IMG/VR virus record: IMGVR_UViG_3300044730_002015
Location: 32,001-96,000 of that record
Length of the DNA: 64,000 nucleotides
DNA from: a virus
Reading direction: 5' to 3' (one strand)
Shown: piece after piece, positions 1 to 64,000 of the stretch
How positions within the stretch are numbered: position 1 is the stretch's first letter
Layout of the letters: every line of letters starts with the position of its first letter
Notes under the pieces: generated by a model
The model's database searches: none
What the model was told of the DNA's origin: nothing
What the model saw: only the letters and a program-made list of their open reading frames with translations
Made by a program: the position numbers and the translations under genes

Positions 1-19
1 ATTTAGTAAGTAGTAATGT

Positions 20-106
20 CAGCGCTCACTTAAGTGATCTTGGGGTAGCGAATCCTGATCACAGCGCAGCAGCCGCGCAGCATAACCCTAACGGTCCTAG
101 GGTATG
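20..106 (-). ncRNA. Candidate structured RNA (three hairpins plus possible pseudoknot), family not identified
   Basis: Stems 81-90/98-106 (CATA-CCCTA/TAGGGTATG), 64-67/75-78 (GCGC/GCGC) and 34-39/57-62 (GTGATC/GATCAC). On the minus strand, loop UUCGCU (52-47) can pair with AGUGAG (30-25) using G-U pairs. Confidence 0.45.
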
Positions 107-109
107 TGT

Positions 110-856
110 TTATCGTCCTTGAGCGTAACTCAAGGCACCTTCATAGAAACTGGTGCTGGCTATGTCTCGAGGAACATAACTGGCATTCTTTAAATTTTTC
201 CTCTGCGCCCAGGCATAGCCAGCCATGTGACCTGAACAGTCCTTGGTGCAGGGATAACCTTTGTAGTACAGGCCCACCGGCGAAGCAGGTGAGTTAGGCG
301 GGCGCTGTGTGGAAATGTTTTCGCAGATGGCAGTATCGGGCTTGACACCAATCAACATGAATCTAGTGTAAGCACCATCTCGATCTCTTAATTTTAGATT
401 GCCTTGATACAAGGGCACGGCATCGCCATATGATTCCATCAAATCATTGCGATCGCGGGTCTGTACGGCGAATACCACACCTGCGGGCAAGGCATCATAC
501 CAGCCCGATCCGGTCCAGTCGTTGTGGCTGGTGTTGATCACAGTGTCATCGGACCAGTAATCAAACGTGTTGGCATCACCGCAGATGTGCCGTGCCTGAC
601 TTAATTTTTTTCCACGATTCACAGCCGCAGGATCCAGGTCAATGTTGACCATGCGGTCCACAGGCAGTATCTCAGTGTCTTGTGCTATCTTGGCCAGATT
701 ACCATTCCAAGATCCAATCACAACAATCCTGCCAGGGTTGGCCACAGGCTGCAATCTGCGCAACAACCACAGTTTGCTGGCTATGAGGTCGTCGCTGAAA
801 CTACCTTGGGGAGTATCGGGACTGGCTTCCCCCAAATTGCTAATAGCGTTTATCAT
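110..856 (-). CDS. Class I SAM-dependent methyltransferase-like protein with an extra C-terminal Cys-containing domain
   Basis: Rossmann-type motifs IVVIGSWNG, VNIDLD, GDAN, VINTS; separate C-terminal YKGYPCTKDCSGH segment after a Pro-rich linker. Confidence 0.6.
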   Translation of the reverse strand: MINAISNLGEASPDTPQGSFSDDLIASKLWLLRRLQPVANPGRIVVIGSWNGNLAKIAQDTEILPVDRMVNIDLDPAAVNRGKKLSQARHICGDANTFDYWSDDTVINTSHNDWTGSGWYDALPAGVVFAVQTRDRNDLMESYGDAVPLYQGNLKLRDRDGAYTRFMLIGVKPDTAICENISTQRPPNSPASPVGLYYKGYPCTKDCSGHMAGYAWAQRKNLKNASYVPRDIASTSFYEGALSYAQGR

Positions 857-921
857 ACAGGACTGTAGGGATTTTTAGGAAGGTCGTAACCGTCTTCGTC
901 GGGATAAACAGGGTAATCCAT
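853..921 (-). CDS. 22-aa microprotein MDYPVYPDEDGYDLPKNPYSPV
   Basis: ATG 1 nt after the upstream TAA; its TGA overlaps the next ATG (ATGA), exactly filling the intergenic gap; not in the ORF track. Confidence 0.6.
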   Translation of the reverse strand: MDYPVYPDEDGYDLPKNPYSPV

Positions 922-922
922 A

Positions 923-1138
923 TTAAGCCAATGCTGATACCATGGTTACAGTAGCATCCAACAATGCCTGTACCTGTGTTTTCTTCTCCAAGGCCTCGGC
1001 CGTGGTTGCCACTGTTTTGGCCAAGTCAATGTCACGCAGCAATTCTTGGGCTTCGCTTTTGCTGAGATTGCCAGCTGCAAGGTCACGTTGTATCTGTTGT
1101 AATTCTGCTTCAATGGCCAATAGTGTTGCGTCTGTCAT
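923..1138 (-). CDS. Small helical hypothetical protein
   Basis: 71-aa ORF, ATGA-coupled to the upstream lipoprotein gene. Confidence 0.7.
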   Translation of the reverse strand: MTDATLLAIEAELQQIQRDLAAGNLSKSEAQELLRDIDLAKTVATTAEALEKKTQVQALLDATVTMVSALA

Positions 1139-1551
1139 CTTTTCTTCCTTGCCATGGCCTGCTGTGCGCCTGTGCTGGCCAATGTGATCAAACTGTATTT
1201 GCTACGGCAGTATGCGGCAGACACAGGTTCTGGTCGAGCATAACGCTCAGGTAAAGTAACTGTGATTTCTTTGATGCTGGCAGCCATGGCAGCTACATCG
1301 CGGTTGTTCTGCAGTTCTCTAGCGTAGTTGTGGAATTCCACAGCCTTGCGATGTATTTCTGTGGCATTCACAGCACTTTGTTTTGTGTCTTGGCATTGGC
1401 CTGCCATGAATTCGCTCATGGTGCGCAGTTCCACAGCATAGGTGTATTCGCGATTGTCAAAGGGTGGTAGCCAGTAACTTTCCCAGGCCTGCTGTACTGT
1501 GCCACAGCCCACAAGCAAGGGCACAAATAAAAATAGGAGTATTCGACGCAT
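1135..1551 (-). CDS. Putative lipoprotein
   Basis: Start re-called at MRRILLFLF after an AGGAG RBS; signal peptide with lipobox LVGC. Confidence 0.7.
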   Translation of the reverse strand: MRRILLFLFVPLLVGCGTVQQAWESYWLPPFDNREYTYAVELRTMSEFMAGQCQDTKQSAVNATEIHRKAVEFHNYARELQNNRDVAAMAASIKEITVTLPERYARPEPVSAAYCRSKYSLITLASTGAQQAMARKKR

Positions 1552-1563
1552 ACTCCTATTTAG
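1531..1563 (-). promoter_or_regulatory. Late-type promoter CTAAATA overlapping an 11-bp hairpin that covers the RBS
   Basis: AAATAGGAGTA (1531-1541) / TACTCCTATTT (1551-1561) perfect inverted repeat; TATTTAG at 1557-1563. Confidence 0.55.
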
Positions 1564-1580
1564 CACAAAAACGCTGGATA

Positions 1581-2591
1581 TCAGTGTTTGATGCGTGACC
1601 AAACCTGCGTTCTTATCTGCTGTGTCAATGCATCGGGCAGGCTAACATAATCTAAGTCAGCAGCGTCCTTTTTACCATTCTTGAAAGCCCAGTCAAAGAA
1701 TTTGATCACTTCTTGGCTGGACTTTTTGTCAGTGGGATCGATATACATGATGATGAAACTGGCTGAACTCACGGGCCAAGCATTGGGATTCTTTTGATCT
1801 ACGATGCTGAGTCCCATGCCCGGTACACTAAACCAATCTGCACCATCAGCAGCGGCTGCAAATGTCACATCATCGGGCGCTACGAATCGGCCCGATTTGT
1901 TCTGCAGCAACATATAATTCATTTTGTTCTTTTTCACATAGGCATATTCTACATAACCAATGGCGCCTTTGATCCTGTTGACATTGGCAGCAACGCCTTC
2001 GTTGCCTTTGCCACCCACTGATGAAGCAGCAGGCCACTTTACCGCAGCTCCGCGACCCACCTTGCTAGCCCACTCTTGGCTGACTGTTGACAAGTAATCA
2101 GTCCAGTTGAATGTGGTACCTGAGCCATCTGCACGGTGTACCACAACAATGTTTTGATCGGGCAGCCGCTTGCCTGGATTCAGTGCTGCTAATTTAGCAT
2201 CGTTCCACTTGGTGATTGTACCCATATAGATATCAGCCAATAAAGCACCGGTGATGCGCAGTTCACCTGGTTTAAAACCATCCAAGTTGATAACCGGCAC
2301 AGTGCCGCCTATGATGGCAGGAAACTGTATCTGAGCATTCTTGTCTAGATCTGCACCTGACACAGGTGCGTCTGTGGCACCAAAGGTCACGGTTCGGGCA
2401 TTGATCTGGCGTATGCCGCCCGATGAACCAATTGATTGATAGTTGAGTCCCACTCCTGTGACCTTTTTGTAAGATTCGGCCCACTTGGCGTACATGGGAT
2501 AGGGAAATGTAGCACCTGCGCCTGTGATGTCGGCAGCAATTGCTGTGGTACAAAATAAAACCGCGGCAAACATTGTAAATAGTTTTTTCAC
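1581..2591 (-). CDS. pstS: Phosphate ABC transporter substrate-binding protein PstS
   Basis: Signal peptide; ITGAGATFPYP, YQSIGSSGG, HRADGSGTT and GAIGYVEY motifs; GTG start after AAGGAG. Confidence 0.95.
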   Translation of the reverse strand: MKKLFTMFAAVLFCTTAIAADITGAGATFPYPMYAKWAESYKKVTGVGLNYQSIGSSGGIRQINARTVTFGATDAPVSGADLDKNAQIQFPAIIGGTVPVINLDGFKPGELRITGALLADIYMGTITKWNDAKLAALNPGKRLPDQNIVVVHRADGSGTTFNWTDYLSTVSQEWASKVGRGAAVKWPAASSVGGKGNEGVAANVNRIKGAIGYVEYAYVKKNKMNYMLLQNKSGRFVAPDDVTFAAAADGADWFSVPGMGLSIVDQKNPNAWPVSSASFIIMYIDPTDKKSSQEVIKFFDWAFKNGKKDAADLDYVSLPDALTQQIRTQVWSRIKH

Positions 2592-2654
2592 TTGAATTCT
2601 CCTTTGTGTTGTGCTCCTGCACAAGACTATTTACAATAAACTGCGCGGTTTATT

Positions 2655-2672
2655 ATGACACTTTTGTTACAA
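2655..2672 (-). promoter_or_regulatory. Pho box (PhoB-binding direct repeat) upstream of pstS
   Basis: Minus strand TTGTAAC-AAAA-GTGTCAT: two half-sites 11 bp apart resembling consensus CTGTCAT-N4-CTGTCA(C/T). Confidence 0.7.
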
Positions 2673-2687
2673 GTGAAAAACTATAGA

Positions 2688-2915
2688 TCAAGATTTGTGC
2701 CGATGATCGATGATGAACTGTAAAACTTGATTGATCGATAGATATGACACAGTGATAATGGTTAATACCACCGGAGCCAGGATCAACTGTCTAGACGACA
2801 GACCTGGCAAGCACAACAGTAGATATGCTGCCAGTGTGCCAGGCAGCAGATAGGGCAAGCAGGATTGTAATCCCAGAGCCAGCGAACTACTTTTTATTTG
2901 CTTCTTTGGGTTCAT
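2688..2915 (-). CDS. Small membrane protein, holin candidate
   Basis: 75 aa with two hydrophobic stretches, at the end of the endolysin-spanin cluster. Confidence 0.4.
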   Translation of the reverse strand: MNPKKQIKSSSLALGLQSCLPYLLPGTLAAYLLLCLPGLSSRQLILAPVVLTIITVSYLSINQVLQFIIDHRHKS

Positions 2916-3258
2916 AGTATTCTCGATACTTTTTCAGCATCTCGCGCTGCTGTGATAGGAAATTGCGTGTGGCAGCAAAATCTATGGCTAATTCTTCGTA
3001 GCCATCGTCGGTCAAGGCAAACAGCACTTGATCCGCATTGGCTGCTCGCAGTTCTTCAAACACACGAGCCTGATTTTCCGGAGTCACGATGATCCAGCGT
3101 GGTACTGCTGGTTTGATAGGTGTGGGATCTGGGAGATTAAGCGGCGTGCGTGCCACTGCTTTCTTTTCGATCTCTATGGGTTTGATGGCATTCCAGGCCA
3201 GCAAGGCACAGCCCTGCAGATTCATTGACACCAGGATGACAGCTAGCATTGATCTCAT
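2887..3258 (-). CDS. Outer-membrane spanin (o-spanin) candidate
   Basis: Start re-called at MRSMLAV (ATGA overlap); lipobox LQGC, Pro-rich segment; follows the i-spanin. Confidence 0.7.
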   Translation of the reverse strand: MRSMLAVILVSMNLQGCALLAWNAIKPIEIEKKAVARTPLNLPDPTPIKPAVPRWIIVTPENQARVFEELRAANADQVLFALTDDGYEELAIDFAATRNFLSQQREMLKKYREYYEPKEANKK

Positions 3259-3749
3259 TGTGGTGCCCGATAGTTGGGATTGGCTATGGCTGGACATTCT
3301 TTGTTGATCTCCGCTGAACTCTTGGCTGCCAGTTCTTGCTGGGTATGTGCCGCGCCTGATGCCAGTTCAAGACAGCGCATGGCATTGCGTGTGCCACGGT
3401 TCACCAGGCGTTCTACTAGTTCTGGTTTTTCACGAGCTAACTGACCAAAGTCTCGGGGATTGCCGCGTGCGTCCTGGCTGAATTTTTTTGTCAGTGTATC
3501 TACTTCACCGCGATAGCGTTCTGCTAGATTCTGTAGATCACGATTGGTCTGCTGTATGGCTGCGATGTCTTCCACCATTTGTTTTAGCAAATCTTTTTGT
3601 TCTTGGATGCCTTGTTCTAGTCTACGTGCATTTTCTTGGCTTTGCACCAAGTCGGCTTTGATGTTGGAAACATACCAAAGGCCTGCGGCTATGATAACAG
3701 CGATGATCAGTGCTACTATGGATCGGATTATGGCGCCGACAGGCAGCAT
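3255..3749 (-). CDS. Inner-membrane spanin (i-spanin) candidate
   Basis: Single N-terminal TM helix, long coiled coil, two C-terminal Cys; near the endolysin. Confidence 0.7.
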   Translation of the reverse strand: MLPVGAIIRSIVALIIAVIIAAGLWYVSNIKADLVQSQENARRLEQGIQEQKDLLKQMVEDIAAIQQTNRDLQNLAERYRGEVDTLTKKFSQDARGNPRDFGQLAREKPELVERLVNRGTRNAMRCLELASGAAHTQQELAAKSSAEINKECPAIANPNYRAPQ

Positions 3750-4363
3750 CAAGGCCTCTCGTAGCTGGCCTGGGCACGTGACATGGCTGTGCGAGCAGCA
3801 TCTGCTTGCTCCTGGCCTCGTGCTTCGGCGTCTCGTGTGCTGCCGCCGGGTTCTCCCGCAATATTTTTGATACGTTCTATTTTGGCTGGCTCTTCACCAT
3901 AGGTGTCGATAAAATATTGTCCAAGACCTTCATCATACTGCCAGTCAATGACTTTGACTGTGCCGTCTTTCATGGTCACACGATATCTGGCTGGTCTGAA
4001 CATACTTTCGGCCACACGTTGATCTGCTCTGAAATCTAGACCTGTGATTTTTTCTAAGGTGGCACGATACTGTGGATCCAATTTAACATGATGCTTATTG
4101 ATCAATGCCAGTATGTTATTGGCCACCATGTTTGTCATCGAGCTAGCCCGACCTGTTCTATATCTCATTACCAGATAATCAATGATTTCTCGAGAAGCTT
4201 CCGTGGCATCATCGCTGGTTACAGGAAAATACTTTTTTAGGATATTAACATATTCCACTGGCCGAGAATCTGACTCTAACAGAGTCAATGCAGATCGTAA
4301 AAATTTACTTTCTGCTATATCAGCAGGTGAATTTATGCCACCTACAATTTCATTAAGTTTCAT
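3749..4363 (-). CDS. Hypothetical protein, possible internal head protein
   Basis: Start re-called at MKLNEIV (ATGA overlap with the endolysin stop); several (L/I/V)xE sites. Confidence 0.6.
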   Translation of the reverse strand: MKLNEIVGGINSPADIAESKFLRSALTLLESDSRPVEYVNILKKYFPVTSDDATEASREIIDYLVMRYRTGRASSMTNMVANNILALINKHHVKLDPQYRATLEKITGLDFRADQRVAESMFRPARYRVTMKDGTVKVIDWQYDEGLGQYFIDTYGEEPAKIERIKNIAGEPGGSTRDAEARGQEQADAARTAMSRAQASYERP

Positions 4364-4824
4364 GCAATCAATCCGGGCTTGTACACAGTCTTGCCATTTT
4401 CTTTCATGGCAGTCAGTACCTGTTTCTTGAGATTGCCTTCCACATAGCTCACATGGACCCAACCTGAATCGGGCACACCGGGAGTGTAAAATTCCAATAT
4501 CACTTGTGTAAATTCCAGATTGCTCACGATCCACTGTGCTAGATCGGCATTGGCCACTCCGGGAATCTCGATATCAGCGGCCTGGCCTTGGCAATGATCT
4601 GATGTTTTAGATCCACCCACGGCAGCATTAACATTGGGATGGCGGAAACCCGAATTCACTTTCACACCAGTTTTGTAGTGTTCGCGCACTGGTTGCAGAA
4701 CTCGTTCTGCTAGCCTTTTGAGATTGGCGATTTCTGCATCGCCGGGAGTGTTGTCTAGATTGTGACGCAGTGCTGTTTCTGACTTGATCATTTCTGACAG
4801 TGTGAAATTTTCTGTGAGTTTCAT
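4360..4824 (-). CDS. Peptidase M15A family endolysin
   Basis: LTENFTLSEM, VNSGFR, SDHCQGQAAD and WVHVS Zn-binding motifs. Confidence 0.9.
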   Translation of the reverse strand: MKLTENFTLSEMIKSETALRHNLDNTPGDAEIANLKRLAERVLQPVREHYKTGVKVNSGFRHPNVNAAVGGSKTSDHCQGQAADIEIPGVANADLAQWIVSNLEFTQVILEFYTPGVPDSGWVHVSYVEGNLKKQVLTAMKENGKTVYKPGLIA

Positions 4825-4834
4825 ATCTTGCTCC

Positions 4835-5377
4835 TTATCTTGTGATATGTGCCAGGTCTTGCCAGTTTTTTAAATCTCTGGCCACACGGCGATATATTGG
4901 TTTGATTGCTAGACCAGCGGCTTCGCGGATTTCATTGATATCGCCTTCTTTGTCACGATTGTATGCTGCCGGAGTCAATATCACGTTATTGGACACGGCT
5001 TTTTCACTGTAGGGATAAAGTTTTTTGCCCACACGTATTTTAAACTTGTCTGGATCAATGGCTGTGAGATTGGGCAGTTCGGTCATGACCTGATTGAAGT
5101 TTTTTACAAACTCTGGCGATCTGCGGAATTCAGCATAGACCAGATAACGATTGGGTTTGATTTCTCCCGGCGAGCGATCAGCATCCAGTATGAAGTCATA
5201 ACCTTTTTCCAACCACACAACCAAATCGTCTGCGGCCTGGCTGTTGCGCAGATAAAAACTTACTACTATGACATCAGCATCATCGCCCATGCGGCTTTCG
5301 AATTCATCGATGTGTACAGTAGGCTTGACCAAGCCCATCATGTCATGATATTCCAAACCTTCATTTAACTGTGTCAT
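4835..5377 (-). CDS. Hypothetical phage protein
   Basis: 180-aa ORF, ATGA-coupled. Confidence 0.75.
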   Translation of the reverse strand: MTQLNEGLEYHDMMGLVKPTVHIDEFESRMGDDADVIVVSFYLRNSQAADDLVVWLEKGYDFILDADRSPGEIKPNRYLVYAEFRRSPEFVKNFNQVMTELPNLTAIDPDKFKIRVGKKLYPYSEKAVSNNVILTPAAYNRDKEGDINEIREAAGLAIKPIYRRVARDLKNWQDLAHITR

Positions 5378-6012
5378 AGTGCCGGCGCTCCTAGTCCACC
5401 CACGCCTGAGCCCTGTCCCGGAGGTGCGCCCAATGAGCCTGGTTGTGGCACACCAGGTGTTAGAGCATCCTGAGCAGATGGTCCTGTTTGATTCTGTTCT
5501 TTGTCTAGATCTTCTTCGTAGGCATCATCAAGATCCGCCAAATCCACACTTTGGTCTTCTAATTCTAGGCTACCAGTCTTGATGTCTTGCATGAGGTCCT
5601 TGGGCATGGTAATGCGCACCAGCCATATGTCTTTTTGAATCATACGGGCTTTGTGCGTGCCAGGACGGAAATCTCCAGGGTTTGTGATCTTTTCTGGGAT
5701 CTTCATTTTGTCTTGTTTGTATTCCACTGTGCAGTCCAGGCTGGTTAGACGCAGTCCTGCTCTGGGATCGGGCATGAGTTTGTAAGGCCATAAGAATATG
5801 CAGGTCACTGTGTATCTGCTGACATCGGGACCTTCCACCAGTTCGCCAAAGCGCCAGTTTTTGTAACTGTAGATGTCTAGTTCATCCAGCACACGCTCAA
5901 AGTCCAGCAGCACAGCCATGCTGCCGTCTGAAGTGTAGATGCCTTTGATCACATCGGCTATCAGCCAGTAATCGTTGTCGCCAAAACCGTTTTCAAATAC
6001 CTTGATGCCCAT
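5374..6012 (-). CDS. Hypothetical phage protein with acidic and Pro/Gly-rich tail
   Basis: 212-aa ORF preceded by a CTAAATA motif (6020-6026). Confidence 0.75.
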   Translation of the reverse strand: MGIKVFENGFGDNDYWLIADVIKGIYTSDGSMAVLLDFERVLDELDIYSYKNWRFGELVEGPDVSRYTVTCIFLWPYKLMPDPRAGLRLTSLDCTVEYKQDKMKIPEKITNPGDFRPGTHKARMIQKDIWLVRITMPKDLMQDIKTGSLELEDQSVDLADLDDAYEEDLDKEQNQTGPSAQDALTPGVPQPGSLGAPPGQGSGVGGLGAPAL

Positions 6013-6019
6013 AGTGTAT

Positions 6020-6146
6020 TATTTAGTGCTTTTGGGACCTAAGGGGATTTACTCGAGAGGGATTTGTTTGCGTGACAGCTTAATACTTAGCTGGTTTTTC
6101 CAGGGAGATATGTGCGGTTTAACTGGGGCCGCAGGTGATCTAAATA
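6020..6146. promoter_or_regulatory. Divergent late-type promoters
   Basis: CTAAATA on minus (6020-6026) and on plus (6140-6146), resembling the T4 late consensus TATAAATA. Confidence 0.55.
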
Positions 6147-6180
6147 ACATTGGTAGCGATAACACTTAGGAGAATCCACC

Positions 6181-6918
6181 TTGGCTCGCAACAAAAGAAT
6201 AGCAGCACAAAAAGCAGCACGTTACACCGAACAACAAATGGCACCCAACACCATAAACTTCCGAGAAGCACAGCGAGTCAGGCACATAGAACTGGTGCCC
6301 AAGAGCCTCAATCAAGAAAATTACATATTAAAGTTACTGGATCCCAAACAACACATTGTGATAGCATATGGTCCTGCAGGCACAGGCAAAACTTACATAG
6401 CCATGCAGGCCGCAATAAAACAGTTGAAGATGGGCGCCATCGAGCGCATCGTCCTCACTAGACCAGCCGTGGGCGTAGAAGATGAAAAGCATGGATTCTT
6501 ACCCGGGGATTTAAATTCAAAAATGGAACCCTGGACCAGACCACTTCTCGACGTGTTACGCGAATATTACAGCCCACGCGACATCGCAAAAATGCTAGAA
6601 GATCAGACTGTGGAGATATCCCCCCTGGCATTCATGCGCGGCCGTACCATGAAGTCAGCCTGGGTCGTTGCTGATGAAATGCAAAACGCCACTCCTGGTC
6701 AAATGAAGATGCTGCTGACTCGTATTGGCGTGGGATCTAAAATTGTTGTGACAGGAGACGTTGAGCAGGCCGACAGATCAACACGTGATAATGGCCTTCT
6801 AGACCTCGCAGAGAGGCTGAACGCTCAAGGAGTATATGGCCTAAGTATATGCAAGCTGGATCGCAGAGACTGCCAACGTCATTCTATCATTGATGGAATA
6901 TTAAAGTTGTACGACTAA
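6181..6918 (+). CDS. phoH: PhoH family ATPase
   Basis: GPAGTGKT, LTRPAV, GFLPG, FMRGRT, DEMQN, TGDVEQAD; TTG start after AGGAG. Confidence 0.95.
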   Translation: MARNKRIAAQKAARYTEQQMAPNTINFREAQRVRHIELVPKSLNQENYILKLLDPKQHIVIAYGPAGTGKTYIAMQAAIKQLKMGAIERIVLTRPAVGVEDEKHGFLPGDLNSKMEPWTRPLLDVLREYYSPRDIAKMLEDQTVEISPLAFMRGRTMKSAWVVADEMQNATPGQMKMLLTRIGVGSKIVVTGDVEQADRSTRDNGLLDLAERLNAQGVYGLSICKLDRRDCQRHSIIDGILKLYD

Positions 6919-6932
6919 GAGGAGGTTCAATC

Positions 6933-6980
6933 ATGAAATATCCCACCTCGTTTGATGATCTACAGGCGCATCCGCCTTAA
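6933..6980 (+). CDS. 15-aa peptide MKYPTSFDDLQAHPP
   Basis: Near-perfect SD GAGGAGGT 6 nt before the ATG, immediately after the phoH stop. Confidence 0.4.
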   Translation: MKYPTSFDDLQAHPP

Positions 6981-7031
6981 AGCAGTGCCATGAGATCACT
7001 GTAGAACATCCGTGACGCTAGACGTCAATTC

Positions 7032-7063
7032 AGCCCGTTATACCCTAATGGGCTTTTTATTTT
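7032..7063 (+). terminator. Intrinsic terminator at the convergent junction
   Basis: AGCCCGTTA/TAATGGGCT stem followed by a T-rich tail. Confidence 0.75.
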
Positions 7064-7464
7064 GTTACAGGGCCACCTTCTACCCAGGCATCGCAGGTGC
7101 GTTTGGCAGCACATTTGAATTTCAAGAATTTACAGTAGCCCAGATCGCCAGCATCTATGGTATCTTCGGCAGCAGAGCTGGGCTCTGATCCAATGCCTTG
7201 AGCGATGCAGTCCAACATATCTGGCGATATGTCAAAGGCCGCACAGTTGCCGCAGCGACTTTGTTTGACCGATTGGATATCATCTGTGTTCCATTTGTCG
7301 GCCAACTCCTGCCAGTATTGGTCATTGGGTTCATTGGGATTCAATGGACCATAGTGATATTCATCTATGGCTTTTTGTCTGTTGCGGAGATTGAGATCGA
7401 TATCTTGGGTAGCCGGGGGACAGCCCTTTTCAATGGCTTCGATTATGTTGATGTAGTTTCTCAT
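7057..7464 (-). CDS. Cys-motif protein (CxxC...C...C...C-x-x-W), possible metal/Fe-S binding
   Basis: Start re-called at MRNYINIIE; RCGNCAAF, GYCKFLKFKCAAKRTCDAW. Confidence 0.7.
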   Translation of the reverse strand: MRNYINIIEAIEKGCPPATQDIDLNLRNRQKAIDEYHYGPLNPNEPNDQYWQELADKWNTDDIQSVKQSRCGNCAAFDISPDMLDCIAQGIGSEPSSAAEDTIDAGDLGYCKFLKFKCAAKRTCDAWVEGGPVTK

Positions 7465-7465
7465 T

Positions 7466-7816
7466 TTATTCCTTGGTTGGAACATTTTTGGCCGCACCGC
7501 TGCGTTCGGCATCGGGATCTTGTCTGCGTTTACGAGCAGCAGCCGAAGCACGGCCTTTTTTGCCCAAGGCGTGTGCCTTGGCCTGTGGCAAGCATTTGGG
7601 CTTGCCTTCGCCTTTGCTGCCTCTAGCACAGTCTCCGCGTATCTTGCCATCGGGTCCAAATCTCACCCACTTTTCTTTAAACCATTTGCGTAGATCTTCT
7701 TCTAATTCCTGTTCCGACACAGGCACGCAGTTGGGCACCATGCGGTCGCCTTTTTTCTTCATGCCCTGTTGCTGATAACCTGTCCAGCAGGCTTCAAGTA
7801 TTTCTTGATATCTCAT
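7466..7816 (-). CDS. Basic two-module small protein
   Basis: CWTGY...VPNCVP module, then LEE, then DLRKWFKEKWV...PKCLP module. Confidence 0.75.
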   Translation of the reverse strand: MRYQEILEACWTGYQQQGMKKKGDRMVPNCVPVSEQELEEDLRKWFKEKWVRFGPDGKIRGDCARGSKGEGKPKCLPQAKAHALGKKGRASAAARKRRQDPDAERSGAAKNVPTKE

Positions 7817-7974
7817 TTTTTCTTACCACCGGTGCCCCAGTTGGCAGCACCTTTTTTGCGACACTGTACCAAGGCACCGGATGCATAGGCCGATGGCCAT
7901 ACCTTGTAGCGGCTGCGCACTTTATTATAGCAGGCATCTTTCTTGGCTTCTGATACAAATTCATGAGCACGCAT
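7813..7974 (-). CDS. 53-aa basic protein (MRAHEFVSEAKKDACYNKVRSRYKVWPSAYASGALVQCRKKGAANWGTGGKKK)
   Basis: TAATG and ATGA coupling on both sides; missing from the ORF track. Confidence 0.75.
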   Translation of the reverse strand: MRAHEFVSEAKKDACYNKVRSRYKVWPSAYASGALVQCRKKGAANWGTGGKKK

Positions 7975-8177
7975 TATTCTTTGCTCCTGGCAACAAAATA
8001 TCCAGTGATTATGCCCACTATGCCTACCAAGGATTTTTCCAGCAGTTGTATCACTGCTGTGTCTGGTACTTTCATGTTTATTGCAGCAAGATGAAAATCA
8101 TAGATCACTGAGCCGCCCAGGATTAGTAAAAATCCCACGACCAGGATCAGCAGTATGATATCTTTGGGTGTCCACAT
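7974..8177 (-). CDS. Small two-TM membrane protein, holin-like candidate
   Basis: Start re-called at MWTPKD; two hydrophobic helices, charged C-terminus. Confidence 0.55.
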   Translation of the reverse strand: MWTPKDIILLILVVGFLLILGGSVIYDFHLAAINMKVPDTAVIQLLEKSLVGIVGIITGYFVARSKE

Positions 8178-8203
8178 ATGGCAAATCTCTTTGCCATATT
8201 TAT
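8176..8203 (-). promoter_or_regulatory. Late-type promoter ATAAATA inside a hairpin occluding the start region
   Basis: ATATGGCAAA (8176-8185) / TTTGCCATAT (8190-8199) perfect 10-bp stem; TATTTAT at 8197-8203. Confidence 0.6.
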
Positions 8204-8208
8204 GTGTT

Positions 8209-8499
8209 TTAAGCGGGCTCTTGATCCCAATCCTCTTGGGCAGGTTCCTGAGGATGATTGTGATCCAGCAGCATGGCAAAATACTGCTGATAATGCGGAG
8301 TATAAGTTTCGATCAGTTTGTTCCAGTCCCGGCCAGCATTGACTCCGTTCACATGGGCCTGCACTACCTGCAGCCGTTTGAAGTCCAAGATAACTGCAGA
8401 TGACTGCAAATGGCTGGTTTTGATGCTGTTGCGAACTTCGCTGAGTTCATCTATGCGCCCATCGGCGCGTGTTACATATCGTACGATAAAGTATCTCAT
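8209..8499 (-). CDS. Hypothetical protein
   Basis: 96-aa ORF, ATGA-coupled to the clamp loader gene. Confidence 0.7.
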   Translation of the reverse strand: MRYFIVRYVTRADGRIDELSEVRNSIKTSHLQSSAVILDFKRLQVVQAHVNGVNAGRDWNKLIETYTPHYQQYFAMLLDHNHPQEPAQEDWDQEPA

Positions 8500-9413
8500 T
8501 TTTCTGTCAGTGTGATTAGTGTGGCTGCTAGATTGATTTCAGGGTCGGCTATGAATGCATGGTTGACCAGGCCATCGCGTATGGCCAAGACTGAATGATT
8601 GAATGCTTCATCGTCTTCGCCAAACAGTTCTATGTTGTCATACATCCAGGTATAGATGCTTTCATACTCACCAGCAGTGACATTGTTCAGTATGAGTTCT
8701 CTGGCCTGTTTATATTGCTGGCGCTTGAACAGTTCCACTGCCTGTGCCATGTAGTCGCCGGTGGCTGTGTCACTTGCGGGATTTTGTAGCACACCTCCAA
8801 CTGAACCCAACTGCACAGCATTGATAGATTTGCGCAGGTCGGGATAGTGTGCTGTGACATAACTGTCCAAGGTATCCAGTTCAAACTTCACGCTTTCCGA
8901 GAGCAGGATGGTGGCGATCCTGGCAGTGAGTTCGGTTTTGTCCAAGTCACGGATATGGAATCCTTGGCAACGACTGTGCAGTGCAGGTATCACTTTGTTG
9001 GGATAGTTACAGGTCAAGATAAAACGTGCTGTGCTGGCATATTCTTCCAACAAGCCACGCAACATGGCTTGACTGGCCTGGCTTAGATAGTCTGCTTCAT
9101 CCAACAGCACAACTTTGAATGCACCAAACGGCATGGTGCTCACAAAGTTCACCACCTTGTCACGCATGACTTCGATCTTGGTTTCGTTTGAAGCATTGAT
9201 CTGCATGACATCATATTCGTTGACTTCTAACTGATTGATCAAAATTTTGGCCAGTGTGGTTTTGCCTGTGCCCGGTGATCCCGAAAACAGCAGGTGTGGT
9301 ATGGCTCCATCTCGGATCCAGCCTTCCACCTGTGATTTTTGTGCTGCATCCATGAACACATAGTCGGCGGCTGTTGCGGGGCGATATTTTTCCACCCAGA
9401 GTCGATCAATCAT
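8496..9413 (-). CDS. Sliding-clamp loader AAA+ subunit (T4 gp44 / RFC small subunit-like)
   Basis: WVEKYRP, PHLLFSGSPGTGKTT, INAS, LLDEAD, FILTCN, SRC motifs. Confidence 0.93.
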   Translation of the reverse strand: MIDRLWVEKYRPATAADYVFMDAAQKSQVEGWIRDGAIPHLLFSGSPGTGKTTLAKILINQLEVNEYDVMQINASNETKIEVMRDKVVNFVSTMPFGAFKVVLLDEADYLSQASQAMLRGLLEEYASTARFILTCNYPNKVIPALHSRCQGFHIRDLDKTELTARIATILLSESVKFELDTLDSYVTAHYPDLRKSINAVQLGSVGGVLQNPASDTATGDYMAQAVELFKRQQYKQARELILNNVTAGEYESIYTWMYDNIELFGEDDEAFNHSVLAIRDGLVNHAFIADPEINLAATLITLTEK

Positions 9414-9437
9414 AAGTTTCCTTTGGCAATATCTAGT

Positions 9438-9466
9438 ACTTTAGCACTCAGTTGGGTCTGTGTCAA
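9438..9466 (-). promoter_or_regulatory. Sigma70-type early promoter for the clamp loader
   Basis: TTGACA-17 bp-TAAAGT with TGn extended -10. Confidence 0.7.
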
Positions 9467-9476
9467 TGACAATTGG

Positions 9477-9947
9477 TTATTGTTTGATGGTATTTTGTTG
9501 CGCTTCGGCCACACGCTTGCGAAGGCTAGAACTGCTAAAAGAGTGGTCGCGTTTGTTGAACACCAATTCAATGCCACGCTCGATACAGATCTTGCGACCA
9601 GTGAAGTCTTTGTCTTCGTACTCTACACCCAAGATCCTGACATCTATAGGCAAGGTCAGCAGGATGTCTTCCAAATCTTTTTCTGTTTGGTACACCACTA
9701 TTTCATCCACGAATCTCGTGGCTGACAACTGTATCTGACGTTCCACTATGCTCTGCACCGGTGGATTTTTGCTGTCGGGTCTATCGATAGTGGGATCGGT
9801 CTGCAGGCCTGCTATGAGATAGTCACAGTGATTTTTGGCTTCGGCCAGCATGGCTATGTGGCCGGCGTGCAAGAGATCAAAGGTACTGAATGTTATACCT
9901 ATCTTTTGTCCTGCGTCTTTTAATTCTCTCACTCGGTTGAATATCAT
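9477..9947 (-). CDS. Cytidylyltransferase (TagD/glycerol-3-phosphate CT-like)
   Basis: STFDLLHAGH, ER, RFVDE, SSSSLR motifs; start re-called at MIFNR (ATGA overlap). Confidence 0.85.
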   Translation of the reverse strand: MIFNRVRELKDAGQKIGITFSTFDLLHAGHIAMLAEAKNHCDYLIAGLQTDPTIDRPDSKNPPVQSIVERQIQLSATRFVDEIVVYQTEKDLEDILLTLPIDVRILGVEYEDKDFTGRKICIERGIELVFNKRDHSFSSSSLRKRVAEAQQNTIKQ

Positions 9948-10180
9948 TTGTTGTGTTGTTTTTTTAAAATGTGCAACATCCGTTGCTTTTCCCATTCTTC
10001 TTCGCCAGTGAATTTTGGCAAATTTTCATAGCGTTCATCTATAAAACACTTGATGTCATACAGATCTTTTTTGATATGGCTGGCGGTGAATCCGTCGTTG
10101 TAGGGACTGGCTATTTCGGCCATCATGCGACTGAGATCCAACCACACACGATTTTTATCCCAATCTATCTTATAGCCCAT
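9944..10180 (-). CDS. Hypothetical protein
   Basis: Coupled ORF; ATG start MGYKIDW. Confidence 0.65.
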   Translation of the reverse strand: MGYKIDWDKNRVWLDLSRMMAEIASPYNDGFTASHIKKDLYDIKCFIDERYENLPKFTGEEEWEKQRMLHILKKQHNK

Positions 10181-10577
10181 CTTTGGCAAAGTCGTTCACA
10201 GTGGTTTTCATATAGCGCCCATCTACAGCATCGCCCATGGTATCGTCCTGTGGCAGTTCATCGGCTACCAGCAGGATATCATTGGGATCAATGCGGCGTA
10301 TGGTTCTAGTGCCTTGGTGATCTTCAATCTCCAGGCCTCTGGTCCAACGACCGTGTGCTATACACACATACTCTCCCACACGAACACTGGTCTGTTCAGG
10401 ACCCACAGCATACACTCGGCCCCAGCGAGGACGTATGCCCGTGGCCTGTCCGTTGTCATTGGGCAGGATCAGGCCTCCGGTGGTGATGCGCTCACGGAAT
10501 TCCATGTCAGTGACGATCACATGATCTCTCAAGGCACGCAGGCTGGAGATTTTTATAGGTTCAAATGCTAGAGTCAT
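10170..10577 (-). CDS. groES: Co-chaperonin GroES/Cpn10 family protein
   Basis: LRALRDHVIV, TTGGLILP, GRVYAVGP, VRVGEYV, DILLV. Confidence 0.85.
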   Translation of the reverse strand: MTLAFEPIKISSLRALRDHVIVTDMEFRERITTGGLILPNDNGQATGIRPRWGRVYAVGPEQTSVRVGEYVCIAHGRWTRGLEIEDHQGTRTIRRIDPNDILLVADELPQDDTMGDAVDGRYMKTTVNDFAKDGL

Positions 10578-10984
10578 TGTTTTTTAGTTTCCTTGGTTTT
10601 TGCTATGGCTGCTGCCAGGCCTGTCACAGGTTTCGCAGGCTCCTCCTTGACGATTTCTACATCATCCTCGGCCACATCTTCAGGAAAGTCCACTGGCTCT
10701 TCTGGTACAGGTGCTGGCAATGGTTCTTTAGATTTAATGGCCTCTGCTGGCTTCTCTGCACGTGGCTTTTGTGCATTGGTTGGACGATTTTGTTTTTTCC
10801 CTTGTGTACTATATTGTTCAGCCAATTGCTGTTGCCTGGTTTTGACTACATTATTATTGCTGTCGATGATGTCTCCCCTGGCATTGACTTTTTGATTGCC
10901 GATAGCTCGGACATTTTCATTGGCCAATACCATTGAACCCATATCAATAGTTTTACCCATGGCTGTTCTATAAGTTTTGCTCAT
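10574..10984 (-). CDS. Hypothetical protein with low-complexity C-terminus
   Basis: 136-aa ORF with AGGAG RBS. Confidence 0.75.
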   Translation of the reverse strand: MSKTYRTAMGKTIDMGSMVLANENVRAIGNQKVNARGDIIDSNNNVVKTRQQQLAEQYSTQGKKQNRPTNAQKPRAEKPAEAIKSKEPLPAPVPEEPVDFPEDVAEDDVEIVKEEPAKPVTGLAAAIAKTKETKKQ

Positions 10985-11002
10985 GATAGTTTTTCTCTCC
11001 TT

Positions 11003-11497
11003 TTATCGCAGAAATTCTGCGATATCTAAATCATACTCAAGACTATTTACACGATGTACACCCATGAGATAAAGAACAAAGCTGGCTACCGATGAGCCGC
11101 GGCCCACACCGTATATGATACGGTTGGCACGCATGACATCTACCAAGTATTTCAAGTAGCACAGCAAGGGAAAAAGATCTCGATCAAAATACATCAATAG
11201 TTCTTGTCCAGCACGCTGTCTTTCGGCATCGCAGGTGCAGAGATCCAAAACATATTGCGCGATATCCAATGTTCTATATTCTTCGGGCATGAGCCAGTGC
11301 TGTTGTGCCTGTTTATCCCAAAGATCTACAGGTACTGATATGTCAGTTGCTGTTTCAAATGTCAGGCCTAGATCTAAGCCATCTTGGCAAATAAAATCTA
11401 CCAGCACATGACCTAGATCAAGATCGGGATTTCTTTTAAGTGCTTGGATCAGATCTGATTCACTGTATACGAATCTGCCTACTGCATCAACTTTCAT
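11003..11497 (-). CDS. dnaE: DNA polymerase III alpha (DnaE) partial subunit of a split C-family polymerase
   Basis: ERQRAGQEL, YLVDVMR, GVGRGSSVASFVLYLMGVHRVNSLEYDLDIAEFLR matches the DnaE GRGS palm region; start re-called at MKVDAV. Confidence 0.8.
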   Translation of the reverse strand: MKVDAVGRFVYSESDLIQALKRNPDLDLGHVLVDFICQDGLDLGLTFETATDISVPVDLWDKQAQQHWLMPEEYRTLDIAQYVLDLCTCDAERQRAGQELLMYFDRDLFPLLCYLKYLVDVMRANRIIYGVGRGSSVASFVLYLMGVHRVNSLEYDLDIAEFLR

Positions 11498-12083
11498 TTT
11501 TGGTGAACTGTAGTATTTTGCTAACGGATTCAGATTTACCTTCATCGTCATCAAAGTGTAGATCTAGATCTCTCCAGGATTCCATGGGTTTGAGTTTAAC
11601 TATTTTACCACCAACATCTGTGAAATTACAGTAGTTAGGTGAATTTTCCACCCACCAACCGGTATCGTGGTCCAGAGATCCCGTGCTTTCATTTTCGTTG
11701 TGTAGATAGTGTACCCACTGTCCTTGGTTAGAGGCGATGCCGACATCCGTGACGATCAATGCTGTTTCTGCAATGGTGTTGAGTTTGAGATATATGGCTA
11801 TGCCCACTATCTGATCATAGCACTCATCGGGCAAGTCGATTACTCGGATGCCTTGGCTCTGCAGTGCTGAAATGCGATCCTTCTTAGAAGAATCTACCAA
11901 CACTGCACCGTCTAACACGTGATCAAAAAAATGTCTCCAACGATCAATGGCTATGTTCTGTGCTAGGGAATCTACTGTGTTGGTATAAAACTCTAGGCTA
12001 CAGGCCATTTCCTGTATGCAAAATTGATCGTTGAGAAAAATTCCTACATTGAAGGCATAACTCTTTTTCAGTCTTACATTCAT
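11487..12083 (-). CDS. Hypothetical phage protein
   Basis: 198-aa coupled ORF. Confidence 0.75.
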   Translation of the reverse strand: MNVRLKKSYAFNVGIFLNDQFCIQEMACSLEFYTNTVDSLAQNIAIDRWRHFFDHVLDGAVLVDSSKKDRISALQSQGIRVIDLPDECYDQIVGIAIYLKLNTIAETALIVTDVGIASNQGQWVHYLHNENESTGSLDHDTGWWVENSPNYCNFTDVGGKIVKLKPMESWRDLDLHFDDDEGKSESVSKILQFTKNES

Positions 12084-12328
12084 GAAATATCAATCACAGT
12101 ATTGTAGTTGTTGGTGTTGCCTGAGTTGTTGCCGTACTTGGCATCCAGTTTGGTTTGCAGTATCTGCTTGTGACTTTCAATGGCCATGAATATCTGATTG
12201 GCCATGTGATTGTTGCGTGCGGTCTGGGCGTACTTGACTCGTTGATAGAGCCCCGAAATAATTTTTTCCATTTCTTCTATGCTTTTATCAGCATAGGCGG
12301 CAGGATCAATAAACGGGTGCTCCATCAT
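12080..12328 (-). CDS. Hypothetical protein
   Basis: 82-aa coupled ORF. Confidence 0.7.
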   Translation of the reverse strand: MMEHPFIDPAAYADKSIEEMEKIISGLYQRVKYAQTARNNHMANQIFMAIESHKQILQTKLDAKYGNNSGNTNNYNTVIDIS

Positions 12329-12339
12329 GGTCAGTGGCT

Positions 12340-12531
12340 TTACTTGGCCTTGGCTTCTTTACGTGCGTTTTTTTCTGCTGTGATTTCGTTGCGACGCAGT
12401 TTTATGGCCTTGGCTGCTTCGGCCAGGGCCTTACGAGCACGGGTACCTGCAGCCGAGTTACCGGATTCAAATTTGGCATCTTCTGCTTCCCAGGCTTTGA
12501 CAGCGTCAAGAATGGCTTGTTTGGTTGACAT
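12340..12531 (-). CDS. Histone H1-like Hc1-family DNA-binding protein
   Basis: KFESGNSAAGTRARKAL...RRNEI motif, Lys/Ala-rich; strong RBS. Confidence 0.75.
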   Translation of the reverse strand: MSTKQAILDAVKAWEAEDAKFESGNSAAGTRARKALAEAAKAIKLRRNEITAEKNARKEAKAK

Positions 12532-12562
12532 ATGTAATTCTCCTTTACAGTATTAGTTAGCA

Positions 12563-13006
12563 TTATAAATCACCTGGCTGACGATTTTCTGAGTACCATG
12601 CTTGGAATTCGCCACCAGGATAACGGTTCTTGAGTTTTTCAATATTTTCAGCTATGACATCATTGGGGTTGAGGTTGAGTGCTCGGCAGGCATTGACCCA
12701 GTACCACATGATATCACCTAATTCGCGTTTCATGTGATATAGATTCACTTCATCCAGGTTCTTGCCTTGGAAAAAGATCTTCTTGGGGATTTCACAAAAT
12801 TCGCCAGATTCTGCTGCCAGTCCCAAACAGGCTGTGAGCAGCAGCGAAACGTTCACATCTGGGCCGTGTCTGGGACCGGTGTCATCAAATGTTTCATAGT
12901 TGCCATCCACACGATCCAGTCGGTTCATGAAAGTGGTCAAATCATTGGATTCGGCGCTGGTCACTTGCCGTACAAATTCTGAATACTTGTCAAGATCAAT
13001 CTGCAT
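12563..13006 (-). CDS. mazG: MazG-like nucleotide pyrophosphohydrolase
   Basis: LGLAAESGEFCEIPKK, RELGDIMWY, NIEKLKNRYP. Confidence 0.9.
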   Translation of the reverse strand: MQIDLDKYSEFVRQVTSAESNDLTTFMNRLDRVDGNYETFDDTGPRHGPDVNVSLLLTACLGLAAESGEFCEIPKKIFFQGKNLDEVNLYHMKRELGDIMWYWVNACRALNLNPNDVIAENIEKLKNRYPGGEFQAWYSENRQPGDL

Positions 13007-13012
13007 AGAGAA

Positions 13013-13053
13013 ACTCCTTTGTCACAGTATAGCATCTGCAGCAAAGGAGTCAA
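13013..13053 (-). promoter_or_regulatory. Sigma70-type promoter nested in an RBS-sequestering inverted repeat
   Basis: TTGACT-16 bp-TATACT with TGn; ACTCCTTTG (13013-13021) / CAAAGGAGT (13042-13050). Confidence 0.7.
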
Positions 13054-13084
13054 GAGATTTTGGATCTTTAGATCACTAAACGGT

Positions 13085-14332
13085 TTAAGGAATATTCCAG
13101 GAAGTGCTGCCGGTTATGGTGTGGCGCACATACGCTCCGGGATTGTCAGTGATCACCGGCCCAGCTGGGCTAAATGACCCGCGTTGGGTACCACCTGGAT
13201 ATTGTAGCACTACCACACCCGATCCACCGGATCCACCTAATCCTCCCCCTGTGTTCACGGAAGGTCGGGTAGCCGCGGGGCTGGGCCCAGGACCTCGGCT
13301 ATTACCTGATCCACCTCCACCTCCACCGGTGTTGGCTGTACCTGAGGTGGCTGGCGCACTCAGTCTATCTGATAAGTTGGTAGGAGTTGAACCAAAAAGT
13401 GCCCCGGAACCGCCCGCTCCGCCACCACCTAATCCGCCGGCACCTCCTTGGTAGCCTTGGCGAGTGGGCGCGGCACCGCCTCCGCCACCTCCACCACCGT
13501 AATAGGAGCCGGTCAAAGGAGAAAAGAAACCACGTCCACCAAAACCGCCTTCGTTGACAAATGACGGCGGATTATAACGACCGCCCCCGCCTGCTCCCGG
13601 CCTAGGCGATGTTGTATTACTTGCACCTCCGCCACCCCCACCGCTGGTCATTGGAAGCCAATACCAACTGGTTGGTTGGCTTGGAGGAAAAGAACTTATT
13701 TGAACTCTTGGAGCTACCCCACCTGGGCCACCGGGATTTCCACCAGGTGCACCGATGCGCGAATTTCCTGCTACAGAATTACTTGCTGGATAGGTCGGGC
13801 TGCGTATTGTAGCAGGCCAGAATTGAGGCGTAGGCGGCCTTTGTATTGATGACGAAACTCCGCCACCCCCGCCGCTACTTGTTGGAATGAACTGGGGTTG
13901 GTTAATTGCTCCTGGAATGCCTTTGCTGGTATTAGAACTTAAAGTTCCATTGGTTCCCCAACCACGACCACCTCCTCCTCCTCCGCCATAAGCAACCAAT
14001 GATGTGCCAACAAAAGTATTTGACCCCGGAGATCCGTCGGTTAAAAGAGCAGGCGAGGCCGGATCAGATGTTTGTGAACCGCCCAAGCCACCAGCACCAA
14101 TGGTTATGGCCACCGATCCCGGACCAGCAAAATTTAACACACCTGTGACAACTCCACCACCACCACCACCACCGCCCCCGCGCTGGCCACCACCACCACC
14201 GCCACCAACCATTAGATAAGTGACATCTGCAGGACTAGGACTAGGACTAGGACTAGGCGAAGGTGGAGCCGGTACAGGCTCCCCGCCGATGAATATCGAA
14301 GTACCTTTAATTTTTACCTTGTTTAATTTCAT
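13085..14332 (-). CDS. Gly/Pro-rich adhesin-like virion protein (polyglycine repeats)
   Basis: YLMVGGGGGGG ... GGSGGSGVVVLQYP ... HTIT frame; PSPSPSPSP linker. Confidence 0.75.
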   Translation of the reverse strand: MKLNKVKIKGTSIFIGGEPVPAPPSPSPSPSPSPADVTYLMVGGGGGGGQRGGGGGGGGGVVTGVLNFAGPGSVAITIGAGGLGGSQTSDPASPALLTDGSPGSNTFVGTSLVAYGGGGGGGRGWGTNGTLSSNTSKGIPGAINQPQFIPTSSGGGGGVSSSIQRPPTPQFWPATIRSPTYPASNSVAGNSRIGAPGGNPGGPGGVAPRVQISSFPPSQPTSWYWLPMTSGGGGGGASNTTSPRPGAGGGGRYNPPSFVNEGGFGGRGFFSPLTGSYYGGGGGGGGAAPTRQGYQGGAGGLGGGGAGGSGALFGSTPTNLSDRLSAPATSGTANTGGGGGGSGNSRGPGPSPAATRPSVNTGGGLGGSGGSGVVVLQYPGGTQRGSFSPAGPVITDNPGAYVRHTITGSTSWNIP

Positions 14333-14338
14333 ATTCGT

Positions 14339-14638
14339 TTATGATATACTTGTGACAGTGAAAGTACCAGGTGATGTAAAGGTATGATACGTATAACCGC
14401 CTGCACTGGTAATTGTTCCATCTGTGGCTTTGGTACTACCAGGGTATCTAACTATCACTGTACCCGAACCCCCAGACGCACCCGAAGTGGGCGTAGTACC
14501 AATTCCGCCACCGCCACCACCGCCACCAGCGCCATCATAGGCTCCACCGCCGGCAACCACAATATAATCTATTGCAAGATGTGGTTCGTCTATGTTGGTG
14601 ACGTTGAAATTTACTAGATTCATTCCTTGGATAATCAT
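14339..14638 (-). CDS. Miniature Gly-rich adhesin paralog
   Basis: N- and C-terminal parts align with 28285-29157 but the central ~190 aa are absent. Confidence 0.7.
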   Translation of the reverse strand: MIIQGMNLVNFNVTNIDEPHLAIDYIVVAGGGAYDGAGGGGGGGGIGTTPTSGASGGSGTVIVRYPGSTKATDGTITSAGGYTYHTFTSPGTFTVTSIS

Positions 14639-14694
14639 ATGCCTATTCTATAATATACCTTATTTATTGCTTATAAACCCAGGGAAGATTTGTA

Positions 14695-14730
14695 GGAAAA
14701 TCTGCCCTAGCCAATATGGCAAGGCAGATT
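14695..14730 (-). terminator. Intrinsic terminator after the modification gene block
   Basis: AATCTGCC/GGCAGATT outer stem, GCCA/TGGC inner stem, short U tail on minus. Confidence 0.55.
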
Positions 14731-14756
14731 GTTTCGTTGTGATACTGCGGTGTTGC

Positions 14757-15590
14757 CTACTCTAGGCCCATCTCGCGGCGTATTTTTGTGGCCGAAATAG
14801 CGTGTGTGGCTTCGTCGAATGACTCTTGCTCGATTCGATAGCCTACATCACGTCCGTAGGTGATGTTCACTATGTTGGGCACCAGGATGATTTCGTACTG
14901 TCCTTGATAAACAGGATCTAGATCACGGCGTATAAGTGATTTGACCTGCTCGGCAGCAAAAGGATTGGAGCCTTGCCAGCCCTGGCAGTCACGGATCATG
15001 ATTGCAACCTGACCGGTCTTGGCTATGGCACGCTCAAACAAGGCCCTATGGCCCGCATGCCAAGGCTGCCAGCGACCCAGCATCTGCACAGTTTCTCGCT
15101 GCCAGTCGAACGTGGGCCTGCGACGGTTTTCCAAGATATGGCTGCCCACGAACTCTGCCCACTTTTCTGCTGCCTGTTCAGTGATGCGGAAGTCGTAGAC
15201 TTCGGGTGGGGTGAAAACTTTGTTGGTGTCTTCAAAGCGACCTTTTTCAATGGTGTCAATCCATATGGTCCAATCGGCCTTGAAGTTGTTGCGCATCTCG
15301 GGCAAGGGTGCCACGAAATCCACTATCACAAAATCATTCAAGAATGAATCTGCTAACTCGCGCATACGCAGACTCTGGCGTATGCGTCCTTCGTGTGAGA
15401 AATCCCAGTCATTGTATTTTTTGCGCACATCGTCCGCGTTAATCCATTTGACCTGCGCACGGCTAGCACTGATGTTTTCAGCGTCGGTGTGATACAGATC
15501 GCTGTGTTGTTCCAAATAAGTTTTGAGTCGTTCAGCAAAGTAGGTCTTGCCCGCACCGGGCAAGCCCATGATCAAGATTCTCTGTGCCAT
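14757..15590 (-). CDS. Adenylylsulfate-kinase-like domain fused to HxGH nucleotidyltransferase domain
   Basis: GLPGAGKT, NADDVR, DFSHEGRIRQ, FVAP, FTPP (CysC-like); GRWQPWHAGH, NPF, ISATKIR (HIGH superfamily). Confidence 0.8.
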   Translation of the reverse strand: MAQRILIMGLPGAGKTYFAERLKTYLEQHSDLYHTDAENISASRAQVKWINADDVRKKYNDWDFSHEGRIRQSLRMRELADSFLNDFVIVDFVAPLPEMRNNFKADWTIWIDTIEKGRFEDTNKVFTPPEVYDFRITEQAAEKWAEFVGSHILENRRRPTFDWQRETVQMLGRWQPWHAGHRALFERAIAKTGQVAIMIRDCQGWQGSNPFAAEQVKSLIRRDLDPVYQGQYEIILVPNIVNITYGRDVGYRIEQESFDEATHAISATKIRREMGLE

Positions 15591-15605
15591 GTTGAGTTGG
15601 GTTGA

Positions 15606-15812
15606 TTAGTTTACGATTTGACCTGCAGAGTCTGCAGTTTGATCATTGGCTGCATCTGTTGCTTCTGCTGGAGCCTGCTCAGGGATCTGAGGACGCACCT
15701 GCTCAATGATGTCACGGATCACTGGGCCAAAGCCAGTTTTGATCGGCAGTTCATTGAGTGCTGTCAAGATAGCATTCAGTTGATCTACGGTTAATTTTAC
15801 GGTTACTTCCAT
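15606..15812 (-). CDS. Small hypothetical protein
   Basis: AAGGAG RBS; CTAAGTA motif at 15839-15845. Confidence 0.7.
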   Translation of the reverse strand: MEVTVKLTVDQLNAILTALNELPIKTGFGPVIRDIIEQVRPQIPEQAPAEATDAANDQTADSAGQIVN

Positions 15813-15845
15813 GGACTTCTCCTTGTGGTATAATACTGTACTTAG

Positions 15846-16784
15846 TTAGATAAAAGTAGGTCCCGAATCTTTTGCGTCATCGATCACTTCGCCGAAGAAA
15901 GTCTGTTTGGGCCGAGTGCTGTTACGTGGATGATCTAGATTCTCTTCGTTCAATGGCACATCATCTATTTCACGCCAGAATTCTTGGCCGGCCACTGCAT
16001 CTAATATTTCTTTAGGCAGCACATCTTCGGGATAACTGGCAGTGGATTTCAGCACTTTTCTCACAGCGTGCATGTCTTCAAAGCCATAAACATCTGCATC
16101 ATTTTCCTGATGTATGTTCACTAGATTTTCAAAGTCATGCTCATAGTATGTTTCACCCAAGAAGTCATAAACTTTTTGCATGGTCTCCCTAGGATCAGTG
16201 ACCAAATCTCGATATTCGATAAAGTGTATGTTGGCACGATATCCTTCGGCAAGGGCTTTTTTCAAGCCATCAAAGGACTGGCCCAAGATGCCAGGACCGG
16301 CTATGGCCCTGCAGCGATTCTCGTCATTGAGGGCTATGCCCGATCGTATCAGCATCTGATCCACAAAGTTTATGCGCTCGTTTACTATGTGCGGATTGCG
16401 ATGTATCATGGATATAAAAGACGCCAAGATCTCTGCCACATCACGCACAGGGTACAGCACTTTAGGATGCTCAATACCAAAGTATCCAGGAATGTAGTTC
16501 ATGCGATTGACCCAACTGCGATTCTTTTCAAACACCACAGGTCGGTCTGTGTCAGCATAATACTGATCTATCACAGAAGCGATAAGTTTTTGTCCAAAAT
16601 CATATTTGGGAAATGCCAAAAACAACTCGTCTTGGTTCAGTGCTTCTTCCAACAGCAGCATGGTTGGCACCACTGGTGAACTGGGTCCTGAATAAAATCT
16701 GGGATTCTGATTCAGTATGGCCGACAGCATGGTGCTGCCACTGCGTGGCAGGCCCGACATAAAATAATACTTTTTCTTGGTCAT
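15846..16784 (-). CDS. PAPS-dependent sulfotransferase family protein
   Basis: 5'-PSB motif SGLPRSGSTML, ILNQNP, 3'-PB VRD...S, YRDLVTDP...VYDFLG. Confidence 0.88.
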   Translation of the reverse strand: MTKKKYYFMSGLPRSGSTMLSAILNQNPRFYSGPSSPVVPTMLLLEEALNQDELFLAFPKYDFGQKLIASVIDQYYADTDRPVVFEKNRSWVNRMNYIPGYFGIEHPKVLYPVRDVAEILASFISMIHRNPHIVNERINFVDQMLIRSGIALNDENRCRAIAGPGILGQSFDGLKKALAEGYRANIHFIEYRDLVTDPRETMQKVYDFLGETYYEHDFENLVNIHQENDADVYGFEDMHAVRKVLKSTASYPEDVLPKEILDAVAGQEFWREIDDVPLNEENLDHPRNSTRPKQTFFGEVIDDAKDSGPTFI

Positions 16785-17692
16785 GATTGTCCTTGTAATT
16801 GGTCGGTGGCTGCGATAATTTCTTCAACATTGAAGATCTCTTGATCTTCAGTAAAGGGATACTCGCCTTCGTTGCCGTTGAAGTCAAAGTCAAACAAGTA
16901 ACTGTGCGGCAGTTTGAATTCGTAGGGTATCTTGGTGCAGATGTTGGTGTGCAGGTCATAGCCAAACACCTTGGGACTGGTGCCATTCCACAACACCACA
17001 GAAGGCCGTCTCAGTGCTGCCGCTGTGTGTTGCAAACAACTGTCAATCAGGATGTTTTTTTGGCTGTGCAGCAACAGGCTAAACAGTTCCATGGTGCTGA
17101 GGAATTTCTGTGGGGTAGCAAACACATGGTGAGCACCCTTGAGTTTGGGTGAGTTTATTTTGGTCACTTGATAAATGGTGTAGTCTTTGCGATAGTGATC
17201 TACCAGAGCCTGTCCTATGTTTTCCGGCATGTCTCGGGTCCAGGAATAGGCCTTGGCGTCAGTGGTCATCATTCCACCATTGGTATGCAGTACCATGATG
17301 GGTTTGGTGCCGCGTATCCAATACTTCCTGCTGAGATCCTGTTGCAACTTGTTGAGTTTGACCACAGGAGTTTCGCCTTTGTATTCTATGCCATACATCT
17401 TGCACCAGGTCTGTACCAATGGTAATTTTTGGTGTATATGATCTGTGGTAAAGTAAGGTTCATGATGGAATATCAGAGAATCTTGATCTTTGATGTAATT
17501 TTGATAAAAGTAACTTGTACCACCAATGGTGTACACACGGTCTACAAAATCTAGATTGGTAAACACATCGGGATAGGCGCACACCACTATGAGCTTGCGA
17601 TCTGGATGATTGTTCTTGATGGTACGGGCCACGGCTGTGGCTGCCACGTGTTTGCCTAAACCACCTTGTACATGGAAAATGCTGTATTTCAT
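16781..17692 (-). CDS. GT-B glycosyltransferase (GT9/heptosyltransferase-like)
   Basis: GGLGKHVAAT N-terminus; IDSCLQHTAAAL..PSVVLW C-terminal motif. Confidence 0.75.
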   Translation of the reverse strand: MKYSIFHVQGGLGKHVAATAVARTIKNNHPDRKLIVVCAYPDVFTNLDFVDRVYTIGGTSYFYQNYIKDQDSLIFHHEPYFTTDHIHQKLPLVQTWCKMYGIEYKGETPVVKLNKLQQDLSRKYWIRGTKPIMVLHTNGGMMTTDAKAYSWTRDMPENIGQALVDHYRKDYTIYQVTKINSPKLKGAHHVFATPQKFLSTMELFSLLLHSQKNILIDSCLQHTAAALRRPSVVLWNGTSPKVFGYDLHTNICTKIPYEFKLPHSYLFDFDFNGNEGEYPFTEDQEIFNVEEIIAATDQLQGQS

Positions 17693-19002
17693 TTGAGTCC
17701 TTGTGTATGTCTTTCCAACACAGTAAAGCCATTGTTGTTAGTTTTATGTATGCGGAAGCGCCAGTGCGGATTTTTTATTAGGAATTCAATTATGGCAGTG
17801 AGCAGGCCTTGGCGATCACGACCATCTTCGCCGCACAGGCCAAAGGTGTAAGTGTCATGGAATGCTATGTATCGTCGGGCCTTGTTGCCATGCAAGGCCA
17901 ATTCTTTCTGTAACTGTTCGTAGGTATGCAAGGTGTCAATAAACAGCAAATCCATGGGTTCGACTTCTATATCCAGCACATTGGCTTTGATATATTGAAC
18001 AGACTTTCCCTGTGCCTGGGCTTTGAGGAATAGTTCGCGCACCTTAGGATGCAACTCAATATCAAAACTCAACAATTCAACATCGCTGGCCAAGAATGCA
18101 CGAGTACTCACGCCGGTCCTGACTCCAAACTCCACCACTGTCTTGCACTCTTGGGCCAACTCGTATAGTATGTGTACATTTTCATTGATGTCGCTCACAT
18201 TGGTACGAGCCCAGTGATATTCCTGATCGAATACCGTGGCATTTGTGTTATTGAGCTTTTTTGCCAGCCGCTGCCTACTGTACATATTAATCATGTTCTG
18301 GGGAATATCCCAGTTTTTGCTGTTTTTAAAATGTCCGTAGGCCAAGAGATTTTTACTGTCTAGTTCTATGCGGCAGTTGATCTCACTGTCGGGATCATTG
18401 AACTTGGTCAGCGTTTCTGAGATGGTGCCTTTTATGCGGTTGCTGTTGATGGCAAACACACGTTTGGCTCGTTGTGCAAAATAGTCGTCACCGTACCATA
18501 CCTGATACAAACTGGGAATCTCTTGATAAGATTGTTTCATCATGAACATACAGATACCAAATGCCCAGGCCTGGCCACCAATGGGCTTGGTGTCATCGTA
18601 ATTTAATCTAACAATTTCTTCTGCTGTGTCAATGACATCGTCTATGCGATAATTGTTTTGTCTGCCGCGTAGATTCACACCAATGAGATCGCCGGCTTGA
18701 AATGGAAAATCGCTGACCATGTCAATCACGTCGGCTGATACAACAATGTCATCGTTTATGATGCCCAGGACATGTGACTGAGCCCGATAGTAACCTTCGT
18801 TCCAGGCAGGGTTCACAAAGATATTTTTATTGTATGATACTAACTCTACTTTCACATGGTTCAGCACGGACCATTGGGGTCTAGATTTACGATTGTTATC
18901 AATCACTATGATCTTGGCTATTTTGTCGTGATTGGCGTAGATTTCTAGCGCCTGATCAAAGTCCTTGACCATCCACATGGTGGGAATCACTACATCTATC
19001 AT
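17689..19002 (-). CDS. GT-A (GT2-like) glycosyltransferase fused to class I methyltransferase
   Basis: VVIPTMW, IIVIDN, VNPAWNEG, INDDI, WYGDD; then VVEFGVRTGVST, DLLFIDTLHTY, FHDT. Confidence 0.85.
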   Translation of the reverse strand: MIDVVIPTMWMVKDFDQALEIYANHDKIAKIIVIDNNRKSRPQWSVLNHVKVELVSYNKNIFVNPAWNEGYYRAQSHVLGIINDDIVVSADVIDMVSDFPFQAGDLIGVNLRGRQNNYRIDDVIDTAEEIVRLNYDDTKPIGGQAWAFGICMFMMKQSYQEIPSLYQVWYGDDYFAQRAKRVFAINSNRIKGTISETLTKFNDPDSEINCRIELDSKNLLAYGHFKNSKNWDIPQNMINMYSRQRLAKKLNNTNATVFDQEYHWARTNVSDINENVHILYELAQECKTVVEFGVRTGVSTRAFLASDVELLSFDIELHPKVRELFLKAQAQGKSVQYIKANVLDIEVEPMDLLFIDTLHTYEQLQKELALHGNKARRYIAFHDTYTFGLCGEDGRDRQGLLTAIIEFLIKNPHWRFRIHKTNNNGFTVLERHTQGLK

Positions 19003-19658
19003 AGTTTTTTGTCTTGTTTGAAATCGCCTTTGTACACTTTGTTGCCAATGTGAGAAACTGTGTAGTGTGGATTGACCCAGATATCATAGCCCAGTTCCAA
19101 TATCTTTCGGCTGAGCGTGATATCTTCTCCAACAAATCCACCATTCAATGAACTGTATTCGCAGATGTTGCGCAATTTTTTGCCACGGAATTCTAGTTCT
19201 GGATTGCTGGTCCAAAGATCCTCAACTACTTTGCGAGACATTTTGAGAAAACCAGTGCCGGTTTTTTGTACTTTGAAATAACCATCTGCGGGATCTTTTT
19301 CCATGTTTTGTGGGATCCAGATGTTGTAGGTCAAGGGTTCTTTGTCGCCTTTGTTGACTACTGGTACTGTGATCACATCCTTGTTGGACTTGACAATGTC
19401 AATCAAAACCTGCGCGGTCCAGTACTCATCATCGTCGATGAATACCATGGCGTCATAACCATCTTTGTAGGCAAGATTAAACAGTTCATTCCTGGCCATG
19501 GGCAAGATGCTTTCGTTGGCCAAAAATATGCAGCGTATGTCAATGTTGTGCGCCAGGCCCAGTTTGATTGATTCGCAGAGACTATGCACAAAATAGGCAT
19601 CTACCTTTTGATCCAGGCAGGGAGTTGCTACCAAAACTCGTTTTGTTGTTTTTTCCAT
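18999..19658 (-). CDS. GT-A fold glycosyltransferase-like protein
   Basis: VLVATP, ARNEL, FIDDD, GTGFL, GEDI, SHIG. Confidence 0.8.
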   Translation of the reverse strand: MEKTTKRVLVATPCLDQKVDAYFVHSLCESIKLGLAHNIDIRCIFLANESILPMARNELFNLAYKDGYDAMVFIDDDEYWTAQVLIDIVKSNKDVITVPVVNKGDKEPLTYNIWIPQNMEKDPADGYFKVQKTGTGFLKMSRKVVEDLWTSNPELEFRGKKLRNICEYSSLNGGFVGEDITLSRKILELGYDIWVNPHYTVSHIGNKVYKGDFKQDKKL

Positions 19659-19721
19659 AAAAAAAGGATCCTTGGGATCCTGGTATACGACCCAGGGTTA
19701 ATATTATGTATCAACCCTGGG
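19659..19721 (-). promoter_or_regulatory. Tandem hairpins between the Cys-rich fibre and the glycosyltransferase block
   Basis: CCCAGGGTT/AACCCTGGG (19691-19721) with an AT-rich loop; AGGATCC/GGATCCT (19665-19681) followed on minus by a T-run abutting the ATG. Confidence 0.5.
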
Positions 19722-19735
19722 CGCGAGTGGAAAAA

Positions 19736-22700
19736 TTATTGGCTTTCTAGTGCTGCTATGCGTGCCTTGAGACTTTCAATTTCTGTGGAAAGTTCATTCA
19801 CAGCATTGACCAATATGGGAACCATGTAATCACTGGTGATCTGCAGTTTGTCGGGATTGTCTGCAGATACCACCACTGGTGAATCGCCTTCTGCGGCCAG
19901 GACGTTTTGAGCACTGAATCCATAGCGTCGTTTGCCATCGGGATCAGTGATACAGCCTGACTCGCGATCTTTGAAACTATACTCAATGGGTTCGATGCTT
20001 TGCAGGAAACCTCGGCCATGTGGCACACGACCATAGATACATTTGTCTCTGCAGTCTGACACAGCAGTCCACGCAATCTGTATCTGAGCACAGGTATGCG
20101 CATTGTTACCCATGATGATACGATTACATTCTGTGGTGATGTTGGCCAAACCAACCGAAGTCAAACCTGTATTACAACCTATGAGAATGTTATTGCAACC
20201 AAAGGAATTGTTACAGCCAGCGTTGGGCCCTATAAAAATGTTATAGCCACCTGATGTATTAAGCTGTCCAGCATATCTACCAATGAATACCGAATTGCAA
20301 CCAAATGTGGTTTTGAAGCCAGCCTTCATACCAATAAAGGTATTGTAGCATCCGCTGACATTGCATTTTCCAGCGCAGAATCCCAGGTAAGAATTGTATC
20401 GACCGAATGTATTACACTGACCGGCCTGGAATCCAATAAAGAGGTTATGGGTACCGGAGACGTTGGCACAGCCAGCCATGTGTCCAATAAAATGATTTCC
20501 GTTACCGGTGGTGTTACAATTGCCAGCTTGGAAGCCCAGAAACACATTATAACTTCCGGTGGAGTTTTTGCGGCCAGCGCCACTACCAATAAAGATGCCA
20601 GTGCCAGTGGTATTGCATACTCCAGCAAGACATCCAATAAAAATATTATCATAACCTTGATTATTTTGACCGGCCTGGGTACCCAGCATGACGGTATATG
20701 AGCCGGTATTATATTCACCTGCTCGCTGTCCTATGTTTACATTACATTTAGAATAATTGCCAGCAGCCATCGAACCGCCGCCGGCATATTGGCCAATACT
20801 GATGTTTACCGTTGTATAGCAACGTCCTGCGAATTTTCCAATGGCAATTGTTCCGCCTGCGTACTGACCCCTAAATGCTGCGCAGTGACCTGCTGCAAAA
20901 AGATCAACACTTTGATTACATTTACCAGCACAAAAACCAAAAATAATGTTATGGCTACCACAAAGTCCATTCATACCACTGCAGCAGAAGAACAGATTAC
21001 AGGTACCAGCACAATATGTTATGGGTCCTGCACCTGCTGCTGCACCATTCACAAACAATCCAGAAGCTGTGACACAAAGTCTTGCTGTACCTGACCCATT
21101 GTCGCCAATGATTACAGTATTGGAGAGGCCGGCTGTTCCCGCCAAACTTGTACCAGCACCAATGATCACATTGCACACACCAGTGGTTACTGCGCACCCT
21201 GCATTGCAACCAATAAAGGTATTTTTAACGCCAGTGGTGTTGCCGTAGCCAGCACATCTGCCAGCGAAGAAGTTGTATGTACCAATGCTATTACAAAAAC
21301 CTGCGGACCTGCCAAGGATAGTATTATCACTGCCGCTGGTACTGTTATAACCAGCACACTGACCAGCCACAAAGTTGTGAGTACCGGTACCGTTACAGTA
21401 ACCAGCCATTCTGCCCATAAAAATATTATAACCACCTGTGGTAGTAAAATTCCCAGCGCAGTTACCAACCATAAAGTTATGACTGGCAGAGGTTTGGCAA
21501 CGTCCCGCATAATAGCCCAATATTGTGTTATAACTACCGGTATTTCTTAATCCTGCTTGTAGCCCCACAAAGAAATTGCCGCTGGCTGTGGTATTATAAA
21601 AACCGGCGCAGTGGCCAAGGAAAACGTTAAAGCTACCAAAGGTGTTGCAAAAACCTGCAGACATACCAATAAAGTTATTGCCGCGTCCGGTGGTGTGATT
21701 AGCACCTGCATTACAACCAATAAACGTATTGCATCTTCCGGTGGTGTTGCAGCAGCCGGCATTGCGTCCTATAAAGACATTGTGACATCCAGCTGTATTG
21801 CGGAAACCAGCACATGCACCGGCAAAGAAGTTGAACTCGCCATAATAACCACCAGCAAAGCCATTGCAGGTACCTGCACAAAAACCTGCAAAAAAGTTGT
21901 TGTTGCCACTACCACCATTGCCCGAAATACAGCTGGTGATGTTTCTTGTGCCACAGGCCACAAATACACTGCTTCCGCCTACAGCGGAACCGTTTACAAA
22001 CAATCCCGAAGCCGTTACGCACAATCTTGCTGTGCCTGACCCATTGTCACCAATGATCACTGTGTTGCTCAACCCAGCTGAGCCTGCCAATGCTGCACCT
22101 GTACCTATGATTACGTTACATATACCTGTGGTTACTGAGCAGCCTGCATCTACTCCTGCCATAACGTTGCAACTACCGCTGTTTAGAAAATAACCTGCAC
22201 CACCGCCTATAAGTACATTCCTTGTTCCAAACGATACATATCGTCCAGCGGCGCCACCGATTAATGTATTAACATCACCCGAAGTTATACTACAACCTGC
22301 GCAGGCTCCAATGACTATGTTATAGGAACCGCTGGCATTTGCTGCACCTCTACCAGCAGTGTCACCAATAAAGATATTTCGACAACCACGAACATGATTA
22401 CATCCAGAATACCTACCAACATAGAGGTTATAGTTGCCAGAGACATTACATTGGCCTGCACAACTGCCCAGGAATATATCATGCGTTCCGAATTCGTTAC
22501 TACGACCAGCAAACTGGCCAACAAAGATGTTATGACTTGTAATTGTGGTAAAGCCAGCACATTGACCAGCGAAGAAATTATGATTTCCACTGCAATTGCC
22601 GGCGCCCGCACAGTTGCCAAAAACTATGTTGTTTGCACCAGTAATATTTTTACATCCCGCACAGGCGCCTATAAAGACATTGTCTGCGCCAGTGGTGTTG

Positions 22701-25030
22701 GCTGAACCCGCACACTGCCCTGCAAAGAAATTGTCTGTGCCAGTGCCGCCATTGCCCGAGATGCAGCTCACGATATTGCGTGTGCCACAAACCAACATGG
22801 CACCACCGCCACCGCCCACCAATGTGCCATTCACATACAGGCCAGTGGCGTTGGCGCACAATCTCGTGGTTCCACCTGCGGAAATGACCACAGTACAGCA
22901 AAGACCTGCGCTACCTGCATAATTACCAATTATAGTGTTCTCAAATCCCGATACTACCGAACATCCAGCACCCAAGCCAATAAAGATATTGCAAGCACCA
23001 GTGGTGTTGCGTCGACCTGCATATGCTCCGATAAATTGATTGTTGCTGCCAATGGTGTTGCAATAACCGGCGCCTCTTCCAATAAAGGTGTTGCAAACAC
23101 CAGTGGTGGTGTATCGACCTGTACTGCAACCCACAAAGAAGTTGTGACAACTGGCACTGGCAACCAAGCAGCCGGCATATTTTCCAATGAATGTATTGTA
23201 TTGGCCTGCGGTGCCGTTGCTGCCACCACCATAGATAACTGTTCCAGAGGAATTGAAAGGCGAGGATAACTGTGATCCATTCACATATAATCCAGTGTCG
23301 TTGATGCACAACCTTGGAAAGCCGTTGGTCCTTTCGCCGATCATTACTATGTTCTGCATGCCTGCTGTGCCAACTAAGCAACTGGCAGCAGACCCAATTA
23401 TGACATTACATACACCTGTTGTTACAGCACAGCCAGCATTGCAACCAATGAATATATTTTTAGCACCAGTGCTGTTACAACAACCTGCATTGGCACCAAC
23501 GAAGATGTTGTTGGTTCCAATCGTGGTCGCAAATCCAGCATAACGACCAATGGCGATGTTACAACTGCCAGAGGTATTTGCGCGGCCAGCACTGACTCCA
23601 ACAAAAAAGTTGTGGCAGCCAAAGGTATTGAAGATGCCAGCAGCACGACCAATCATGGTGTTGTATGTGCCACTGGTGGTGGACTGACCTGCATAGGCTC
23701 CAGCGAAGAAATTGTTGGTACCAGTGGTAATAAAAGAAGCAGCATAACTACCAATAGCTATGTTATGGACACCGGTGGTAATGCAACGTCCACTGTTTTG
23801 ACCTATTAAGACATTGTTTGAGCCAATGGTGTTGCAGCAGCCGGCATTGCGACCAATAAACGTATTAAAGGTGCCGGTGGTGGTGTTGCGACCAGCACAT
23901 GCACCGGCAAAAAAGTTATCTGTGCCAGCTGTGCCCAGTCTGCCGGCATCTTTGCCGATATAGATGTTATTTGTACCAGTGAGATTACAAAAGCCAGCAT
24001 ATTGTCCAAGAAATACGTTGCATGATCCAAAGGTGTTTCTGGCACCAGTACACTCTCCAATGAATACGTTTCTTTGTCCGCTAGCATTGCCAAAGCCTGA
24101 ATCTTTGCCAATAAAGACATTGTAACTGCCAGTGATATTGCAACGTCCAGCCTGGCGACCAATGTAAACGTTGTATTGGCCAATGGTATTCTGGCAACCA
24201 GCTAGTGGTCCAATGAATACATTCTCTTTGCCGGTGGTAGTAGAAAACCCAGCGCAGCCTCCAATAAAAGTATTACAACTACCAACAGTGTTATTTCTAC
24301 CGGCATACAGTCCGATAAAAGTATTTTGACTTCCTGTGTTATTTAGACAGCCAGCGCGGAATCCAATAAATGTGTTATAGCAACCAGTGCTGATGGCACG
24401 TCCGGCGTCTCTACCAATAGATATGTTATCTTTTGCGCCAACGCAGTTCTCTGCGCCTGCCCCGGCATAGGTTCCAATACCGATATTATTGCAAAATCCT
24501 GCTGCGAATCTGCCTGCGGCATATCCAATAAAGACATTGCATGAACCGGTGGTATTGCACTGACCTGCAAAAGCACCTATCATATTGTTGTAACTACCAG
24601 TACTTAAATTAAATCCAGCAGCCCAACCCAAGGCATTGTTATTATTGCCAGTGGTGTTGCACATACCTGCGCAATGACCAGCAAAGAAATTTCTACTGCC
24701 AATGGTGTTGCATTGACCAGCATACTGTCCAATAAAGATATTGCGACTGCCAGTGGTGTTGAATCGACCAGCATATTGGCCCAGGAACGTGTTATAGCAA
24801 CCTGTTGTGGTGCGACCACCAGCCGCGCGGCCGATCATGAGATTGTGACTACCAATGGTCAAGCAAGCACCAGCGTTGGGACTGATCACAGTGTTGTATG
24901 TGCCAGTGGTTAGGGCTGCACCGGCACCGTTGCCAGCAAAAAAGTTGCTGCCAGATTTATTGTAATTGGTTACATTACATAAATTTCTGCTGTCATCTAC
25001 TACTGTGGTTCCTGCGACTTTGATAGCCAT
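19736..25030 (-). CDS. Cys-rich tail fibre with ~18-aa beta-roll repeats and C-terminal peptidase S74 intramolecular chaperone
   Basis: Repeats N-x-F-I-G-x-x-A-G-x-x-N-T-T-G; SDCRDK, YGFSAQ, MVPILVNAVNEL plus coiled coil. Confidence 0.85.
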   Translation of the reverse strand: MAIKVAGTTVVDDSRNLCNVTNYNKSGSNFFAGNGAGAALTTGTYNTVISPNAGACLTIGSHNLMIGRAAGGRTTTGCYNTFLGQYAGRFNTTGSRNIFIGQYAGQCNTIGSRNFFAGHCAGMCNTTGNNNNALGWAAGFNLSTGSYNNMIGAFAGQCNTTGSCNVFIGYAAGRFAAGFCNNIGIGTYAGAGAENCVGAKDNISIGRDAGRAISTGCYNTFIGFRAGCLNNTGSQNTFIGLYAGRNNTVGSCNTFIGGCAGFSTTTGKENVFIGPLAGCQNTIGQYNVYIGRQAGRCNITGSYNVFIGKDSGFGNASGQRNVFIGECTGARNTFGSCNVFLGQYAGFCNLTGTNNIYIGKDAGRLGTAGTDNFFAGACAGRNTTTGTFNTFIGRNAGCCNTIGSNNVLIGQNSGRCITTGVHNIAIGSYAASFITTGTNNFFAGAYAGQSTTSGTYNTMIGRAAGIFNTFGCHNFFVGVSAGRANTSGSCNIAIGRYAGFATTIGTNNIFVGANAGCCNSTGAKNIFIGCNAGCAVTTGVCNVIIGSAASCLVGTAGMQNIVMIGERTNGFPRLCINDTGLYVNGSQLSSPFNSSGTVIYGGGSNGTAGQYNTFIGKYAGCLVASASCHNFFVGCSTGRYTTTGVCNTFIGRGAGYCNTIGSNNQFIGAYAGRRNTTGACNIFIGLGAGCSVVSGFENTIIGNYAGSAGLCCTVVISAGGTTRLCANATGLYVNGTLVGGGGGAMLVCGTRNIVSCISGNGGTGTDNFFAGQCAGSANTTGADNVFIGACAGCKNITGANNIVFGNCAGAGNCSGNHNFFAGQCAGFTTITSHNIFVGQFAGRSNEFGTHDIFLGSCAGQCNVSGNYNLYVGRYSGCNHVRGCRNIFIGDTAGRGAANASGSYNIVIGACAGCSITSGDVNTLIGGAAGRYVSFGTRNVLIGGGAGYFLNSGSCNVMAGVDAGCSVTTGICNVIIGTGAALAGSAGLSNTVIIGDNGSGTARLCVTASGLFVNGSAVGGSSVFVACGTRNITSCISGNGGSGNNNFFAGFCAGTCNGFAGGYYGEFNFFAGACAGFRNTAGCHNVFIGRNAGCCNTTGRCNTFIGCNAGANHTTGRGNNFIGMSAGFCNTFGSFNVFLGHCAGFYNTTASGNFFVGLQAGLRNTGSYNTILGYYAGRCQTSASHNFMVGNCAGNFTTTGGYNIFMGRMAGYCNGTGTHNFVAGQCAGYNSTSGSDNTILGRSAGFCNSIGTYNFFAGRCAGYGNTTGVKNTFIGCNAGCAVTTGVCNVIIGAGTSLAGTAGLSNTVIIGDNGSGTARLCVTASGLFVNGAAAGAGPITYCAGTCNLFFCCSGMNGLCGSHNIIFGFCAGKCNQSVDLFAAGHCAAFRGQYAGGTIAIGKFAGRCYTTVNISIGQYAGGGSMAAGNYSKCNVNIGQRAGEYNTGSYTVMLGTQAGQNNQGYDNIFIGCLAGVCNTTGTGIFIGSGAGRKNSTGSYNVFLGFQAGNCNTTGNGNHFIGHMAGCANVSGTHNLFIGFQAGQCNTFGRYNSYLGFCAGKCNVSGCYNTFIGMKAGFKTTFGCNSVFIGRYAGQLNTSGGYNIFIGPNAGCNNSFGCNNILIGCNTGLTSVGLANITTECNRIIMGNNAHTCAQIQIAWTAVSDCRDKCIYGRVPHGRGFLQSIEPIEYSFKDRESGCITDPDGKRRYGFSAQNVLAAEGDSPVVVSADNPDKLQITSDYMVPILVNAVNELSTEIESLKARIAALESQ

Positions 25031-25041
25031 CTTCGTTGTCC

Positions 25042-26889
25042 TTAACTAGGCTTTGTATTTTTCAACTGATCAATCTGTTGCTGCTGTTCTTTGATGGCCT
25101 CGATCAGTATGGCTATCAAAGGCAGATAAGACACTGTCAATCCGCGTTCTTCTGAGTGTACCAACTCGGGTAACACTTGGATTAAATCTTGGGCTATGAT
25201 ACCATAGCTCTTGTTACCAGTTTCTTTCCACTTGAAACTCACGCCCTGTATGCTATTTATTTTGCTCAAGGCCGATTTGATGTTCTTGACATTTTTCTTG
25301 AAATTACGGTCTGAAGAAGTGTTGACATCCGTGGCTGTGAGTGTGCCTGAACTGGGGTTGAATGTGAGTTTGGTTGACGATATGGTGGCAGTGGTCAGCG
25401 AGCCCGAAGTGGCAGTGGCAAACACCGGATAGTAGTTGCTGTTGGTTGTGGTATCATCGGCTATGGTGGCGCCACCGCTGGAAATGCCTGTGAGCTGGCT
25501 GCCGTTGCCCAGTAGATATGAACCAGAAATGTTGCCCGAAGCGTTGATATTGCCAGTGACTGTCAAGATATTGGCAATATTAGCACCGTGGCTGAGTGCC
25601 ATGGTGTTGCTGGTACTGTTGTAGAAGAATGTGATGTTGCCACCAGAGGAGATATTGCCAATCTGTAGGCCGGCACCGTTAAGATCTGACAAAGTGGCAT
25701 TAGCATTGGCAGCAACGATGATGTCTTTGTCTGCTAAGAATATATTTGCAACATTGATTTCAGTTGTGGTACCTTCAACCCGCAGGTTACCTAGTATTAC
25801 TGCATTATGGGTAACCTGAAGATTACCAGCATTGACATTTGCAGAAACATTAAGATACTGACCGCTTACATTACCAAGAGCATTCACGTTGCCAGGATTG
25901 ACGTTGCCGGCAAGATTTATATCAGTTAATACTTGCCCTGTGAGATTGACGTCTTTGACATCCAACAGTGTGCCAACATTAAGATTATCAGTTGTTATAA
26001 GAGAAGTTACTGCAATATTACCAGCGGCGATATTACCTGTAGTAACAATATTGCTGGTCAATGAACCACTGGCCAAGTAGTTGGCTACTATTGCGTTGCT
26101 ATAACCTGCGGGTAGACCTGTTATAAATGCACCGTTGCCCAATAGATATGCAGCTGTTAGGTTACCTGTGGTACTGAAGCCACCAGCGGTAATGTTGGCG
26201 CTGGCTGTGACCGTGCCCGATCCATCCAGTTCCACTGTGGTGACTGCATCACCTCTTTTTACTCTTATCACTCCGCCCGTGCCACCCGAGAATGAATCTA
26301 AGGATGTGACATTTGCCGCGCCACCTATGATAGCTCCGCTGGTGATTAGGTTGCCACCAGTGATATTGCCCGAGGTGTCAATGTTGCCTGTAAGGGTGGT
26401 ACCTTCGGTGACCACTGTGTTGCCTGCAACTGTCAATTGTCCGTCTGCAATGCCCACCGATACGCCACCAATATAAATTGTGTTGTTGGACACATACAAA
26501 CTGCGCCATTGCAGTGTGTTAGAGCCAAGATCTGTGGTAGCATTGGATTGTGGTAAAACGTAAGCGGCAGTGATGTTGGCAGTGGTGATGATGTTGCCGG
26601 TCAATGAAACCAAATTGCCGGTATATGTGGGCAGGTATGCAGCCACATTTGAGTTGCTGTAGGTGCTGCCGCTCACAATGCCAGTCAAGAAAGCACCGTT
26701 GCCTAATATATATGTTCCCGAAATGTTACCGCTGCTGGTAATATTGCCTGTGGCAGTAATTACCCCAGTGACAGCGATGTTACCCGAATTGGCTATGCCA
26801 CTTTGGCTTAGGTCAAGCAAACTTCCCACAGGGATTTCTTGAATCTGTGAACTAGTAGTGTTAGCGATCAGTGGAAAATAATTGGCCAT
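25042..26889 (-). CDS. Tail fibre protein with peptidase S74 chaperone domain
   Basis: GNIT-type repeats; SSDRNFKKN, GVSFKWK, GIIAQD, LIEAIKE. Confidence 0.85.
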   Translation of the reverse strand: MANYFPLIANTTSSQIQEIPVGSLLDLSQSGIANSGNIAVTGVITATGNITSSGNISGTYILGNGAFLTGIVSGSTYSNSNVAAYLPTYTGNLVSLTGNIITTANITAAYVLPQSNATTDLGSNTLQWRSLYVSNNTIYIGGVSVGIADGQLTVAGNTVVTEGTTLTGNIDTSGNITGGNLITSGAIIGGAANVTSLDSFSGGTGGVIRVKRGDAVTTVELDGSGTVTASANITAGGFSTTGNLTAAYLLGNGAFITGLPAGYSNAIVANYLASGSLTSNIVTTGNIAAGNIAVTSLITTDNLNVGTLLDVKDVNLTGQVLTDINLAGNVNPGNVNALGNVSGQYLNVSANVNAGNLQVTHNAVILGNLRVEGTTTEINVANIFLADKDIIVAANANATLSDLNGAGLQIGNISSGGNITFFYNSTSNTMALSHGANIANILTVTGNINASGNISGSYLLGNGSQLTGISSGGATIADDTTTNSNYYPVFATATSGSLTTATISSTKLTFNPSSGTLTATDVNTSSDRNFKKNVKNIKSALSKINSIQGVSFKWKETGNKSYGIIAQDLIQVLPELVHSEERGLTVSYLPLIAILIEAIKEQQQQIDQLKNTKPS

Positions 26890-26908
26890 TTGTATGTCTT
26901 TTTAATAT

Positions 26909-27286
26909 TTATGCACTTATTGGTATGTTGATAGTTCCCGAACGTCCGTATACCACTAGATAACCGGATATGATGGCAAAGTTTACAAGCCCCATACTTC
27001 TTGTCAATACTTGTAGGTTGCCGCCGCTGCTGGCATTGATGCCAGTAAGTTGGCTGCCGTTACCAAATAGATAACTAGCGGTAATATTGGCGCTGGTAAT
27101 GATGTTGCCCGTGGCGCCCAGTGTGGTGAAATTGCCAGCAGCCGGGGTGGCATTGCCGATAATAATGCCATTGATAGCACCAGTAGAAGCCAATTGCCAG
27201 CCTTGGCCGTTGAAAACCCAGGTTTTGTTATTAAACGTGTAGTAGTCGTTGACACTGGGGTTCGAGGGAAAATCAATAGTGGCCAT
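26909..27286 (-). CDS. Small tail-fibre-associated protein
   Basis: IDFPSNP...TWVFNGQGW N-terminal module and the shared YLFGNGSQLTG repeat. Confidence 0.7.
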   Translation of the reverse strand: MATIDFPSNPSVNDYYTFNNKTWVFNGQGWQLASTGAINGIIIGNATPAAGNFTTLGATGNIITSANITASYLFGNGSQLTGINASSGGNLQVLTRSMGLVNFAIISGYLVVYGRSGTINIPISA

Positions 27287-27371
27287 ATAATTTGTTCAGG
27301 AATATCCTATGTTATATTTATTATCACAACACCAAAGGTATCTCGCGTGATTATGCTGAGATCCATTGCGT

Positions 27372-28277
27372 TCAAGCAGAACTAACCTGGAAAGTGCCCG
27401 ATGAGGTAAAAGTATGCACTGTGTTGCCGCCCACTGTGGATACGGTACCACCGGTGGCCTTTTGCGAGCCAACATAACTGAAGATCACTATGCCCGGACC
27501 ACCTGTTCCCGCTGCTGCAGGAGAGCCACCCAAGCCACCACCACCTCCGCCCCCGGTGTTGACATTGCCCGGAGTTGACGCAAATGCAGGTGCCAATCCA
27601 CCAGCGCATCCGCCTTTGCCACCACCGCCTAGTCCGCCTGATGAAAATGAAAAAAGTTGTGTAGGAAGTTGGGTAGCGGCACCTCCGCCACCACCACCTC
27701 CGTAGTAAGTTGATGTGCCGGTGATACTGCTGGTAGATCCAGCACCACCTGGGCCACCCAGACGGGCGCCGGTGGTAGCGGGCGATGCTGTACCAGCCGA
27801 ACCCGCTGCGCCGATGGGTCCTCCTCCTCCGCCTCCGCCGCCAGCTCCATCAGTGTTGGGCAAAAATCGTTGTCCAGCACCGCCGGGGCCACCAAACGTG
27901 CCAGTACCAACGGTAGCATCTGCGTTGTAACCGCCTTGCCCGCCGCCACCTGCTCCCGGTGTGGCCGCTGTAGCTCCAGCAAATGAACTGGCACCACCGC
28001 CACCACCGCCCAAAGAACTCACTGTGACACCGCTACCTGTGATATCAGTGTTGGCTCCGCGTGTGCTGGCGCCGCCACCTCCGCCAACTGTGACCACATA
28101 AGGTCCCGTGGACACAGTGGTCACACCTTCTAGCACACGGCCTCCGCCACCTCCGCCACCTTGGTCATCGCCGCCACCGCCACCTGCACCTACCGCGAGA
28201 TATCGTACAGTAAAACTCTGTGGAAAGTACTGGTTGTAAAGCGTGGTATTACTAATGGTTATGCCAGTGAATAACAT
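27372..28277 (-). CDS. Gly-rich adhesin-like protein
   Basis: YLAVGAGGGGG ... GGPGIVIFSY ... HTFTSSGTF. Confidence 0.75.
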   Translation of the reverse strand: MLFTGITISNTTLYNQYFPQSFTVRYLAVGAGGGGGDDQGGGGGGGRVLEGVTTVSTGPYVVTVGGGGGASTRGANTDITGSGVTVSSLGGGGGGASSFAGATAATPGAGGGGQGGYNADATVGTGTFGGPGGAGQRFLPNTDGAGGGGGGGGPIGAAGSAGTASPATTGARLGGPGGAGSTSSITGTSTYYGGGGGGGAATQLPTQLFSFSSGGLGGGGKGGCAGGLAPAFASTPGNVNTGGGGGGGLGGSPAAAGTGGPGIVIFSYVGSQKATGGTVSTVGGNTVHTFTSSGTFQVSSA

Positions 28278-28284
28278 AATTTTC

Positions 28285-29157
28285 CTATACGGTAGAGGTC
28301 AGTGTAAATGTACCAGGTGCTGTGAATGTATGATATGTATAGCCACCTGAACTGGTAATGACACCACCTGTACCCTTGGTTCCGCCCTCGTATCTAACTA
28401 TGACTGTGCCGGGTCCTCCTGTGCCACCTGCATTGGGTGAAGTGCCTGTTCCGCCAGCACCACCTCCACCACCGCCACGACCGGGTGTGGCTGCAACCAC
28501 ACCACCACCGCTGCTGCCCCCGGTACCGGCACCTGATGTGGGTGTACCTCCCCCGATGCCACCTGAACCCGCGGAAGATCCTCCCCCACCGCCAGCACCA
28601 TAGATCACACCATCTACCCAGGTATAGCCTGCGCCACCGTCGCCGCCAGGGCCTGTGCCGCTGCCGCCCACACCTGGAGATCCTGCACCACCAGCACCAC
28701 CGCCACCGCCACCGCCGTTACGAGCACTGACTGCTCCGGGATTGCCCTGTGGGGGACTTGTGGGTGGTGTGTTGCCTGAGCCGGCTGTTTGACTGGCATA
28801 AGCACTACCAGCACCGGCACCACCGCCCGATGCTCCCGATGTGCCTGAACTGTTTTGGCTGCCACCACCGCCACCACCGGCTGCCGTCAATCCAAAACCT
28901 GTGCTGCTGTCACCAGAGCCTCCAGAGGATGGAGAGGTTGTCCGGCCAGCACCGCCGGTGCCCACAGTGACAGGATATGCAGCCGGAGCCGAAGATACCT
29001 GAGTTGATCCGGTTAGCACACCACCACCGCCACCACCGCCGGCAGCATCAAATCCACCGCCTCCACCAGCACCAACCACTATGTATTCTAATAACACATT
29101 GGGTACAAAGGTATTAATCATTGTGGCATTTTGTACAGTGGTTTCTGAAATTATCAT
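28285..29157 (-). CDS. Gly-rich adhesin-like protein
   Basis: Start re-called at MIISET; YIVVGAGGGGG ... GGPGTVIVRY ... HTFTAPGTF. Confidence 0.75.
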   Translation of the reverse strand: MIISETTVQNATMINTFVPNVLLEYIVVGAGGGGGFDAAGGGGGGGVLTGSTQVSSAPAAYPVTVGTGGAGRTTSPSSGGSGDSSTGFGLTAAGGGGGGSQNSSGTSGASGGGAGAGSAYASQTAGSGNTPPTSPPQGNPGAVSARNGGGGGGGAGGAGSPGVGGSGTGPGGDGGAGYTWVDGVIYGAGGGGGSSAGSGGIGGGTPTSGAGTGGSSGGGVVAATPGRGGGGGGAGGTGTSPNAGGTGGPGTVIVRYEGGTKGTGGVITSSGGYTYHTFTAPGTFTLTSTV

Positions 29158-29170
29158 GTTGGGTCCTTGA

Positions 29171-30265
29171 TTATGCGGGTATGGTCCAGGTAGTGGGTGC
29201 AGTGATAGTGTAAACCACACGTCCGCTGGGATTAGTTACGATAGTTACAGCAGGAGCAGGATTGAATGTTCCAACGGCTGGTCGTCCTACGGTAATAGTA
29301 GACATCACAACCACGCCTGGTCCACCTGCACCGCCTGCTGGTGTTGGAATCGTACTAGGAGGAAGGCCGGTATTGCCACCGCCGCCGCCACCGCCACCAC
29401 GATTGGTTGATCCAGCTGTGCCACCTGCACTGCCAGCGCCGCCGGCACCACCACCATCAAGGCCTGCTCCCCCGCTGCCACCATTGAATCCACCACCACC
29501 ACCACCACCGCCACCATAACCAATATCAGCGCCTGGAGCAGAAAATGTTCCGGGTAAAGTCCTACCTCCAGCGGCTGCGCCACCTGGTGCCCCCACTACC
29601 GAGGGCCAGGTCGGCGCCGGAACCGATGCAGGGGAGGGGCCGCCTGAGCCAGCAGTACCACTAACTGGGATTGGGCCACCGCCGCCCCCGCCACCACCTG
29701 CGTTGGAAATCTGCCGACTTGTGGGACCTCTGGTGGGCAATAATGGTGCAGGAGAAGACGGAGCTGTCGAGAAACTGCCACCAGTACCACCGCCTTGAGT
29801 GCCACCAGCACCACTGCCAGCACTGCCACCACCACCACCGCCACGTGCGTCGCCGGCCGGGGTAGGGAAAGGCCCTGATCCGGGAAGTCCTGCTACGCCT
29901 GCTGATGCACTGCCACCACCGGGACGTCCACCGCCACCACCACCTCCGCCGGCAGTGACACTTCCAATGCTAATAATAGGTCCTGGCGAAGTTATGGTTG
30001 TATTTTGACCTGGATTGCCACTGGTGGTTCCGGGCCCAGGTGGAGCTGCGCCTCCGGCACCAATGGTGAATATCACAGTGCCAGGTCCGCTGATGCTCCA
30101 AGCATTGTAATTACAACCACCGCCACCACCGCCACCGGCACCACGACGCCCACCGGAACCACCACCGGCTACTGCCATGACATTTAGACTCAAGGGAAAA
30201 TTTGGTACCCCGGCCGCTGTTGCTTGCCGCCCGGTTGATGCAACTGCTTGTAGTATTCCTGTCAT
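29171..30265 (-). CDS. Gly/Pro-rich adhesin-like protein (gp38-like position after a long fibre)
   Basis: AVAGGGSGG ... GGPGVVVM; directly follows the 3863-aa fibre. Confidence 0.75.
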   Translation of the reverse strand: MTGILQAVASTGRQATAAGVPNFPLSLNVMAVAGGGSGGRRGAGGGGGGGCNYNAWSISGPGTVIFTIGAGGAAPPGPGTTSGNPGQNTTITSPGPIISIGSVTAGGGGGGGGRPGGGSASAGVAGLPGSGPFPTPAGDARGGGGGGSAGSGAGGTQGGGTGGSFSTAPSSPAPLLPTRGPTSRQISNAGGGGGGGGPIPVSGTAGSGGPSPASVPAPTWPSVVGAPGGAAAGGRTLPGTFSAPGADIGYGGGGGGGGGFNGGSGGAGLDGGGAGGAGSAGGTAGSTNRGGGGGGGGNTGLPPSTIPTPAGGAGGPGVVVMSTITVGRPAVGTFNPAPAVTIVTNPSGRVVYTITAPTTWTIPA

Positions 30266-30283
30266 GATTTTGAAAATAAAGTT

Positions 30284-33200
30284 TTAAATAACATTGGAGC
30301 CGTTGACAAACCAAGTGTCAGTGGCAACCTTGACCAAGGTGGCAAAACCATACCAGGCCAAAGTTCTATTGCCTGTTGTGGCATTGCCTGCTAGATACAG
30401 TGTTACACCGGCGTTGGCCCCGATAGTACAGTTGGCTCCACTTTGATTGATTAATGTTACAGCGGCACCAATGGGCAACGGCACAGAACTATTGGCTGGA
30501 ATATTTATTGTGACGCCACCTGAGGCAGTATAATAGTGTTCGCCCAGATCCGCCAACGCGATAGTGGGTGTGCCAGTCCAGGAAATCTGTGGAATATCCC
30601 TGTAACCTGCTACGATATTACCCGGCAAATATAGTTGGCCGTCGGAAGCAAAATTCCACCGATTGGATCCAGTTTGTATGGTAGTGTTGGCATTGGCCCC
30701 TACAATGGTACCGCTGGCCGAGTTGATGTTTAGATTGCCGGCCTGATCAAAAGTCCAGGTATAGGCACCAGTTTTGATAGTGGTGTTGCTGGCACTGCCT
30801 ACGAAATTGCCAGCAGCCACATTTGCGGAACTGGTTATATTGGCAGTGGTCAAAATTGTGACAGCGGCATTTGATGCAAGATAATCGGCCACATTGGAAT
30901 TGCCATATGAGCCACCACCGCCTGCGATACCAGTCAAGAATGCGCCATTACCAATAAAATAATTACCTGCAACGTTGGCAGTGGTAGTGATGTTTGCAGT
31001 GGTCAGTACAGTGACAGCAGCATTTGAGGCTAGATAGGTGGCTACATTGGAATTGCCATATAATGAAACCTGTGTGCCGTTGGCATAGTTTACAGCAAAG
31101 GTATTGCCAGGCAATGTCAAATTGCCAGTGTTGTCAAAATTCCAAGTATATGTGCCTGCTATCAAACCCACGTTGGGATCTGATCCTGCTGCTCCTATGA
31201 AGTTATTGGCAGTTATGTTGGCCGACGTAGTGATATTGCCAGTGGTCAGTATGGTTACAGCAGCATTTGAGGCAAGATAGTTGGCAACATCTGCGTTGCT
31301 GTATGAGCCACCACTACCACCCAATGATACCTGTGTGCCGTTAGCGTAGTTGACTGCAAAAGTGTTTCCGGGCAGTGTGAAGTTTCCAGTGTTGCCAAAA
31401 GTCCAGTTATAGACTCCAGTCCTGATAGTGGTATTGCTGGCACTACCGCCTACGAAATTAGCAGCACTGATATTGGCACTGCTGGTGATGTTGCCTGTGA
31501 CATTTAAACTGGTGCCTGTGGCAGCACCAATGTTGGGTGTGACCAGATTGGCACCGGCCTTGACCGAGATGTTGCCACCGCCGTCAAACGCCGTGGTGTT
31601 GTTGTCTACCTTGGCAGAAATAGTGGTAGTGGCAAGACTGATACCTGCGGCGGTGTTGGCCGAATATACCTGGCTTTGGCTGAACACAGCAAACTGTATG
31701 TTGCTGGTGCCAAAAACTATGGCAGTATTTGGCGCATCAACAATAAAGGCCGAGCCTTTGTTGACATTGCCGCCGGTGGTGTAGAAGTAGTCGTTGATGC
31801 CCAAGGCATCTACATTGGCCAAACCAGCGGTGTTTTCTGTGGAAGCCCTGGTGATAGCTGTGGCGTTGGACCACACATACACGCCATTGTGTGCGCCATT
31901 GGCTTCGTTCTTGACCAAGATACGAGTGTTGGCTGTCTGTACATTGGCTGTGTCAATGAGATTGAAACTACCAGTGGTGGTCAGCGTGGCACCTATACCG
32001 TTGCCTACGCCGTTGACCTGATTGTAAGTTATGGTACCGCCTGTGGCATCAGCCAAGGTACCTGTGGTGGCTGCCAACACAGCTTCGTGATAGGAAATGG
32101 ATGTACTGGCCAGGTTATCAACATAGATCTTTGTGGCAGCATCTTGATCTTGTACTGGGTTGGTGAGATTATTGATATAGTAATTGTTGGCATTGACATT
32201 GCCTGGTATGGTAAGGGTACCAGTGCTGCCAAAGGTCCAGAGCTGACTGCCAGTTCTGATGTTGGTATTAACACCGGTGCCTGAGAAATTACCAGCATTG
32301 ACATTGGTCGAACTGGAGATATTGGCAGTGGTGGTGATAGTGACTGCTGCGTTAGATGCCAAATAGTCTGCTACATTGGCATTGCTGTAGGAACTACCAG
32401 CTGAGATTCCAGTTAAGAATGCGCCGTTACCAATAAAGTAGGTACCAGCCACGTTGGCTGCGGTAGTGATATTTGCAGTGGTCAGTATAGTTATTGCTGC
32501 ATTTGAAGCCAGGTAGTCGCTTACATTGGCATTGCCATATGTGCTGCCTCCACCACCAGAAATACCTGACAAGAAATATCCATTGCCCAGTATGTAACCA
32601 CCTTGTACATTGGCAGTGGTAACGACGTTACCTGTGAGATTGGGCAGGGCGCCGGTATAGGTAGGCAAGTAGTTGGCAACATCGGCATTGCTATAACCTG
32701 CCGCTATACCAGTTAAGAAAGCACCGTTGCCCAAGACATATGCGCCCTGTACGTTGGCAGTAGTGGTGACGTTGCCAGTGAGGTTTGTCAGCGCACCTGT
32801 ATAGGCCGCAACATTGGCGTCGTCATATCCACCTGTGGCAAATCTGATGTTGCCTAATATGTAGGCTCCCTGTACATTAGCAGTGGTTGTGACATTGCCA
32901 GTGAGATTGATCAGCGCACCTGTATAGGCCGCAACGTTGGCATCATTGTAGCCACCTGTGGAGAATCTAATATTTCCTAGTACATAACTTCCCGAAACAT
33001 TGCCGGTGGCTGTGATATTGGCTGCGGCAGTGATATCGTTGGTAGATATAAAGTCATAGGCCGATATGCTGCTGGAAGCGATGATGCGTGTGCTGTTGCT
33101 GGTCAATGTTTGGAACGGCAGATAAAGTGTGTTGTTGATGTATACATCGTTCCAGCGACGAGTGTTGTTGCCAAGATTGTATGCGCCATTGGCCGCAGGT

Positions 33201-36200
33201 ATGATATTTCCGGGGAACTCCTGCAGATACGCGGCAACATTGGCATTTGAATAGTTACTTGCGATGCCAGTGAGAAAGTAACCATTGCCATACAAGTATT
33301 CTGCTGATAGATTGGCTTGAGTAACGATTTGACCTGCGGTAATAATGGGCACAAAACTGTTGCTGCCAAGAAAACCTGTGACACTGTTATTACCGTACCC
33401 ACCAGTGGTGTTGCTGATGTCACCATAGTAGTAATTGGCTGTGATATTGTTAGATCCTGTGACATTGCCTGCGGCGTTAAATGTCAATGTACTACTGCCG
33501 GCTACTAATAGTATGTTACTTGCAGAAATCTGCATATTACCTGCAGAAATCTGCATATTACCTGCAGGACCGATGATGTTACCTACGACACTTAAATTGT
33601 TGGCCACCGTTAACCCACGGTTCAGCGTCATGACATTGCTAGCAAAATTGTAGAAGAACTGTATATTACCCGATGCCAAGTTGCCTATCTGCAGACCAGC
33701 GCCGTCGAGTTCGTCGGCAGTAACAGCATTATTGGCTACTATGATATCTTTGTCATTGACAGATAAGGTGTTGGCGTTAATGGTAGTAGTATTGCCCAAG
33801 ACCTGTAAGTTGCCGAAAATTACGACGTTGTTAGTTACTTGGAGATTGCCGAACGAACCATTGCCTGTATATGTAGGTAGATAAGTTGCTACATTGGCGT
33901 CACCGTAGCCACCGGTGGTGTTTCTAATATTGCCAAAATAATTGCCTGCAGTGACATTACCAGTGGTAGATATGTTTGAAGTTAAATTAAACAATTGTAA
34001 ATTGCCAATACCGATGCCGTCGCCATAAAAGAATTCGGCCGTGACAACATTACTGGCAGTTAAATTATTAGCTGAAATATCACCTGTTGTGATGATATTA
34101 CTGGTCAATGATCCACTGGCCAAGTAGTTGGCCACATTGGCATTGCTGTAATCGCCACCCAGTGATACCTGTGTGCCATTGGCGTAGTTGATTGCAAAGG
34201 TATTGCTGGGTAATACTAAATTACCTGTGTTATTAAATGTCCAGACATAAGCATCAGCAGTAATACTGGTATTGACTTCGCTACCTATAAAGTTATTGGC
34301 CGTGATATTGGCCGTGGTTGTGATGTTACCAGTGGTTAATATCGTTACGTTGGCATTGCTGGCCAGATAGTTGGCAACATTAGTGTTGCTGTATGCTCCA
34401 ATGATATTACTATATTGTATGCCAGAAACAAAGTAGCCATTGCCTAGTATGTAAGCACCAGACACATTGGCGGTAGTGGTTACATTGCCAGTGAGATTGG
34501 TCAGCGCACCTGTATAGGCCGCAACATTGGCGTCGTTATATCCACCAGTGGCAGATCTGATATTGCCTATTAAGAAATTACCTGTTACATTGGCAGTGGT
34601 AGTGACGTTGCCACCCAGTGAGTCAATGGCGCCAGTATAAGTGGGCAGATATGCAGCTACATTGGCATTTCCATAGGAAGAAGCCACACCAGTTAATAGA
34701 GCGCCGTTACCCAATAGATAGTTGGCTGCAATATTACCAGAGAATACTGTGGCACTCTCATTGGCTGTGATTTCTTGTGCGCCAATATAGACAGTGCTGT
34801 TGTTTAGGTATAGATCATTCCAGCGATTGGTGTTGCTACCTAGATCGTATGTGACGTTGGCACTTGGTATGATGTTACCGTCAAAATTGGCTAGATATGA
34901 TTTGACATTGGCATTGCTGTAGGATGAACTACCACCCAGTGATACCTGTGTGCCGTTGGCGTAGTTGATTGCAAATGTATTACCTGGTAATACTAAATTA
35001 CCTGCGTTATTAAACGACCAACGATATCCATTGGTGGTGATAGTGGTGTTTGTTCCAGATCCTACAATGTTGTTTGCGGACACATTGGCTGAGGTAGTGA
35101 TATTGCCCGTAGTCAGTATGGTTACAGCAGCATTTGAGGCAAGATAGTTGGCAACATCTGCGTTGCTGTATGAGCCACCACTACCACCCAATGATACCTG
35201 TGTGCCGTTAGCGTAGTTGACTGCAAAAGTGTTGCCCGGCAATACAATATTGCCTGTGTTGTTGAATGTCCAGGTATATCCATTGGCAACTAGTTCAACA
35301 TTATTACTGGTTCCAACTAGATTATTTGCTGAAATGTTGGCTGCAGTGGTGATATTGCCAGTGGTCAGTATGGTTACAGCGGCATTGCTGGCCAAGTAGG
35401 CAGCAACATTGGAGTTGCCATATGAGCCACCACCGCCTGCGATACCAGTCAAGAATGCGCCATTACCAAAAATGTAATTACCGGTGATGTTGCCAACCGC
35501 GGTTATAAATCCAGATTTACCCAACTGGATAGTGGTGTTACCAACTCCATTGTTGATATAAATTGTATCGCTGGCTAAAACATTGCCGGGTATGATGAAA
35601 TTGCCAGCATCATTGAATATCCACGTGCTGCTACCGGATGTCAACGATATAGAGGTACTGTTGCCAGTTATGGTGCCTAGCCCTAGTATGATGTCATTGA
35701 CATCTATGTCATTGACTTGTAAATTACCAGTTGTGACTATGTCTCCCAGGATATTGATAGTCAGCGCGCCACTACCGATGTTGAGGTTGCCGCCCAGGAT
35801 ATAGCCATTGGCCGTCAAGTTGCCCGACAACGAAGAATCGCTGGCAGAAATTGGTACCAGTAGTCCCGTGTTATTATCAACAAAGGATATGCCACGACCG
35901 GTAGCATTGTTGCGTATCAGTGTGGCATTGCCAACAGCACCGCTGGGTGTGATAAATCCATTGCCGTAAATCTGCGTGGGTTGCGCAGATATCGAGTCTA
36001 TCAACGCTATACCGCTGCCAATGGGATTACTTTGGATTAGTGTTGGGCCACCTGATGTGCCCACTGGGGTAACATAGTTGTTGGCATAGACTCTGCGGAA
36101 CTGTGTGCCACTGCTGCCGATGTCTAATGTGTTGTTAGAATTAGCACCCGGAACAATATTGCCCGGCAATAACAAATTGCCACTGGTTTCGTAGATCCAA

Positions 36201-39200
36201 GTGCGATTACCAGCAGCGATTGAAACCTGGGTAACATTACTAGTGATAGTGCCTTGATCAAGATTAATAACATTGACATCAACATTGTTGACCTGCAGAT
36301 TACCAGTGGTTACAATATCACCAGTGGCATTGATGGTTAAGGCATTGCTCCCCACGTTGATATTGGTAACATCGATATCCACCACTTGTAAATTACCCGT
36401 GGTAACTATGTCACCAGTGGTATTGATAGTCAATGCATTGCCGCCAACATTGATGTCATTGACATCAATGTTGATTACTTGTAAATTGCCAGTGGTTACA
36501 ATATCACCAGTGGCATTGATGGTTAAAGCTCCACCAGTGACATCAATTTCAGTTACTTGTATGTTGACTACGCTTAGATTACCTGCTGAAATATTGGCTG
36601 CTGTTGTGATATTGCCGCCAACTATGTTTCCAGCCACTGTTAACGATGTGGCAACATTGGTACCACCCGAAGCATTTAAGTAAATCGTATCGGTACTGTC
36701 GTTGTTGACATTCAACTCCAGTACAGTGTTCTCTCCAGCCGATGCATAATATTTGATGCTGGCTAGATCACCAGTACCACCACCAGGATTGGCAGGGAAT
36801 ATGATTCCGGCTTCACCGCTGCCGGCTGTGGGACGTATCACGCCATTGATGTTAGAGCCGCTGATATTTCCAAACACTTCCAATCTATTGGAAATATTGG
36901 CGCCATGGCTTAATTCCATGACGTTGCTGCTGCTGTCATAGAAGAAAGTGATGTTACCGCCGGCTGTTCTATTACCAATCTGTATGCCAGCACCGTCCAA
37001 ATCTGACAAGGTGGCCGTGGCGTTGGCAGCAACTATGATGTCTTTGTCGGCCAAGAATATGTTAGAAACATTAATTTCGGTGGTGTTTCCTTCAACACGC
37101 AAGTTGCCCAACACCACCATATCTCTAGAAACACTGACATTGCTAAACGAAGCATTGCCATTGTATACCTGTAGATAAGCAGCCACTTGACTGTTACCAT
37201 AGCCGCCTATGATATTTCCAGCGTCTATTCCTGTTAGGAATGCACCATTACCTAAAATGTAAGAGCCAGTGACATTACCACCTGCAATGATATTACCTGT
37301 GGCCTGAATATACTGATCAGCTTGTATGAATCCATCCACTTCAACGTTGCCGGTAAAACTGCTGTCCCCGGCAGAAATTGCTGCTAACTGTCCTGAACCC
37401 GAATCTATAAATGCTATGCCGCTGCCCGATGTGCTGCTCTGTATTTCTGTGGCATTGCCTGTCACGCCACTGGGTGTGACCAATTTATCAGCGTAGATAT
37501 TGCGGAACTGATATTGGGCGCTGCCGATGTCTACGAAATTGTTGGCCAATACCGCATTAGAATATACCGGCAGTATATTGCCTGTGCGTGTCAAATTGGC
37601 TATATTGTAGTTTGATCTAATATTGGCAGTGGTAGTGACATTGCCGGTCAAGGACACTAGATTGCCTGTGTATGTGGGCAAATAGGCCGCTGCGTTACTG
37701 TTGCTATAGGTTCCAATGATATTGCTATACTGGATACCAAATAGCGCTGATCCATTGCCTATGAAGTTTATGGCGGTAACGTTGCTTAAACAATTGACAT
37801 TACCGACTACCTGTAGATTGTTGCCAATTTCAAAATCGCTATAAATTGTTAGATTGCCAAAGTATGCGTCTCCGGCTTCTAGAGAAGCCAACTGTCCCGT
37901 GACGGTATCAACAAACATGAACCCATCATAGTTTTCTCCGCTTTGTATGGCACTGTTGTTACCAGCGGCACCTGCGGGCACTGTAAATTTGTTGCCGTAA
38001 ACGTTGCTAAAGAAGTAAGTTTCGCTGCCAATATCAACTGTGCTGTTGGCCAAGGTGGTATTGGAATACATTGGTAATATGTTACCACTATAGGTAACAT
38101 TAGATATAGTGTAATCAGCTCTGACATTGCCACCGTATATGGGCAAGAATCCCGAAACGTCGGCGTTGCTGTAGTTTTCTCCCAGGCCTGACAGGAATCT
38201 ACCATTGCCTAGGAAATAAGTGGCACTGGTGTTGCCCGATACATTGAGTATGTTGGCGATATTAGCACCATGGCTCAATGTCATGATGTTGGCGGTATAA
38301 TCGTAAATGAACTCCACGTTGCCGCTGGCCAGATTACCTATCTGTAGTCCAGCACCGTTCAATTGTGAGATTGTGTTGGCTGAGTTGGCGACTATTACTC
38401 GATACGCATCAATGATAGAATTTGTAGTGTTGTTATAGTTGGTGGTACCAAGGACTGTTAAGTTGCCTTGGATTATGGCATCCTGAGATACCGTCACGTT
38501 ACCAAACAAGGCATTGGCATTGTAGGTCTGTAGATAGCTAGCTACATTGGCATTGGTATAGGCTGTGATGCCGGTCAAGAATCTACCATTGCCCAAGATA
38601 TAACCACCGGTAATATTGCCGGTGGTCAATATGGTAACCGAAGAATTGCTGCCGAGGTAATTGCTGACTGCGGAATTGCTGTATGTATCGCCCAATATAA
38701 CATTGGCGCCGTTGGCATATCTTACTGCAAAAAAGTTAACGGGTAAATTTAAGTAAGCGTCCTGAGTAAAGGTCCACTCGTTGCCCATCACAGCAATAGC
38801 CACTTGATCTTCGTTTATACCAAAGATATTGCCTGTTGCATTGATATTGGCAACCGAGAGATTACCACCAACTATCAATGTGTTGGAAGTATAATCAAAT
38901 CTCAGCGCTGCACTGGCAGCAAAATTGCCGGTACCATTGTTGTATTGTATCTGTTGATCGGCACCGGCCACTGATCCGTTGCCTGTGATATTACTAGTAC
39001 CAGCAGCCCAGGCCAGGCCCCCTGAACCATCCGAAGTAAGATAGTAGTTAAGATTGCCGCCTGATATCTTGACATTGCCGGCAGGTCCAAGATTGGCTAT
39101 ACCAGATACTGTTAAACCGTTGATGTTTAAATTGCCTGTGTAATCGGGCAGATATGCAGCTACGTTACTGTTACCATAAGCGCCGGTAATGTTGGCATAT

Positions 39201-41875
39201 TTGACACCAAACAAGGCCGAGCCATTGCCAACAAAACTGGTGCCTGTGACAGTGGTGCCGGTGATGCCGCCGCTGACATTCAAAGATGTGGCAACATTGG
39301 TACCACCTGAAGCATTTAGGTAAATTTTATCAGCTGAATTGTCTGTGACCTGCAACTCCAATACTGTGTCTTGTCCTGTGACTACATAGTATTTGATATT
39401 GGCTGAGTCGCCTGTGCCGCCGCCGATGTTGGTCGGGAACATGATTCCGGCTTCACCGCTGCCGGCTGTGGGACGTATCACGCCATTGATGTTATCACCA
39501 TTGACATTGCCAGTGGCTGTGACTGTGGTGGCACCAACCGTACCAGTATAAGTGGGAAGATATGCAGCCACATTGGCATTGCTGTAGTTGCCCGACCCAC
39601 CGGAAATACCAGTCAAGAATGCACCGTTGCCCAAGACATATGCGCCTTGTACGTTGGCAGTGGTAGTGACATTACCTGTCAAGGAATTGATAGCGCCTGT
39701 ATAAGTGGGCAAGTATGCAGCCACATTTGAGTTGCCATATGCGGCTCCTGCGCCTACACCGGTAAGGAAATATCCATTACCTAAAATGTAAGTGCCACTG
39801 ACATTGCCGCCCGAAATGATATTGCCTGTGGCTTGTATGTACAAATCTGTTTGAATAAATCCATCGGCCGAAACATTACCAGTAAAACTGCTGTCACCAG
39901 CACTGATATCAGCCAGTGCTCCTGAACCAGAATCTATAAATGCTACGCCACTGCCAGTGGTGCTGCCTTGTATTTCTGTGGTATTGCCCGAGATGCCACC
40001 GGGGGTGACAATCGTGTTGGCATAGATGTTGCGGAATTGATATTGAGCACTACCAATGTCTACTACATTGTTAGATAATACACCGTTGGAGTATACAGGA
40101 TAAATGTTGCCGGCACGCACTATACTCGCTGACAAGTTTCCATTGGTTGTGATAGCACCTGTGGTAGTGATAGTTACGTTATCATTGCTGGCCAAATAAG
40201 CAGCCACATTAGAATTACCATAGTTGCCATTTCCCTCAGCCGATGATGAACTGAAGCTTGTGGCAGCTTCCATCTCGGCCCACTGGCTGTTGCCGGCTGG
40301 GGTTGTAAAGTAAAAATACTGTATGCCAGTGTTGGCCTGTATCCAAAGGTCGCCTTGTGTGGCATTCAGCGGCGCAGTATTTGATACAGTTAAATTGGCA
40401 GTGGCAATAAGATCGGTCAGTTGACTGCCATTACCAATGAAATAGTTGGCTGATATATTGCCCGTAGCATTGATATTACCAGCCGAGATGTTGCCTGTGT
40501 AGGTAGGCAGGTATGAGGCCACATTGGCATTGCTGTATGCTTCGGGTAGACCAGACAAGAATCGACCATTGCCCAGAACATAACCTGCTTGTATATTTGC
40601 TGCTGTGGTGACGTTACCACTGAAGATCATGGCATTGGCCACATCACTGTATAAGATATTAGCGATGTTGCTGCCAATGATTAAACCAGCGCCATTGGCC
40701 TGTGCCTGTGTAGTTGCACCATTGGCTATGACAATATCTTTGTCACTGATATTCAGTGTGTTGGCATTGATCGTAGTAGTGGTGCCAAGTACTGTCAAGT
40801 TACCGTTGATAACTGCATTGTTGGAAACTTCTAGATTGCCAGCCAGTATATTGCCATTGAATATGCCGAGATAAGCTGTTACATTGGCATTGCTGTAGTT
40901 GCCTTCGAGATTTATAGGATCACCGTTGGCATAGTAGATATCAACTGAGTTAGAAGGCAATGTTAGATTGCCGGTATTGTCAAATGTCCAGGTAGAACTA
41001 CCTGCAATCAATTCTATGTTGGAACCCGCTGTGCCAACAAAATTGTTAGCCGCCACATTGCCTTGGGTGGTTACATTGCCTGTGCCGATAAGAATATTGA
41101 TATTTGCATTACTGGCCAAATAATTTGCTACATCAGCATTGCTATATCCAGCAGCCAATCCAGTTAAAAACGCACCATTACCTATAACATAGTTGGCCGA
41201 GACATTGGCTGCGGTAGTGATATTACCAGTGGTTACGATCGTTACATTAGCGTTGCTGGCTAGATAAGCAGCGGCATTGGTATTGCTGTAGGCATTGTTG
41301 ATATTGCTGTATTCGAGGGCAGTGATATAGTAACCATTACCCACAAAATTTTCAAAGGTTACAACATTGCCCCCGATGCTGGCCGGACCTAGAGCAGTGA
41401 CACTGTTACTGGAAATTACATCGTCGGTCCATAAAGAACCACCGCCTGTGTAGTTGATATACAATGCGCCAGCATTGGCATCGTCGTAGTAAAACTGATT
41501 ATCTGTTGATAAAAGATTATTTTTATTATACTGTATTTGGAAGTTATTACCATTGGCTCTAACGGCAGTCAGGCCTGCACCGTTGCCAATAAAATAATCG
41601 GCCGAGACATTGCCACGTGTGGTGATGTTGCCTGTGCCAATAGCTATGTCAATATTACTATTGCTGGCCAGATAAGCGGCTACATTGGCATTGCCGTATG
41701 AGCCTTCAATGTTTCCGGCATTGATGCCAGTTAAAAATGCTCCGTTACCAAAATAATAATTGCCGGTGATGTTAGCCGGTGTATTAATGGCCCCATTAGC
41801 GTCAATAACGCTAATAGGGCTAATAATGTTACCTACACTAAGACCCCCAGTGGCATTAAACTGTTTCTTAGCCAT
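30284..41875 (-). CDS. Giant (3863 aa) Asn-rich repetitive tail fibre protein
   Basis: Uninterrupted ORF; recurring YSNANVAAYL, GNITTxANV, GNGAFLTG modules; C-terminal IPANSSVP.PIG...TDTW domain. Confidence 0.85.
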   Translation of the reverse strand: MAKKQFNATGGLSVGNIISPISVIDANGAINTPANITGNYYFGNGAFLTGINAGNIEGSYGNANVAAYLASNSNIDIAIGTGNITTRGNVSADYFIGNGAGLTAVRANGNNFQIQYNKNNLLSTDNQFYYDDANAGALYINYTGGGSLWTDDVISSNSVTALGPASIGGNVVTFENFVGNGYYITALEYSNINNAYSNTNAAAYLASNANVTIVTTGNITTAANVSANYVIGNGAFLTGLAAGYSNADVANYLASNANINILIGTGNVTTQGNVAANNFVGTAGSNIELIAGSSTWTFDNTGNLTLPSNSVDIYYANGDPINLEGNYSNANVTAYLGIFNGNILAGNLEVSNNAVINGNLTVLGTTTTINANTLNISDKDIVIANGATTQAQANGAGLIIGSNIANILYSDVANAMIFSGNVTTAANIQAGYVLGNGRFLSGLPEAYSNANVASYLPTYTGNISAGNINATGNISANYFIGNGSQLTDLIATANLTVSNTAPLNATQGDLWIQANTGIQYFYFTTPAGNSQWAEMEAATSFSSSSAEGNGNYGNSNVAAYLASNDNVTITTTGAITTNGNLSASIVRAGNIYPVYSNGVLSNNVVDIGSAQYQFRNIYANTIVTPGGISGNTTEIQGSTTGSGVAFIDSGSGALADISAGDSSFTGNVSADGFIQTDLYIQATGNIISGGNVSGTYILGNGYFLTGVGAGAAYGNSNVAAYLPTYTGAINSLTGNVTTTANVQGAYVLGNGAFLTGISGGSGNYSNANVAAYLPTYTGTVGATTVTATGNVNGDNINGVIRPTAGSGEAGIMFPTNIGGGTGDSANIKYYVVTGQDTVLELQVTDNSADKIYLNASGGTNVATSLNVSGGITGTTVTGTSFVGNGSALFGVKYANITGAYGNSNVAAYLPDYTGNLNINGLTVSGIANLGPAGNVKISGGNLNYYLTSDGSGGLAWAAGTSNITGNGSVAGADQQIQYNNGTGNFAASAALRFDYTSNTLIVGGNLSVANINATGNIFGINEDQVAIAVMGNEWTFTQDAYLNLPVNFFAVRYANGANVILGDTYSNSAVSNYLGSNSSVTILTTGNITGGYILGNGRFLTGITAYTNANVASYLQTYNANALFGNVTVSQDAIIQGNLTVLGTTNYNNTTNSIIDAYRVIVANSANTISQLNGAGLQIGNLASGNVEFIYDYTANIMTLSHGANIANILNVSGNTSATYFLGNGRFLSGLGENYSNADVSGFLPIYGGNVRADYTISNVTYSGNILPMYSNTTLANSTVDIGSETYFFSNVYGNKFTVPAGAAGNNSAIQSGENYDGFMFVDTVTGQLASLEAGDAYFGNLTIYSDFEIGNNLQVVGNVNCLSNVTAINFIGNGSALFGIQYSNIIGTYSNSNAAAYLPTYTGNLVSLTGNVTTTANIRSNYNIANLTRTGNILPVYSNAVLANNFVDIGSAQYQFRNIYADKLVTPSGVTGNATEIQSSTSGSGIAFIDSGSGQLAAISAGDSSFTGNVEVDGFIQADQYIQATGNIIAGGNVTGSYILGNGAFLTGIDAGNIIGGYGNSQVAAYLQVYNGNASFSNVSVSRDMVVLGNLRVEGNTTEINVSNIFLADKDIIVAANATATLSDLDGAGIQIGNRTAGGNITFFYDSSSNVMELSHGANISNRLEVFGNISGSNINGVIRPTAGSGEAGIIFPANPGGGTGDLASIKYYASAGENTVLELNVNNDSTDTIYLNASGGTNVATSLTVAGNIVGGNITTAANISAGNLSVVNIQVTEIDVTGGALTINATGDIVTTGNLQVINIDVNDINVGGNALTINTTGDIVTTGNLQVVDIDVTNINVGSNALTINATGDIVTTGNLQVNNVDVNVINLDQGTITSNVTQVSIAAGNRTWIYETSGNLLLPGNIVPGANSNNTLDIGSSGTQFRRVYANNYVTPVGTSGGPTLIQSNPIGSGIALIDSISAQPTQIYGNGFITPSGAVGNATLIRNNATGRGISFVDNNTGLLVPISASDSSLSGNLTANGYILGGNLNIGSGALTINILGDIVTTGNLQVNDIDVNDIILGLGTITGNSTSISLTSGSSTWIFNDAGNFIIPGNVLASDTIYINNGVGNTTIQLGKSGFITAVGNITGNYIFGNGAFLTGIAGGGGSYGNSNVAAYLASNAAVTILTTGNITTAANISANNLVGTSNNVELVANGYTWTFNNTGNIVLPGNTFAVNYANGTQVSLGGSGGSYSNADVANYLASNAAVTILTTGNITTSANVSANNIVGSGTNTTITTNGYRWSFNNAGNLVLPGNTFAINYANGTQVSLGGSSSYSNANVKSYLANFDGNIIPSANVTYDLGSNTNRWNDLYLNNSTVYIGAQEITANESATVFSGNIAANYLLGNGALLTGVASSYGNANVAAYLPTYTGAIDSLGGNVTTTANVTGNFLIGNIRSATGGYNDANVAAYTGALTNLTGNVTTTANVSGAYILGNGYFVSGIQYSNIIGAYSNTNVANYLASNANVTILTTGNITTTANITANNFIGSEVNTSITADAYVWTFNNTGNLVLPSNTFAINYANGTQVSLGGDYSNANVANYLASGSLTSNIITTGDISANNLTASNVVTAEFFYGDGIGIGNLQLFNLTSNISTTGNVTAGNYFGNIRNTTGGYGDANVATYLPTYTGNGSFGNLQVTNNVVIFGNLQVLGNTTTINANTLSVNDKDIIVANNAVTADELDGAGLQIGNLASGNIQFFYNFASNVMTLNRGLTVANNLSVVGNIIGPAGNMQISAGNMQISASNILLVAGSSTLTFNAAGNVTGSNNITANYYYGDISNTTGGYGNNSVTGFLGSNSFVPIITAGQIVTQANLSAEYLYGNGYFLTGIASNYSNANVAAYLQEFPGNIIPAANGAYNLGNNTRRWNDVYINNTLYLPFQTLTSNSTRIIASSSISAYDFISTNDITAAANITATGNVSGSYVLGNIRFSTGGYNDANVAAYTGALINLTGNVTTTANVQGAYILGNIRFATGGYDDANVAAYTGALTNLTGNVTTTANVQGAYVLGNGAFLTGIAAGYSNADVANYLPTYTGALPNLTGNVVTTANVQGGYILGNGYFLSGISGGGGSTYGNANVSDYLASNAAITILTTANITTAANVAGTYFIGNGAFLTGISAGSSYSNANVADYLASNAAVTITTTANISSSTNVNAGNFSGTGVNTNIRTGSQLWTFGSTGTLTIPGNVNANNYYINNLTNPVQDQDAATKIYVDNLASTSISYHEAVLAATTGTLADATGGTITYNQVNGVGNGIGATLTTTGSFNLIDTANVQTANTRILVKNEANGAHNGVYVWSNATAITRASTENTAGLANVDALGINDYFYTTGGNVNKGSAFIVDAPNTAIVFGTSNIQFAVFSQSQVYSANTAAGISLATTTISAKVDNNTTAFDGGGNISVKAGANLVTPNIGAATGTSLNVTGNITSSANISAANFVGGSASNTTIRTGVYNWTFGNTGNFTLPGNTFAVNYANGTQVSLGGSGGSYSNADVANYLASNAAVTILTTGNITTSANITANNFIGAAGSDPNVGLIAGTYTWNFDNTGNLTLPGNTFAVNYANGTQVSLYGNSNVATYLASNAAVTVLTTANITTTANVAGNYFIGNGAFLTGIAGGGGSYGNSNVADYLASNAAVTILTTANITSSANVAAGNFVGSASNTTIKTGAYTWTFDQAGNLNINSASGTIVGANANTTIQTGSNRWNFASDGQLYLPGNIVAGYRDIPQISWTGTPTIALADLGEHYYTASGGVTINIPANSSVPLPIGAAVTLINQSGANCTIGANAGVTLYLAGNATTGNRTLAWYGFATLVKVATDTWFVNGSNVI

Positions 41876-41885
41876 TGGCTACCTT

Positions 41886-44800
41886 TTAAATACTGGTATA
41901 AGTTGCTGTCCAAGTCATGGTGTTGGCTGATTTTGGTGTTACCTGTAGCACAACATTACCACTACTTAAAGATACCTGTATAGTGCCGCAACCACCTAAC
42001 AATGCCACATCTCCAAACGTAGCATAGTCTAGCGTTGTTAAGCCATCAGTCAAGCTATGAACTTTACTAACCTGATAAGCACCACTCACGGTATCTTGTC
42101 CCTTGATTAAAAACTGTACTGCATCATTAGTTTCTGCATCAATACTTACCAGTGTTGTGGCCGAGGTAGAATTAGAAGTTACAGTAGTAAAGCCTGTTTT
42201 ACTGTTAGCAGTATTAGAACCTTGGATTAAAACTCCACCATTGGTCCAATTGATCTGGATGTTGCCAGTGTTGGCCAAATAGTTCTGTGTGTCGGCATTA
42301 CTGTATCCAGCCGGTAATCCGGTTATAAACGCACCATTACCTAACAGATAATTTGCAGATATGTTGCCCGACAGCGAAGTGATGTTACCAGTGACATCCA
42401 ACGCTGTGAGAGTTCCCAAGGAAGTAACATTAGGCTGCGCTGCTGTAGCCAATGTACCGGTTATCAGCGTGGCTGTGATGTTGCCGCCTGTGATATTGCC
42501 TGTGGCCGTGACCTGACCTGCAGTGGTTATATTTCCACCCGAGACGTTGCCTGTGGCCGTGACCTGACCTGCAGTGGTTATATTTCCACCCGAGACGTTG
42601 CCTGTGGCAGAGATGTATCCACTGGCATTGATATTGCCGTTGATACCTGCATCACCTTGTACAGTAATCGTGCCCGAAATGCTGTTGGCGCTGACTGTGT
42701 TGGGTGAATTGATACGCAGGGCAGTATTGCCCATGTCGCGGCCGCCAACCACAAATCTCATCTGTGAATTGGTATCTACTGTGGCCAGGATCAAGTTACC
42801 AATTTGGCCTGCAGCCACATTGGCAGTGGTGTACATATAGGCATCGTTGGTTTCAACCGCTGTGCCCATGGCGTTGTTGGCGCCGGCTATGGCACCGTCA
42901 AATCCCGAAGACGTATAGCCGATGTCAAAGTAGTAGGTTTCGTCATCGCCATTGTTGCCAGTCAACACATAGTCAACTGTGGCTTCGTCACCACCGTTTT
43001 GATTTTGATTATTGACTTGGCTGTAGCCGTTGTATGAAGTAACATAGTTCATTACCGACTGTGGCAGCAGCGTGAAGCCTGCTGGTAAACCAGCGTACAG
43101 TGCGTTGAAACCTGTGGAAGCATTACCAAAGAACTGACCGGAATTGCCAGATATCTGTGTTATGTTACCAGCAATTGTGGTATTTCCAGTTACATACAAG
43201 TTACCAATTACGGCATTGCCTTGCGCCATTGATATGCCGCCAGCAGTGATGTTGGCAGAAACATCCAAGGACACCAAGGTACCAAGTGTTGTGATATTTG
43301 GCTGTGCAGCAGTTGTCAATGTGCCTGAAACTAATGCGCCACCAATGTTGCCACCACTGATATTGCCTGTGGTAGTGATAGTGCCGCCACCAAAGTTGGC
43401 ATTGATTGTATTGCCCGACTCTAGGAATGCCTTGACATTGGCATCGCCATAGCCTCCAACAATGTTTGCTCCATTGATGCCACTTAAGAAAGCACCGTTA
43501 CCAAAATAATAACTGGCCGATATGTTGCCGCTGGATATGATATTGCCAGTGGCCTGTATATACTGATCTACTTGGACGAATCCATCTACTTCGACATTCC
43601 CAGTAAAGGCGCTGTCACCAGCAGATATCGCAGCCAGCTGCCCCGAGCCCGCATCAACAAAAGCTAGTCCACTACCTGTGGTACTGCTCTTGATTTGTGT
43701 TGCATTACCCGATGTACCGCTGGGCGTGATAAACTCTCTGGCATAGACATCGCGGAACTGATTCACACTGCTACCAATGTCTACTGTACTATTGGACAGT
43801 GTACCATTGGCATAGGATGGATTCAGCGAAACTGCTTTGAAGTTACCTGTGTAGTTGCTGGCACTTAAATTACCTACATAGGTCGGCAGATAATTCTGTA
43901 CATTGGTATTGCTGTAGGCATTGACTATGTTACCATATTCGATGCCAGTGATGTTATATCCATTGCCAAAAATGTAACTTACATAGGAATTGCCCGAAGT
44001 AACAAAGTTTCCTGTGCCTGACAAATTACCTGCATTATTAAAAATCCAGGTATATGTACCAGTATCAATGGTAATGTTGTTAGTGACACTGGTAAAGGCA
44101 TTTGCAAAAATATATCCATTGCTGTAGATATTACCAAAGCCAACGTTGATATTGATGTTGGCACCACTGTAGATTACATTGCTGGCATCAAGGCCTGTGA
44201 GATAGTAACCATTGCCAATATAGTAGTTGGCAGTGACAGTGTTGCCACCATTGATATTTTGTGCGCTGAGGTTAGCGCTGGTAGTTATATTACCAGTGGT
44301 CAGTATAGTGAGATTAGCATTACTGGCCAAGTAGGCAGCAACGTTGGCGTTGCTGTAATCTTCTGGCAGTCCTGACAAGAAGCGACCATTGCCCAGTATA
44401 TAAGAACCAGAAATGTTGGCACTGGTAGTGATATTGCCTGTGACATCTAGTGTGGTCAGCGTGCCTACCGAAGTGATATTTGGTTGTGCTGCTGTGGTCA
44501 GCGTACCTGCAATATATTGGCCTGAAATGTTGGCAGTGGTTATGATATTACCAGTCAACAGTCCGCTGGCCAAATATGCGGCTACGTTGGCATTGCCATA
44601 TGCACCAACCAAGTTACTGGCATTGATTCCAGTTAGGAACGCACCATTACCCAGTATATAGGATCCAGAAACGTTGCCCGACAGCGAAGTGATATTACCA
44701 GTGACATCCAACGATCCTAGTGTGCCAACTGAAGTGATATTGGGCTGTGCTGCAGTGGTCAGTGTACCAGTCAATAACGAACCAGAAACAGTGCCTGTGA

Positions 44801-46775
44801 CATCCAATGATGTCAGCGTACCAACTGAAGTGATATTGGGCTGTGCTGCAGTGGTCAGTGTACCTGTTACCAATGTACCCGACAAGTTGCCACCACTGAT
44901 GTTGCCTGTGGCCGAAACTGTACCGGCAGTGCTGATATTGCCACCTGTGAGCGTGCCTGTTACGTTCAGACTAGAACCTGTGGCATTACCAATGTTGGGC
45001 GTGATTAGATTCGCACCAGCCTTGACTATGATGTTGCCACCACCATCAAAGGCTGTGGTATCGTTGTCGACTTTTGCGTTGAACTGCTGACCAACCAGCA
45101 CTAGACCAGCTTGGTTATTGGCCGAGTATACCTGACTTTGGCTGAACTGTGCGAACTGTATGTTGCTGCTGCCAAAAGAAATGGCAGTATTGGGAGCATC
45201 CACGATCCAGGCTGTGCCAAGATTGACGTTACCGCTAGTGACAAAGAAGTAGTCGTTGAGACCCAGAGCAAACGCTGTGCCTACACCGGCTGTGTCCTCA
45301 TTGTCTGCTCGTGTGATAGTAGTAGCGTTGGACCAGACATATATACCATTGAATGCGCCATTGGATTCGTTCTTGACCAAGATACGAGCATTGGCTGACT
45401 GTATGTTGGCCGAATCAATTAGGTTGAACGAACCTGTGGTAGACAGTGTAGCACCCACGCCATTGCCTACACCATTGGGTTGATTATAGGTAATGGTACC
45501 ACCGGTGGCAATTGCTAGAGTTGTATTGGTAGCTGCTATCACTGAGTCGTGATATGATATAGCAGTGCTGACCAAGTTGTCTACGTAGACCTTACTGGCA
45601 GCGTCTTGATCTTGTACCGGATATGCAACAGAATTGATGAATGTGTTGGCCAGTACAACGTTACCCGAGCCAGCCGGCTGGAGAAGGATGTTGCCGTTGC
45701 TGCCTGTGGTTAGTGTCAAGGAACCGGATGATGCTAACTTGGTGGCGTTGACGTTGGTACCATCTATGTTGGCAGAGCTTACAAGATTTCCACCGTTGAT
45801 GTTGCCCGAAGTAGTTACTGTTCCTGTGCCAAAATTGGCATTGATAGTATCACCTGACTCCAGGTATGATTTGACATTGGCATTACCGTAGGCACCTACG
45901 ATATTGCTGGCATTGATACTGGTCAAGAAATAACCATTGCCTAATAGATAAGAGCCCTGCACATTGGCAGTGGTTGTAACATTGCCAGTTAAATTTGTTA
46001 GAGCACCTGTATAAGCAGCAACATTGGCATCATCATATCCACCAGTGGCAGATCTGATGTTACCCAGCAGGTAAGAGCCGCTGACGTTGGCAGTGGTTGT
46101 AACATTGCCAGTTAAATTTGTTAGAGCACCTGTATAAGCAGCAACATTGGCATCATCATATCCACCAGTGGCAGATCTGATGTTACCTAATAGATAAGAG
46201 CCCTGCACATTGGCAGTGGTAATGACATTGCCAGTAAGATTGATTAGTGCGCCGGTATAGGCAGCAACATTGGCGTCGTCATATCCACCTGTGGCAGATC
46301 TGATGTTACCTAATAGATAAGAACCGCTGACGTTGGCTGCGGTGGTGATATTTCCAGTGGTCAGTATGGTTACAGCAGCGTTTGAAGCCAAGTAGTTGGC
46401 CACATCAGAATTGCTGTATGAGCCAATGATATTGGCAGCATTGATGTTGGTTAATAAAGCACCATTGCCTATAAAATAGTTGGCAATGACTGCATTGCCA
46501 CCGTTGACGTTACCCGCTGTGATGTTACCGGTGGTGCTGATAGTGTTGGTGCCAAAATTTGCTAGGAATGTTGCTACATTGGCATTGCCGTAGGTTCCAA
46601 TAATATTAGAATATTGTATGTCGGTGATAAAGTATCCGTTGCCACGTAACTGTGTGTCAACATTGCCTACATTGCCGGAAACTACCCAACCGTTGGCTGA
46701 TACCACAGGTATAGGTGTCTGGGATATTTCTCCTGTGGTAAAACCACCTGTTGAGTTTAACGGTTTGAGCGCCAT
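41886..46775 (-). CDS. Long Asn-rich tail fibre protein (1629 aa)
   Basis: Same modules plus AAQPNITSVGTL repeats and QDAASKVYVD. Confidence 0.85.
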   Translation of the reverse strand: MALKPLNSTGGFTTGEISQTPIPVVSANGWVVSGNVGNVDTQLRGNGYFITDIQYSNIIGTYGNANVATFLANFGTNTISTTGNITAGNVNGGNAVIANYFIGNGALLTNINAANIIGSYSNSDVANYLASNAAVTILTTGNITTAANVSGSYLLGNIRSATGGYDDANVAAYTGALINLTGNVITTANVQGSYLLGNIRSATGGYDDANVAAYTGALTNLTGNVTTTANVSGSYLLGNIRSATGGYDDANVAAYTGALTNLTGNVTTTANVQGSYLLGNGYFLTSINASNIVGAYGNANVKSYLESGDTINANFGTGTVTTSGNINGGNLVSSANIDGTNVNATKLASSGSLTLTTGSNGNILLQPAGSGNVVLANTFINSVAYPVQDQDAASKVYVDNLVSTAISYHDSVIAATNTTLAIATGGTITYNQPNGVGNGVGATLSTTGSFNLIDSANIQSANARILVKNESNGAFNGIYVWSNATTITRADNEDTAGVGTAFALGLNDYFFVTSGNVNLGTAWIVDAPNTAISFGSSNIQFAQFSQSQVYSANNQAGLVLVGQQFNAKVDNDTTAFDGGGNIIVKAGANLITPNIGNATGSSLNVTGTLTGGNISTAGTVSATGNISGGNLSGTLVTGTLTTAAQPNITSVGTLTSLDVTGTVSGSLLTGTLTTAAQPNITSVGTLGSLDVTGNITSLSGNVSGSYILGNGAFLTGINASNLVGAYGNANVAAYLASGLLTGNIITTANISGQYIAGTLTTAAQPNITSVGTLTTLDVTGNITTSANISGSYILGNGRFLSGLPEDYSNANVAAYLASNANLTILTTGNITTSANLSAQNINGGNTVTANYYIGNGYYLTGLDASNVIYSGANININVGFGNIYSNGYIFANAFTSVTNNITIDTGTYTWIFNNAGNLSGTGNFVTSGNSYVSYIFGNGYNITGIEYGNIVNAYSNTNVQNYLPTYVGNLSASNYTGNFKAVSLNPSYANGTLSNSTVDIGSSVNQFRDVYAREFITPSGTSGNATQIKSSTTGSGLAFVDAGSGQLAAISAGDSAFTGNVEVDGFVQVDQYIQATGNIISSGNISASYYFGNGAFLSGINGANIVGGYGDANVKAFLESGNTINANFGGGTITTTGNISGGNIGGALVSGTLTTAAQPNITTLGTLVSLDVSANITAGGISMAQGNAVIGNLYVTGNTTIAGNITQISGNSGQFFGNASTGFNALYAGLPAGFTLLPQSVMNYVTSYNGYSQVNNQNQNGGDEATVDYVLTGNNGDDETYYFDIGYTSSGFDGAIAGANNAMGTAVETNDAYMYTTANVAAGQIGNLILATVDTNSQMRFVVGGRDMGNTALRINSPNTVSANSISGTITVQGDAGINGNINASGYISATGNVSGGNITTAGQVTATGNVSGGNITTAGQVTATGNITGGNITATLITGTLATAAQPNVTSLGTLTALDVTGNITSLSGNISANYLLGNGAFITGLPAGYSNADTQNYLANTGNIQINWTNGGVLIQGSNTANSKTGFTTVTSNSTSATTLVSIDAETNDAVQFLIKGQDTVSGAYQVSKVHSLTDGLTTLDYATFGDVALLGGCGTIQVSLSSGNVVLQVTPKSANTMTWTATYTSI
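42490..42607 (-). repeat. Coding tandem repeat, 54 bp (18 aa) x2+
   Basis: ATGNVSGGNITTAGQVT units with identical DNA. Confidence 0.75.
45950..46335 (-). repeat. Coding tandem repeat, 123 bp (41 aa) x3
   Basis: SYLLGNIRSATGGYDDANVAAYTGALTNLTGNVTTTANVxG units; near-identical DNA at 45961, 46084 and ~46207. Confidence 0.85.
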
Positions 46776-46792
46776 TTTTTAATTCCTTCTTT

Positions 46793-48295
46793 CTAATAGT
46801 TTGTTATAAAAATCTCATAGTTTATGGTATTACCAGTACTAGGAGATACTTGCAATTCAACGTTTGGAGTGGAATAAACCACTCTAAAATTACCTAGCGT
46901 ATTATTTATCGAAAGGCCTGCATATTCTACGAAGCTCACGATTCCGCCGGATCTAGCAGCAGTGATCTTAGAAGTTTGTCTAGAATCATCGCTGATATCT
47001 GTGGCCACGATGTTAAAATCTATGGATTTGACATCTATTGCCGATATTGTAAAAATAGTTTGATTAGCAGCAATACTGCTGGTGCTGTTAAACGATTTAA
47101 AAAACTGCGAACTTGATATTACAACAGTGTTGGCACTGACTGTATTTTGAGTGGCTATGTAAATATCTGCATTAGACGCTAGATACGCTGCCACATTAGA
47201 ATTGCTGTATGTACCAGTCAAGAATGCGCCGTTGCCTAAAAAATAGTTGGCCGAGACATTGCCTGTAACATTGATATTTCCTGCCGTGATATTTCCTGTG
47301 TATGTAGGCAAGTAGTTGGCCACGTTGGCGTTGCTGTATGTTCCAGTTAAAAACGCCCCGTTTCCTAGAATAAAATTGCCTGATACATTGGCCGAAGTAG
47401 TAATGTTACCGGTATAAGCACTGAGATTAACATCAATGGTCAATGATTTGTAAGCATTACCAGTGGGTGTATTGTTTGATGTAAAAACAATGCCATTGCC
47501 CTGTACAAACTGTACTATATCTTCGCCAGACGCTACTAGGTTGGGCTGTCCTGGATCAGAATTGCCCACTACCCAGGTTTTAAATGTAGATCCCAAACTG
47601 ATCTTGACATTGCCGCTGCCAAGACTTTCAACTCCAAATCCCGAGTTAGCGTCAAATCTTAGGAATTCTACATTGGTAACAGTGTTGGATATGGTATTGG
47701 CGCTGTCAATGAGGCTGACTGTCAGGGCAGGAGCATCGTTGCCCAGGCCCAACGCGCCGGTATATCTAGCACCCGATATGTATACTTTTTTACCTGTTAC
47801 GCCGGTACCAATGACGCTGGGAATGTTGGCGCCGTTAAAGTTCAGCACTCCGCTTTGATAATCAAAATACCATTCGTCGTTGTTGCCAGAACCTGCTTGG
47901 AAAAGCTGTGTGCCCACAGATTGCGGATTTGACACATTGGCATTGGCTACATATACTTTTACCAAATAAGTAGCGCCAAACTGTGTGGGAATCCAGTTGG
48001 TTAAATTGGTTTTCCAGGTCCTATTGTCTGGTGCTGTCAAATCCTCAGTGGTTTCTACTGTGGGACTAAAAGAGCCTACTCCGTCTTTGTATACAGTGAC
48101 TATATTAGATGATGCAGCAGGTATGACACTGGGTATGTTGCCGCTGTAACTCCAGATTAAATCTCCGCGATACAACAGCGGGCTTGGAATACTTTCGTTG
48201 AAAGCCTGTTTGTTGTCAGGAGGAGCTGTCTTGGTTACACCGTAACCAAGTTTCTTCCAGAGATAGTCTAGTTTAGCTGAATCACTGACGGCCAT
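46793..48295 (-). CDS. Virion structural/fibre protein
   Basis: N-terminus paralogous to 48295-53487 (WIPxQFGATY, EWYFDYQSG); fibre repeats. Confidence 0.75.
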   Translation of the reverse strand: MAVSDSAKLDYLWKKLGYGVTKTAPPDNKQAFNESIPSPLLYRGDLIWSYSGNIPSVIPAASSNIVTVYKDGVGSFSPTVETTEDLTAPDNRTWKTNLTNWIPTQFGATYLVKVYVANANVSNPQSVGTQLFQAGSGNNDEWYFDYQSGVLNFNGANIPSVIGTGVTGKKVYISGARYTGALGLGNDAPALTVSLIDSANTISNTVTNVEFLRFDANSGFGVESLGSGNVKISLGSTFKTWVVGNSDPGQPNLVASGEDIVQFVQGNGIVFTSNNTPTGNAYKSLTIDVNLSAYTGNITTSANVSGNFILGNGAFLTGTYSNANVANYLPTYTGNITAGNINVTGNVSANYFLGNGAFLTGTYSNSNVAAYLASNADIYIATQNTVSANTVVISSSQFFKSFNSTSSIAANQTIFTISAIDVKSIDFNIVATDISDDSRQTSKITAARSGGIVSFVEYAGLSINNTLGNFRVVYSTPNVELQVSPSTGNTINYEIFITNY

Positions 48296-51200
48296 TATGT
48301 AGCTACTCCTATCTGAACATCAGTCAAACTGTCTCCGCTGGCCAGTGCGATACGGACCAGCACAACACCGCCTGTGGCATTACTCATATTTTCTTCGCCT
48401 AGTGTTTGTGTATAACGTTGATTTGATATAGTGGATCCCAATGGTATCACATCTGTGCCTTGCTCGGCACAGCCATTACCACCGTTGCCACCGGCTCCGG
48501 TATTTTCTCCAGGTATTCCAGCGCCCACATACTGTATGGAACAATCTAGCCAACCATTGAGTGTGGAAGTTGAATCAATTTGTGTACCCGGGGCGGCGAT
48601 CCATACACCCGATACTTTTCCTGATAAAATAATATCAAAATTGGCCACGGTGGCTCTGCGGAATGCAAAGGTAAAGTATTGCACGCCCGAGCGTCCTGTA
48701 ACTAGATCTGGACCTGCTGGCAAGTAACCTGTGGCAAAGTTGGCATCATCAAAGTGTTGTACCGTGCCCCATCTCACAATAGATTCTTGCGTACCGGCCA
48801 CTGTCACAGCGCCTGACCAGGCGTTGCCTGTATAGTAGTCGGTAGCACCATTGAATGCCGGAGTGTTGGCTGCTGCCCCGAATCCAGTGACCCTGACACC
48901 GTTGTCGCTGTATACTGTTCCCAGGCTGGCACTAACAGGAATATTGCCTTCGTCTACACCCGACAGCGCCAGACTATAAATCTGTATTTTTGTCGGCAGT
49001 TGTATGGTGCTGCTGGTGCCATTGACGTTGATCACATTGGCCTGCAGTGTGGCCACTGCGCGGGCACTGCCATTGATGCTGATGCTTTGGCTACCAAAAG
49101 TATAACTCGATCCTATGCCTATGTTGGCATTGGGAATGCCGCTGGTCAGCATGGAAGGTGTGCCATCCAACTGTGCATAAGTTCTTGTCTGCGTGATAAT
49201 CACAGATCCACTGGTGCTTTCATAATTGGTACCCGAAGCAATGGTCAATGGTGTTGCAGTGCTGCGATAAGTTTGTCCAATCAAGTCAGTCACTGACAAT
49301 GAGTTGATAGATACTGTGGGCGAACCAGTGTTGTAATAAGGCACACCCGATATATAACGATAGGTACCAGCAGTTGTTTCTGTCATGGTCACACTGCTGT
49401 TTGACAATGTGGCCACGCTGCTTAGATTGTCTTTGACAAAGCCCACTGCATTGGTATTGCCGCTGATGCTGTGTGCCAGTTTATAATTGTTGTAACCTGT
49501 GCTGATATTGCTCAACGATTGTGAAATAAAAGCACTGAATACCTTGTAAAAATAACTGGGATAAGTGGCTGCTGAAATAGCAGTCCGCGCATCTGCATCT
49601 ACAGTCACTGTCAGGCCGTTGTAGGTACCCACAGCATTGCCAGATGTACTAAAAGAAGTATTGCCCGCTGCTGTGGCACCTATGAAAGCTGTCAACGTAC
49701 CTGTGGTTGAAGTATTGGCCTGTGTCACAGTTGAACTCACGATGGGCGTGCTAGTGACATATCTCGTGACACTGGTACCATTGGCTACGATACCGCCGCC
49801 GGTGTTGTCCACTGCGCCTGCTGCCAACAGCGGACTGGTACCCTGCGACGCAGTGCTCAATGACAGTGTTTTGGTGCTGAGATTTCCAGGAGCACTGGGA
49901 TTGGCATTAATGGTGATATAATTGGTAGCAGTCTTGGTATTGCTTTGTGGAGAACCGCCAGGTGTGCCGTTGGCAGTCAGCGCCACGGTTTTAGATCCTG
50001 TGGAGTTGTAAGTATGTGTTACATTGGCAGCGCTGGTGGTATTGTCAAAGGTTGAATCGCCCCAGGACCAGCTGAAGGTGTTGCCAGCAAAGGGCGGTGT
50101 AGGACTTGTCAAATTCTGGAAATTGAACAAAGCACGATTATTGCCAAGGTAATCTGTGTAGATGTAACCAGTCTGAGCTGTGTCACCGGTGCGGTCAGAA
50201 ACAGTGTTGGCAGTGCCCACAAAGTTGGCACTGATATTGGGAGTTACAGCAATAGTGATGTTGGCCGATTTGAATGGGCTGGTACTGTATCCAGTATACA
50301 GCCAAAGGTTGGCCACATAGTTGACCACATTACCATTGGCCTGCTGCGCTGGGGACAAAGTAAAAGTATGAGCGATATTGGCGGCCCCTGGGTTGCCGGC
50401 CAAACCAGTTTGTATAGCAATATTGCTGTTGGCTGTGTCATCGCCCCACTGGAATATGTAGTACTGCTGAGCACCAAAGGAAGCCGTGTTACCAGGAGTT
50501 CCTGGTGTGTCATTGCGGAAACTTACTACTCCGCCTGAAGTAGCAGATAAAATATTGGCTGTCAATACTGGACTGTGCTGTGAATATACCTTGACTGTTG
50601 TGGGAGCAGTATTGACGCTGTAAGGAGGTGTTGGTCCAGCAGTTTGATTGGTGCCGGTCAACACTATGTTATACAGACTATCGGTGTTGGCCGCGTTGAC
50701 ATAGGTATGGCTGTTGGTAGTCCAGTTATTGGCTGGAGTAACAATGTTGCCATCGCCGTAGTCAAGCAAATATGATGTGGCATACTGACTGGTGTTGGTC
50801 AGTGTAACACTATTACCAGTGTCTAAGCTAGTTGGTACAGTGGTGAATGAGGGCAGCGGCAATGGTGTAAACAGCGTGATATAATTGGTTTTGGTTGCTG
50901 AATCTACACTGCCTTTGGCACCAGCAGCTGCATTGCCTCCATATGTGCCATTGACGTTGTATGCAGTCAAGGTGACTGTGAACTGACCGCCCAAAACGTT
51001 GGCATAAGTGTATACAACATTGGCACCCGATGTGCTGGTATTGCCGTCACCGAAATCCCACAAATAGTTTGTGGCATTGCCAATCTTGGTGCCAGTAAAG
51101 GCCACGCTCAGGGGACTGGGACCCGACGTGACGTTGGCAGTGAAGTTGACCTGGCCCACGTATGTGCCATTGGCAATGTTCAATGCCACTTGATTCAAAT

Positions 51201-53487
51201 CATCAAGACCGTCAGTGACATAAGTGGCAGTGGTCCAGCCATCGTAGGCCACATTAGCTGTTAAATTGCCGTCCGTAGGAGTCCCAATAGCAATGGCGTT
51301 ACCCAGAGCAGTTGCTATTCCAGTTAAGAAAGCACCATTACCAAAGATATAAGTTCCGGTGACGTTGCCTGAGACTTCCAGGCCTGGATAGATCGACCAA
51401 TGGTCGTTGCCAGGCTGGCTGCGATAAATGATGTTGGCAATATTGCCAGCACCTACAATAATACCTGCACCGTTGGCCTGCGAATTAGTAGTGGCGCCGT
51501 TGGCAATAACTATGTCTAGATCATCTACAACTAATTCTGAAACATTGATATAGGTGGTATTTCCTAGTACCTGTAAATTGCCCTGTATAATCGTGTTACC
51601 TAAAACCACAAGATTGCCTGCGCCGAGATTTCCAGTATAGGTTGGCAAATATGCAGCAACATTGGCATCATCGTAGCCACCCGTGGCAGATCTGATATTG
51701 CCTAGTATATACGAACCCGAGATATTAGCAGTGGTAGTGATTGCACCAGTGGTCAGTATTGTTATGTTGGCATTGCTGGCCAAGTAGTTGGCCACATCTG
51801 AATTGCTGTAACCTGGTGGTATGCCGGTTAAAAAAGCACCATTGCCAAAGTAATAGGCTGCTGTGATGTTGCCAGTGGCCGCAATGTCATTGGTGCTGAC
51901 ACCATTTGCGATAACATCAGCGCCAACCAACACATTGCCGCCAAAGTCAGCATCGCCGCCAACAAGTTGCCCACCAACGGTCAACAATGAGGTAACGAAC
52001 ATAGTGTTGCTTGACACATCTTCTGCGACCGCAACATTGTTGGCGGTCACTGTTTCATTTACGGTGATGTTGCCGCCCGTGAAATTATTGGCGATCACTT
52101 CTTCACTAGCAACGAAATTATTTGCGTTTACATCAAATGTAACAGTGATCACATCGGAAACGATATCATTTGTGACTGTGATATTGCCTGCTGTGATATT
52201 ACCAGTATAGGAAGCCAGATAATTAGCTACATTGGCGTTGCTGTAATTGCCTAAAGGCAAATTAGATAACTGAGAACCATCACCAATAAAATAATTGGCA
52301 GTGACATTTCCATCTACGTCTAAACGATTGGCAATGTCAAGGCCATGGCTCAATATCATGACATTGCTGGCGCTGTCATAGAAGAACGTGATATTTCCAC
52401 CGGCTGCTATGTTACCAATTTGCAGTCCTGCACCATTGAGATCACTCATGGTGGCATTGGCATTGGCAGCAACAATTACATCTTTGTCTTTAATGACTAA
52501 ATCGTTAACGTTGATGTAAGTGGTATTGCCTTGAACCAGGAGATTACCTTGGATCACTGCATTTTGTGACACAGTAAGATTACTGAACAAGGCATTGCCA
52601 TTGTAAATCTGTAGATACTGTGCTACATTGGCATTGCCATAGGAACTGCCACCACCGGATATGCCAGTTAGATAATATCCATTACCTAATATATAAGCAC
52701 CCTGCACATTGGCAGTGGTAATGACATTGCCGGTCAAAGAACCCAGGGCACCGGTATATGTTGGCAAATAGTTGGCAACATTAGCGTTGCTGTAAGCAGA
52801 CGGTATGCCGGTTAAAAATGCACCGTTACCAAAGAAATAATCGCTTTGTACGTTTCCCTGTGTGGTAATATTTCCTGTACCGATGCTGAGTGTAACATTG
52901 GCATTACTGGCCAGATATGCACTGACATTGGCATTACTGTAACTGTCATTGCTGATACCAATCTGTCCTACATATCGATAACCTGATACATATAAAACAT
53001 TTCCTGACGTTAAAACACTGGGTATGGTATTACCAATAAAATTGATGAGGCCGGCCTGGGTATCAAAATAGTATTCGCCCGTGCCACCTGAACCTGCGGA
53101 AAATATCTGTGTGCCTGATGCTTCTATGTTGGCTACATTGGGAGGACCAACATAAACTTTGGGTAACCATGTGGCGCCAAACTCCTGCGGAATCCAGTAA
53201 GTTAAATTTGTCAGCCAGGTAGGCCTGATGCCGCCAATGGGCACCACTGTAAAATCAGGCTGGCATTGTATAGAATTGGCGCCACGATAGGCCAGGGCCA
53301 GACCTGAAATATTGGCGGCCACATTGGGGATATTGCCGCTGTCGGCCCATATCACGTCGGCTCTCAGCAGCGGTGGACTAGCTATAGATTCGTTGCTGGG
53401 ACCTTTTTGGTCAAAGGGTGCTGTTTTTGCTACGCCTTGTAGTTTTTTTACCAGCAGATCGATGTATTGTGCAATAGAAATAGCCAT
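48295..53487 (-). CDS. Large virion protein with fibre repeats and PKD/Ig-like domains
   Basis: FTANVTSGPSPLSVAF, YLWDFGDG, DYGDG, WSWGD motifs. Confidence 0.8.
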   Translation of the reverse strand: MAISIAQYIDLLVKKLQGVAKTAPFDQKGPSNESIASPPLLRADVIWADSGNIPNVAANISGLALAYRGANSIQCQPDFTVVPIGGIRPTWLTNLTYWIPQEFGATWLPKVYVGPPNVANIEASGTQIFSAGSGGTGEYYFDTQAGLINFIGNTIPSVLTSGNVLYVSGYRYVGQIGISNDSYSNANVSAYLASNANVTLSIGTGNITTQGNVQSDYFFGNGAFLTGIPSAYSNANVANYLPTYTGALGSLTGNVITTANVQGAYILGNGYYLTGISGGGSSYGNANVAQYLQIYNGNALFSNLTVSQNAVIQGNLLVQGNTTYINVNDLVIKDKDVIVAANANATMSDLNGAGLQIGNIAAGGNITFFYDSASNVMILSHGLDIANRLDVDGNVTANYFIGDGSQLSNLPLGNYSNANVANYLASYTGNITAGNITVTNDIVSDVITVTFDVNANNFVASEEVIANNFTGGNITVNETVTANNVAVAEDVSSNTMFVTSLLTVGGQLVGGDADFGGNVLVGADVIANGVSTNDIAATGNITAAYYFGNGAFLTGIPPGYSNSDVANYLASNANITILTTGAITTTANISGSYILGNIRSATGGYDDANVAAYLPTYTGNLGAGNLVVLGNTIIQGNLQVLGNTTYINVSELVVDDLDIVIANGATTNSQANGAGIIVGAGNIANIIYRSQPGNDHWSIYPGLEVSGNVTGTYIFGNGAFLTGIATALGNAIAIGTPTDGNLTANVAYDGWTTATYVTDGLDDLNQVALNIANGTYVGQVNFTANVTSGPSPLSVAFTGTKIGNATNYLWDFGDGNTSTSGANVVYTYANVLGGQFTVTLTAYNVNGTYGGNAAAGAKGSVDSATKTNYITLFTPLPLPSFTTVPTSLDTGNSVTLTNTSQYATSYLLDYGDGNIVTPANNWTTNSHTYVNAANTDSLYNIVLTGTNQTAGPTPPYSVNTAPTTVKVYSQHSPVLTANILSATSGGVVSFRNDTPGTPGNTASFGAQQYYIFQWGDDTANSNIAIQTGLAGNPGAANIAHTFTLSPAQQANGNVVNYVANLWLYTGYSTSPFKSANITIAVTPNISANFVGTANTVSDRTGDTAQTGYIYTDYLGNNRALFNFQNLTSPTPPFAGNTFSWSWGDSTFDNTTSAANVTHTYNSTGSKTVALTANGTPGGSPQSNTKTATNYITINANPSAPGNLSTKTLSLSTASQGTSPLLAAGAVDNTGGGIVANGTSVTRYVTSTPIVSSTVTQANTSTTGTLTAFIGATAAGNTSFSTSGNAVGTYNGLTVTVDADARTAISAATYPSYFYKVFSAFISQSLSNISTGYNNYKLAHSISGNTNAVGFVKDNLSSVATLSNSSVTMTETTAGTYRYISGVPYYNTGSPTVSINSLSVTDLIGQTYRSTATPLTIASGTNYESTSGSVIITQTRTYAQLDGTPSMLTSGIPNANIGIGSSYTFGSQSISINGSARAVATLQANVINVNGTSSTIQLPTKIQIYSLALSGVDEGNIPVSASLGTVYSDNGVRVTGFGAAANTPAFNGATDYYTGNAWSGAVTVAGTQESIVRWGTVQHFDDANFATGYLPAGPDLVTGRSGVQYFTFAFRRATVANFDIILSGKVSGVWIAAPGTQIDSTSTLNGWLDCSIQYVGAGIPGENTGAGGNGGNGCAEQGTDVIPLGSTISNQRYTQTLGEENMSNATGGVVLVRIALASGDSLTDVQIGVAT

Positions 53488-55284
53488 TTAATTAGTCGCC
53501 ACTCCTATACTTATCGCACTTAAAGATTGCCCAGTTGTCAGTGCGATCCTGACATAAATTTCGTTGGTTGCTGTCAAGGAACTTGATACAGTACCAAAGG
53601 TACAGGTCAATGCCGCGTTGGTAACTGCTGTATTCAGTTGTGCTGCGCCACCTAGACTGCAGCCATCGGAACCGTTGCCTCCTGCGCCGGTACCGGGATA
53701 TCCTGCACCGGCATAGGCCTGAGACATGTCCATCCAGCCATTGAGCCCCGAACTGGAGTCAATGGCTGATCCAGGCAACGCCACCCATAGACCTGCCAGC
53801 GTACCGGTATAGTTAATATCAAATTTTTGTAAATCTTGTCTGACAAATTTAAATGTAAAATACTGTGTGCCACTGCGGCCTGCACTGAGATTGGGACCTT
53901 CCGGCAGATATCCCACGCTATAGTCGGTCACGTCGTGTTTCATAACACCGCGTGTGTTGATGCCTACTACTGTGGCATCGTAGGTTTGTAGTGTGGAGCT
54001 TTGACTGTTGAATGCCGAAGCATTGGCCGAATAGGAAGGTGTGTTGCCACCACCCGGATTGACAATACGGAAGGCTGAGGCAAATCCTGATCCCACTGCG
54101 GGATCTACTGCTATATTTGTTTCATCTATGGTTGTGGTATTGCCATTTTTATAATGTATGACAGATCCGCTGAGTGCCGATGTCAAGGATTGAGTAGTGA
54201 AATTATAACTGTTGTCTACTCTGACACTGGGCCCTGTGCTGCTGGATCCAAATCCTGAATTTACTACATTGGCCATGACATTGGCCGTGACTGTGCCAGA
54301 GGAAACATAAAGATTCCTGGCCAAGGGCACAGCCACGTTGGCAGCGGCATAGGTTAAATTTGTTGGGCTACTAAATGCACCACCGGCAAATCCCAAGGCC
54401 AAGATATTGCCGTTATTGGGATAGGTATCTCCACTGAGACGATTGACTGCAAATGTAAACTCAAATGCATTGTTGCCTGTGTAAAAAGGCACAGTGCTGC
54501 TGTAAGATAACTCTGGTGTGACCTGGGGTGTACAACCAATGGAAAAGAACTGCGGTGATCCCGGAGAACCTGCATCATAGTACCATACTGGCGCATTGGT
54601 AGTGCCAGCCGAACTGTGTGAGATGGCCACTTGATTCCATCCAGACAGCACAGTACCCTGGGCCTGGGCGCTGAACACATACCAAAAACCCGAATCAATA
54701 TTGGCATTGGCCTGGCTGTAGTCATAGTTATTGGTAATAACTAGGTTACCATAGGCGCCATTGACATTGGGATTGGCATCAGTATTGAATGTCACTGTGC
54801 CAGCAGCCGCGCCATTGACAAACGCCGTTATAGTACCTGAGTCTCCTGGCCCGGTATTGGCAATTGTATTGGTATTGTAGTTGGCACTACGATAAACTGT
54901 CAACAGCGTGCCAGCCGATACAGTGACATTGGCGTTGGGCTGTGCAGTGTTATTGGTCTGTGTAAAGTCGGCCATCCTTGCTGATGTGCCCGAACTGGTG
55001 ATACTCAGCGTTTGGTTGCCAGGAAATGCCGCAGGTGGCAATGGTACCAATTTTCCTAATACCTGGTTGATAAGTGCTATGCTGTTGGTAACCGTGGTGT
55101 TGGCAGTGAGAGATACTGCATTTGAAACGAGATTGCCTTGGCTGGAATTGCCAATGGGAATGGCATTGCCAAGAATAGACAGAGAGTTAGCATTGATATT
55201 ATAAATGTTGGAGCCGTCGCCCCAGAGATAATCTGCGAGAACATTACCTGCATATAATGATGTAAATCTTTTGATATAACTCAT
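53488..55284 (-). CDS. Virion structural protein
   Basis: C-terminal domain paralogous to that of 48295-53487 (GYLPxGPxL..GRSGxQYFTF, LNGW, VRIAL). Confidence 0.75.
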   Translation of the reverse strand: MSYIKRFTSLYAGNVLADYLWGDGSNIYNINANSLSILGNAIPIGNSSQGNLVSNAVSLTANTTVTNSIALINQVLGKLVPLPPAAFPGNQTLSITSSGTSARMADFTQTNNTAQPNANVTVSAGTLLTVYRSANYNTNTIANTGPGDSGTITAFVNGAAAGTVTFNTDANPNVNGAYGNLVITNNYDYSQANANIDSGFWYVFSAQAQGTVLSGWNQVAISHSSAGTTNAPVWYYDAGSPGSPQFFSIGCTPQVTPELSYSSTVPFYTGNNAFEFTFAVNRLSGDTYPNNGNILALGFAGGAFSSPTNLTYAAANVAVPLARNLYVSSGTVTANVMANVVNSGFGSSSTGPSVRVDNSYNFTTQSLTSALSGSVIHYKNGNTTTIDETNIAVDPAVGSGFASAFRIVNPGGGNTPSYSANASAFNSQSSTLQTYDATVVGINTRGVMKHDVTDYSVGYLPEGPNLSAGRSGTQYFTFKFVRQDLQKFDINYTGTLAGLWVALPGSAIDSSSGLNGWMDMSQAYAGAGYPGTGAGGNGSDGCSLGGAAQLNTAVTNAALTCTFGTVSSSLTATNEIYVRIALTTGQSLSAISIGVATN

Positions 55285-58164
55285 TTATAGTATCGCCCAC
55301 ACGTTGGAACCCACGAATGTAAATTGATAATTTTCATAATTGACATTGATAACAGCAGTATTAGATCCATCAATTAGATCATTACCACTGCACTGTATGG
55401 TGATAGCAAGATTGCTACCACCGCTGATGTTGCTGGTGTTGCCGAGAATGCCTGTGGTATCTTTGACATTGAATACCACGCCTACCAAGTTGGCATTGCC
55501 CTGTGGCAAAGTTACTGTCACGTTGGACGAGCCATCAAAAGCATAAAGTGTAAAATCGGATGTGGCAGTGATATTACCACTGAAATATCTCACGTTCAGT
55601 ACCGAACTGCCGTTACCACCGCCACCGGAAACTGTAGCCCAACTCAATCCACCACTGCCGTCGGTGCTGAGCACTTGTCCCAGGCTACCACCAGTGATAG
55701 TGACGTTGGATACCAAACCCAAATTGGTGCGTCCAATAACGCTGACATTACCAGCCACTGTCAGGTCTGCTGATTCAGCAAAGTTGTTGACATTACCAAT
55801 GACTGCATCACCTGTTACCAATAGATTAACGATAGAGGCATTGCCCTCTACTTGCAACACCCCGTCGGATGGTCCAAATCCATCAATCAACAAATTGCCA
55901 ATAACGCTTTGGAATTGTGTGTTGTTTTGGCCCACTGTAAGTGTATTGGCCAACAGAGTGTCAACTATGGCTGCGGCACCAATCAGTGTGGAGCTACTGA
56001 GGATATTTCCACCAACTGTGAGCAAACCAGTGGACTGATCAAATGTAAATGTGCCGGCCCCGCCAAACGCCCCATTGTTGTTAAACTGCACAAAACCGTT
56101 GGAACCGCTGGGAGTGGTTCCGGGCACATTACTGAGCAGACTACCATCGCCAATGAAATAACCATCAGTTTTGATATTGCCCGATGCATCAATCACGCCG
56201 TTGACATCTGTGTTGTCACCTAATGTTATGGTTCCTGCATTTCCGGCCTGTATTTCATTCACAGTCAAGGTGGTGATATTGGCCGCAGGACTGACGATGT
56301 TGTTGTTGGTTCTGATTATACCATTGGCGGATATGTTGGCCACTGAGCCAACATTGATATCAGTCAAACTGTTGACCTGATAAATGAATCCTGTGTATGT
56401 CTGTAGATATGCAGCCACATTTGCATTGCTGTAGTCTGCGGAGATCCCGGTCAAGAATGCACCATTGCCGTAGACATAATTAGAAGCAATGATGTTACCA
56501 CCTGTGATATTACCAGTGGTAGTGATTATATTGCTACCATAGTTGGCTAGAAAATCTGCTACATTGGTATTGCCGTAAAGAGCTGCTGTGGGTTGCCAAT
56601 CTGTGGTACCATCGAGGTAACCAGTCAAGACCCAACCGTTGGCTGAAGTTCTGGCAGTGGGTAAAAAATAACCAGTGCTGACACCGCCTACATAGGCCGA
56701 GTTGGCCCGGAGACTGCCCACGTTGGCACTGGTGATGGTAGCAGCGCCTGACACTGTGAGATTGGGTGTGCTTAATAAATTAACGCCGGGTGCAAAATTA
56801 TAAGTTAGATTGACGCTGCCATTGAATCTTCCAATGCCTGAGCTGTAGTCAGCAAACTGTACAGTTGTATTAGCGCTCTGCGGAGTGACTCCAGGTACGC
56901 TGAAGAATCCCAGTTGATTGGTGTTGGTGACTCCCAAGACCTGTCCCGGAATAGTAGCCCCCGAACTGGCATATTGGATACCGTTGACTGTTAGGCCATT
57001 GGTTACAGAAGCATTGCCCAGTGTGGCTGTGTTGTTGACACGAAGGTTGCCCGACAGGGTGGAATTCAAACCTAGGATATTCACCGCACTGGTTAAAGTG
57101 TTGACATTTAAATTATTAAATGAAGTGGTATCTAGTACTGTGAGATTACCGGCAGTGATGTCCTGGGAATAAACGCTGGTAACTATGACATCACGAGCAG
57201 TGATATCTCCTGACATGGTCAGCGGAGCAGAATCGGTTATCTCTATGCCAGCATTGGCGAGGATAAAAGGAACAAATAAAGACTGTCCAGAACTGGAAAA
57301 GACAAAGTTTTCGTTGGATGAAAATGCTGGTCCTGTGCTGGTGCTGACAGCAAACTGTACCTGACCTCCGGTGCCGGATGGGCCGCTGCCACCACCACCG
57401 CCTCCAGAACTAACAGTCCAAATGGATGTGCCGCCGGTGGTATAATTCTGTGTGCAGATATAAACATTGCCTTGAAAGACCTGTATATCACCTTGTTTGT
57501 CACCTGAACGACCCTGTGGGAAATTGACAGGCACGCCATAGTTCAGACCTGAAACATCTCGGCTAAGATCTTGTACTAAAAATGTATTGCCATCTGCTGA
57601 GCTAAAACTCAGTACCACATTACTGACTGTGGTGGGATTGGTGCTGTAGAAATTAAGTGTTTTAGATGAAGGATTGGCGTAACTAATCTTTTCCAATCCC
57701 ACGTAATTCTTGCCACTCTGCAGCGCGATAGAGTTATTGCCTTGATTGTTGACCTGCAACAGCACTGTGCTGTAACTGGCGCCTTTGCCAAAGGTCCTAC
57801 TGAAATTATTGAATGTCACTGCATAGGGGCGACTTTGATTTAGCAGTACTGTTTGATAGCCGCCCGACAGTGTGTCTAGACTATTGACCTGGCCTGCACT
57901 CCAGTTTATGCCCGCCACTGGTATCAGCAGATCGCGCATTTTTGCGCTGAGTATTTCGTTGCCTTGTAAATTATTGTCTAGCGTGGTGCCACTGAGTGGC
58001 GCTTTGAGAACTGCTTTTTCCTGCAGTTCTGTGATTTCTGATGCGGCCGCAGAAAAGTTCTCTTCTATACCGGTAAAGTTAGTACGGAATCCTTGGGACG
58101 GTTGATCCTTGCCTGCTATAGGATAATCGCCGTCGATAATGGTTGGATCTATGTTGCTGGCCAT
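55285..58164 (-). CDS. Baseplate-attached fibre protein
   Basis: N-terminal YPIAGKDQPSQGFRTNF anchor-like motif; VQFNNNGAF, QVLSTDGSGGLSW fibre modules; follows the wedge-like gene. Confidence 0.7.
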   Translation of the reverse strand: MASNIDPTIIDGDYPIAGKDQPSQGFRTNFTGIEENFSAAASEITELQEKAVLKAPLSGTTLDNNLQGNEILSAKMRDLLIPVAGINWSAGQVNSLDTLSGGYQTVLLNQSRPYAVTFNNFSRTFGKGASYSTVLLQVNNQGNNSIALQSGKNYVGLEKISYANPSSKTLNFYSTNPTTVSNVVLSFSSADGNTFLVQDLSRDVSGLNYGVPVNFPQGRSGDKQGDIQVFQGNVYICTQNYTTGGTSIWTVSSGGGGGGSGPSGTGGQVQFAVSTSTGPAFSSNENFVFSSSGQSLFVPFILANAGIEITDSAPLTMSGDITARDVIVTSVYSQDITAGNLTVLDTTSFNNLNVNTLTSAVNILGLNSTLSGNLRVNNTATLGNASVTNGLTVNGIQYASSGATIPGQVLGVTNTNQLGFFSVPGVTPQSANTTVQFADYSSGIGRFNGSVNLTYNFAPGVNLLSTPNLTVSGAATITSANVGSLRANSAYVGGVSTGYFLPTARTSANGWVLTGYLDGTTDWQPTAALYGNTNVADFLANYGSNIITTTGNITGGNIIASNYVYGNGAFLTGISADYSNANVAAYLQTYTGFIYQVNSLTDINVGSVANISANGIIRTNNNIVSPAANITTLTVNEIQAGNAGTITLGDNTDVNGVIDASGNIKTDGYFIGDGSLLSNVPGTTPSGSNGFVQFNNNGAFGGAGTFTFDQSTGLLTVGGNILSSSTLIGAAAIVDTLLANTLTVGQNNTQFQSVIGNLLIDGFGPSDGVLQVEGNASIVNLLVTGDAVIGNVNNFAESADLTVAGNVSVIGRTNLGLVSNVTITGGSLGQVLSTDGSGGLSWATVSGGGGNGSSVLNVRYFSGNITATSDFTLYAFDGSSNVTVTLPQGNANLVGVVFNVKDTTGILGNTSNISGGSNLAITIQCSGNDLIDGSNTAVINVNYENYQFTFVGSNVWAIL

Positions 58165-58170
58165 ATTTTT

Positions 58171-61100
58171 TTAATAGATTATATTCACCCGTGGGAACAA
58201 CAAGTATTTATTGTAACGGTTATCATCCACGAACTCGCCAACGATATAGATATTGCTGCCCTCGCTGGCTTCGCTGAAACCAGCCGTGGTTAGATTGCTT
58301 AAACCAATGGTATTTTCTACCGCAGCACGTCCTATAGTGGTTGTGCCATTGGCACTGACATAGGTATTGGATGCTGTATAATAACTGTTGGCATAAATCA
58401 CATTGGCAGGAACAATGTTGCCTTGATTGATAAAATATGCCAGCTGTCCTTGGGCATTGCCAATGAAAGTGGTATATCCAACCGTGGTCAAGCCCGCGAT
58501 AGTGGCTGTGCTGTTGCCTGTGATATTGTCTCCTACACGCAGGGTCATTATCTGGCCTGATGTTGGAGGATTTATAGTAATGGTGTTGGCAGCAGTGTTA
58601 ACATCAACTATCTGCATACCAGTGTCAATGGTATTGGCCCAGGTTCCATTGCCGACGTTGCCTGCGATCAATTCTCCAGCATCAACATTGGCAGTGGTAG
58701 AAAATGTATAATTCCAAGTCAGGGACTGATCTAGTTCGTATCTGTCTAATTCAAAGTTGATACGATTCAATTGTCCAGCCCATTTTAAATTTAATCTATA
58801 GGCTATTTCTGCCGACATATTGGGCATGGTATAACACACTACCCAGCTGGGAGTCCAGCCCAGTAATTTTCCCGTGGATTGTCTGCTGCGCATCCATAAT
58901 GGCAACAGGGTATTGACACGTCCTATGTCTAGATAGATGCGCTCCCTCATGTTGTCCAGGCTATTGGGATACACAGCTTGTATATCAGCGCGGTTAGGTG
59001 GCCAGGCCACTTCCAGTCCCACACTGACTCCTGAATTATTTTCTAGATTGTCTATTAATTCGCTGTAGACCACTTCATAAATTATGGTTTCATCTGGGGA
59101 TCTGGCCACGGCTGATTTAAAAGGAGCCAGATTCACAAATCTATGATAGTGATTTTTTTGCATGGCATTGAAATATACCTGGCTGTTGGCCACATTCAGT
59201 CCAGTGGCGTGTAGATATGTCAAAGAGTCTGCTATGCCAAAGTTAGGATCTTCAAATCTATAGATCCAACTGGCGGGCATACTATCGCTGTCTGTGAGTA
59301 TGGCACTGATTATACCCTGTGATTCTGCAGGAGGATATGCCTGGATATAAAGACTGTTGTAGGGCAATTCATAGGCAGCCACCACAGTGATACGAAAATC
59401 CTTGGCCAATGTCACAGAAAATATTCCGCCCTGCGGATTTACTATCTGCTGGCCGCTGGCTGTGACGGTAAAATCAAATGTTTTGATTCCAGTGGTGCCG
59501 GGAGAAAAAATAGAAAACAAAGGTCGGCCAATGATCAGTCCTGTTTCGCTGAGTTTCAGTCCTGGGGGCAATATACCGTCGGTAACAGTGTATATAAACG
59601 ATGATATCACATCGCTGGTGGCCAGCATCTGCAGTTCGCTGGCCTGGCCCACGGCCACTGTGCCTACATCAAATTCTGTGACCCAGGTATTCTGCGAAGG
59701 ACGGCGGCCCCAGACAAATATGCTGTAGGTATATTCATATGAAACATATTCTCCTATGTTGGTAGGAATATATGCTTCAATGGTAAATGTATAGGTTGTG
59801 TCAAATTCGCTTATGACATAACCATAGATAAAACCCGTGTCGGCGTTCAGTGTCAGCCCTGGCGGCAAACTACCACCGGTCACACGATAAAATACTTCGC
59901 GTCCGTTGGGATCATATCCAACGAATTTAAATGCGTAAAAATTGCCATTGATGACAGGTCTGAGATTGCCGGGTGTGCTTAATAATATGGGTTCATACTT
60001 GTTGCTCATGTCCGCGGAATAATAACCGCGTCCACCGTAACCCATGCCACTGGCAAACGGATTGGTGAATACCAAAGGATGACCTTGGTCTAGTTCTGTG
60101 GTTCTAAATTCCTGGGATGATAAGGTGCCTAGATAATTGTCTAATTCATAGTAATATGTGAAAACACTGGCATTACCGGCATAGGCATTGGCCAAGTCAG
60201 CGATACGAACATTGGCATTACTGCCGATCGATCCGGCAATTTCAATATTGGACGTGGTTAATAAAGCACCTACAACAAGGGTCCCGGTATTACTATACAG
60301 ATAACCGGATATAATTTCTCCGTCAAATACTTGTTCTGCTAGATAATCATTGTCGTCGGATCCAAAACTTGTTTTCAAGAACAATATATTGGCGACTGCA
60401 TCAAATTCGCTGGTGGAGATAGCGTCTTCAGACAAGGTAATCTGGCTGTAAGTGTTGCTGCCGATTTCTACATTGGTAGTCACTGCTGTGACCAGCGTTA
60501 TGGTATTGGCTAAATTGCCAGGAAAGTACTGTTCACTGACTATGGGGTCACCCGCAATGATTGTGACATTATCGTAGTCGGCCTGGGGAATATAAACTGT
60601 ATTGCTGCCAAATATAACTGCTAGATTAGACGTTACCGGCTGTGCTGCAATGGTAAAATTATCTGTGTCTGCCGACCAATAGTCCCTGGCATTGATGCCA
60701 ATGGTAAACATCTGATAGGATGTAAATGTACCGTCGTCGATTTCTATGTTGGCATCAAACTGTACAAATCTTGGCCAACTGTAAGGTGGTTTGACCACTG
60801 CTGGTTCGCCAGCATTGTTAACCGTGGTCAGTACTGGAATTCCACGGATATACCAATTGCCGGAATCCTCAACAATGTTGACGTTGTAAGGCAAGGCATT
60901 GCTGTCATAGGTAAGGCCAATGGTGACATTGCTGTTGGGATCTTGATCCTCATAGGTCAGTTGATAACCTTGATAAGTGTTGGCTATGTACTGCCCCGCA
61001 AGGTATGTGCCGACGTTGGAATTGGCAGTGAAATACGGTGCGTCTCTGCCCTCGACAGATATCGCAAATGCTGCGTCAGCAAACTGATTACCTATGTTGG

Positions 61101-61356
61101 CACGTATGGTAAATTCGCTGACGGTGGTAAAATCTACTAGATCAACTGTACCCGTGATATTACAGTAAACACGGTTGCCAATGACATCATTGTTGCCAAA
61201 GGTCAGGCCTTCGGGTAATTGACCCGAATGGAAAGTATATACACAGTTACTGACGCCGTCGTTGCCGATGGCTTCAAATCTGAAATTACCTTCCTGGCCT
61301 TCGGATAAATCTCCGATGAGTCCAGTGCGAGATATCCATATGGGAAACACTGACAT
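58171..61356 (-). CDS. Putative baseplate wedge protein with Ig-like repeats
   Basis: Repeated SG.LP.GL.L...G.I.G Ig-like motifs; LPLWMRS.Q, FELDRY and terminal KYLLFP, reminiscent of T4-like wedge proteins. Confidence 0.65.
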   Translation of the reverse strand: MSVFPIWISRTGLIGDLSEGQEGNFRFEAIGNDGVSNCVYTFHSGQLPEGLTFGNNDVIGNRVYCNITGTVDLVDFTTVSEFTIRANIGNQFADAAFAISVEGRDAPYFTANSNVGTYLAGQYIANTYQGYQLTYEDQDPNSNVTIGLTYDSNALPYNVNIVEDSGNWYIRGIPVLTTVNNAGEPAVVKPPYSWPRFVQFDANIEIDDGTFTSYQMFTIGINARDYWSADTDNFTIAAQPVTSNLAVIFGSNTVYIPQADYDNVTIIAGDPIVSEQYFPGNLANTITLVTAVTTNVEIGSNTYSQITLSEDAISTSEFDAVANILFLKTSFGSDDNDYLAEQVFDGEIISGYLYSNTGTLVVGALLTTSNIEIAGSIGSNANVRIADLANAYAGNASVFTYYYELDNYLGTLSSQEFRTTELDQGHPLVFTNPFASGMGYGGRGYYSADMSNKYEPILLSTPGNLRPVINGNFYAFKFVGYDPNGREVFYRVTGGSLPPGLTLNADTGFIYGYVISEFDTTYTFTIEAYIPTNIGEYVSYEYTYSIFVWGRRPSQNTWVTEFDVGTVAVGQASELQMLATSDVISSFIYTVTDGILPPGLKLSETGLIIGRPLFSIFSPGTTGIKTFDFTVTASGQQIVNPQGGIFSVTLAKDFRITVVAAYELPYNSLYIQAYPPAESQGIISAILTDSDSMPASWIYRFEDPNFGIADSLTYLHATGLNVANSQVYFNAMQKNHYHRFVNLAPFKSAVARSPDETIIYEVVYSELIDNLENNSGVSVGLEVAWPPNRADIQAVYPNSLDNMRERIYLDIGRVNTLLPLWMRSRQSTGKLLGWTPSWVVCYTMPNMSAEIAYRLNLKWAGQLNRINFELDRYELDQSLTWNYTFSTTANVDAGELIAGNVGNGTWANTIDTGMQIVDVNTAANTITINPPTSGQIMTLRVGDNITGNSTATIAGLTTVGYTTFIGNAQGQLAYFINQGNIVPANVIYANSYYTASNTYVSANGTTTIGRAAVENTIGLSNLTTAGFSEASEGSNIYIVGEFVDDNRYNKYLLFPRVNIIY

Positions 61357-61357
61357 A

Positions 61358-61465
61358 CTAGATTATCACTGCCTCAAGTATTGCACAGGTCTTGGGTTGA
61401 TTTTTGGCCGTGGGCCGTGACGTTTTTGCGAGATCTTTACCCGATATTCCTAGTGCTGTTGGCAT
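61358..61465 (-). CDS. 35-aa small ORF MPTALGISGKDLAKTSRPTAKNQPKTCAILEAVII
   Basis: AGGAG RBS, CTAAATA upstream (61485-61491), stop 1 nt before the next ATG. Confidence 0.5.
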   Translation of the reverse strand: MPTALGISGKDLAKTSRPTAKNQPKTCAILEAVII

Positions 61466-61473
61466 CTTTGCTC

Positions 61474-61502
61474 CTGATTTAACGTATTTAGCGAAAAATC
61501 AG
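61474..61502 (-). promoter_or_regulatory. Late-type promoter CTAAATA in the loop of an inverted repeat abutting the RBS
   Basis: CTGATTT (61474-61480) / AAATCAG (61496-61502). Confidence 0.5.
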
Positions 61503-61514
61503 TGGGCAATGGGA

Positions 61515-62786
61515 CTAGGTCAATGACAGCACTATAGCACCAGGATTTCCTGCCTGGCCCTGTGGCACCGTAACTCCGCCCAGACCCGACTGTCCCCAGA
61601 GGCTGACAGGACTGTATGCTGGATCTGTGTTGTTGGCTGCTGTTCTCGCAGCGTTGGGAAATGGCGGGCTGGGGTTTGGACCACCCTGCCCCGACAGCGT
61701 AGAACCACCGGTGATATAGGAAGAATTAAAATATCCTGATCCTCCGCCTCCGGCACCTCCTCCGGTGTTGTTGGGCAAGGCCGGTGGTGCAGTTGTGGGA
61801 CTGATCCATTTACCTCCACCTCCACCTCCACGGAATCCACCGCCGCCTCCCCCGGCACCATAAGAAGTTGGTGCCGGACTGGGATAACTGTTGTAGGATC
61901 CTGATCCTCCTTGCGCCCATCCCGGAGCAGGAGGTTGCCCTGGAGAAAACACATTACCGGTACGACCATGTCCTCCCCAATTTTGCAACGGTGGTGCATC
62001 GGGTCTATAGTATGTAGGACCGCTGGGGCCTACCACTGGCACTGCCGGAGCTGGTACGGGTGTGCTGTTGACACCGCCAGAACTGGTTCCTGGGCCATTC
62101 CAGTAAGCACCGCCGCCCCAATAAACTCCTGCTATGGTAGTGGGATATGAATAACCAGCGATGCTACCGTCAGTGGCATTTTGACCACCGCCTCCACCGC
62201 CAATAAACGCACCGTTGGGCCCACCCACAGCTGGATTGATGGGATTTTGTGCTGTGGTTCTTACTCCGGCACCACCTCCGCCACCTGCTACTGCCACCAC
62301 AGCAGATACATTTGAACCCACCAACGGAGCCGGTATGTCTCCTATGTCTATGCCTGTAGCACCACCGCCACCAGCACCTCCGCGTGTGGACAGCGAACCT
62401 CCACCGCCACCAGCAGCCACTACACAGGTATAGGTTTGTCCTTGAGTGATATTCCAAGTTCCGCCGGTATAGCCTGCTCCGCCACCAGGTGATCCTGCGG
62501 TGGTAGGACTGGGTATTCCCGGCACCGGTGATAGTGTACCACCACCTCCACCTCCCCACATTTTAAGCACGATACCGGCTGTGGCTTCGGCTCTGACACG
62601 CCAGGTGCCAGCAGTGCCCATGACCAATGGACCATTGCCTCCCGAAGGAACAGGATTGAGATCCCATGATATGGGAGTAGGACTGCTAGGACTAGATAAT
62701 ATAGTCAATTGACCAACGTTGCCACCACCGCCGCTGGGCACAGGGGCCGCTGTAATATATCCCGGGCCTAGATTGATTCCAGACAT
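61515..62786 (-). CDS. Gly/Pro-rich adhesin-like protein
   Basis: Start re-called at MSGINL; KMWGGGGGG, VAGGGGGAG, GGGGSGY; follows a fibre gene. Confidence 0.75.
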   Translation of the reverse strand: MSGINLGPGYITAAPVPSGGGGNVGQLTILSSPSSPTPISWDLNPVPSGGNGPLVMGTAGTWRVRAEATAGIVLKMWGGGGGGTLSPVPGIPSPTTAGSPGGGAGYTGGTWNITQGQTYTCVVAAGGGGGSLSTRGGAGGGGATGIDIGDIPAPLVGSNVSAVVAVAGGGGGAGVRTTAQNPINPAVGGPNGAFIGGGGGGQNATDGSIAGYSYPTTIAGVYWGGGAYWNGPGTSSGGVNSTPVPAPAVPVVGPSGPTYYRPDAPPLQNWGGHGRTGNVFSPGQPPAPGWAQGGSGSYNSYPSPAPTSYGAGGGGGGFRGGGGGGKWISPTTAPPALPNNTGGGAGGGGSGYFNSSYITGGSTLSGQGGPNPSPPFPNAARTAANNTDPAYSPVSLWGQSGLGGVTVPQGQAGNPGAIVLSLT

Positions 62787-62787
62787 T

Positions 62788-64000
62788 TTACTGTACGCCC
62801 GAGCCGCCGATGAACCAAGTGTCGCTGGCAACCTTGGTCAGCGTGGCCACAGCATATCCTGTCAGCGTTCTGTTGCCCGACACTGAGATATTGCCAGCCA
62901 AGTTTAGCGTGACTCCCACTGAAGGAACCACTGTACAATTAGATACGCTGCCATTGAACAACATGACTGCTGTGCCTATGGGAAATGAAACAGAAGAATT
63001 AGCCGGAATGTTTACCTGTATACCATTGGTAGTGGTGTAATAGTGTTTGCCTGCATCAGCAAGACCTAGAGTTTGATTGGTGCTCCACTGTACCTGAGGA
63101 ATGCTTCGGTAACCAATATTAAATCCATTCACATTGCCTTCGGCCATGTTGGCAAAGCCAGTGACAGTGATGTTGCTGAATTGTGCCGTAGTATTGGCCG
63201 TGGCCAGGTAGTTGGCCACGTTGGCATTGGAATACTGTAGATTCTGCAGATTGGCAATGGCTGTGCTTTGCGTGGCAGCGTTGGCATACAAGGCAACAAT
63301 GTCGCTGCTTTGAGCCAAGTTACCTGTGTAGGTAGGCAAATAATTTTGCACATTGGTATTGCCATAGGCATTGACTATACTGCTGTAAGGTATGCCTGTG
63401 ATAGATGCACCGTTGCCAATAAGATATGTACCCTGCACGTTGGCTGTGGTGGTGACATTGCCAGTTAAACTATTGATGGCACCGGTATAGGTAGGTAAGA
63501 ATGCCGCTACATCCGCATTGCTGTAGGTAGCTCCTAGGCCAGTTAAAAATCTGCCATTGCCCAGCAGATAAGTTCCTGTGACATTGCCCTGTACAGATAA
63601 ATCAGGATACATGGTCCAGCGATCGTTGCCGGGCTGTGAAACATAAATGAAGTTGGCTATATCTGGATCAAGGCTGCCAACCATCAATCCGGCACCGTCG
63701 GCCAAGGTGTTGCTGGTAGCATTGGCCGCTACTGTGATAATTTTATTGGTGATATCTAAACTGTTGGCAGTAATAGTGGTTCCAATAACACTGAGATTGC
63801 CACTGATAGTTACATTATTAGATACTGTGATATTATTAGATTGTAAGTTGCCGGTATAGGTAGGCAAATAGTTCTGCACGTTGGTGTTGCTGTAGCCACC
63901 TGTGGCTGCTGAAATATTGCCTATGAGATATGCACCTTGTACATTGGCAGTGGTGGTGACATTGCCAGTTAAACTATTGATGGCACCGGTGTATGTGGGC
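62788..64000 (-). CDS. Tail fibre protein, C-terminal part (5' end outside the window)
   Basis: Frame appears open to the window edge; same repeats and same C-terminal domain as the 3863-aa fibre. Confidence 0.8.
   Translation of the reverse strand, partial: PTYTGAINSLTGNVTTTANVQGAYLIGNISAATGGYSNTNVQNYLPTYTGNLQSNNITVSNNVTISGNLSVIGTTITANSLDITNKIITVAANATSNTLADGAGLMVGSLDPDIANFIYVSQPGNDRWTMYPDLSVQGNVTGTYLLGNGRFLTGLGATYSNADVAAFLPTYTGAINSLTGNVTTTANVQGTYLIGNGASITGIPYSSIVNAYGNTNVQNYLPTYTGNLAQSSDIVALYANAATQSTAIANLQNLQYSNANVANYLATANTTAQFSNITVTGFANMAEGNVNGFNIGYRSIPQVQWSTNQTLGLADAGKHYYTTTNGIQVNIPANSSVSFPIGTAVMLFNGSVSNCTVVPSVGVTLNLAGNISVSGNRTLTGYAVATLTKVASDTWFIGGSGVQ

Follow-up and report, generated by a model that had tools for sequence, protein, structure and literature searches.

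Chlorovirus PBCV-1 encodes A064R, a multi-domain glycosyltransferase with a fused methyltransferase, and builds a methylated virion-protein glycan independently of host machinery. In mycobacteriophages, Freeman and colleagues reportedly described virion glycosylation in 2023, with phage-encoded glycosyltransferases that lie beside structural genes and act in the cytoplasm. The glycocin S-glycosyltransferases SunS and ThuS (GT2 family, GT-A fold) place sugars onto peptide Cys thiols, which shows that S-glycosylation is possible in bacteria, both chemically and enzymatically. Characterised GT9 enzymes are, to our knowledge, mostly LPS-acting. TibC and Aah are GT9-fold enzymes that heptosylate Ser in the repeat adhesins TibA and AIDA-I; such a cytoplasmic enzyme is encoded beside an extended repeat adhesin of the beta-helix type, in which it hyper-glycosylates a large number of repeat residues (PMC4358343).

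We analysed a 64,000-nucleotide window (positions 32,001 to 96,000 of IMG/VR record IMGVR_UViG_3300044730_002015) from an uncultured lake-water phage with a full record of 169.5 kb. This freshwater phage is a T4-like myovirus whose replication genes resemble those of PA5oct; cyanophage status is not established. On the minus strand, a 1764-aa fibre gene is followed by genes for a GT-A-like protein, a GT2-like and Methyltransf_24 fusion, a GT9-fold protein, a sulfotransferase, a 68-aa ORF and a fusion of an APS kinase with a mini nucleotidyltransferase (Table 1). The first four enzyme genes (219, 437, 303 and 312 aa) are linked by three ATGA start/stop overlaps, and every ORF of the block lies 3' of the fibre on its strand, as the original prediction had it. 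Its placement of the enzymes directly downstream of the fibre is right as to adjacency and strand, but a terminator-like hairpin intervenes before the first enzyme ATG. The surroundings had been described as fibre and adhesin genes rather than DNA-metabolism genes; fibre genes do adjoin the block, but at its 3' end only two Gly-rich genes precede MazG and the replication genes. As in the mycobacteriophages, glycosyltransferase genes adjoin structural genes. The enzymes there are different, however, the targets are capsid and tail-tube C-termini rather than fibres, and that system has no sulfotransferase, PAPS supply, methyltransferase fusion or Cys link. The likeness to PBCV-1, a virus-encoded glycosyltransferase with a fused methyltransferase, is one of design rather than of demonstrated homology; PBCV-1 differs in infecting eukaryotes and in having an N-linked capsid glycan that lacks sulfation.

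Table 1. Window coordinates of the fibre genes, enzyme genes and associated features.
Feature	Position	Strand	Evidence
615-aa tail fibre, strong S74 chaperone domain, 0 Cys	25042..26889	-	PF13884 E 3.6e-16; many PHROG tail-fibre families
Cys-studded repeat fibre, 1764 aa	19736..25030	-	phrog_4636 tail spike 4e-114
Two hairpins, fibre stop to GT-A start	19665..19717	-	sequence inspection
GT-A-like glycosyltransferase candidate, 219 aa	18999..19658	-	phrog_1574 5e-19; phrog_34859 glycosyltransferase 1.7e-4
GT2-like + Methyltransf_24 fusion, 437 aa	17689..19002	-	28.8 bits (cut-off 26.3)
GT9-fold (GT-B) transferase, 303 aa	16781..17692	-	AF2 model + Foldseek
PAPS-dependent sulfotransferase, 312 aa	15846..16784	-	PF13469 2.8e-15; PF00685 7.8e-14; phrog_27463 7e-67
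68-aa ORF, own RBS-like AAGGAG	15606..15812	-	ORF call
Candidate mini PAPS synthase, 277 aa	14757..15590	-	APS_kinase 28.1 bits + HxGH nucleotidyltransferase
Hairpin, then ATTTT, 3' of last enzyme gene	14702..14727	-	sequence inspection
HldE-domain-II/TagD-like cytidylyltransferase, 172 aa	9477..9995	-	TIGR02199 1.7e-22, below cut-off; phrog_7878

No large protein of the phage record other than the 1764-aa fibre is Cys-rich; the remaining big structural proteins have 0–0.5% Cys. The fibre contains 109 Cys (6.2%) and 18% Gly and is of the beta-roll type, with 79 units of 17 residues (N-x-F-I-G-x-x-A-G-x-x-N-T-T-G-x-x). Of the 109 Cys, 91 fall only at the variable repeat positions 6, 7, 10, 11, 16 and 17, and Cys conservation is about 30% between homologues at 38–43% identity. 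Judged from sequence, Cys that keep to variable positions and are about 70% unconserved do not look like structural disulfides. The S74 label that this fibre had been given is weakly founded: its C-terminus (SDCRDK) matches PF13884 at E 0.0036 and 18 bits when the C-terminal 164 aa are searched alone, whereas the strong S74 domain sits in the Cys-free fibre directly upstream.

The link between fibre and enzymes is conserved in relatives. In a forward survey of 80 related loci retrieved via the GT9 gene, the sulfotransferase adjoins that gene in all 80, and the enzymes are flanked by a repeat-fibre homologue at every locus with sequence long enough to tell. Median Cys content is 2.6% in these fibres and 5.7% in their richest 300-aa window, compared with 0.23% and 0.33% for the remaining large Gly-rich ORFs at these loci (Mann-Whitney 2e-13). 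Long fibres that appear Cys-poor have their Cys concentrated in the C-terminal ~600 aa. A converse survey covered 53 distinct fibres with the shared C-terminal domain and at least 3 kb of downstream sequence, scored as Cys-rich when they had a segment of at least 2% Cys. Such segments are present in 29/29 fibres with a GT9-like neighbour and 2/24 without (Fisher 6e-13), and in the distant subset in 11/11 and 2/23, respectively (3e-7). The GT9-like gene of that subset is 22–25% identical, yet it starts less than 30 nt from the fibre stop, and adjacency to the fibre persists to this level of divergence. The homologous spike of P-SSM2 has 1.1% Cys and no GT9-like neighbour. The expected co-occurrence of Cys-rich fibres with the enzyme block holds for the GT9-like gene. 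The sulfotransferase accompanies the GT9 gene in nearer relatives only and, being missing from distant GT9-plus-fibre pairs, is an add-on. The GT9-fold gene is the cassette member that tracks Cys-rich fibres.

On a tree of fibre C-termini the GT9 trait changes about six times with only two pairs on well-supported branches, so that a sign test is unable to reach significance. The correlation rests on about 2–6 independent evolutionary events, which counts towards an alternative, descent of one variable gene block whose enzymes make some other product. The Cys would then serve the fibre itself, for example by forming disulfides between turns, binding metal or making redox-sensitive cross-links. 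Fibres with the GT9 gene differ in their Gly, Asn and Pro content as well, which marks a distinct repeat subtype, and two Cys-rich fibres (L206 and L245) have no GT9 gene in their available flanks. We nevertheless regard co-inheritance without a shared substrate as improbable, given the placement and turnover of the Cys described above. In addition, the association is present in two separate, well-supported clades and spans fibres of 30–75% identity with differing cassette compositions.

The surveyed loci all belong to a hypervariable host-recognition region in which genes with no relation to each other also travel together, and common membership of that region could by itself place the enzymes beside a fibre. 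During infection the cassette would in that case act on glycans of the host envelope (those of the LPS core, O-antigen, capsule or EPS), possibly to block superinfection, to prevent re-adsorption of progeny to lysed cells or to mask receptors. Carbohydrate genes of aquatic myoviruses have been interpreted in this sense, as cell-wall or surface modification genes (PMC12801897). S-SRM01 groups a sulfotransferase with a glycosyltransferase and a sugar epimerase; in our phage the enzymes are set apart from the fibre by the terminator-like hairpin, and the cassette has an associated HldE-II/TagD-like gene. This 172-aa cytidylyltransferase may supply a nucleotide-activated donor. The slot of the 68-aa ORF is taken in relatives by a 94-aa ORF and/or such a cytidylyltransferase, and in six loci a homologue (cluster 10) is part of the cassette itself and immediately precedes the kinase fusion. 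We consider host-surface remodelling the less likely reading, though a serious rival, since it leaves unexplained both the tracking of fibre Cys by the GT9-like gene and the close spacing of the two at 22–25% enzyme identity. The cassette also has no membrane genes: none of its enzymes has a hydrophobic segment, all are soluble, and Pfam and PHROG annotation shows no flippase, polymerase, ligase or lipid-carrier genes in it.

The GT9-fold protein bears on both readings. Its AF2 model (pLDDT 82) finds GT9 structures as best Foldseek matches (3tov at 6e-11, WaaF, TibC and WaaC), and the LPS heptosyltransferases and TibC rank equal. The fold is that of WaaC and WaaF, as action on the host envelope would have it, and the segment IDSCLQHAAAAL lines up with the nucleotide-sugar motif of WaaC. 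However, the protein falls short of the LPS enzymes in length and of the GT9 cut-off of Pfam in score (18 bits where 22 are needed). From TibC it differs in length (303 vs ~406 aa) and in lacking the N-terminal beta-barrel and four-Cys iron finger; its alignment (A4) has no invariant Cys. GmhA and HldE domain I were not found across the phage record, which thus shows no heptose pathway, and the acceptor would be a virion fibre. TibC targets Ser, whereas Cys is the distinguishing residue of the phage fibre.

The other enzymes are assigned with differing certainty. The 219-aa protein has no Pfam match but carries a DDDE (DxD-type) motif, has Anp1/Glycos_transf_2 proteins as Atlas neighbours and is 64–77% conserved in related cassettes. 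In the 437-aa fusion, a class-I SAM methyltransferase (Methyltransf_24) occupies residues 290–383, and the N-terminal half is called GT2-like from its language-model neighbours alone (Atlas: 80% Glycos_transf_2); some relatives have only this ~250-aa glycosyltransferase half. PDB searches with both GT-A-like proteins gave no sequence match to SunS or ThuS. Those enzymes modify small peptides rather than a virion fibre, and the Cys-tracking phage gene has a GT-B/GT9 fold, not GT-A. The sulfotransferase call is solid (PF13469 57.6 bits, cut-off 27; PF00685 52.1 bits), with PRSGST as the 5'-PSB loop.

From the gene set, folds, conserved linkage and statistics observed, we infer the acceptor and all chemical steps. 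The leading reading, in which we have about even confidence, is that this soluble cytoplasmic cassette decorates the phage's own Cys-studded fibre during virion assembly. The odds are similarly even that the acceptor is this fibre or another virion protein in its neighbourhood, and linkage of the glycan to Cys is doubtful. The GT9-fold enzyme would add the first sugar at exposed, variable positions of the 17-residue repeats, on Cys or on Ser/Thr/Tyr. The GT-A and GT2 enzymes would extend the chain, the fused methyltransferase would cap it, and the sulfotransferase would sulfate it with PAPS that the 277-aa fusion supplies locally.

That this fusion makes PAPS, as a compact PAPS synthase, is likely, in line with the claim that the cassette contains its own PAPS source. 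It combines a trimmed APS kinase (residues 1–158) with a ~110-aa NadM-like HxGH nucleotidyltransferase (164–277), a candidate sulfate adenylyltransferase. APS would be formed from ATP and sulfate by the HxGH domain and then phosphorylated to PAPS by the kinase domain. A single chain likewise houses both an adenylyltransferase and an APS kinase in known bifunctional PAPS synthases (human PAPSS1, 1x6v; the Sat-APS kinase fusions of Aquifex and fungi, 2gks and 1m8p), and both domain orders occur. PAPSS1 aligns with 251/277 residues of the fusion model (AF2, pLDDT 93). The phage protein is smaller (277 vs 530–630 aa), its adenylyltransferase half has no PF01747 match, and its kinase lacks part of the lid region.

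The nearest relatives of the mini domain are NMN adenylyltransferases of the NadM type, by sequence and structure, and not Sat. The fusion could therefore be an NAD-salvage enzyme, a nucleoside or nicotinamide-riboside kinase joined to an NMN adenylyltransferase (NadR-like in reverse order), leaving the sulfotransferase dependent on host PAPS. In Sanovirus siphophages the neighbours of the fusion gene encode a NADAR-domain protein and a DNA methyltransferase, no sulfotransferase is annotated there, and phage NAD-synthesis genes are on record (PMC12801897). We find NAD salvage distinctly unlikely. The profile search against the PDB that matches the C-terminal domain to NMNAT (1e-11) matches the N-terminal domain to APS kinase at 1e-15, and APS kinases top both structure searches (Foldseek; VIA Z 15–18, vs 14 for the next family and 10.2 for human NRK1). 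R56, F64, R69 and Q72, which we take to be at APS-contacting positions of APS kinases, stay conserved. The mini domain is ~60 residues shorter than NMNATs and is fused to a full canonical APS kinase (CysC) in P0243 (PF01583 5.7e-63) and to one in P0189; both domain orders thus exist. A same-strand sulfotransferase lies within 5.3 kb upstream in ~30 of 80 phage fusion loci, and in SAR86-type bacterial loci a sulfotransferase ends less than 30 nt from the fusion. PF01747 (Sat) is found in none of five SAR11/SAR86 genomes that carry the fusion, in which PF01507 matches are weak only.

Expression of the candidate PAPS synthase and its partner enzymes may be set by the hairpins. The second one at the fibre/GT-A junction (19681–19665; GGATCC-CAA-GGATCC, T7, then ATG) is terminator-like and is possibly an attenuator that cuts enzyme expression relative to the fibre. 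Read-through by a small share of late transcripts would give low enzyme output, which fits catalysts required in lower amounts than the fibre. No promoter-like motif was found 5' of the enzyme genes; a late-promoter-like ATAAATA stands at 26912, 23 nt 5' of the 615-aa fibre start. In relatives, hairpins recur at the fibre/enzyme junction with differing stems and AT-rich loops. The gene 3' of the cassette has its own ATAAATA motif and, with the hairpin after the last enzyme gene, leaves the cassette bracketed by hairpins.

The window covers bases 32001-96000 of a linear virus record from IMG/VR that is 169.5 kb long and whose CheckV completeness of 48% suggests a full genome size near 350 kb. 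Every gene of the fibre/enzyme region lies on the minus strand, and coordinates are collected in the table below. The DNA of the window occurs in lake, river, and lagoon metagenomes from many studies, with no RNA dataset listed among them, and T4-type neck, sheath-stabiliser, and terminase genes are found in relatives. We call the phage an uncultured freshwater T4-like myovirus and assign no host. A cyanomyovirus label, first based on pstS, MazG, and a sulfotransferase matching Synechococcus phages, was dropped given that psbA gave no match and that Pseudomonas jumbo phage PA5oct (50.5%) and Agrobacterium phage Atu_ph07, not cyanophages, have the nearest clamp loaders. The entire block found no match among phage records by Megablast. 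Five paralogous proteins rich in Gly (28-34%; Pfam Gly_rich_2), one of them shrunk to 99 aa, lie either side of the block, and a stand-alone 183-aa ORF has as its sole match a stretch of about 45 residues in DnaE-type polymerase III alpha subunits.

Features of the fibre/enzyme region and its surroundings, in window coordinates
Feature	Position	Strand	Remarks
Five Gly-rich paralogues	13085-14638 and 27372-30265		either side of the fibre/enzyme block
615-aa fibre	25042-26889	-	strong S74 chaperone domain, 0 Cys
1764-aa fibre	19736-25030	-	109 Cys (6.2%), 18% Gly
Fibre-enzyme spacer	77 nt, between 1764-aa fibre and first enzyme	-	two hairpins; the second is followed by T7, then ATG
Hairpins of this spacer	19665-19717		between the fibre and GT-A genes
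Four enzyme genes	3' of spacer	-	three ATGA overlaps between them
68-aa ORF	after the four enzyme genes	-	ORF call
277-aa kinase/nucleotidyltransferase fusion	after the 68-aa ORF	-	another hairpin 3' of the gene
Two Gly-rich genes	3' of the cassette	-	ATAAATA motif ahead of one
183-aa ORF	11003-11554		stand-alone
MazG, Cpn10-like, cytidylyltransferase-like, and clamp loader genes	beyond the two Gly-rich genes (clamp loader 8496-9413)	-	profile/database matches

The 1764-aa fibre is the only large cysteine-rich protein of the record, in which other large structural proteins contain 0-0.5% Cys. It is built from 79 repeat units of 17 residues, and 91 of the 109 cysteines occur only at six variable positions of the repeat and never in its framework. 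Only about 30% of the cysteine columns are shared with homologues that are 38-43% identical, and the remainder align with Ser, Tyr, Arg, Phe, or Asn, each a single base change away. The positions of the cysteines and their turnover argue against a fixed disulfide scaffold, and the pattern fits exposed sites that turn over quickly. The original prediction described this protein as an S74 fibre, a label that fits its cysteine-free 615-aa neighbour better: PF13884 (Peptidase_S74) matches the C-terminal 164 aa of the cysteine-rich fibre at 18 bits, under the cut-off of 22. That this C-terminus is a divergent member is suggested by its SDCRDK motif and by its homology with S74-type spikes, those of the SPO1 family among them. 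N-glycosylation of the fibre was considered and discarded, as N-x-S/T sequons are not enriched (2.8 per 100 aa; of five further fibres in the window, four have 3.1-4.2 and one has 1.2). Another pairing of cysteine-rich proteins with sugar enzymes is present in Prochlorococcus phage P-SSM2 (locus L104), where PSSM2_304 and PSSM2_306 (22499-23569 and 24298-25365; 355 aa each, 10% Cys, 15% Gly) have a Nol-like carbamoyltransferase, an HldE-II-like gene, and a carbohydrate kinase directly downstream.

Related loci show that the enzymes and the fibre are associated. Among the best 80 of 312 loci found with the GT9-fold gene, where this gene is 64-79% identical, a sulfotransferase gene adjoins it in all 80, in either order, and a repeat-fibre homologue flanks the enzymes in every locus with enough sequence. 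The flanking fibres have a median of 2.6% Cys and 5.7% in their richest 300-aa window, versus 0.23% and 0.33% for the remaining large Gly-rich ORFs in these loci (p 2e-13). Fibres that seem cysteine-poor have their cysteines packed into the last 600 or so residues. An expanded version of the locus is seen in a 260-kb relative (L100, G001:C1:49000-66000), where a cysteine-rich fibre (4.8% Cys) lies 11 kb upstream; the stretch that separates it from the conserved five-gene cassette holds Gly-rich genes, a second sulfotransferase (34% identical), a GT-A paralogue, a 608-aa gene, and others.

Approached from the fibre side, a search with the whole fibre returned no related loci, its search patterns being too specific. 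An alignment of the C-terminal domain yielded 336 loci, the best 80 of which (36-75% identity) give 53 different fibres followed by 3 kb of sequence or more. Within these 53, a window of at least 2% Cys is present in 29 of 29 fibres accompanied by a GT9-like gene and in 2 of the 24 that lack it (Fisher 6e-13); the distant subset gives 11 of 11 and 2 of 23. Cysteine is the residue that differs most between GT9-positive and GT9-negative fibres. The GT9-like protein of the distant subset is only 22-25% identical and its gene starts less than 30 nt from the fibre stop, and no sulfotransferase of the cassette family was found in these loci. Since the adjacency persists where the sulfotransferase is missing, the GT9-fold gene is the core partner of cysteine-bearing fibres; the sulfotransferase, GT-A, GT2-methyltransferase (GT2-MT), and PAPS genes are additions to this core. 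The originally proposed test of co-occurrence with cysteine-rich fibres comes out as predicted for the GT9-fold gene, and the sulfotransferase is missing from distant pairs. A tree of fibre C-terminal domains shows the GT9 trait switching about six times, and since only two pairs fall on well-supported branches, a phylogenetically corrected (independent-pairs) test is powerless. That fibre and enzymes are co-inherited and share no common substrate is a third reading, which we regard as distinctly unlikely.

The 303-aa protein has an AF2 model with a pLDDT of 82, and its chain opens straight at the Rossmann strand. The GT-B fold of the model is nearest to CAZy GT9 structures, which rank first in Foldseek in the order 3tov, WaaF, TibC, WaaC (3tov 6.3e-11, 1psw 2.9e-9, TibC 2.7e-8, WaaC 5e-8). 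At the sequence level the match to PF01075 is confined to a C-terminal stretch and scores 18 bits, below the gathering score of 22. A profile from the alignment of this family (A4) matches WaaC at E 0.04, and solely along the nucleotide-sugar motif, to which the stretch IDSCLQHAAAAL of the phage protein aligns. The invariant N-terminal motif of the family is GGxGK (K14); the alignment did not reach the N-terminus of WaaC and with it Asp13, the N-terminal catalytic Asp of GT9 heptosyltransferases, whose donor is ADP-heptose. Searches for the heptose pathway (TIGR02198, TIGR00441; GmhA, HldE-I) gave no match in the record, which is perhaps about half of the genome. The nearest working analogy is that of TibC and Aah with TibA and AIDA-I. 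These bacterial autotransporter heptosyltransferases are defined by an N-terminal beta-barrel, a thumb formed by a beta-hairpin, and a four-Cys iron finger required for the dodecamer (PMC4358343). The phage protein does not belong with them: it lacks the beta-barrel and iron finger of TibC, and no Cys is invariant in A4.

The family assignment of the 312-aa sulfotransferase is secure on its sequence matches (PF13469, 57.6 bits, cut-off 27; PF00685, 52.1 bits, cut-off 22). Its 5'-phosphosulfate-binding loop, of P-x-S/T-G-S/T-T type, is PRSGST at residues 13-18 near the N-terminus, and this is the stretch that matches TPST1/2 and CurM ST in a PDB search. These N-terminal TPST-type and CurM ST matches, with a 22.8-bit match to NoeE, are the sole leads to its acceptor class, which may be carbohydrate, protein tyrosine, or a small molecule. 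The 437-aa protein matches Methyltransf_24 above the Pfam cut-off, and its N-terminal half has GT2-like language-model neighbours (Atlas). The 219-aa protein has a DDDE motif, Anp1/GT2-like neighbours, and no Pfam match. Single-sequence PDB searches with these GT-A-like and GT2-MT proteins yielded nothing significant. The ATGA junctions described originally are present, and none of the cassette enzymes has a hydrophobic segment.

Taken as a whole, the best reading is that the cassette decorates the fibre repeats in the cytoplasm, with read-through expression and a local supply of PAPS; we give it about an even chance of being right. Late transcription of the fibre operon would begin at an ATAAATA-type site at 26912, and some transcripts would run on past the hairpin and cover the cassette. 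Its soluble enzymes would then modify the repeats in the cytoplasm; the GT9-fold enzyme would take the first step and the sulfotransferase the last, drawing on PAPS from the local supply. The main rival, that the cassette remodels host surface glycans, is the usual interpretation of phage carbohydrate genes of this kind (PMC12801897) and agrees with the GT9 fold. It leaves the cysteine correlation and the retained adjacency unaccounted for, and we judge it possible and somewhat unlikely. If the fibre is decorated, receptor recognition in a large group of aquatic T4-like phages would hinge on a post-translational coat that is sulfated, anionic, possibly thiol-linked, and invisible to sequence-based host prediction. 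Virion glycosylation by phages is known from mycobacteriophages, and such decoration would carry it well past them. Linkage of the sugar through the sulfur of the fibre cysteines is an attractive idea that we consider rather unlikely; if true, it would give the first S-glycosylated virus particle.

The T4 late promoter TATAAATA has no match in the window. The shorter ATAAATA motif is present ahead of some structural genes, and sigma-70 and terminator scans overall gave sites not above the level of shuffled sequence. Many relatives (for example loci L105, L111, L116, L117, and L158) also have a hairpin in the spacer between fibre and GT-A genes. Its stem sequence varies between phages and its loop remains AT-rich (TATATA/TATAAT-like). 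It may be a conserved attenuator, a processing site, or a promoter-in-hairpin.

The 277-aa fusion combines an APS kinase with a small nucleotidyltransferase-like domain. The kinase half matches PF01583 at 28.1 bits (cut-off 21.1). APS kinases provide all top matches of the AF2 model (pLDDT 93) in Foldseek and in a structure search independent of it (VIA; Z 15-18, next family 14), and human PAPSS1 aligns across 251 residues in the latter. We built a profile from 47 diverse family members, which matches APS kinases in the PDB with its first half (1e-15 to 1e-12) and archaeal-type NMN adenylyltransferases (NMNATs) with its second (1e-11 to 1e-8). The profile never matched the Sat catalytic domain, its matches to 1m8p and 1i2d going through their kinase-like domain only, and a scan of the whole record for PF01747 (Sat-type ATP sulfurylase) at E 0.01 found nothing. 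In the kinase half R56 is invariant across the 47 members and F64, R69, and Q72 nearly so; in a correspondence drawn by eye, these would be the APS-binding residues of APS kinases, the Arg of DGDxxR, the Phe of GFS, and the Arg and Asn that come after. In DGD, Ala or Asn replaces the first Asp, and the lid is shortened. The small half has conserved GRxQPxHxGH, YGRDVGY, and ISATxIR motifs, and both NMNAT-type motifs (HxGH and ISxTxxR) are found in the phage protein as GRWQPWHAGH and ISATKIRR. It scores 28.6 and 26.6 bits against NMNAT NCBIfam models, far under their cut-offs of 127 and 181, aligns with NMNATs in VIA at Z 10.3-10.5 over 110 residues, and is about 60 residues shorter than the full fold of roughly 170 aa, which includes the NMN-binding part. 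Two members of a 50%-identity protein library have the small domain on the N-terminal side of an APS kinase, a full canonical one in P0243 (PF01583 5.7e-63) and another in P0189; therefore both domain orders have arisen.

An APS kinase is pointless without a source of APS, and for this reason the simplest reading of the small HxGH domain is a sulfate adenylyltransferase. The fusion is thus probably a PAPS synthase, which would make it an unrecognised path to activated sulfate. A sulfotransferase gene lies at most 5.3 kb upstream on the same strand in about 30 of 80 phage loci; these sulfotransferases are of the same broad family and often merely 23-34% identical. An alignment-based search of genome contigs found homologues that are 45-60% identical and chromosomal in SAR11, SAR86, and SAR116 (L268-L347), including a complete SAR86 chromosome (L307, CP097973.1) and Ca. 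Pelagibacter sp. HIMB1495 (L338). In SAR86-type loci a sulfotransferase gene ends less than 30 nt from the fusion. PF01747 is found in none of five bacterial genomes carrying the fusion, where PF01507 matches are weak, and the presence of the fusion in such SAR11/SAR86 chromosomes would bear on the synthesis of sulfated compounds by abundant ocean bacteria. Close homologues number more than 8000 in metagenomes. A literature search of incomplete coverage returned nothing that deals with sulfated phage fibres or with a PAPS synthase of the 277-aa type. We consider unlikely the joint proposal that the GT9-fold enzyme S-glycosylates exposed fibre cysteines, that the glycan is methylated and sulfated, and that PAPS is supplied through ATP sulfurylases of a third class, derived from NMNATs, which also stand in for Sat/CysDN in SAR11/SAR86.

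Two observations count against the PAPS-synthase reading. The nearest relatives of the small domain are NMNATs, and in the small Sanovirus siphophages the fusion is flanked by a NADAR-domain gene on one side and a DNA methyltransferase on the other, no sulfotransferase being annotated, a context that provision of PAPS for a sulfotransferase does not explain. In Stenotrophomonas phage vB_SmaS_Bhz60 (L264, 15492-16232) and other Sanovirus members the fusion is 35-40% identical and a cysteine dioxygenase-like gene is nearby. Elsewhere among phage loci (L039, L045, L071, L029, and similar) the fusion shares a fixed operon with a TctC-type binding protein and proteins of 200-220 aa. These small proteins have GxPGSxWS or GPQGSGNHLW motifs that resemble P-loops; they were considered as sulfotransferases and rejected for a likeness that is weak at best (Pfam E 3.8e-4, hhalign probability 8-66%).

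Follow-up and report, generated by a model that had tools for sequence, protein, structure and literature searches.

To our knowledge, sulfate is activated by two types of enzymes only, namely Sat and CysDN. CysDN is heterodimeric and GTP-coupled, and its CysD subunit has an unrelated, PAPS-reductase-like fold and needs the GTPase CysN. Sat (PF01747; for example, the enzymes of A. vinosum, yeast (MET3), and Thermus (1V47)) is joined to an APS kinase in one chain in the bifunctional PAPS synthases, which include metazoan PAPSS1/2 (1X6V) and the Sat-APS kinase fusions of Aquifex (2GKS), Thiobacillus (3CR8), and Penicillium (1I2D). These proteins comprise ~550-630 aa, of which the sulfurylase module (PUA plus Sat catalytic domain) occupies ~350-400 residues. 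A kinase and an HxGH adenylyltransferase acting in consecutive steps are also combined in the NadR-like NMNAT-RNK enzymes, including the phage NARP3 Bas30_86 (9X6H/9X6F; PMC13464706), in which NMNAT is N-terminal and RNK is C-terminal.

We analyzed a window of 64,000 nucleotides in a jumbo-phage genome (positions 32,001 to 96,000 of the IMG/VR record IMGVR_UViG_3300044730_002015), which carries a gene for a 277-aa protein composed of an APS-kinase-like domain and a small nucleotidyltransferase domain. The union of two such modules in one chain and the proposed chemistry, from sulfate through APS to PAPS, are those of the bifunctional PAPS synthases, while the proposed first reaction, sulfate adenylylation, is also that of CysDN. 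The kinase comes first as in human PAPSS1, of which the matched ranges were residues 55-144 (kinase) and 406-598 (sulfurylase), in agreement with the kinase-then-sulfurylase order given for animal PAPSS in a preliminary description of this DNA. On the other hand, the phage protein is far shorter than the bifunctional enzymes, the lid of its kinase is trimmed, and its second module spans ~110 residues, is not of the Sat type, and is devoid of a PUA-like domain. Compared with NadR and NARP3, the two domains come in the opposite order, the kinase is of the APS kinase family, and the small domain lacks a segment that follows the 3rd strand and precedes the 4th in NMNAT. No NadR appeared among the 60 matches listed for the kinase profile, and the small-domain profile matched NadR in the HxGH stretch only (16.7-22.1 bits; 19.5 bits on this motif in the comparison with the NadR-like enzymes, NARP3 included). 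Judging from sequence comparisons, we propose with a probability of roughly 0.65 that the fusion is a compact enzyme leading from sulfate to PAPS, in which the ATP sulfurylase is of a third, previously undescribed kind.

The fusion gene and its operon

The fusion gene (P0001; 14757..15590, minus strand, stop codon included) closes an operon of glycosyltransferase and sulfotransferase genes. The upstream part of the operon consists of three overlapping genes (16781..19658, minus strand), which encode a GT9-like protein, a glycosyltransferase/methyltransferase, and a GT-A-like protein, as well as the gene of a 312-aa PAPS-type sulfotransferase (15846..16784, minus strand; Sulfotransfer_3, 2.8e-15 in Pfam). 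The latter protein bears a 5'-PSB-like motif (GLPRSGST) and a 3'-PB-like motif (VRDVAEILAS), and is the single match to Sulfotransfer_3 in the whole 169.5-kb virus record. As had been described from the sequence beforehand, the sulfotransferase lies one small gene away: the sole ORF in the interval encodes 68 aa (15606..15812, minus strand), is preceded by a strong AAGGAG ribosome-binding site, and stops 15 nt ahead of the ATG of the fusion gene, which has no Shine-Dalgarno sequence of its own. The 68-aa ORF matched no family among the Pfam and PHROG profiles, and a relative with 52% identity sits at the equivalent position in a related phage locus (L055), in which the entire operon block is syntenic with that in the window. 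A terminator-like hairpin followed by UUUU (14697..14730, minus strand) begins 27 nt past the stop codon of the fusion gene; it has a folding energy of -19.8 kcal/mol (z = -6.25), and none of 200 shuffled sequences folded equally well.

The homologues of the fusion protein are counted in the thousands (8000 candidates were scored, and 2081 representative clusters remained at E ≤ 1e-3), PHROG 10255 spans both domains (1.4e-47), and the AlphaFold2 model has a mean pLDDT of 93.4. Thus, we regard the 277-aa ORF as a real conserved gene rather than a chance reading frame. The members of this family are currently annotated as either 'adenylylsulfate kinase' or 'hypothetical protein.'

A trimmed kinase and a minimal nucleotidyltransferase

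The fusion of a CysC-like kinase with an HxGH domain noted in the preliminary description holds, as the protein matched APS_kinase in Pfam and contains both GRWQPWHAGH and ISATKIR. The N-terminal domain (residues 1-159; 15114..15590, minus strand) is, by profile and by predicted fold, a relative of APS kinases. It scored 28.1 bits against APS_kinase (PF01583; gathering cut-off, 21.1) and passed the gathering score of KTI12 as well, and its 19.5-21.8 bits against TIGR00455 in NCBIfam are far below the equivalog cut-off of 138.7. When the family profile was compared with solved structures, APS kinases alone were recovered at E-values of 5e-17 to 1e-10, with generic P-loop proteins following from ~1e-5, and the top ~40 matches of the full model in the Foldseek search of PDB were all APS kinases (E-values of 1e-6 to 2e-4).

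The Walker A motif GLPGAGKT (G9-T16; 15543..15566, minus strand) contains K15, which is invariant in the kinase family, and T16, which at least 90% of the sequences share. Among the APS-binding residues, R56 is invariant and F64 and R69 are kept in at least 90% of the sequences, and F119 aligns with the phenylalanine in the FTGI motif of APS kinases. K15, D53, R56, F64, R69, and F119 align with K456, D480, R483, F492, R497, and F576 of M. tuberculosis CysC, in which the roles of catalytic base, phosphosulfate-binding arginines, and phenylalanines sandwiching the adenine ring have been assigned (PMC4373884). The canonical D-G-D site is occupied by I-N-A-D (N51-A52-D53). In the LDGD motif of APS kinases, the first Asp works by way of an Mg-bound water and the second is the catalytic base. 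The second Asp (D53) is kept by at least 90% of the family sequences, while Asn takes the place of the first, both in the query and in the consensus of the family, albeit DGD is retained by some members. N51 corresponds to D87 of hPAPSS1, and the substitutions D87A and D89A each abolish the APS kinase activity of that enzyme (PMC8528679). The kinase lid is ~20 aa shorter than that of canonical CysC: the strand IWID and F119 are separated by ~6 residues in the query but by ~27 residues in the canonical CysC half of another fusion protein, P0238 (see below). The KGLYKKAR-type lid (~30 residues with conserved Lys and Arg) is absent, no conserved Lys was found in the family alignment, and the catalytic lysine K562 (PMC4373884) has no obvious counterpart in the trimmed kinase. 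Residues 29-48 are a lineage-specific insert of low confidence.

The C-terminal domain (residues 160-277; 14760..15113, minus strand) carries three motifs, namely GRWQPWHAGH (G172-H181; 15048..15077, minus strand), in which G172, R173, Q175, H178, and H181 are invariant family-wide, the YGRDVGY loop (Y245-Y251; 14838..14858, minus strand), in which G246, R247, and G250 are invariant, and ISATKIR (I265-R271; 14778..14798, minus strand), in which R271 is invariant and S266 nearly so. On the basis of sequence and modelled fold, this minimal HxGH nucleotidyltransferase is a cut-down derivative of archaeal-type NMNAT and not a member of the Sat family. Its matches in Pfam and NCBIfam were weak ones to NMNAT and CTP_transf_like (TIGR01527, 29.9 bits against a cut-off of 181.2; NF002243, 31.9 bits against 127), and the family profile recovered archaeal/NadM-type NMNAT among PDB sequences with an E-value of 4.5e-12. 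The preliminary description had called the domain NMNAT-like, had noted that Sat belongs to the HIGH superfamily, and had proposed a structural comparison with Sat and NMNAT. Both the motifs and the comparison (VIA-align) place the domain in the HIGH superfamily: archaeal/NadM-type NMNATs (1F9A, 1EJ2, 2QJT, and 2QJO), which it resembles most in sequence and fold, gave Z of 10.0-10.2, and the core superposed on Thermus Sat 1V47 with Z of 8.5 across 115 of 118 residues. The C-terminal domain alone gave no Foldseek match at E ≤ 0.001, and the ESM Atlas yielded generic 'cytidyltransferase' clusters only. A fold match to PPAT structures with Z of 9.9 raised a CoA-synthase-like reading (PPAT plus dephospho-CoA kinase), but this was rejected as the kinase is of the APS kinase family and nothing related to CoA was seen in the context.

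The small domain and archaeal NMNAT share GRFQPFHxGH, ISxTxxR, the NPF loop, and the first three strand-helix units. What sets the small-domain family apart is R200, a near-invariant arginine, and the YGRDVGY loop, the only conserved motif found to distinguish the family from archaeal NMNAT. In addition, archaeal NMNAT has ~25 residues after its 3rd strand and before its 4th that the small domain lacks, as family positions 81-88 stand in for residues 76-108 of M. jannaschii NMNAT in the profile alignment. We take the lost segment to be the nicotinamide-riboside pocket with the nicotinamide-binding residues (cf. 1EJ2 and 1F9A). The genomic partners of the small domain also differ from those expected of NMNAT, being of sulfur metabolism and not of NAD metabolism.

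With Sat, the small domain has in common the superfamily core, an HxxH-type motif, an ISGTxxR-type motif, and GRD after the presumed 4th strand. The invariant G246-R247-(D)-x-G250 would correspond in sequence position to the GRD loop of Sat, although the 4th strand is only presumed from reading the sequence, and DSSP, which gives three strands in the small domain of the model, assigns no strand there. In Sat, the GRD loop follows the 4th strand and touches both the ribose and the sulfate of APS (PMC3779200). Neither the Pfam scan (PF01747), nor a search of all PDB sequences with the family profile (in which no Sat structure came up at E ≤ 10), nor hhalign against the Sat domain of a SAR86 genome (1.4% probability) detected a sequence relationship to Sat, and for this reason we do not file the gene as Sat. 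The 277-aa protein gave no match to PUA_2, while the true Sat examined was composed of PUA_2 and PF01747. The domain of ~110 residues is also devoid of the GxxKxxD mobile loop, the C-terminal domain, and the QxRN loop (the RNP loop) of Sat. In place of the last, which in Sat is part of the motif QxRNPxHxxH, the family has GRxQPxHxGH, the archaeal NMNAT version, in which HxxH is kept and Arg is shifted. The family descends from the NMNAT branch.

Fusions, phage neighbourhoods, and the SAR11 and SAR86 genomes

Other natural fusions recombine the two domains. In P0238, which was found on 4 contigs, at least three of them from different samples, a small domain with 44% identity to residues 164-276 precedes a textbook CysC (PF01583, 211.9 bits over residues 2-151 of 152), so that the domain order is reversed. 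The order is reversed in P0184 as well, and both fusions sit on short contigs that carry little informative gene context. In P0264, the kinase of this family is fused instead to a sugar-phosphate-type NTP_transferase (PF00483/NTP_transf_3), and the kinase clade can therefore pair with other nucleotidyltransferases. Among the related IMG/VR phage loci flanked by 3 kb or more on each side, 22 of 44 have a sulfotransferase gene within 6 kb on the same strand, and the distance is within 25 nt in 7 of the 80 related IMG/VR loci. In Stenotrophomonas phage Bhz60, which is unrelated, the second gene upstream of the fusion is likewise sulfotransferase-like (Sulfotransfer_4). In the 22 loci with no sulfotransferase nearby, the neighbours are mixed (radical SAM, carbamoyltransferase, RCC1, and others), and no hidden sulfotransferase was found among the 25 most frequent families when 141 neighbouring ORFs were compared with Pfam. 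In the phages of Sano/Salvo type, an NADAR gene adjoins and overlaps the fusion gene, and the Sano-like module includes a sulfotransferase-like gene as well.

The related loci were searched with a 10-sequence family alignment as the query. In SAR11 and SAR86, the kinase and the small domain are encoded by two overlapping genes in 68 of 80 loci, and seven SAR86 loci have the gene order sulfotransferase, kinase, and small domain. Among 81 genomes of the SAR86 order, sulfotransferases were found in 34 of the 36 that possess the small domain (counts 34/2/7/38; Fisher p = 1.6e-13, with phylogeny ignored). Sat was detected in one and CysD in two of the 81 genomes, neither of the latter having the small domain, and no AprA was found in the two SAR86 genomes checked. 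In 80 published genomes of Pelagibacterales, the small domain was present in 63 of 64 with AprA and in none of 16 without it (p = 6e-16); this statistic is likewise uncorrected for phylogeny, and many of the genomes in the two comparisons are MAGs. Three of the 80 Pelagibacterales genomes possess Sat. The small-domain gene lies ~0.4-1.4 kb from aprA in ~14 Pelagibacterales genomes, and in one genome (G108) the genes of the kinase and the small domain abut aprBA, the usual place of sat. Most SAR11 and SAR86 genomes are reported to have neither sat nor cysDN (PMC5069961, PMC3358033, and PMC11582366).

The proposed pathway, its rivals, and its meaning

The fusion of the small domain with canonical CysC, the linkage to sulfotransferases, the co-occurrence with sulfotransferases in SAR86 and with AprA in SAR11, and the near-complete lack of Sat and CysD in these genomes lead us to infer that the small domain acts as ATP sulfurylase. 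The suggestion made beforehand, that a small domain of this kind gives a compact PAPS-forming enzyme, is thus backed by comparative evidence, with the domain being an NMNAT derivative and not Sat. The HxGH and ISxTxxR machinery is common to HIGH nucleotidyltransferases, and the C-terminal domain would use it to move AMP from ATP onto sulfate, yielding APS and pyrophosphate. The acceptor site would be an NMNAT scaffold minus the stretch that links its 3rd and 4th strands, plus two arginines, R247 in the YGRDVGY loop and the near-invariant R200, which would suit a bare tetrahedral oxyanion. The second step is better supported, by homology: the trimmed APS kinase would phosphorylate APS at its 3'-OH, yielding PAPS, and thereby pull the unfavourable sulfate adenylylation forward. 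PAPS would then be passed to the sulfotransferase encoded two genes upstream, which probably acts in concert with the operon's glycosyltransferases to modify either a glycan or a protein of the virion. Speaking against the proposed activities are the NMNAT-like and not Sat-like sequence of the small domain, the Asn matching D87 and the shortened lid in the kinase, the half of the phage loci in which no sulfotransferase lies within 6 kb and the neighbours are mixed, the NADAR gene of Sano-like phages, and the other nucleotidyltransferase in P0264. Somewhat more guardedly, we think that the small domain probably constitutes a third, separate class of ATP sulfurylase, which would serve PAPS formation in phages, be the only sulfate activator of SAR86, and be the long-missing partner of AprBA in SAR11, converting APS and PPi into ATP and sulfate. 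We found nothing relevant in the literature when looking for a PAPS synthase from phages or for an ATP sulfurylase of a non-canonical type.

The product may be a PAPS-like cofactor other than PAPS, if the small domain adenylylates another anion or phospho-compound (selenate, phosphate, or a phosphoramidate precursor) and the kinase 3'-phosphorylates the result. Such a pathway would resemble the synthesis of capsule phosphoramidate in Campylobacter, in which a CysC-like kinase works with a nucleotidyltransferase. The pairing of the family's kinase with a different nucleotidyltransferase in P0264, the departure of the lid and the first Asp from canonical CysC, and the half of the phage loci with no sulfotransferase nearby are all compatible with such a cofactor. 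However, the phosphosulfate-binding arginines and both adenine-stacking phenylalanines are conserved, and the recurrent partners (PAPS-type sulfotransferases, canonical CysC, and APS reductase) all act on APS or PAPS, so that we regard another cofactor as unlikely. We see slightly less to commend the possibility that the kinase alone is catalytic, working on APS from the ATP sulfurylase of the host, and that the small domain is a regulatory or oligomerisation module sensing ATP, APS, or PAPS. Some Sat/APS-kinase fusions carry a non-catalytic domain, which in Penicillium ATP sulfurylase (PDB 1I2D/1M8P) reportedly serves allosteric control, and the domain in question is very small, with its three modelled strands. 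Nevertheless, the catalytic signatures of the superfamily (R173, H178, H181, and R271) and the GRD loop are invariant across highly diverged members, and in the SAR86 genomes bearing sulfotransferases there is no further candidate that could supply APS in view of the counts of Sat (1/81), CysD (2/81), and AprA (0/2 checked).

Finally, the small domain might still be an NMN/NaMN adenylyltransferase in NAD metabolism, for instance one rebuilding NAD+ against host defence in the manner of NARP2/NARP3. Its nearest relatives in both sequence and fold are archaeal/NadM-type NMNATs, NadR-like NMNAT-kinase enzymes are known in phages (PMC13464706), and the NADAR gene overlapping the fusion gene in Sano/Salvo-type phages hints at NAD/ADP-ribose chemistry. 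Against these points, the domain misses ~25 residues of NMNAT and scores far below the NMNAT equivalog cut-off (29.9 against 181.2 bits), and the structures of NadR match the nucleotidyltransferase motif only. One SAR86 genome (G004) encodes a separate, longer protein of 372 aa with a CTP_transf_like domain, which may be its housekeeping NMNAT; if so, NAD can be made with no help from the small domain. Moreover, no account based on NAD fits the linkage to sulfotransferase, CysC, and AprBA. As no NADAR gene is present in the examined part of the virus record, the Sano-like module includes a sulfotransferase-like gene, and the partner kinase is of the APS kinase family and not RNK, we dropped the reading of NAD metabolism or counter-defence, to which we would give a very small chance.

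If the fusion is a sulfate-to-PAPS enzyme as proposed, a third sulfate activator of barely 110 residues would have arisen from an enzyme of NAD synthesis, showing how the pocket for the acceptor can be pared back in an adenylyltransferase of the HIGH family until it takes a bare oxyanion. It would also offer a very small PAPS-regenerating enzyme for biocatalysis. The reading of this family in virome surveys would change, and many large aquatic phages would carry a self-sufficient pathway of their own by which glycans or proteins of the virion are sulfated. SAR11 and SAR86 rank among the ocean's most abundant bacteria, and retain AprBA or several PAPS-type sulfotransferases; the enzyme would fill the hole in their pathways, implying that activated sulfate is, after all, handled by these 'sulfate-assimilation-deficient' bacteria of the ocean.

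The fusion gene and its neighbourhood in the phage genome

The fusion gene (14757..15590, minus strand) is an ORF of 277 residues, and its preliminary description was borne out overall by Pfam and PHROG matches, motifs, neighbours, and confident AlphaFold2 models (with a mean pLDDT of 93.4 over the entire fusion and of 94.0 over its C-domain). Both halves were covered by PHROG 10255, annotated as 'kinase' (1.4e-47). Residues 1–105 matched the Pfam family APS_kinase with 28.1 bits (gathering score of 21.1) and also passed the gathering score of KTI12, and residues 170–240 gave weak CTP_transf_like and archaeal/NadM-type NMNAT matches, far under the curated cut-offs. The two motifs pointed out earlier, GRWQPWHAGH and ISATKIR, are present in the sequence. 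An insert of ~20 residues, HSDLYHTDAENISASRAQVK, follows the P-loop helix (residues 29–48; window 15447–15506); it is confined to the query and closely related sequences, and confidence in the model is lowest here (pLDDT of about 64).

The fusion is the last gene of a co-directional block on the minus strand, preceded in order by a GT-A-like gene (18999..19658), a glycosyltransferase/methyltransferase gene (17689..19002), a GT9-like gene (16781..17692), a sulfotransferase gene (15846..16784), and an ORF of 68 aa (15606..15812). The sulfotransferase matched Sulfotransfer_3 (2.8e-15) and Sulfotransfer_1 (7.8e-14) and, as had been claimed, lies one small gene away, the 68-aa ORF being the only one in between. 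It contains the stretches GLPRSGST and VRDVAEILAS, which we take to be 5'-PSB-like and 3'-PB-like, respectively. The ATG of the fusion gene is 15 nt past the stop of the 68-aa ORF and has no Shine-Dalgarno sequence, and a strong hairpin, with UUUU just after it, is found 27 nt past the fusion stop (−19.8 kcal/mol, z = −6.25).

The whole record is 169.5 kb with a CheckV completeness of ~48%, which makes it a jumbo phage. One of its structural proteins (53488..55284) shares ~33% identity with proteins of phiCbK-like Caulobacter/Brevundimonas jumbo phages. Neither Sat nor, in the portion searched, NADAR was detected in the 169.5-kb record, and its single Sulfotransfer_3 gene is the neighbour of the fusion. 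The window also contains a PstS-like phosphate-binding protein gene (1581–2624; PHROG 5385, 1.6e-63) and a 183-aa fragment (11003–11554) whose match to phage DnaE-type polymerase families is limited to their C-terminal part (PHROG 11127, 1.2e-35).

Descent and motifs of the two domains

When a profile built from 48 diverse sequences of the family was run against solved structures, it matched APS kinases with E-values of 5e-17 to 1e-10, followed by a gap and then generic P-loop proteins from about 1e-5. With the full fusion model as the Foldseek query, APS kinases took all of the ~40 best places. The N-domain, initially described as CysC-like, is an APS-kinase relative by Pfam, profile search, and Foldseek alike. 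When mapped onto Mycobacterium tuberculosis CysC (residue roles from PMC4373884), K15/T16 correspond to the P-loop residues K456/S457, D53 to the catalytic base D480, R56 to R483 that binds the phosphate and sulfate of APS, R69 to the sulfate-binding R497, and F64 and F119 to F492 and F576, which stack on the adenine ring of APS. Apart from F119, which was outside this scoring, each of these residues is invariant or at least 90% conserved in the family. In contrast to canonical APS kinases, the fusion has Asn (N51) for the first Asp of LDGD, and the lid of ~30 residues is shortened to about 6 residues, leaving K562 without a clear counterpart. The position matching N51 is D87 in hPAPSS1, of which the D87A mutation abolished activity (PMC8528679). 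We read the N-domain as belonging to the APS-kinase family in a trimmed, presumably catalytic form in which the APS pocket is retained.

The C-domain profile (49 sequences) matched, among solved structures, archaeal NMNAT 1F9A at 4.5e-12, as well as NadM, with NadR, PPAT, pantothenate synthetase, and RibF matched weakly and Sat absent at E ≤ 10. The comparison with Sat and NMNAT structures put forward in the preliminary description upheld the likeness to NMNAT (VIA-align Z of 10.2 for NadM and 10.0 for NMNAT; 9.9 for PPAT). The Sat core was superposable as well (Z of 8.5 for Thermus ATP sulfurylase 1V47 with 115 of 118 residues aligned; 5.2–6.0 for other Sat structures), but hhalign against a genuine Sat domain from a SAR86 genome (P0271:480-717) gave a probability of 1.4%, and membership in the Sat family is ruled out by the profile search and hhalign. 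Altogether, these results indicate that the small domain is an NMNAT derivative.

Archaeal NMNAT is the closest in descent, but the fusion falls under the thresholds of that family and lacks the segment between the third and fourth strands. In the HMMER alignment, profile positions 9–80 correspond to residues 3–75 of 1F9A and position 89 to residue 109; thus, ~25 NMNAT residues are missing in the family. In NMNATs, this segment presumably carries the nicotinamide-binding residues. Its place is taken by the invariant motif YGRDVGY (including G246, R247, and G250); R173, Q175, H178, H181, and R271 are also invariant and R200 is near-invariant. NMNAT and ATP sulfurylase share a common chemistry, the attack of an oxyanion on the α-phosphate of ATP, and the loss of a nucleoside pocket along with the gain of arginines would be expected for a change of acceptor from NMN to sulfate. 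According to PMC3779200, the fourth strand of Sat is followed by a GRD loop that touches APS at its ribose and, via the backbone NH that comes next, at its sulfate. We take the GRD of the family to occupy the same topological place, and DSSP assigned no fourth strand in the C-domain model. The domain order is common to the fusion and PAPSS1, but the proposed sulfurylase module is not of the Sat type, and the fusion is thus placed outside the PAPSS1 family.

Distribution in phages and cellular genomes

Homologues with 73–82% identity were collected from 80 IMG/VR loci, which were searched for sulfotransferases on the same strand within 6 kb by an HMM iterated from that of the window. A usually divergent sulfotransferase was found in 22 of the 44 loci flanked on each side by 3 kb or more, and it was no more than 25 nt away in 7 of the 80; in locus L055, the entire block of the window is syntenic. 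The remaining 22 loci (e.g., L005, L013, and L018) have mixed neighbours, the commonest being radical-SAM proteins (8 of 141 ORFs), along with carbamoyltransferases, RCC1-repeat proteins, and GTP cyclohydrolase I/PTPS. Phages of Xylella, Stenotrophomonas, Xanthomonas, and Clavibacter also carry the fusion, with 35–40% identity. In Stenotrophomonas phage Bhz60, it is preceded by a Sulfotransfer_4-like gene, whose product scores 26.2 bits (cut-off of 22.8), and by a NADAR gene. The three genes form a module with overlapping starts and stops (L001:4978-6741), conserved in Xylella phage Bacata (L002); in this module, the Sulfotransfer_4-like protein is of 192 aa and the NADAR domain scores 92.6 bits.

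Among 2081 representative clusters surveyed for architectures, P0238 (311 aa) begins with the small domain (44% identity to fusion residues 164–276) and continues with a textbook, full-length CysC (PF01583, 211.9 bits) with LDGDNLR, SFISPF, and KGLYKKAR. This protein is not an assembly artefact, as it was found on 4 contigs, at least 3 of which are from different samples. The domain order is reversed in P0184 too, and P0256 and P0250 are stand-alone small domains of about 119–130 aa. Two metagenomic representatives depart further: P0154 (395 aa) has a DUF4118 membrane-sensor-type domain (61.5 bits) ahead of a complete kinase/small-domain protein, and P0264 (389 aa) has, fused to the kinase of the family, a PF00483/NTP_transf_3 sugar-phosphate-type nucleotidyltransferase in place of the small HxGH domain.

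When each species was represented by a single genome, the small domain was found with 55–61% identity in Pelagibacteraceae (SAR11), SAR86, SAR116, Marinoscillum, and others. In 68 of 80 cellular loci, genes for a kinase (~135 aa) and a small domain (~124 aa) are adjacent and usually overlapping, and in 6 they are fused. Three SAR11 and two SAR86 genomes, including one SAR86 and one Pelagibacter chromosome marked complete, were checked in detail. Neither Sat nor CysD was found in any of the five, at least one match over the Sulfotransfer_3 cut-off was found in all (strong in three), and AprA was confined to the SAR11 genomes.

Among 81 SAR86-order genomes of at least 85% completeness, the small domain (E ≤ 1e-45) was detected in 36 and Sulfotransfer_3 in 41; both were found in 34, only the small domain in 2, only the sulfotransferase in 7, and neither in 38 (Fisher p = 1.6e-13, uncorrected for phylogeny). 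CysD was found in 2 genomes, neither with the small domain, and Sat in one. In 7 SAR86 loci, a Sulfotransfer_3 gene (146 bits) is directly upstream of the kinase/small-domain pair. SAR86 has been described as being without sulfate assimilation (PMC3358033, PMC11582366). The sole Sat (L169:451-2604; genome G006, contig C7) is part of a 717-aa fusion comprising a pyruvate-kinase barrel (PF00224, 219.6 bits), PUA_2, and ATP-sulfurylase in this order. We know of no description of this architecture.

Among 80 Pelagibacterales genomes (an 81st, unpublished G158, was left out), the small domain was present in 63 of 64 with AprA and in none of 16 without it (p = 6e-16, phylogeny ignored), and Sat in 3 of the 80. 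The small-domain gene is within about 0.4–1.4 kb of aprA in about 14 of the genomes. In G108 (L171, C1:310500-317500), the kinase and small-domain genes, in this order, converge on a cluster made up of a 116-aa ORF (L171:2519-2869), aprA, aprB, and a 265-aa ORF (L171:5214-6011); neither ORF matched any family, and the latter may be an AprM-like membrane anchor. The position beside aprBA is that of sat in sulfur oxidisers (PMC3779200). SAR11 was reported to lack cysDNCHIJ and sat and to keep 'cysC', cysQ, and aprA; in Table 3 of that work, cysC and aprA share their distribution (PMC5069961).

Near the pair, Ca. Pelagibacter ubique HIMB4 has two half-size Sulf_transp (YeeE-type) genes (L122:9592-10418). 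In the complete SAR86 genome, a PF03601 protein, presumably a YeiH-type putative sulfate exporter, is encoded directly upstream (L100:6646-7545). Both are possible sulfur-anion transporters.

Proposed function of the family

Public annotations of the family are 'adenylylsulfate kinase', 'hypothetical protein', 'cytidyltransferase', and NMNAT/PPAT, and our literature search found no publication describing the kinase/small-domain protein. What chiefly weakens the view of the fusion as PAPS-making is that its kinase is atypical (N51, short lid), that the first motif is of the NMNAT type, that half of the phage loci have no sulfotransferase nearby, and that the co-occurrence statistics are uncorrected for phylogeny. 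With P0264 in mind, the kinase clade may serve more than one activated-nucleotide pathway; that the fusion makes a PAPS-like but different cofactor is nevertheless unlikely in our estimation. A regulatory, non-catalytic role of the small domain appears improbable as well. We give very little credence to a true NMNAT or another NAD-related role. In SAR86 genome G004, a CTP_transf_like domain is also present in another protein, of 372 aa, and similar weak matches occur in most other SAR86 genomes; should these proteins be NMNATs, the housekeeping function would not fall to the small domain.

The three independent partners of the small domain all act on APS/PAPS: APS kinase, whose gene overlaps with that of the small domain or is fused to it in one order or the other, sulfotransferases of the PAPS type, and APS reductase. 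The small domain is carried by genomes that need APS chemistry yet have neither known sulfurylase. Thus, the simplest reading is that the small domain interconverts ATP and sulfate with APS and PPi. Judging from sequence and genome comparisons, we consider it probable (roughly two chances in three) that the small domain is sulfate adenylylating and the phage fusion PAPS-making, the latter working like known PAPS synthases. At the end of the glycosyltransferase/sulfotransferase operon, the small domain of the phage fusion would form APS from ATP and sulfate with the release of PPi, and the kinase would convert it to PAPS.

What the first reader, a model, noticed from the sequence alone, without database searches (positions are those of the whole stretch)
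19736..25030. Tail fibre with ~6% cysteine scattered over variable repeat positions
Seen: a hand count gives about 109 Cys in 1764 aa, whereas the neighbouring 3863-aa fibre has only about two. Cys occupies the variable positions of the N-x-F-I-G-x-x-A-G repeat, the linkers and even the S74 cleavage region (SDCRDKC). Inference: there is selection for many exposed thiols, not one conserved disulfide pattern. They could be modification acceptors, inter-chain crosslinks in a trimer, or metal/redox sites.
Basis: partly seen in the sequence, partly recalled or inferred. Interest (0 to 1): 0.75.

Follow-up and report, generated by a model that had tools for sequence, protein, structure and literature searches.

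The report
Cysteine-studded phage fibre tied to glycosyltransferase
A giant water phage makes a tail fibre carrying about one exposed, unpaired cysteine per turn of its shaft. Such fibres occur almost only in phages that also encode a particular sugar-adding enzyme, so the cysteines are probably sugar attachment points, which has never been shown on a virus.

Summary
The ORF lies on the minus strand, 19736-25030, and encodes 1764 aa with exactly 109 Cys (6.18%). Other window ORFs average 0.35%, and the 3863-aa fibre has 2.

The shaft has about 70 copies of a 17-residue unit, G-x-x-N-x-F-I-G-x-x-A-G-x-x-N-T-T. It models as a single-chain beta-solenoid. Cys occupies only the six variable positions that follow the three conserved Gly.

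- Cys does not stack, shows no strong pairing and avoids CxxC and CC.
- Cys is spread more evenly than chance, at about one per rung.
- Sites turn over between homologues (46% conserved), while density is kept.

The trait is not unique. In a Cys-blind sample of 101 viral repeat fibres, 14 were Cys-rich and 78 had no Cys at these positions. A GT9-fold glycosyltransferase, encoded three genes downstream here, was found in 9 of 14 Cys-rich records and 0 of 28 Cys-poor records. The cultured SAR11 phage HTVC112P also has it.

The best reading is that the cysteines are acceptors for sugars joined through sulfur (S-linked). This is unproven. Disulfide and metal-site readings are weakened.

The scan has flagged the same pairing on other DNA. 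I reached this reading before seeing those notes.

The parts
19736..25030 (-). Tail-fibre ORF, 1764 aa, 109 Cys (P0001); the stop codon is 19736-19738
   Evidence: PHROG 4636 tail spike, E 4e-114
24854..25030 (-). N-terminal region, residues 1-59. It begins MAIKVAGTTVVDDSR and has 2 Cys. AG-345-L05's fibre begins with a similar peptide, MAIKISGSTIVDDSR. Probably the attachment end.
23417..24853 (-). Repeat block 1, residues 60-538. It consists of 17-residue solenoid units with Cys at unit positions 2, 3, 9, 10, 13 and 14.
23207..23416 (-). Linker module 1, residues 539-608. It contains the R-L-C ... G-L-Y-V-N-G element and 3 Cys.
22898..23206 (-). Repeat block 2, residues 609-711
22742..22897 (-). 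Linker module 2, residues 712-763, 4 Cys. Most of it (through residue 749) is low-confidence in the AF2 model.
22076..22741 (-). Repeat block 3, residues 764-985. It is modelled as a beta-solenoid with a strand at unit positions 5-7.
21908..22075 (-). Linker module 3, residues 986-1041, 3 Cys. It is a near-duplicate of module 4.
21182..21907 (-). Repeat block 4, residues 1042-1283
20960..21181 (-). Linker module 4, residues 1284-1357, 7 Cys
20150..20959 (-). Repeat block 5, residues 1358-1627, with partly degenerate units
19739..20059 (-). S74-like C-terminal intramolecular-chaperone domain, starting at S1658 (S-D-C-R-D-K-C). Its Cys (1660, 1664, 1693) occur only in Cys-rich-class relatives.
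   Evidence: Pfam PF13884, 18.4 bits, below the cut-off of 22. Homologues 65-71% identical here; other homologues carry PF13884. Cys conservation.
18999..19658 (-). 219-aa protein with weak GT2-like similarity; first gene of the downstream cassette
   Evidence: Pfam GT2 E 0.012, below cut-off; PHROG 1574. Syntenic in 24 of 28 related loci.
17689..19002 (-). 437-aa methyltransferase-domain protein (Methyltransf_24)
16781..17692 (-). 303-aa GT9-fold (GT-B) glycosyltransferase. Its presence tracks Cys-studded fibres across phages.
   Evidence: AF2 pLDDT 75.7. Foldseek: 3tov 1.4e-9, WaaF, WaaC, TibC 4e-7. Association.
15846..16784 (-). 312-aa sulfotransferase
   Evidence: Pfam Sulfotransfer_3, 2.8e-15; syntenic
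14757..15590 (-). 277-aa protein with an APS-kinase-like N-terminal half (candidate PAPS supply)

Best explanation
The gene encodes a phage tail fibre. A C-terminal S74-like chaperone domain suggests it assembles as a trimer. Its shaft is a beta-solenoid of 17-residue rungs. The three conserved glycines (G1, G8, G12) mark the turns, and the two residues after each glycine point to solvent.

In this fibre subfamily those six positions are 15-20% cysteine. That gives about one unpaired thiol per rung along the whole shaft. Selection keeps the density and the even spread of cysteine, not particular sites or pairs.

The trait is inherited together with a small GT9-fold glycosyltransferase. In this phage the cassette also holds a GT2-like protein, a methyltransferase, a sulfotransferase and an APS-kinase fusion.

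The most likely mechanism is as follows. Before lysis, in the reducing cytoplasm, the GT9-type enzyme transfers a sugar onto the exposed cysteine thiols (S-glycosylation). The other cassette enzymes may then extend, methylate and sulfate the glycan. This would work like TibC/AAH heptosylating serines on the TibA/AIDA-I beta-helix. The sugar would cap the thiols, so they do not oxidise in sea or lake water. It would also give a glycan coat that glycosidases cannot remove.

Shown here: the cysteine count, its positions, the lack of pairing, the site turnover, the enzyme's fold and the co-occurrence. Inferred: that the fibre is the enzyme's substrate and that cysteine is the acceptor.
For: **Position and exposure**
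- Cys is confined to the positions after the conserved Gly.
- The same positions hold R, K, D, E, N, S and Y in homologues.
- These positions are mostly non-strand in the AF2 solenoid model.

**No pairing logic**
- Same-position stacking is 8 observed against about 11 expected in P0001. It is at chance in 1005 pooled units.
- The pairs 10/13 (CxxC) and 13/14 (CC) are depleted, z -3.3 and -3.7.
- There are fewer Cys-free rungs than chance, 310 against 348, P<0.0005. Variance in P0001 is 0.54 against 0.88, P=0.005.

**Turnover**
- Cys is 46% conserved between homologue pairs roughly 57-79% identical, similar to S, R and Y. It is most often exchanged with Ser.

**Heritable subfamily trait**
- Cys-rich rows cluster on a tree of the C-terminal domain built with Cys masked. 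The tree needs 4 changes, against 12.5 for shuffled labels.

**The enzyme**
- The model of the 303-aa protein matches GT9 enzymes, including TibC.

**Coupling to the enzyme**
- 57 of 57 repeat fibres near close GT9-like genes have 7.7-21.8% Cys at the variable positions.
- 68 of 68 fibres beside the distant (24% identical) HTVC112P gp49-type enzyme carry Cys there, 1.3-11.1%.
- In a Cys-blind sample, GT9-like is present in 9 of 14 Cys-rich records and 0 of 28 Cys-poor records.
- Three phage records with Cys-free fibres, two of them cultured phages, lack the enzyme. Two records with Cys-bearing fibres, one a cultured phage, have it.
- Ser and Thr are not enriched in enzyme-linked fibres. They are lower by 3.6 and 4.3 points.

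**Precedents**
- TibC heptosylates Ser on a beta-helix (PMC4358343).
- A GT-B enzyme, OGT, transfers efficiently to Cys, and the S-linked sugar resists hydrolysis (PMC8386111).
- S-linked sugars on Cys exist in glycocins (PMC6405829).
Against: - There is no biochemical evidence of any modification.
- The co-occurrence could reflect inheritance of a fibre-plus-enzyme module. The close GT9-like loci form only 3 clusters at 75% identity. About four enzyme sub-lineages are sampled in all.
- One 99%-complete 353-kb phage (G005) has a Cys-bearing fibre but no GT9-like gene and no recognisable transferase nearby.
- Known GT9 and BAHT enzymes use oxygen acceptors. Known S-glycosyltransferases are GT2 enzymes.
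- Pfam's GT9 model scores below its cut-off here (18 bits against 22).
- Ser is also abundant at the same positions and could be the true acceptor.
- Cys also appears in the C-terminal chaperone domain, which is presumed to be released. That fits a more general tolerance of cysteine.
- Exposure in a trimer was not computed.
Confidence: 0.45

Rival explanations
1. Oxidative curing. The thiols stay free in the cytoplasm. After lysis they oxidise into stochastic intra- or inter-chain disulfides, or fibre-to-baseplate disulfides, that stiffen or anchor the fibre. These may be reducible at the host surface.
For: - In cyanophage Pam3 the fibres are disulfide-linked to the baseplate, sporadically, and DTT releases them (PMC9942802).
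- Cys density is high enough that some stacked pairs arise by chance. In pooled data 49 of 674 adjacent rungs have a 14/14' pair.
- There is weak enrichment of 14->3' (z 2.9) and 14->9' (z 3.1).
- Cys-rich forms occur in oxic surface ocean: the GOS-derived P0047, HTVC112P and AG-345-L05.
Against: - Stacked pairs are not enriched, and close pairs are avoided (10/13, 13/14).
- In P0001, 31 of 63 strict units have a single Cys.
- Cys sites turn over like ordinary surface residues, 46% conserved. Structural disulfides are usually among the most conserved residues (general knowledge).
- This reading does not explain the link with the glycosyltransferase.
Confidence: 0.2
2. The cysteines act as free functional thiols. 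They could bind soft metals (Fe, Zn, Cu), sense redox state or light-driven oxidants, or form covalent or coordinate contacts with the host surface. The glycosyltransferase would decorate other residues, or the host.
For: - The thiols are exposed and evenly spread.
- Arg is co-enriched with Cys, by 3.6 to 5 points. Nearby Arg would lower the thiol pKa.
- In a trimer, one Cys per rung per chain could place three thiols at one level (inference).
Against: - Chelating motifs are rare and statistically avoided. P0001 has CxxC twice and CC five times, and the pairs 10/13 and 13/14 are depleted.
- The same positions hold bulky charged residues in relatives, so they are unlikely to face a tight three-fold axis.
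- Free surface thiols would not stay reduced in oxic surface water, where relatives live.
Confidence: 0.15
3. There is no direct function. Surface Cys is merely tolerated in this lineage and accumulated by drift or mutational bias. Tolerance could come from a glycan coat on other residues shielding the thiols, or from life in reducing water.
For: - Sites turn over.
- Cys also appears at polar sites of the chaperone domain in Cys-rich relatives.
- Cys mostly replaces small residues, A, T, S and G.
Against: - Cys reaches 15-20% at six positions, against 0.35% background and 0.0% in 78 of 101 sampled fibres. The distribution is sharply bimodal.
- Spacing is more even than chance.
- The trait is kept while the partner enzyme diverged to 24% identity.
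- The habitat includes upper-ocean phages.
- An A-to-G codon shift would raise Ser and Gly too, and it does not.
Confidence: 0.12
4. Targeted hypermutation, as by a diversity-generating retroelement, acts on the variable codons and produces Cys among other residues.
For: The residues seen at variable positions (C, Y, N, S, R, H, F, D, G) are all NNY codons reachable from AAY.
Against: - There is no reverse transcriptase in the 169.5-kb record, though the record is only 48% complete.
- The pattern spans about 70 repeats over 5 kb, not one short variable region.
- Q, K and E also occur at these positions.
- The trait is stable and clade-wide.
Confidence: 0.02

Closest known systems
BAHT systems: the autotransporter heptosyltransferases TibC and AAH with their beta-helical adhesins TibA and AIDA-I (PMC4358343; PDB 4rb4, 4rap, 4q1q)
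   Same: A GT9-fold GT-B enzyme is encoded with a long beta-solenoid built of short repeats. The enzyme hyper-modifies the solenoid in the cytoplasm at many surface sites. Both halves are matched structurally here: the enzyme model to TibC (Foldseek 4e-7) and the fibre model to glycosylated TibA (Z 16.0).
   Different: - The system is in a phage virion fibre, not a secreted bacterial adhesin.
- The enzyme has 303 aa against about 400. Presence of TibC's iron-finger and dodecamer inserts was not examined.
- The known acceptor is Ser. Here the residue that co-varies with the enzyme is Cys.
- Sequence similarity is below Pfam's cut-off.
- This phage adds a methyltransferase, a sulfotransferase and PAPS genes.
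Glycocin S-glycosyltransferases (SunS, ThuS, PalS type) that put sugars on Cys of bacteriocins (PMC6405829, PMC12457901)
   Same: They are the only well-established enzymatic S-glycosylation of Cys in bacteria. They show that a thiol can be a natural sugar acceptor.
   Different: These are GT2 (GT-A) enzymes that act on one or two Cys of a small peptide. Here the candidate is a GT9-fold enzyme, and there are about 100 Cys on a 1764-aa structural protein. The 219-aa GT2-like neighbour matches GT2 only weakly (E 0.012).
O-GlcNAc transferase acting on cysteine (S-GlcNAc) (PMC8386111)
   Same: It is a GT-B enzyme that accepts Cys in place of Ser. The S-linked product resists hydrolysis. This shows chemical plausibility and a possible advantage.
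   Different: It is a eukaryotic GT41 enzyme, and its activity on Cys is a side activity. It has no relation to virions.
Cyanophage Pam3 fibre-baseplate disulfides (PMC9942802)
   Same: Cysteines on a phage fibre have a demonstrated role in an aquatic phage, and that role is redox-sensitive.
   Different: Pam3 uses one defined Cys per fibre chain, paired with defined wedge Cys. Here there are about 100 dispersed Cys with no strong partners and ongoing site turnover.
Endosialidase-type fibres with a C-terminal intramolecular chaperone (Pfam Peptidase_S74, PF13884)
   Same: The C-terminal S-D-x-R-x-K motif and the domain that follows are present. The neighbouring 615-aa fibre has a clear PF13884 hit.
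   Different: This copy scores below Pfam's cut-off. It carries Cys inside the motif region (S-D-C-R-D-K-C).
Trimeric autotransporter (YadA-like) head repeats
   Same: The short N-x-(hydrophobic)-x-G-x-x-A repeat looks similar. The BpaC head gave the highest sequence identity among the fold matches (19%).
   Different: The period is 17 residues, not 14. There is no Pfam YadA_head hit. The fold match is poor (rmsd 8-9 A) compared with right-handed beta-helices (rmsd 3.5-3.9 A).

Membership tests
Peptidase_S74 intramolecular chaperone fibres (PF13884) | Pfam model match above the gathering score | tested here: not met
   18.4 bits against a cut-off of 22 for the C-terminal 145 aa. There is no hit for the full protein.
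Peptidase_S74 intramolecular chaperone fibres (PF13884) | S-D-x-R-x-K cleavage motif at the domain start, and homology to proteins that carry PF13884 | tested here: met
   S1658-D-C-R-D-K is present. The Pfam alignment starts at S1658. Homologues with a related C-terminal domain in the A2 alignment (22-59% identical, six of seven at 44-59%) carry PF13884.
Peptidase_S74 intramolecular chaperone fibres (PF13884) | Autoproteolytic release after trimerisation | not testable with these tools
   Needs protein expression.
BAHT-type protein glycosylation system (GT9 enzyme plus beta-helix substrate) | Enzyme has the GT9 GT-B fold | tested here: met
   Foldseek: 3tov 1.4e-9, 1psw 2.5e-9, WaaC 4e-7, TibC 4e-7, TM 0.5-0.66. 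The model has pLDDT 75.7.
BAHT-type protein glycosylation system (GT9 enzyme plus beta-helix substrate) | Sequence membership in Pfam Glyco_transf_9 | tested here: not met
   18 bits against a cut-off of 22, E 0.0019, over residues 202-244 only. PDB sequence search: WaaC at E 0.56.
BAHT-type protein glycosylation system (GT9 enzyme plus beta-helix substrate) | Enzyme gene linked to a beta-solenoid repeat protein | tested here: met
   Synteny. Solenoid fold, Z 15-17 to Vag8, TibA, pertactin and Ag43.
BAHT-type protein glycosylation system (GT9 enzyme plus beta-helix substrate) | Heptose transferred to Ser of the substrate | not testable with these tools
   Needs MS. The comparative signal points to Cys rather than Ser.
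Glycocin-type S-glycosyltransferase (GT2) | GT2 catalytic domain recognisable by sequence | tested here: inconclusive
   The 219-aa neighbour gives Pfam GT2 E 0.012 (16 bits against 23.3) and PHROG 34859 at 1.7e-4. There is no PDB sequence match.
Disulfide-laddered beta-helices (regular Cys stacks or pairs) | Cys at fixed repeat positions, stacked or paired from rung to rung and conserved | tested here: not met
   Stacking is at or below chance, there is no strong pair covariation, and Cys is 46% conserved.
YadA-like head (PF05658) | Pfam match and a 14-residue left-handed beta-roll | tested here: inconclusive
   There is no Pfam hit and the period is 17. TAA heads were matched only at rmsd 8-9 A.
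Diversity-generating retroelement target | Reverse transcriptase and a template repeat in the genome | tested here: inconclusive
   No RVT_1 match in the record, but the record is 48% complete. No template-repeat search was made.

The most novel reading that the evidence does not exclude
A widespread group of aquatic phages, from T4-like giants to SAR11 podophages, enzymatically attaches sugars to dozens or a hundred cysteine thiols along a tail fibre. In this phage the sugars would then be methylated and sulfated using phage-made PAPS. This would be the first S-glycosylated virion, the first GT9-type S-glycosyltransferase and by far the most heavily S-glycosylated protein known.
Probability: 0.35. 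Interest if true: 0.88.

Novelty: new variant of a known kind. Interest (0 to 1): 0.72.

Why it matters
Unpaired surface cysteines are normally avoided in extracellular proteins. A fibre with one per rung, kept over long divergence and tied to a dedicated transferase, points to virion chemistry that has not been described.

If the thiols carry S-linked glycans, several things follow:
- Phages would have a sugar coat on their host-recognition organ that hydrolases cannot remove. That bears on adsorption, host range, grazing and decay of abundant marine phages. HTVC111P-type pelagiphages are reported to be as abundant in upper waters as T4-like cyanophages (10.1101/2019.12.14.876532).
- It would provide a natural enzyme for making stable S-glycoproteins.
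- Fibre annotation could use a simple rule: cysteine at the positions after the conserved glycines predicts a partner transferase.

A cultured phage, HTVC112P, carries the minimal pair of fibre gp48 and transferase gp49, so the idea can be tested directly.

Tried and rejected

Sample metadata and neighbours of the metagenomic homologues could not be read.
- The search for related loci found nothing with P0001 alone. The narrower A4 and A5 worked.
- The genome-contig scan with A5 found no bacterial relative.
- One large MAFFT job failed.
- The PDB sequence search of the fibre found nothing. Foldseek on the 601-residue fibre model found nothing below 1e-3. VIA-align was needed.
- AF2 gives no coordinates and models monomers only.
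- P0040, P0042, P0043 and P0044 (132 Cys each) turned out to be about 100% identical, so they were useless for turnover.

**Ideas rejected**
- Cys ladders.
- CxxC or CC metal sites.
- A purely mutational A-to-G shift, because Ser and Gly do not rise with Cys.
- An anoxic-habitat explanation for the family. Cys-bearing relatives come from GOS surface water, Pacific seawater and a cultured SAR11 phage. The habitat of this particular contig is unknown.
- A diversity-generating retroelement.
- The conserved N-T-T sequon as the enzyme-linked site. It is equally conserved in fibres that lack the enzyme.
Full report
**1. The observation**

The ORF at 19736-25030 is on the minus strand and encodes 1764 aa. 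It contains exactly 109 Cys (6.18%), from 53 TGT and 56 TGC codons. The neighbouring 3863-aa fibre has exactly 2. The other 27 minus-strand ORFs of the window hold 57 Cys in 16,438 residues (0.35%), so the excess is about 18-fold (binomial P about 4e-95).

PHROG profiles identify a tail spike or fibre (phrog_4636, E 4e-114). Pfam finds nothing for the whole protein. The window lies in a 169.5-kb IMG/VR virus record judged 48% complete. No close relative exists among deposited phages.

**2. Anatomy**

The protein is almost entirely a 17-residue unit, G1-x-x-N4-x-F6-I7-G8-x-x-A11-G12-x-x-N15-T16-T17. A strict pattern finds 63 copies and a looser one finds 70. The units form five blocks separated by four related linker modules.

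The protein ends in an S74-like chaperone domain that begins at S1658, in the motif S-D-C-R-D-K-C. This domain scores 18.4 bits in Pfam, below the cut-off of 22. Homologues with a related C-terminal domain (six of seven are 44-59% identical there) carry PF13884.

In strict units, 72 of 74 Cys lie at positions 2, 3, 9, 10, 13 and 14. These are the two residues after each of the three conserved glycines.

An AF2 model of residues 690-1290 has mean pLDDT 73.8. The linkers are poorly modelled. The repeats form a single-chain beta-solenoid with a strand at positions 5-7 in 23 of 24 units. Positions 3, 9, 10 and 13 are never in a strand.

VIA-align matches right-handed beta-helices at Z 15-17 and rmsd 3.5-4.8 A. 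The matches include Vag8, a Klebsiella phage depolymerase, the Pam1 tailspike, phi29 gp12, glycosylated TibA, pertactin and Ag43. Foldseek and a PDB sequence search gave nothing significant.

In 2847 units from homologues, the six Cys positions are filled by S, N, Y, D, R, K, E and Q. They are therefore solvent-facing. This is an inference from composition, not from coordinates.

**3. No pairing logic**

In P0001 no within-rung or rung-to-next-rung combination of Cys positions exceeds chance. Same-position stacking is 8 observed against about 11 expected. CxxC occurs twice and CC five times.

Cys per rung is under-dispersed, with variance 0.54 against 0.88 expected (P=0.005). There are 12 Cys-free rungs against 17 expected.

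I pooled 1005 units from 38 Cys-rich homologues:
- Cys-free rungs are again too few (310 against 348, P<0.0005).
- The close pairs 10/13 and 13/14 are avoided (z -3.3 and -3.7).
- Stacked pairs are at chance.
- Only weak excesses appear, for 14->3' and 14->9' (z about 3 among 51 tests).

In eight homologue pairs roughly 57-79% identical, Cys at these positions is conserved in 46% of cases. This is hardly more than Ser (38%), Arg (40%) or Tyr (36%). Cys is most often exchanged with Ser.

Density and spacing are therefore maintained, not individual sites. This is the opposite of what structural disulfides or chelating sites would show.

**4. The trait belongs to a subfamily**

Among the 120 best metagenomic homologues, Cys at the variable positions is bimodal. 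Forty-one proteins average 15.9% and 55 average 0.2%. P0001 at 19% is typical of the rich class. Its whole-protein figure is the highest only because nearly all of it is repeat.

On a tree of the C-terminal domain built with Cys masked, the Cys-rich proteins cluster. The tree needs 4 changes against 12.5 for shuffled labels, and P0001 lies in a 99%-supported group of 16, of which 15 are rich. Even the Cys in the chaperone region occur only in Cys-rich-class relatives.

I drew a Cys-blind sample with a DNA motif for A-G-x-x-N-T-T-G-x-x-N. It gave 101 viral repeat fibres: 14 with 7.3-21.8% Cys at the variable positions, 9 with 0.5-2.2% and 78 with none. In this sample Cys mainly replaces A, T, S and G, and Arg rises slightly.

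Relatives reach 127 Cys (L063) and 111 Cys (L049).

Cys-bearing forms occur in oxic surface waters:
- P0047 comes from the AACY02 marine metagenome.
- AG-345-L05, from Pacific seawater, has a fibre that begins with a similar N-terminal peptide (MAIKISGSTIVDDSR) and holds 75 Cys.
- The cultured SAR11 phage HTVC112P has 14 Cys, all at unit positions 3, 9, 10 or 13. Its group is reported as abundant in upper waters.

**5. The link to a glycosyltransferase**

Downstream of the fibre lie five genes: a GT2-like 219-aa protein, a methyltransferase, a 303-aa protein with a weak GT9 hit, a sulfotransferase and an APS-kinase fusion.

In 28 IMG/VR loci that share the fibre's C-terminal domain:
- 24 have the first four cassette genes in the same order right behind the fibre, at 44-79% identity.
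- Three more have only the GT9-like and sulfotransferase genes.
- Of four loci without any cassette gene, three have no repeat units and little Cys. The fourth has six units and 3.2% Cys.

The 303-aa protein models as a GT-B enzyme (pLDDT 75.7). Its best structural matches are GT9 enzymes: 3tov at 1.4e-9, WaaF, WaaC and the autotransporter heptosyltransferase TibC at 4e-7.

The association holds in several samples:
- 80 viral loci have a close homologue of this enzyme (216 exist; they form 35 clusters at 90% identity and 3 at 75%). Of these, 57 have a repeat fibre within 10 kb, and every one has 7.7-21.8% Cys at the variable positions.
- HTVC112P gp49, annotated as a glycosyltransferase and sitting directly after fibre gp48, is a distant homologue (24% identity, profile E 1.6e-17). 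Of 80 loci with gp49-type genes, 68 have the adjacent fibre. All carry Cys at these positions (1.3-11.1%, median 7.3).
- In the Cys-blind sample, whole-record searches found the enzyme in 9 of 14 Cys-rich records and in 0 of 28 Cys-poor records. Four of the Cys-poor records are at least 90% complete.
- CRP-1, Venkman and LR756500 have Cys-free fibres and lack the enzyme.

Ser and Thr are not higher in enzyme-linked fibres. The conserved N-T-T sequon is present with or without the enzyme.

**6. Interpretation**

The arrangement parallels TibC/AAH, GT9-type enzymes that hyper-glycosylate serines on the TibA/AIDA-I beta-helix (PMC4358343). Both halves of that system appear among the structural matches here.

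The residue that tracks the enzyme is cysteine. A GT-B enzyme (OGT) is known to transfer efficiently to Cys, giving a hydrolysis-resistant product (PMC8386111). S-linked sugars also exist in glycocins. I therefore think the most likely role of the cysteines is as S-glycosylation acceptors, modified in the cytoplasm before lysis. This would also explain why about 100 surface thiols are tolerated in oxic water.

This is inference. I put it at about 0.45.

Weaknesses:
- The fibre type and the enzyme may simply travel together as a module, and only about four enzyme sub-lineages are sampled.
- One nearly complete 353-kb phage has a Cys-bearing fibre without the enzyme or any recognisable transferase nearby.
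- No GT9 enzyme is known to use a thiol.
- Ser could still be the acceptor.

**7. Rivals**

- Post-lysis disulfide curing has a precedent in Pam3 (PMC9942802). It is weakened by the lack of pairing, by site turnover and by the unexplained enzyme link.
- Metal or redox sites are weakened by the avoidance of CxxC and CC.
- Neutral tolerance does not fit the bimodality, the even spacing or the long persistence of the trait.
- A retroelement origin has no support.

**8. Prior art**

Full-text searches found no paper describing cysteine-rich phage fibres or S-glycosylated virions. The pelagiphage preprint annotates the transferase but does not mention cysteine.

After I had reached this reading, the scan's own notes showed that several other windows from other genomes were flagged for the same pairing and given the same tentative reading. 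I count these as agreement, not as evidence.

**9. Limits**

- No trimer model or coordinates were available.
- The habitat and host of this contig are unknown.

Noticed in passing
L318 (G005:C1:167000-186900), fibre at 9857-12394: A 99%-complete 353-kb phage has a Cys-bearing repeat fibre (10% Cys at the variable positions) but no GT9-like gene anywhere in the record. Nearby genes include a SufBD-like Fe-S assembly protein, thymidylate synthase and DHFR. This is the one clear exception to the enzyme-cysteine link.
   Followed up: partly
window 27372-30265 and 13085-14332 (minus): Three tandem paralogous glycine-rich proteins (about 33% Gly; PF21722 Gly_rich_2 was scanned and hit on one of the three) lie between the fibre genes. 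A fourth Gly-rich protein of 415 aa (28% Gly, PF21722 hit) lies downstream. All are nearly free of Cys.
   Followed up: no
window 26909-27286 (minus): A 125-aa ORF gives a sub-threshold hit to the Chlorovirus glycoprotein repeat (PF06598, E 6.5e-4, 20 bits against a cut-off of 27).
   Followed up: no
L003 (MN698246.1, HTVC112P) 3668-6819: A cultured SAR11 podophage carries the minimal pair. Fibre gp48 has 14 Cys, all at repeat positions 3, 9, 10 or 13. It is followed directly by glycosyltransferase gp49, a distant homologue of the window's GT9-like protein. At least 217 IMG/VR contigs share this gene. This is a ready experimental system.
   Followed up: yes
P0040, P0042-P0044 (ENA metagenome proteins, 2409-2411 aa): These near-identical fibres have 132 Cys each. 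They show recurring short Cys-containing modules (G-G-C-L-K-L ... D-G-S-C-S-G-C) between repeat blocks, which look more regular than the shaft cysteines.
   Followed up: no
Cys-rich versus Cys-poor homologues: Arg, and to a lesser degree His and Phe, rise together with Cys at the variable positions. In the biased homologue set, acidic residues fall. The Cys-rich shafts are therefore more basic.
   Followed up: partly
L002 (MH319754.1) 16582-29588: In AG-345-L05 the Cys-rich fibre is followed by three paralogous proteins of about 950 aa with similar N-termini. These are interleaved with two sulfotransferases and a weak (21% identical) match to the window's 219-aa GT2-like gene. The cassette is expanded there.
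   Followed up: no
window 11003-11554 (minus): A 183-aa ORF matches only a short piece of the DNA polymerase III alpha NTPase domain. It may be a fragment or a split gene.
   Followed up: no
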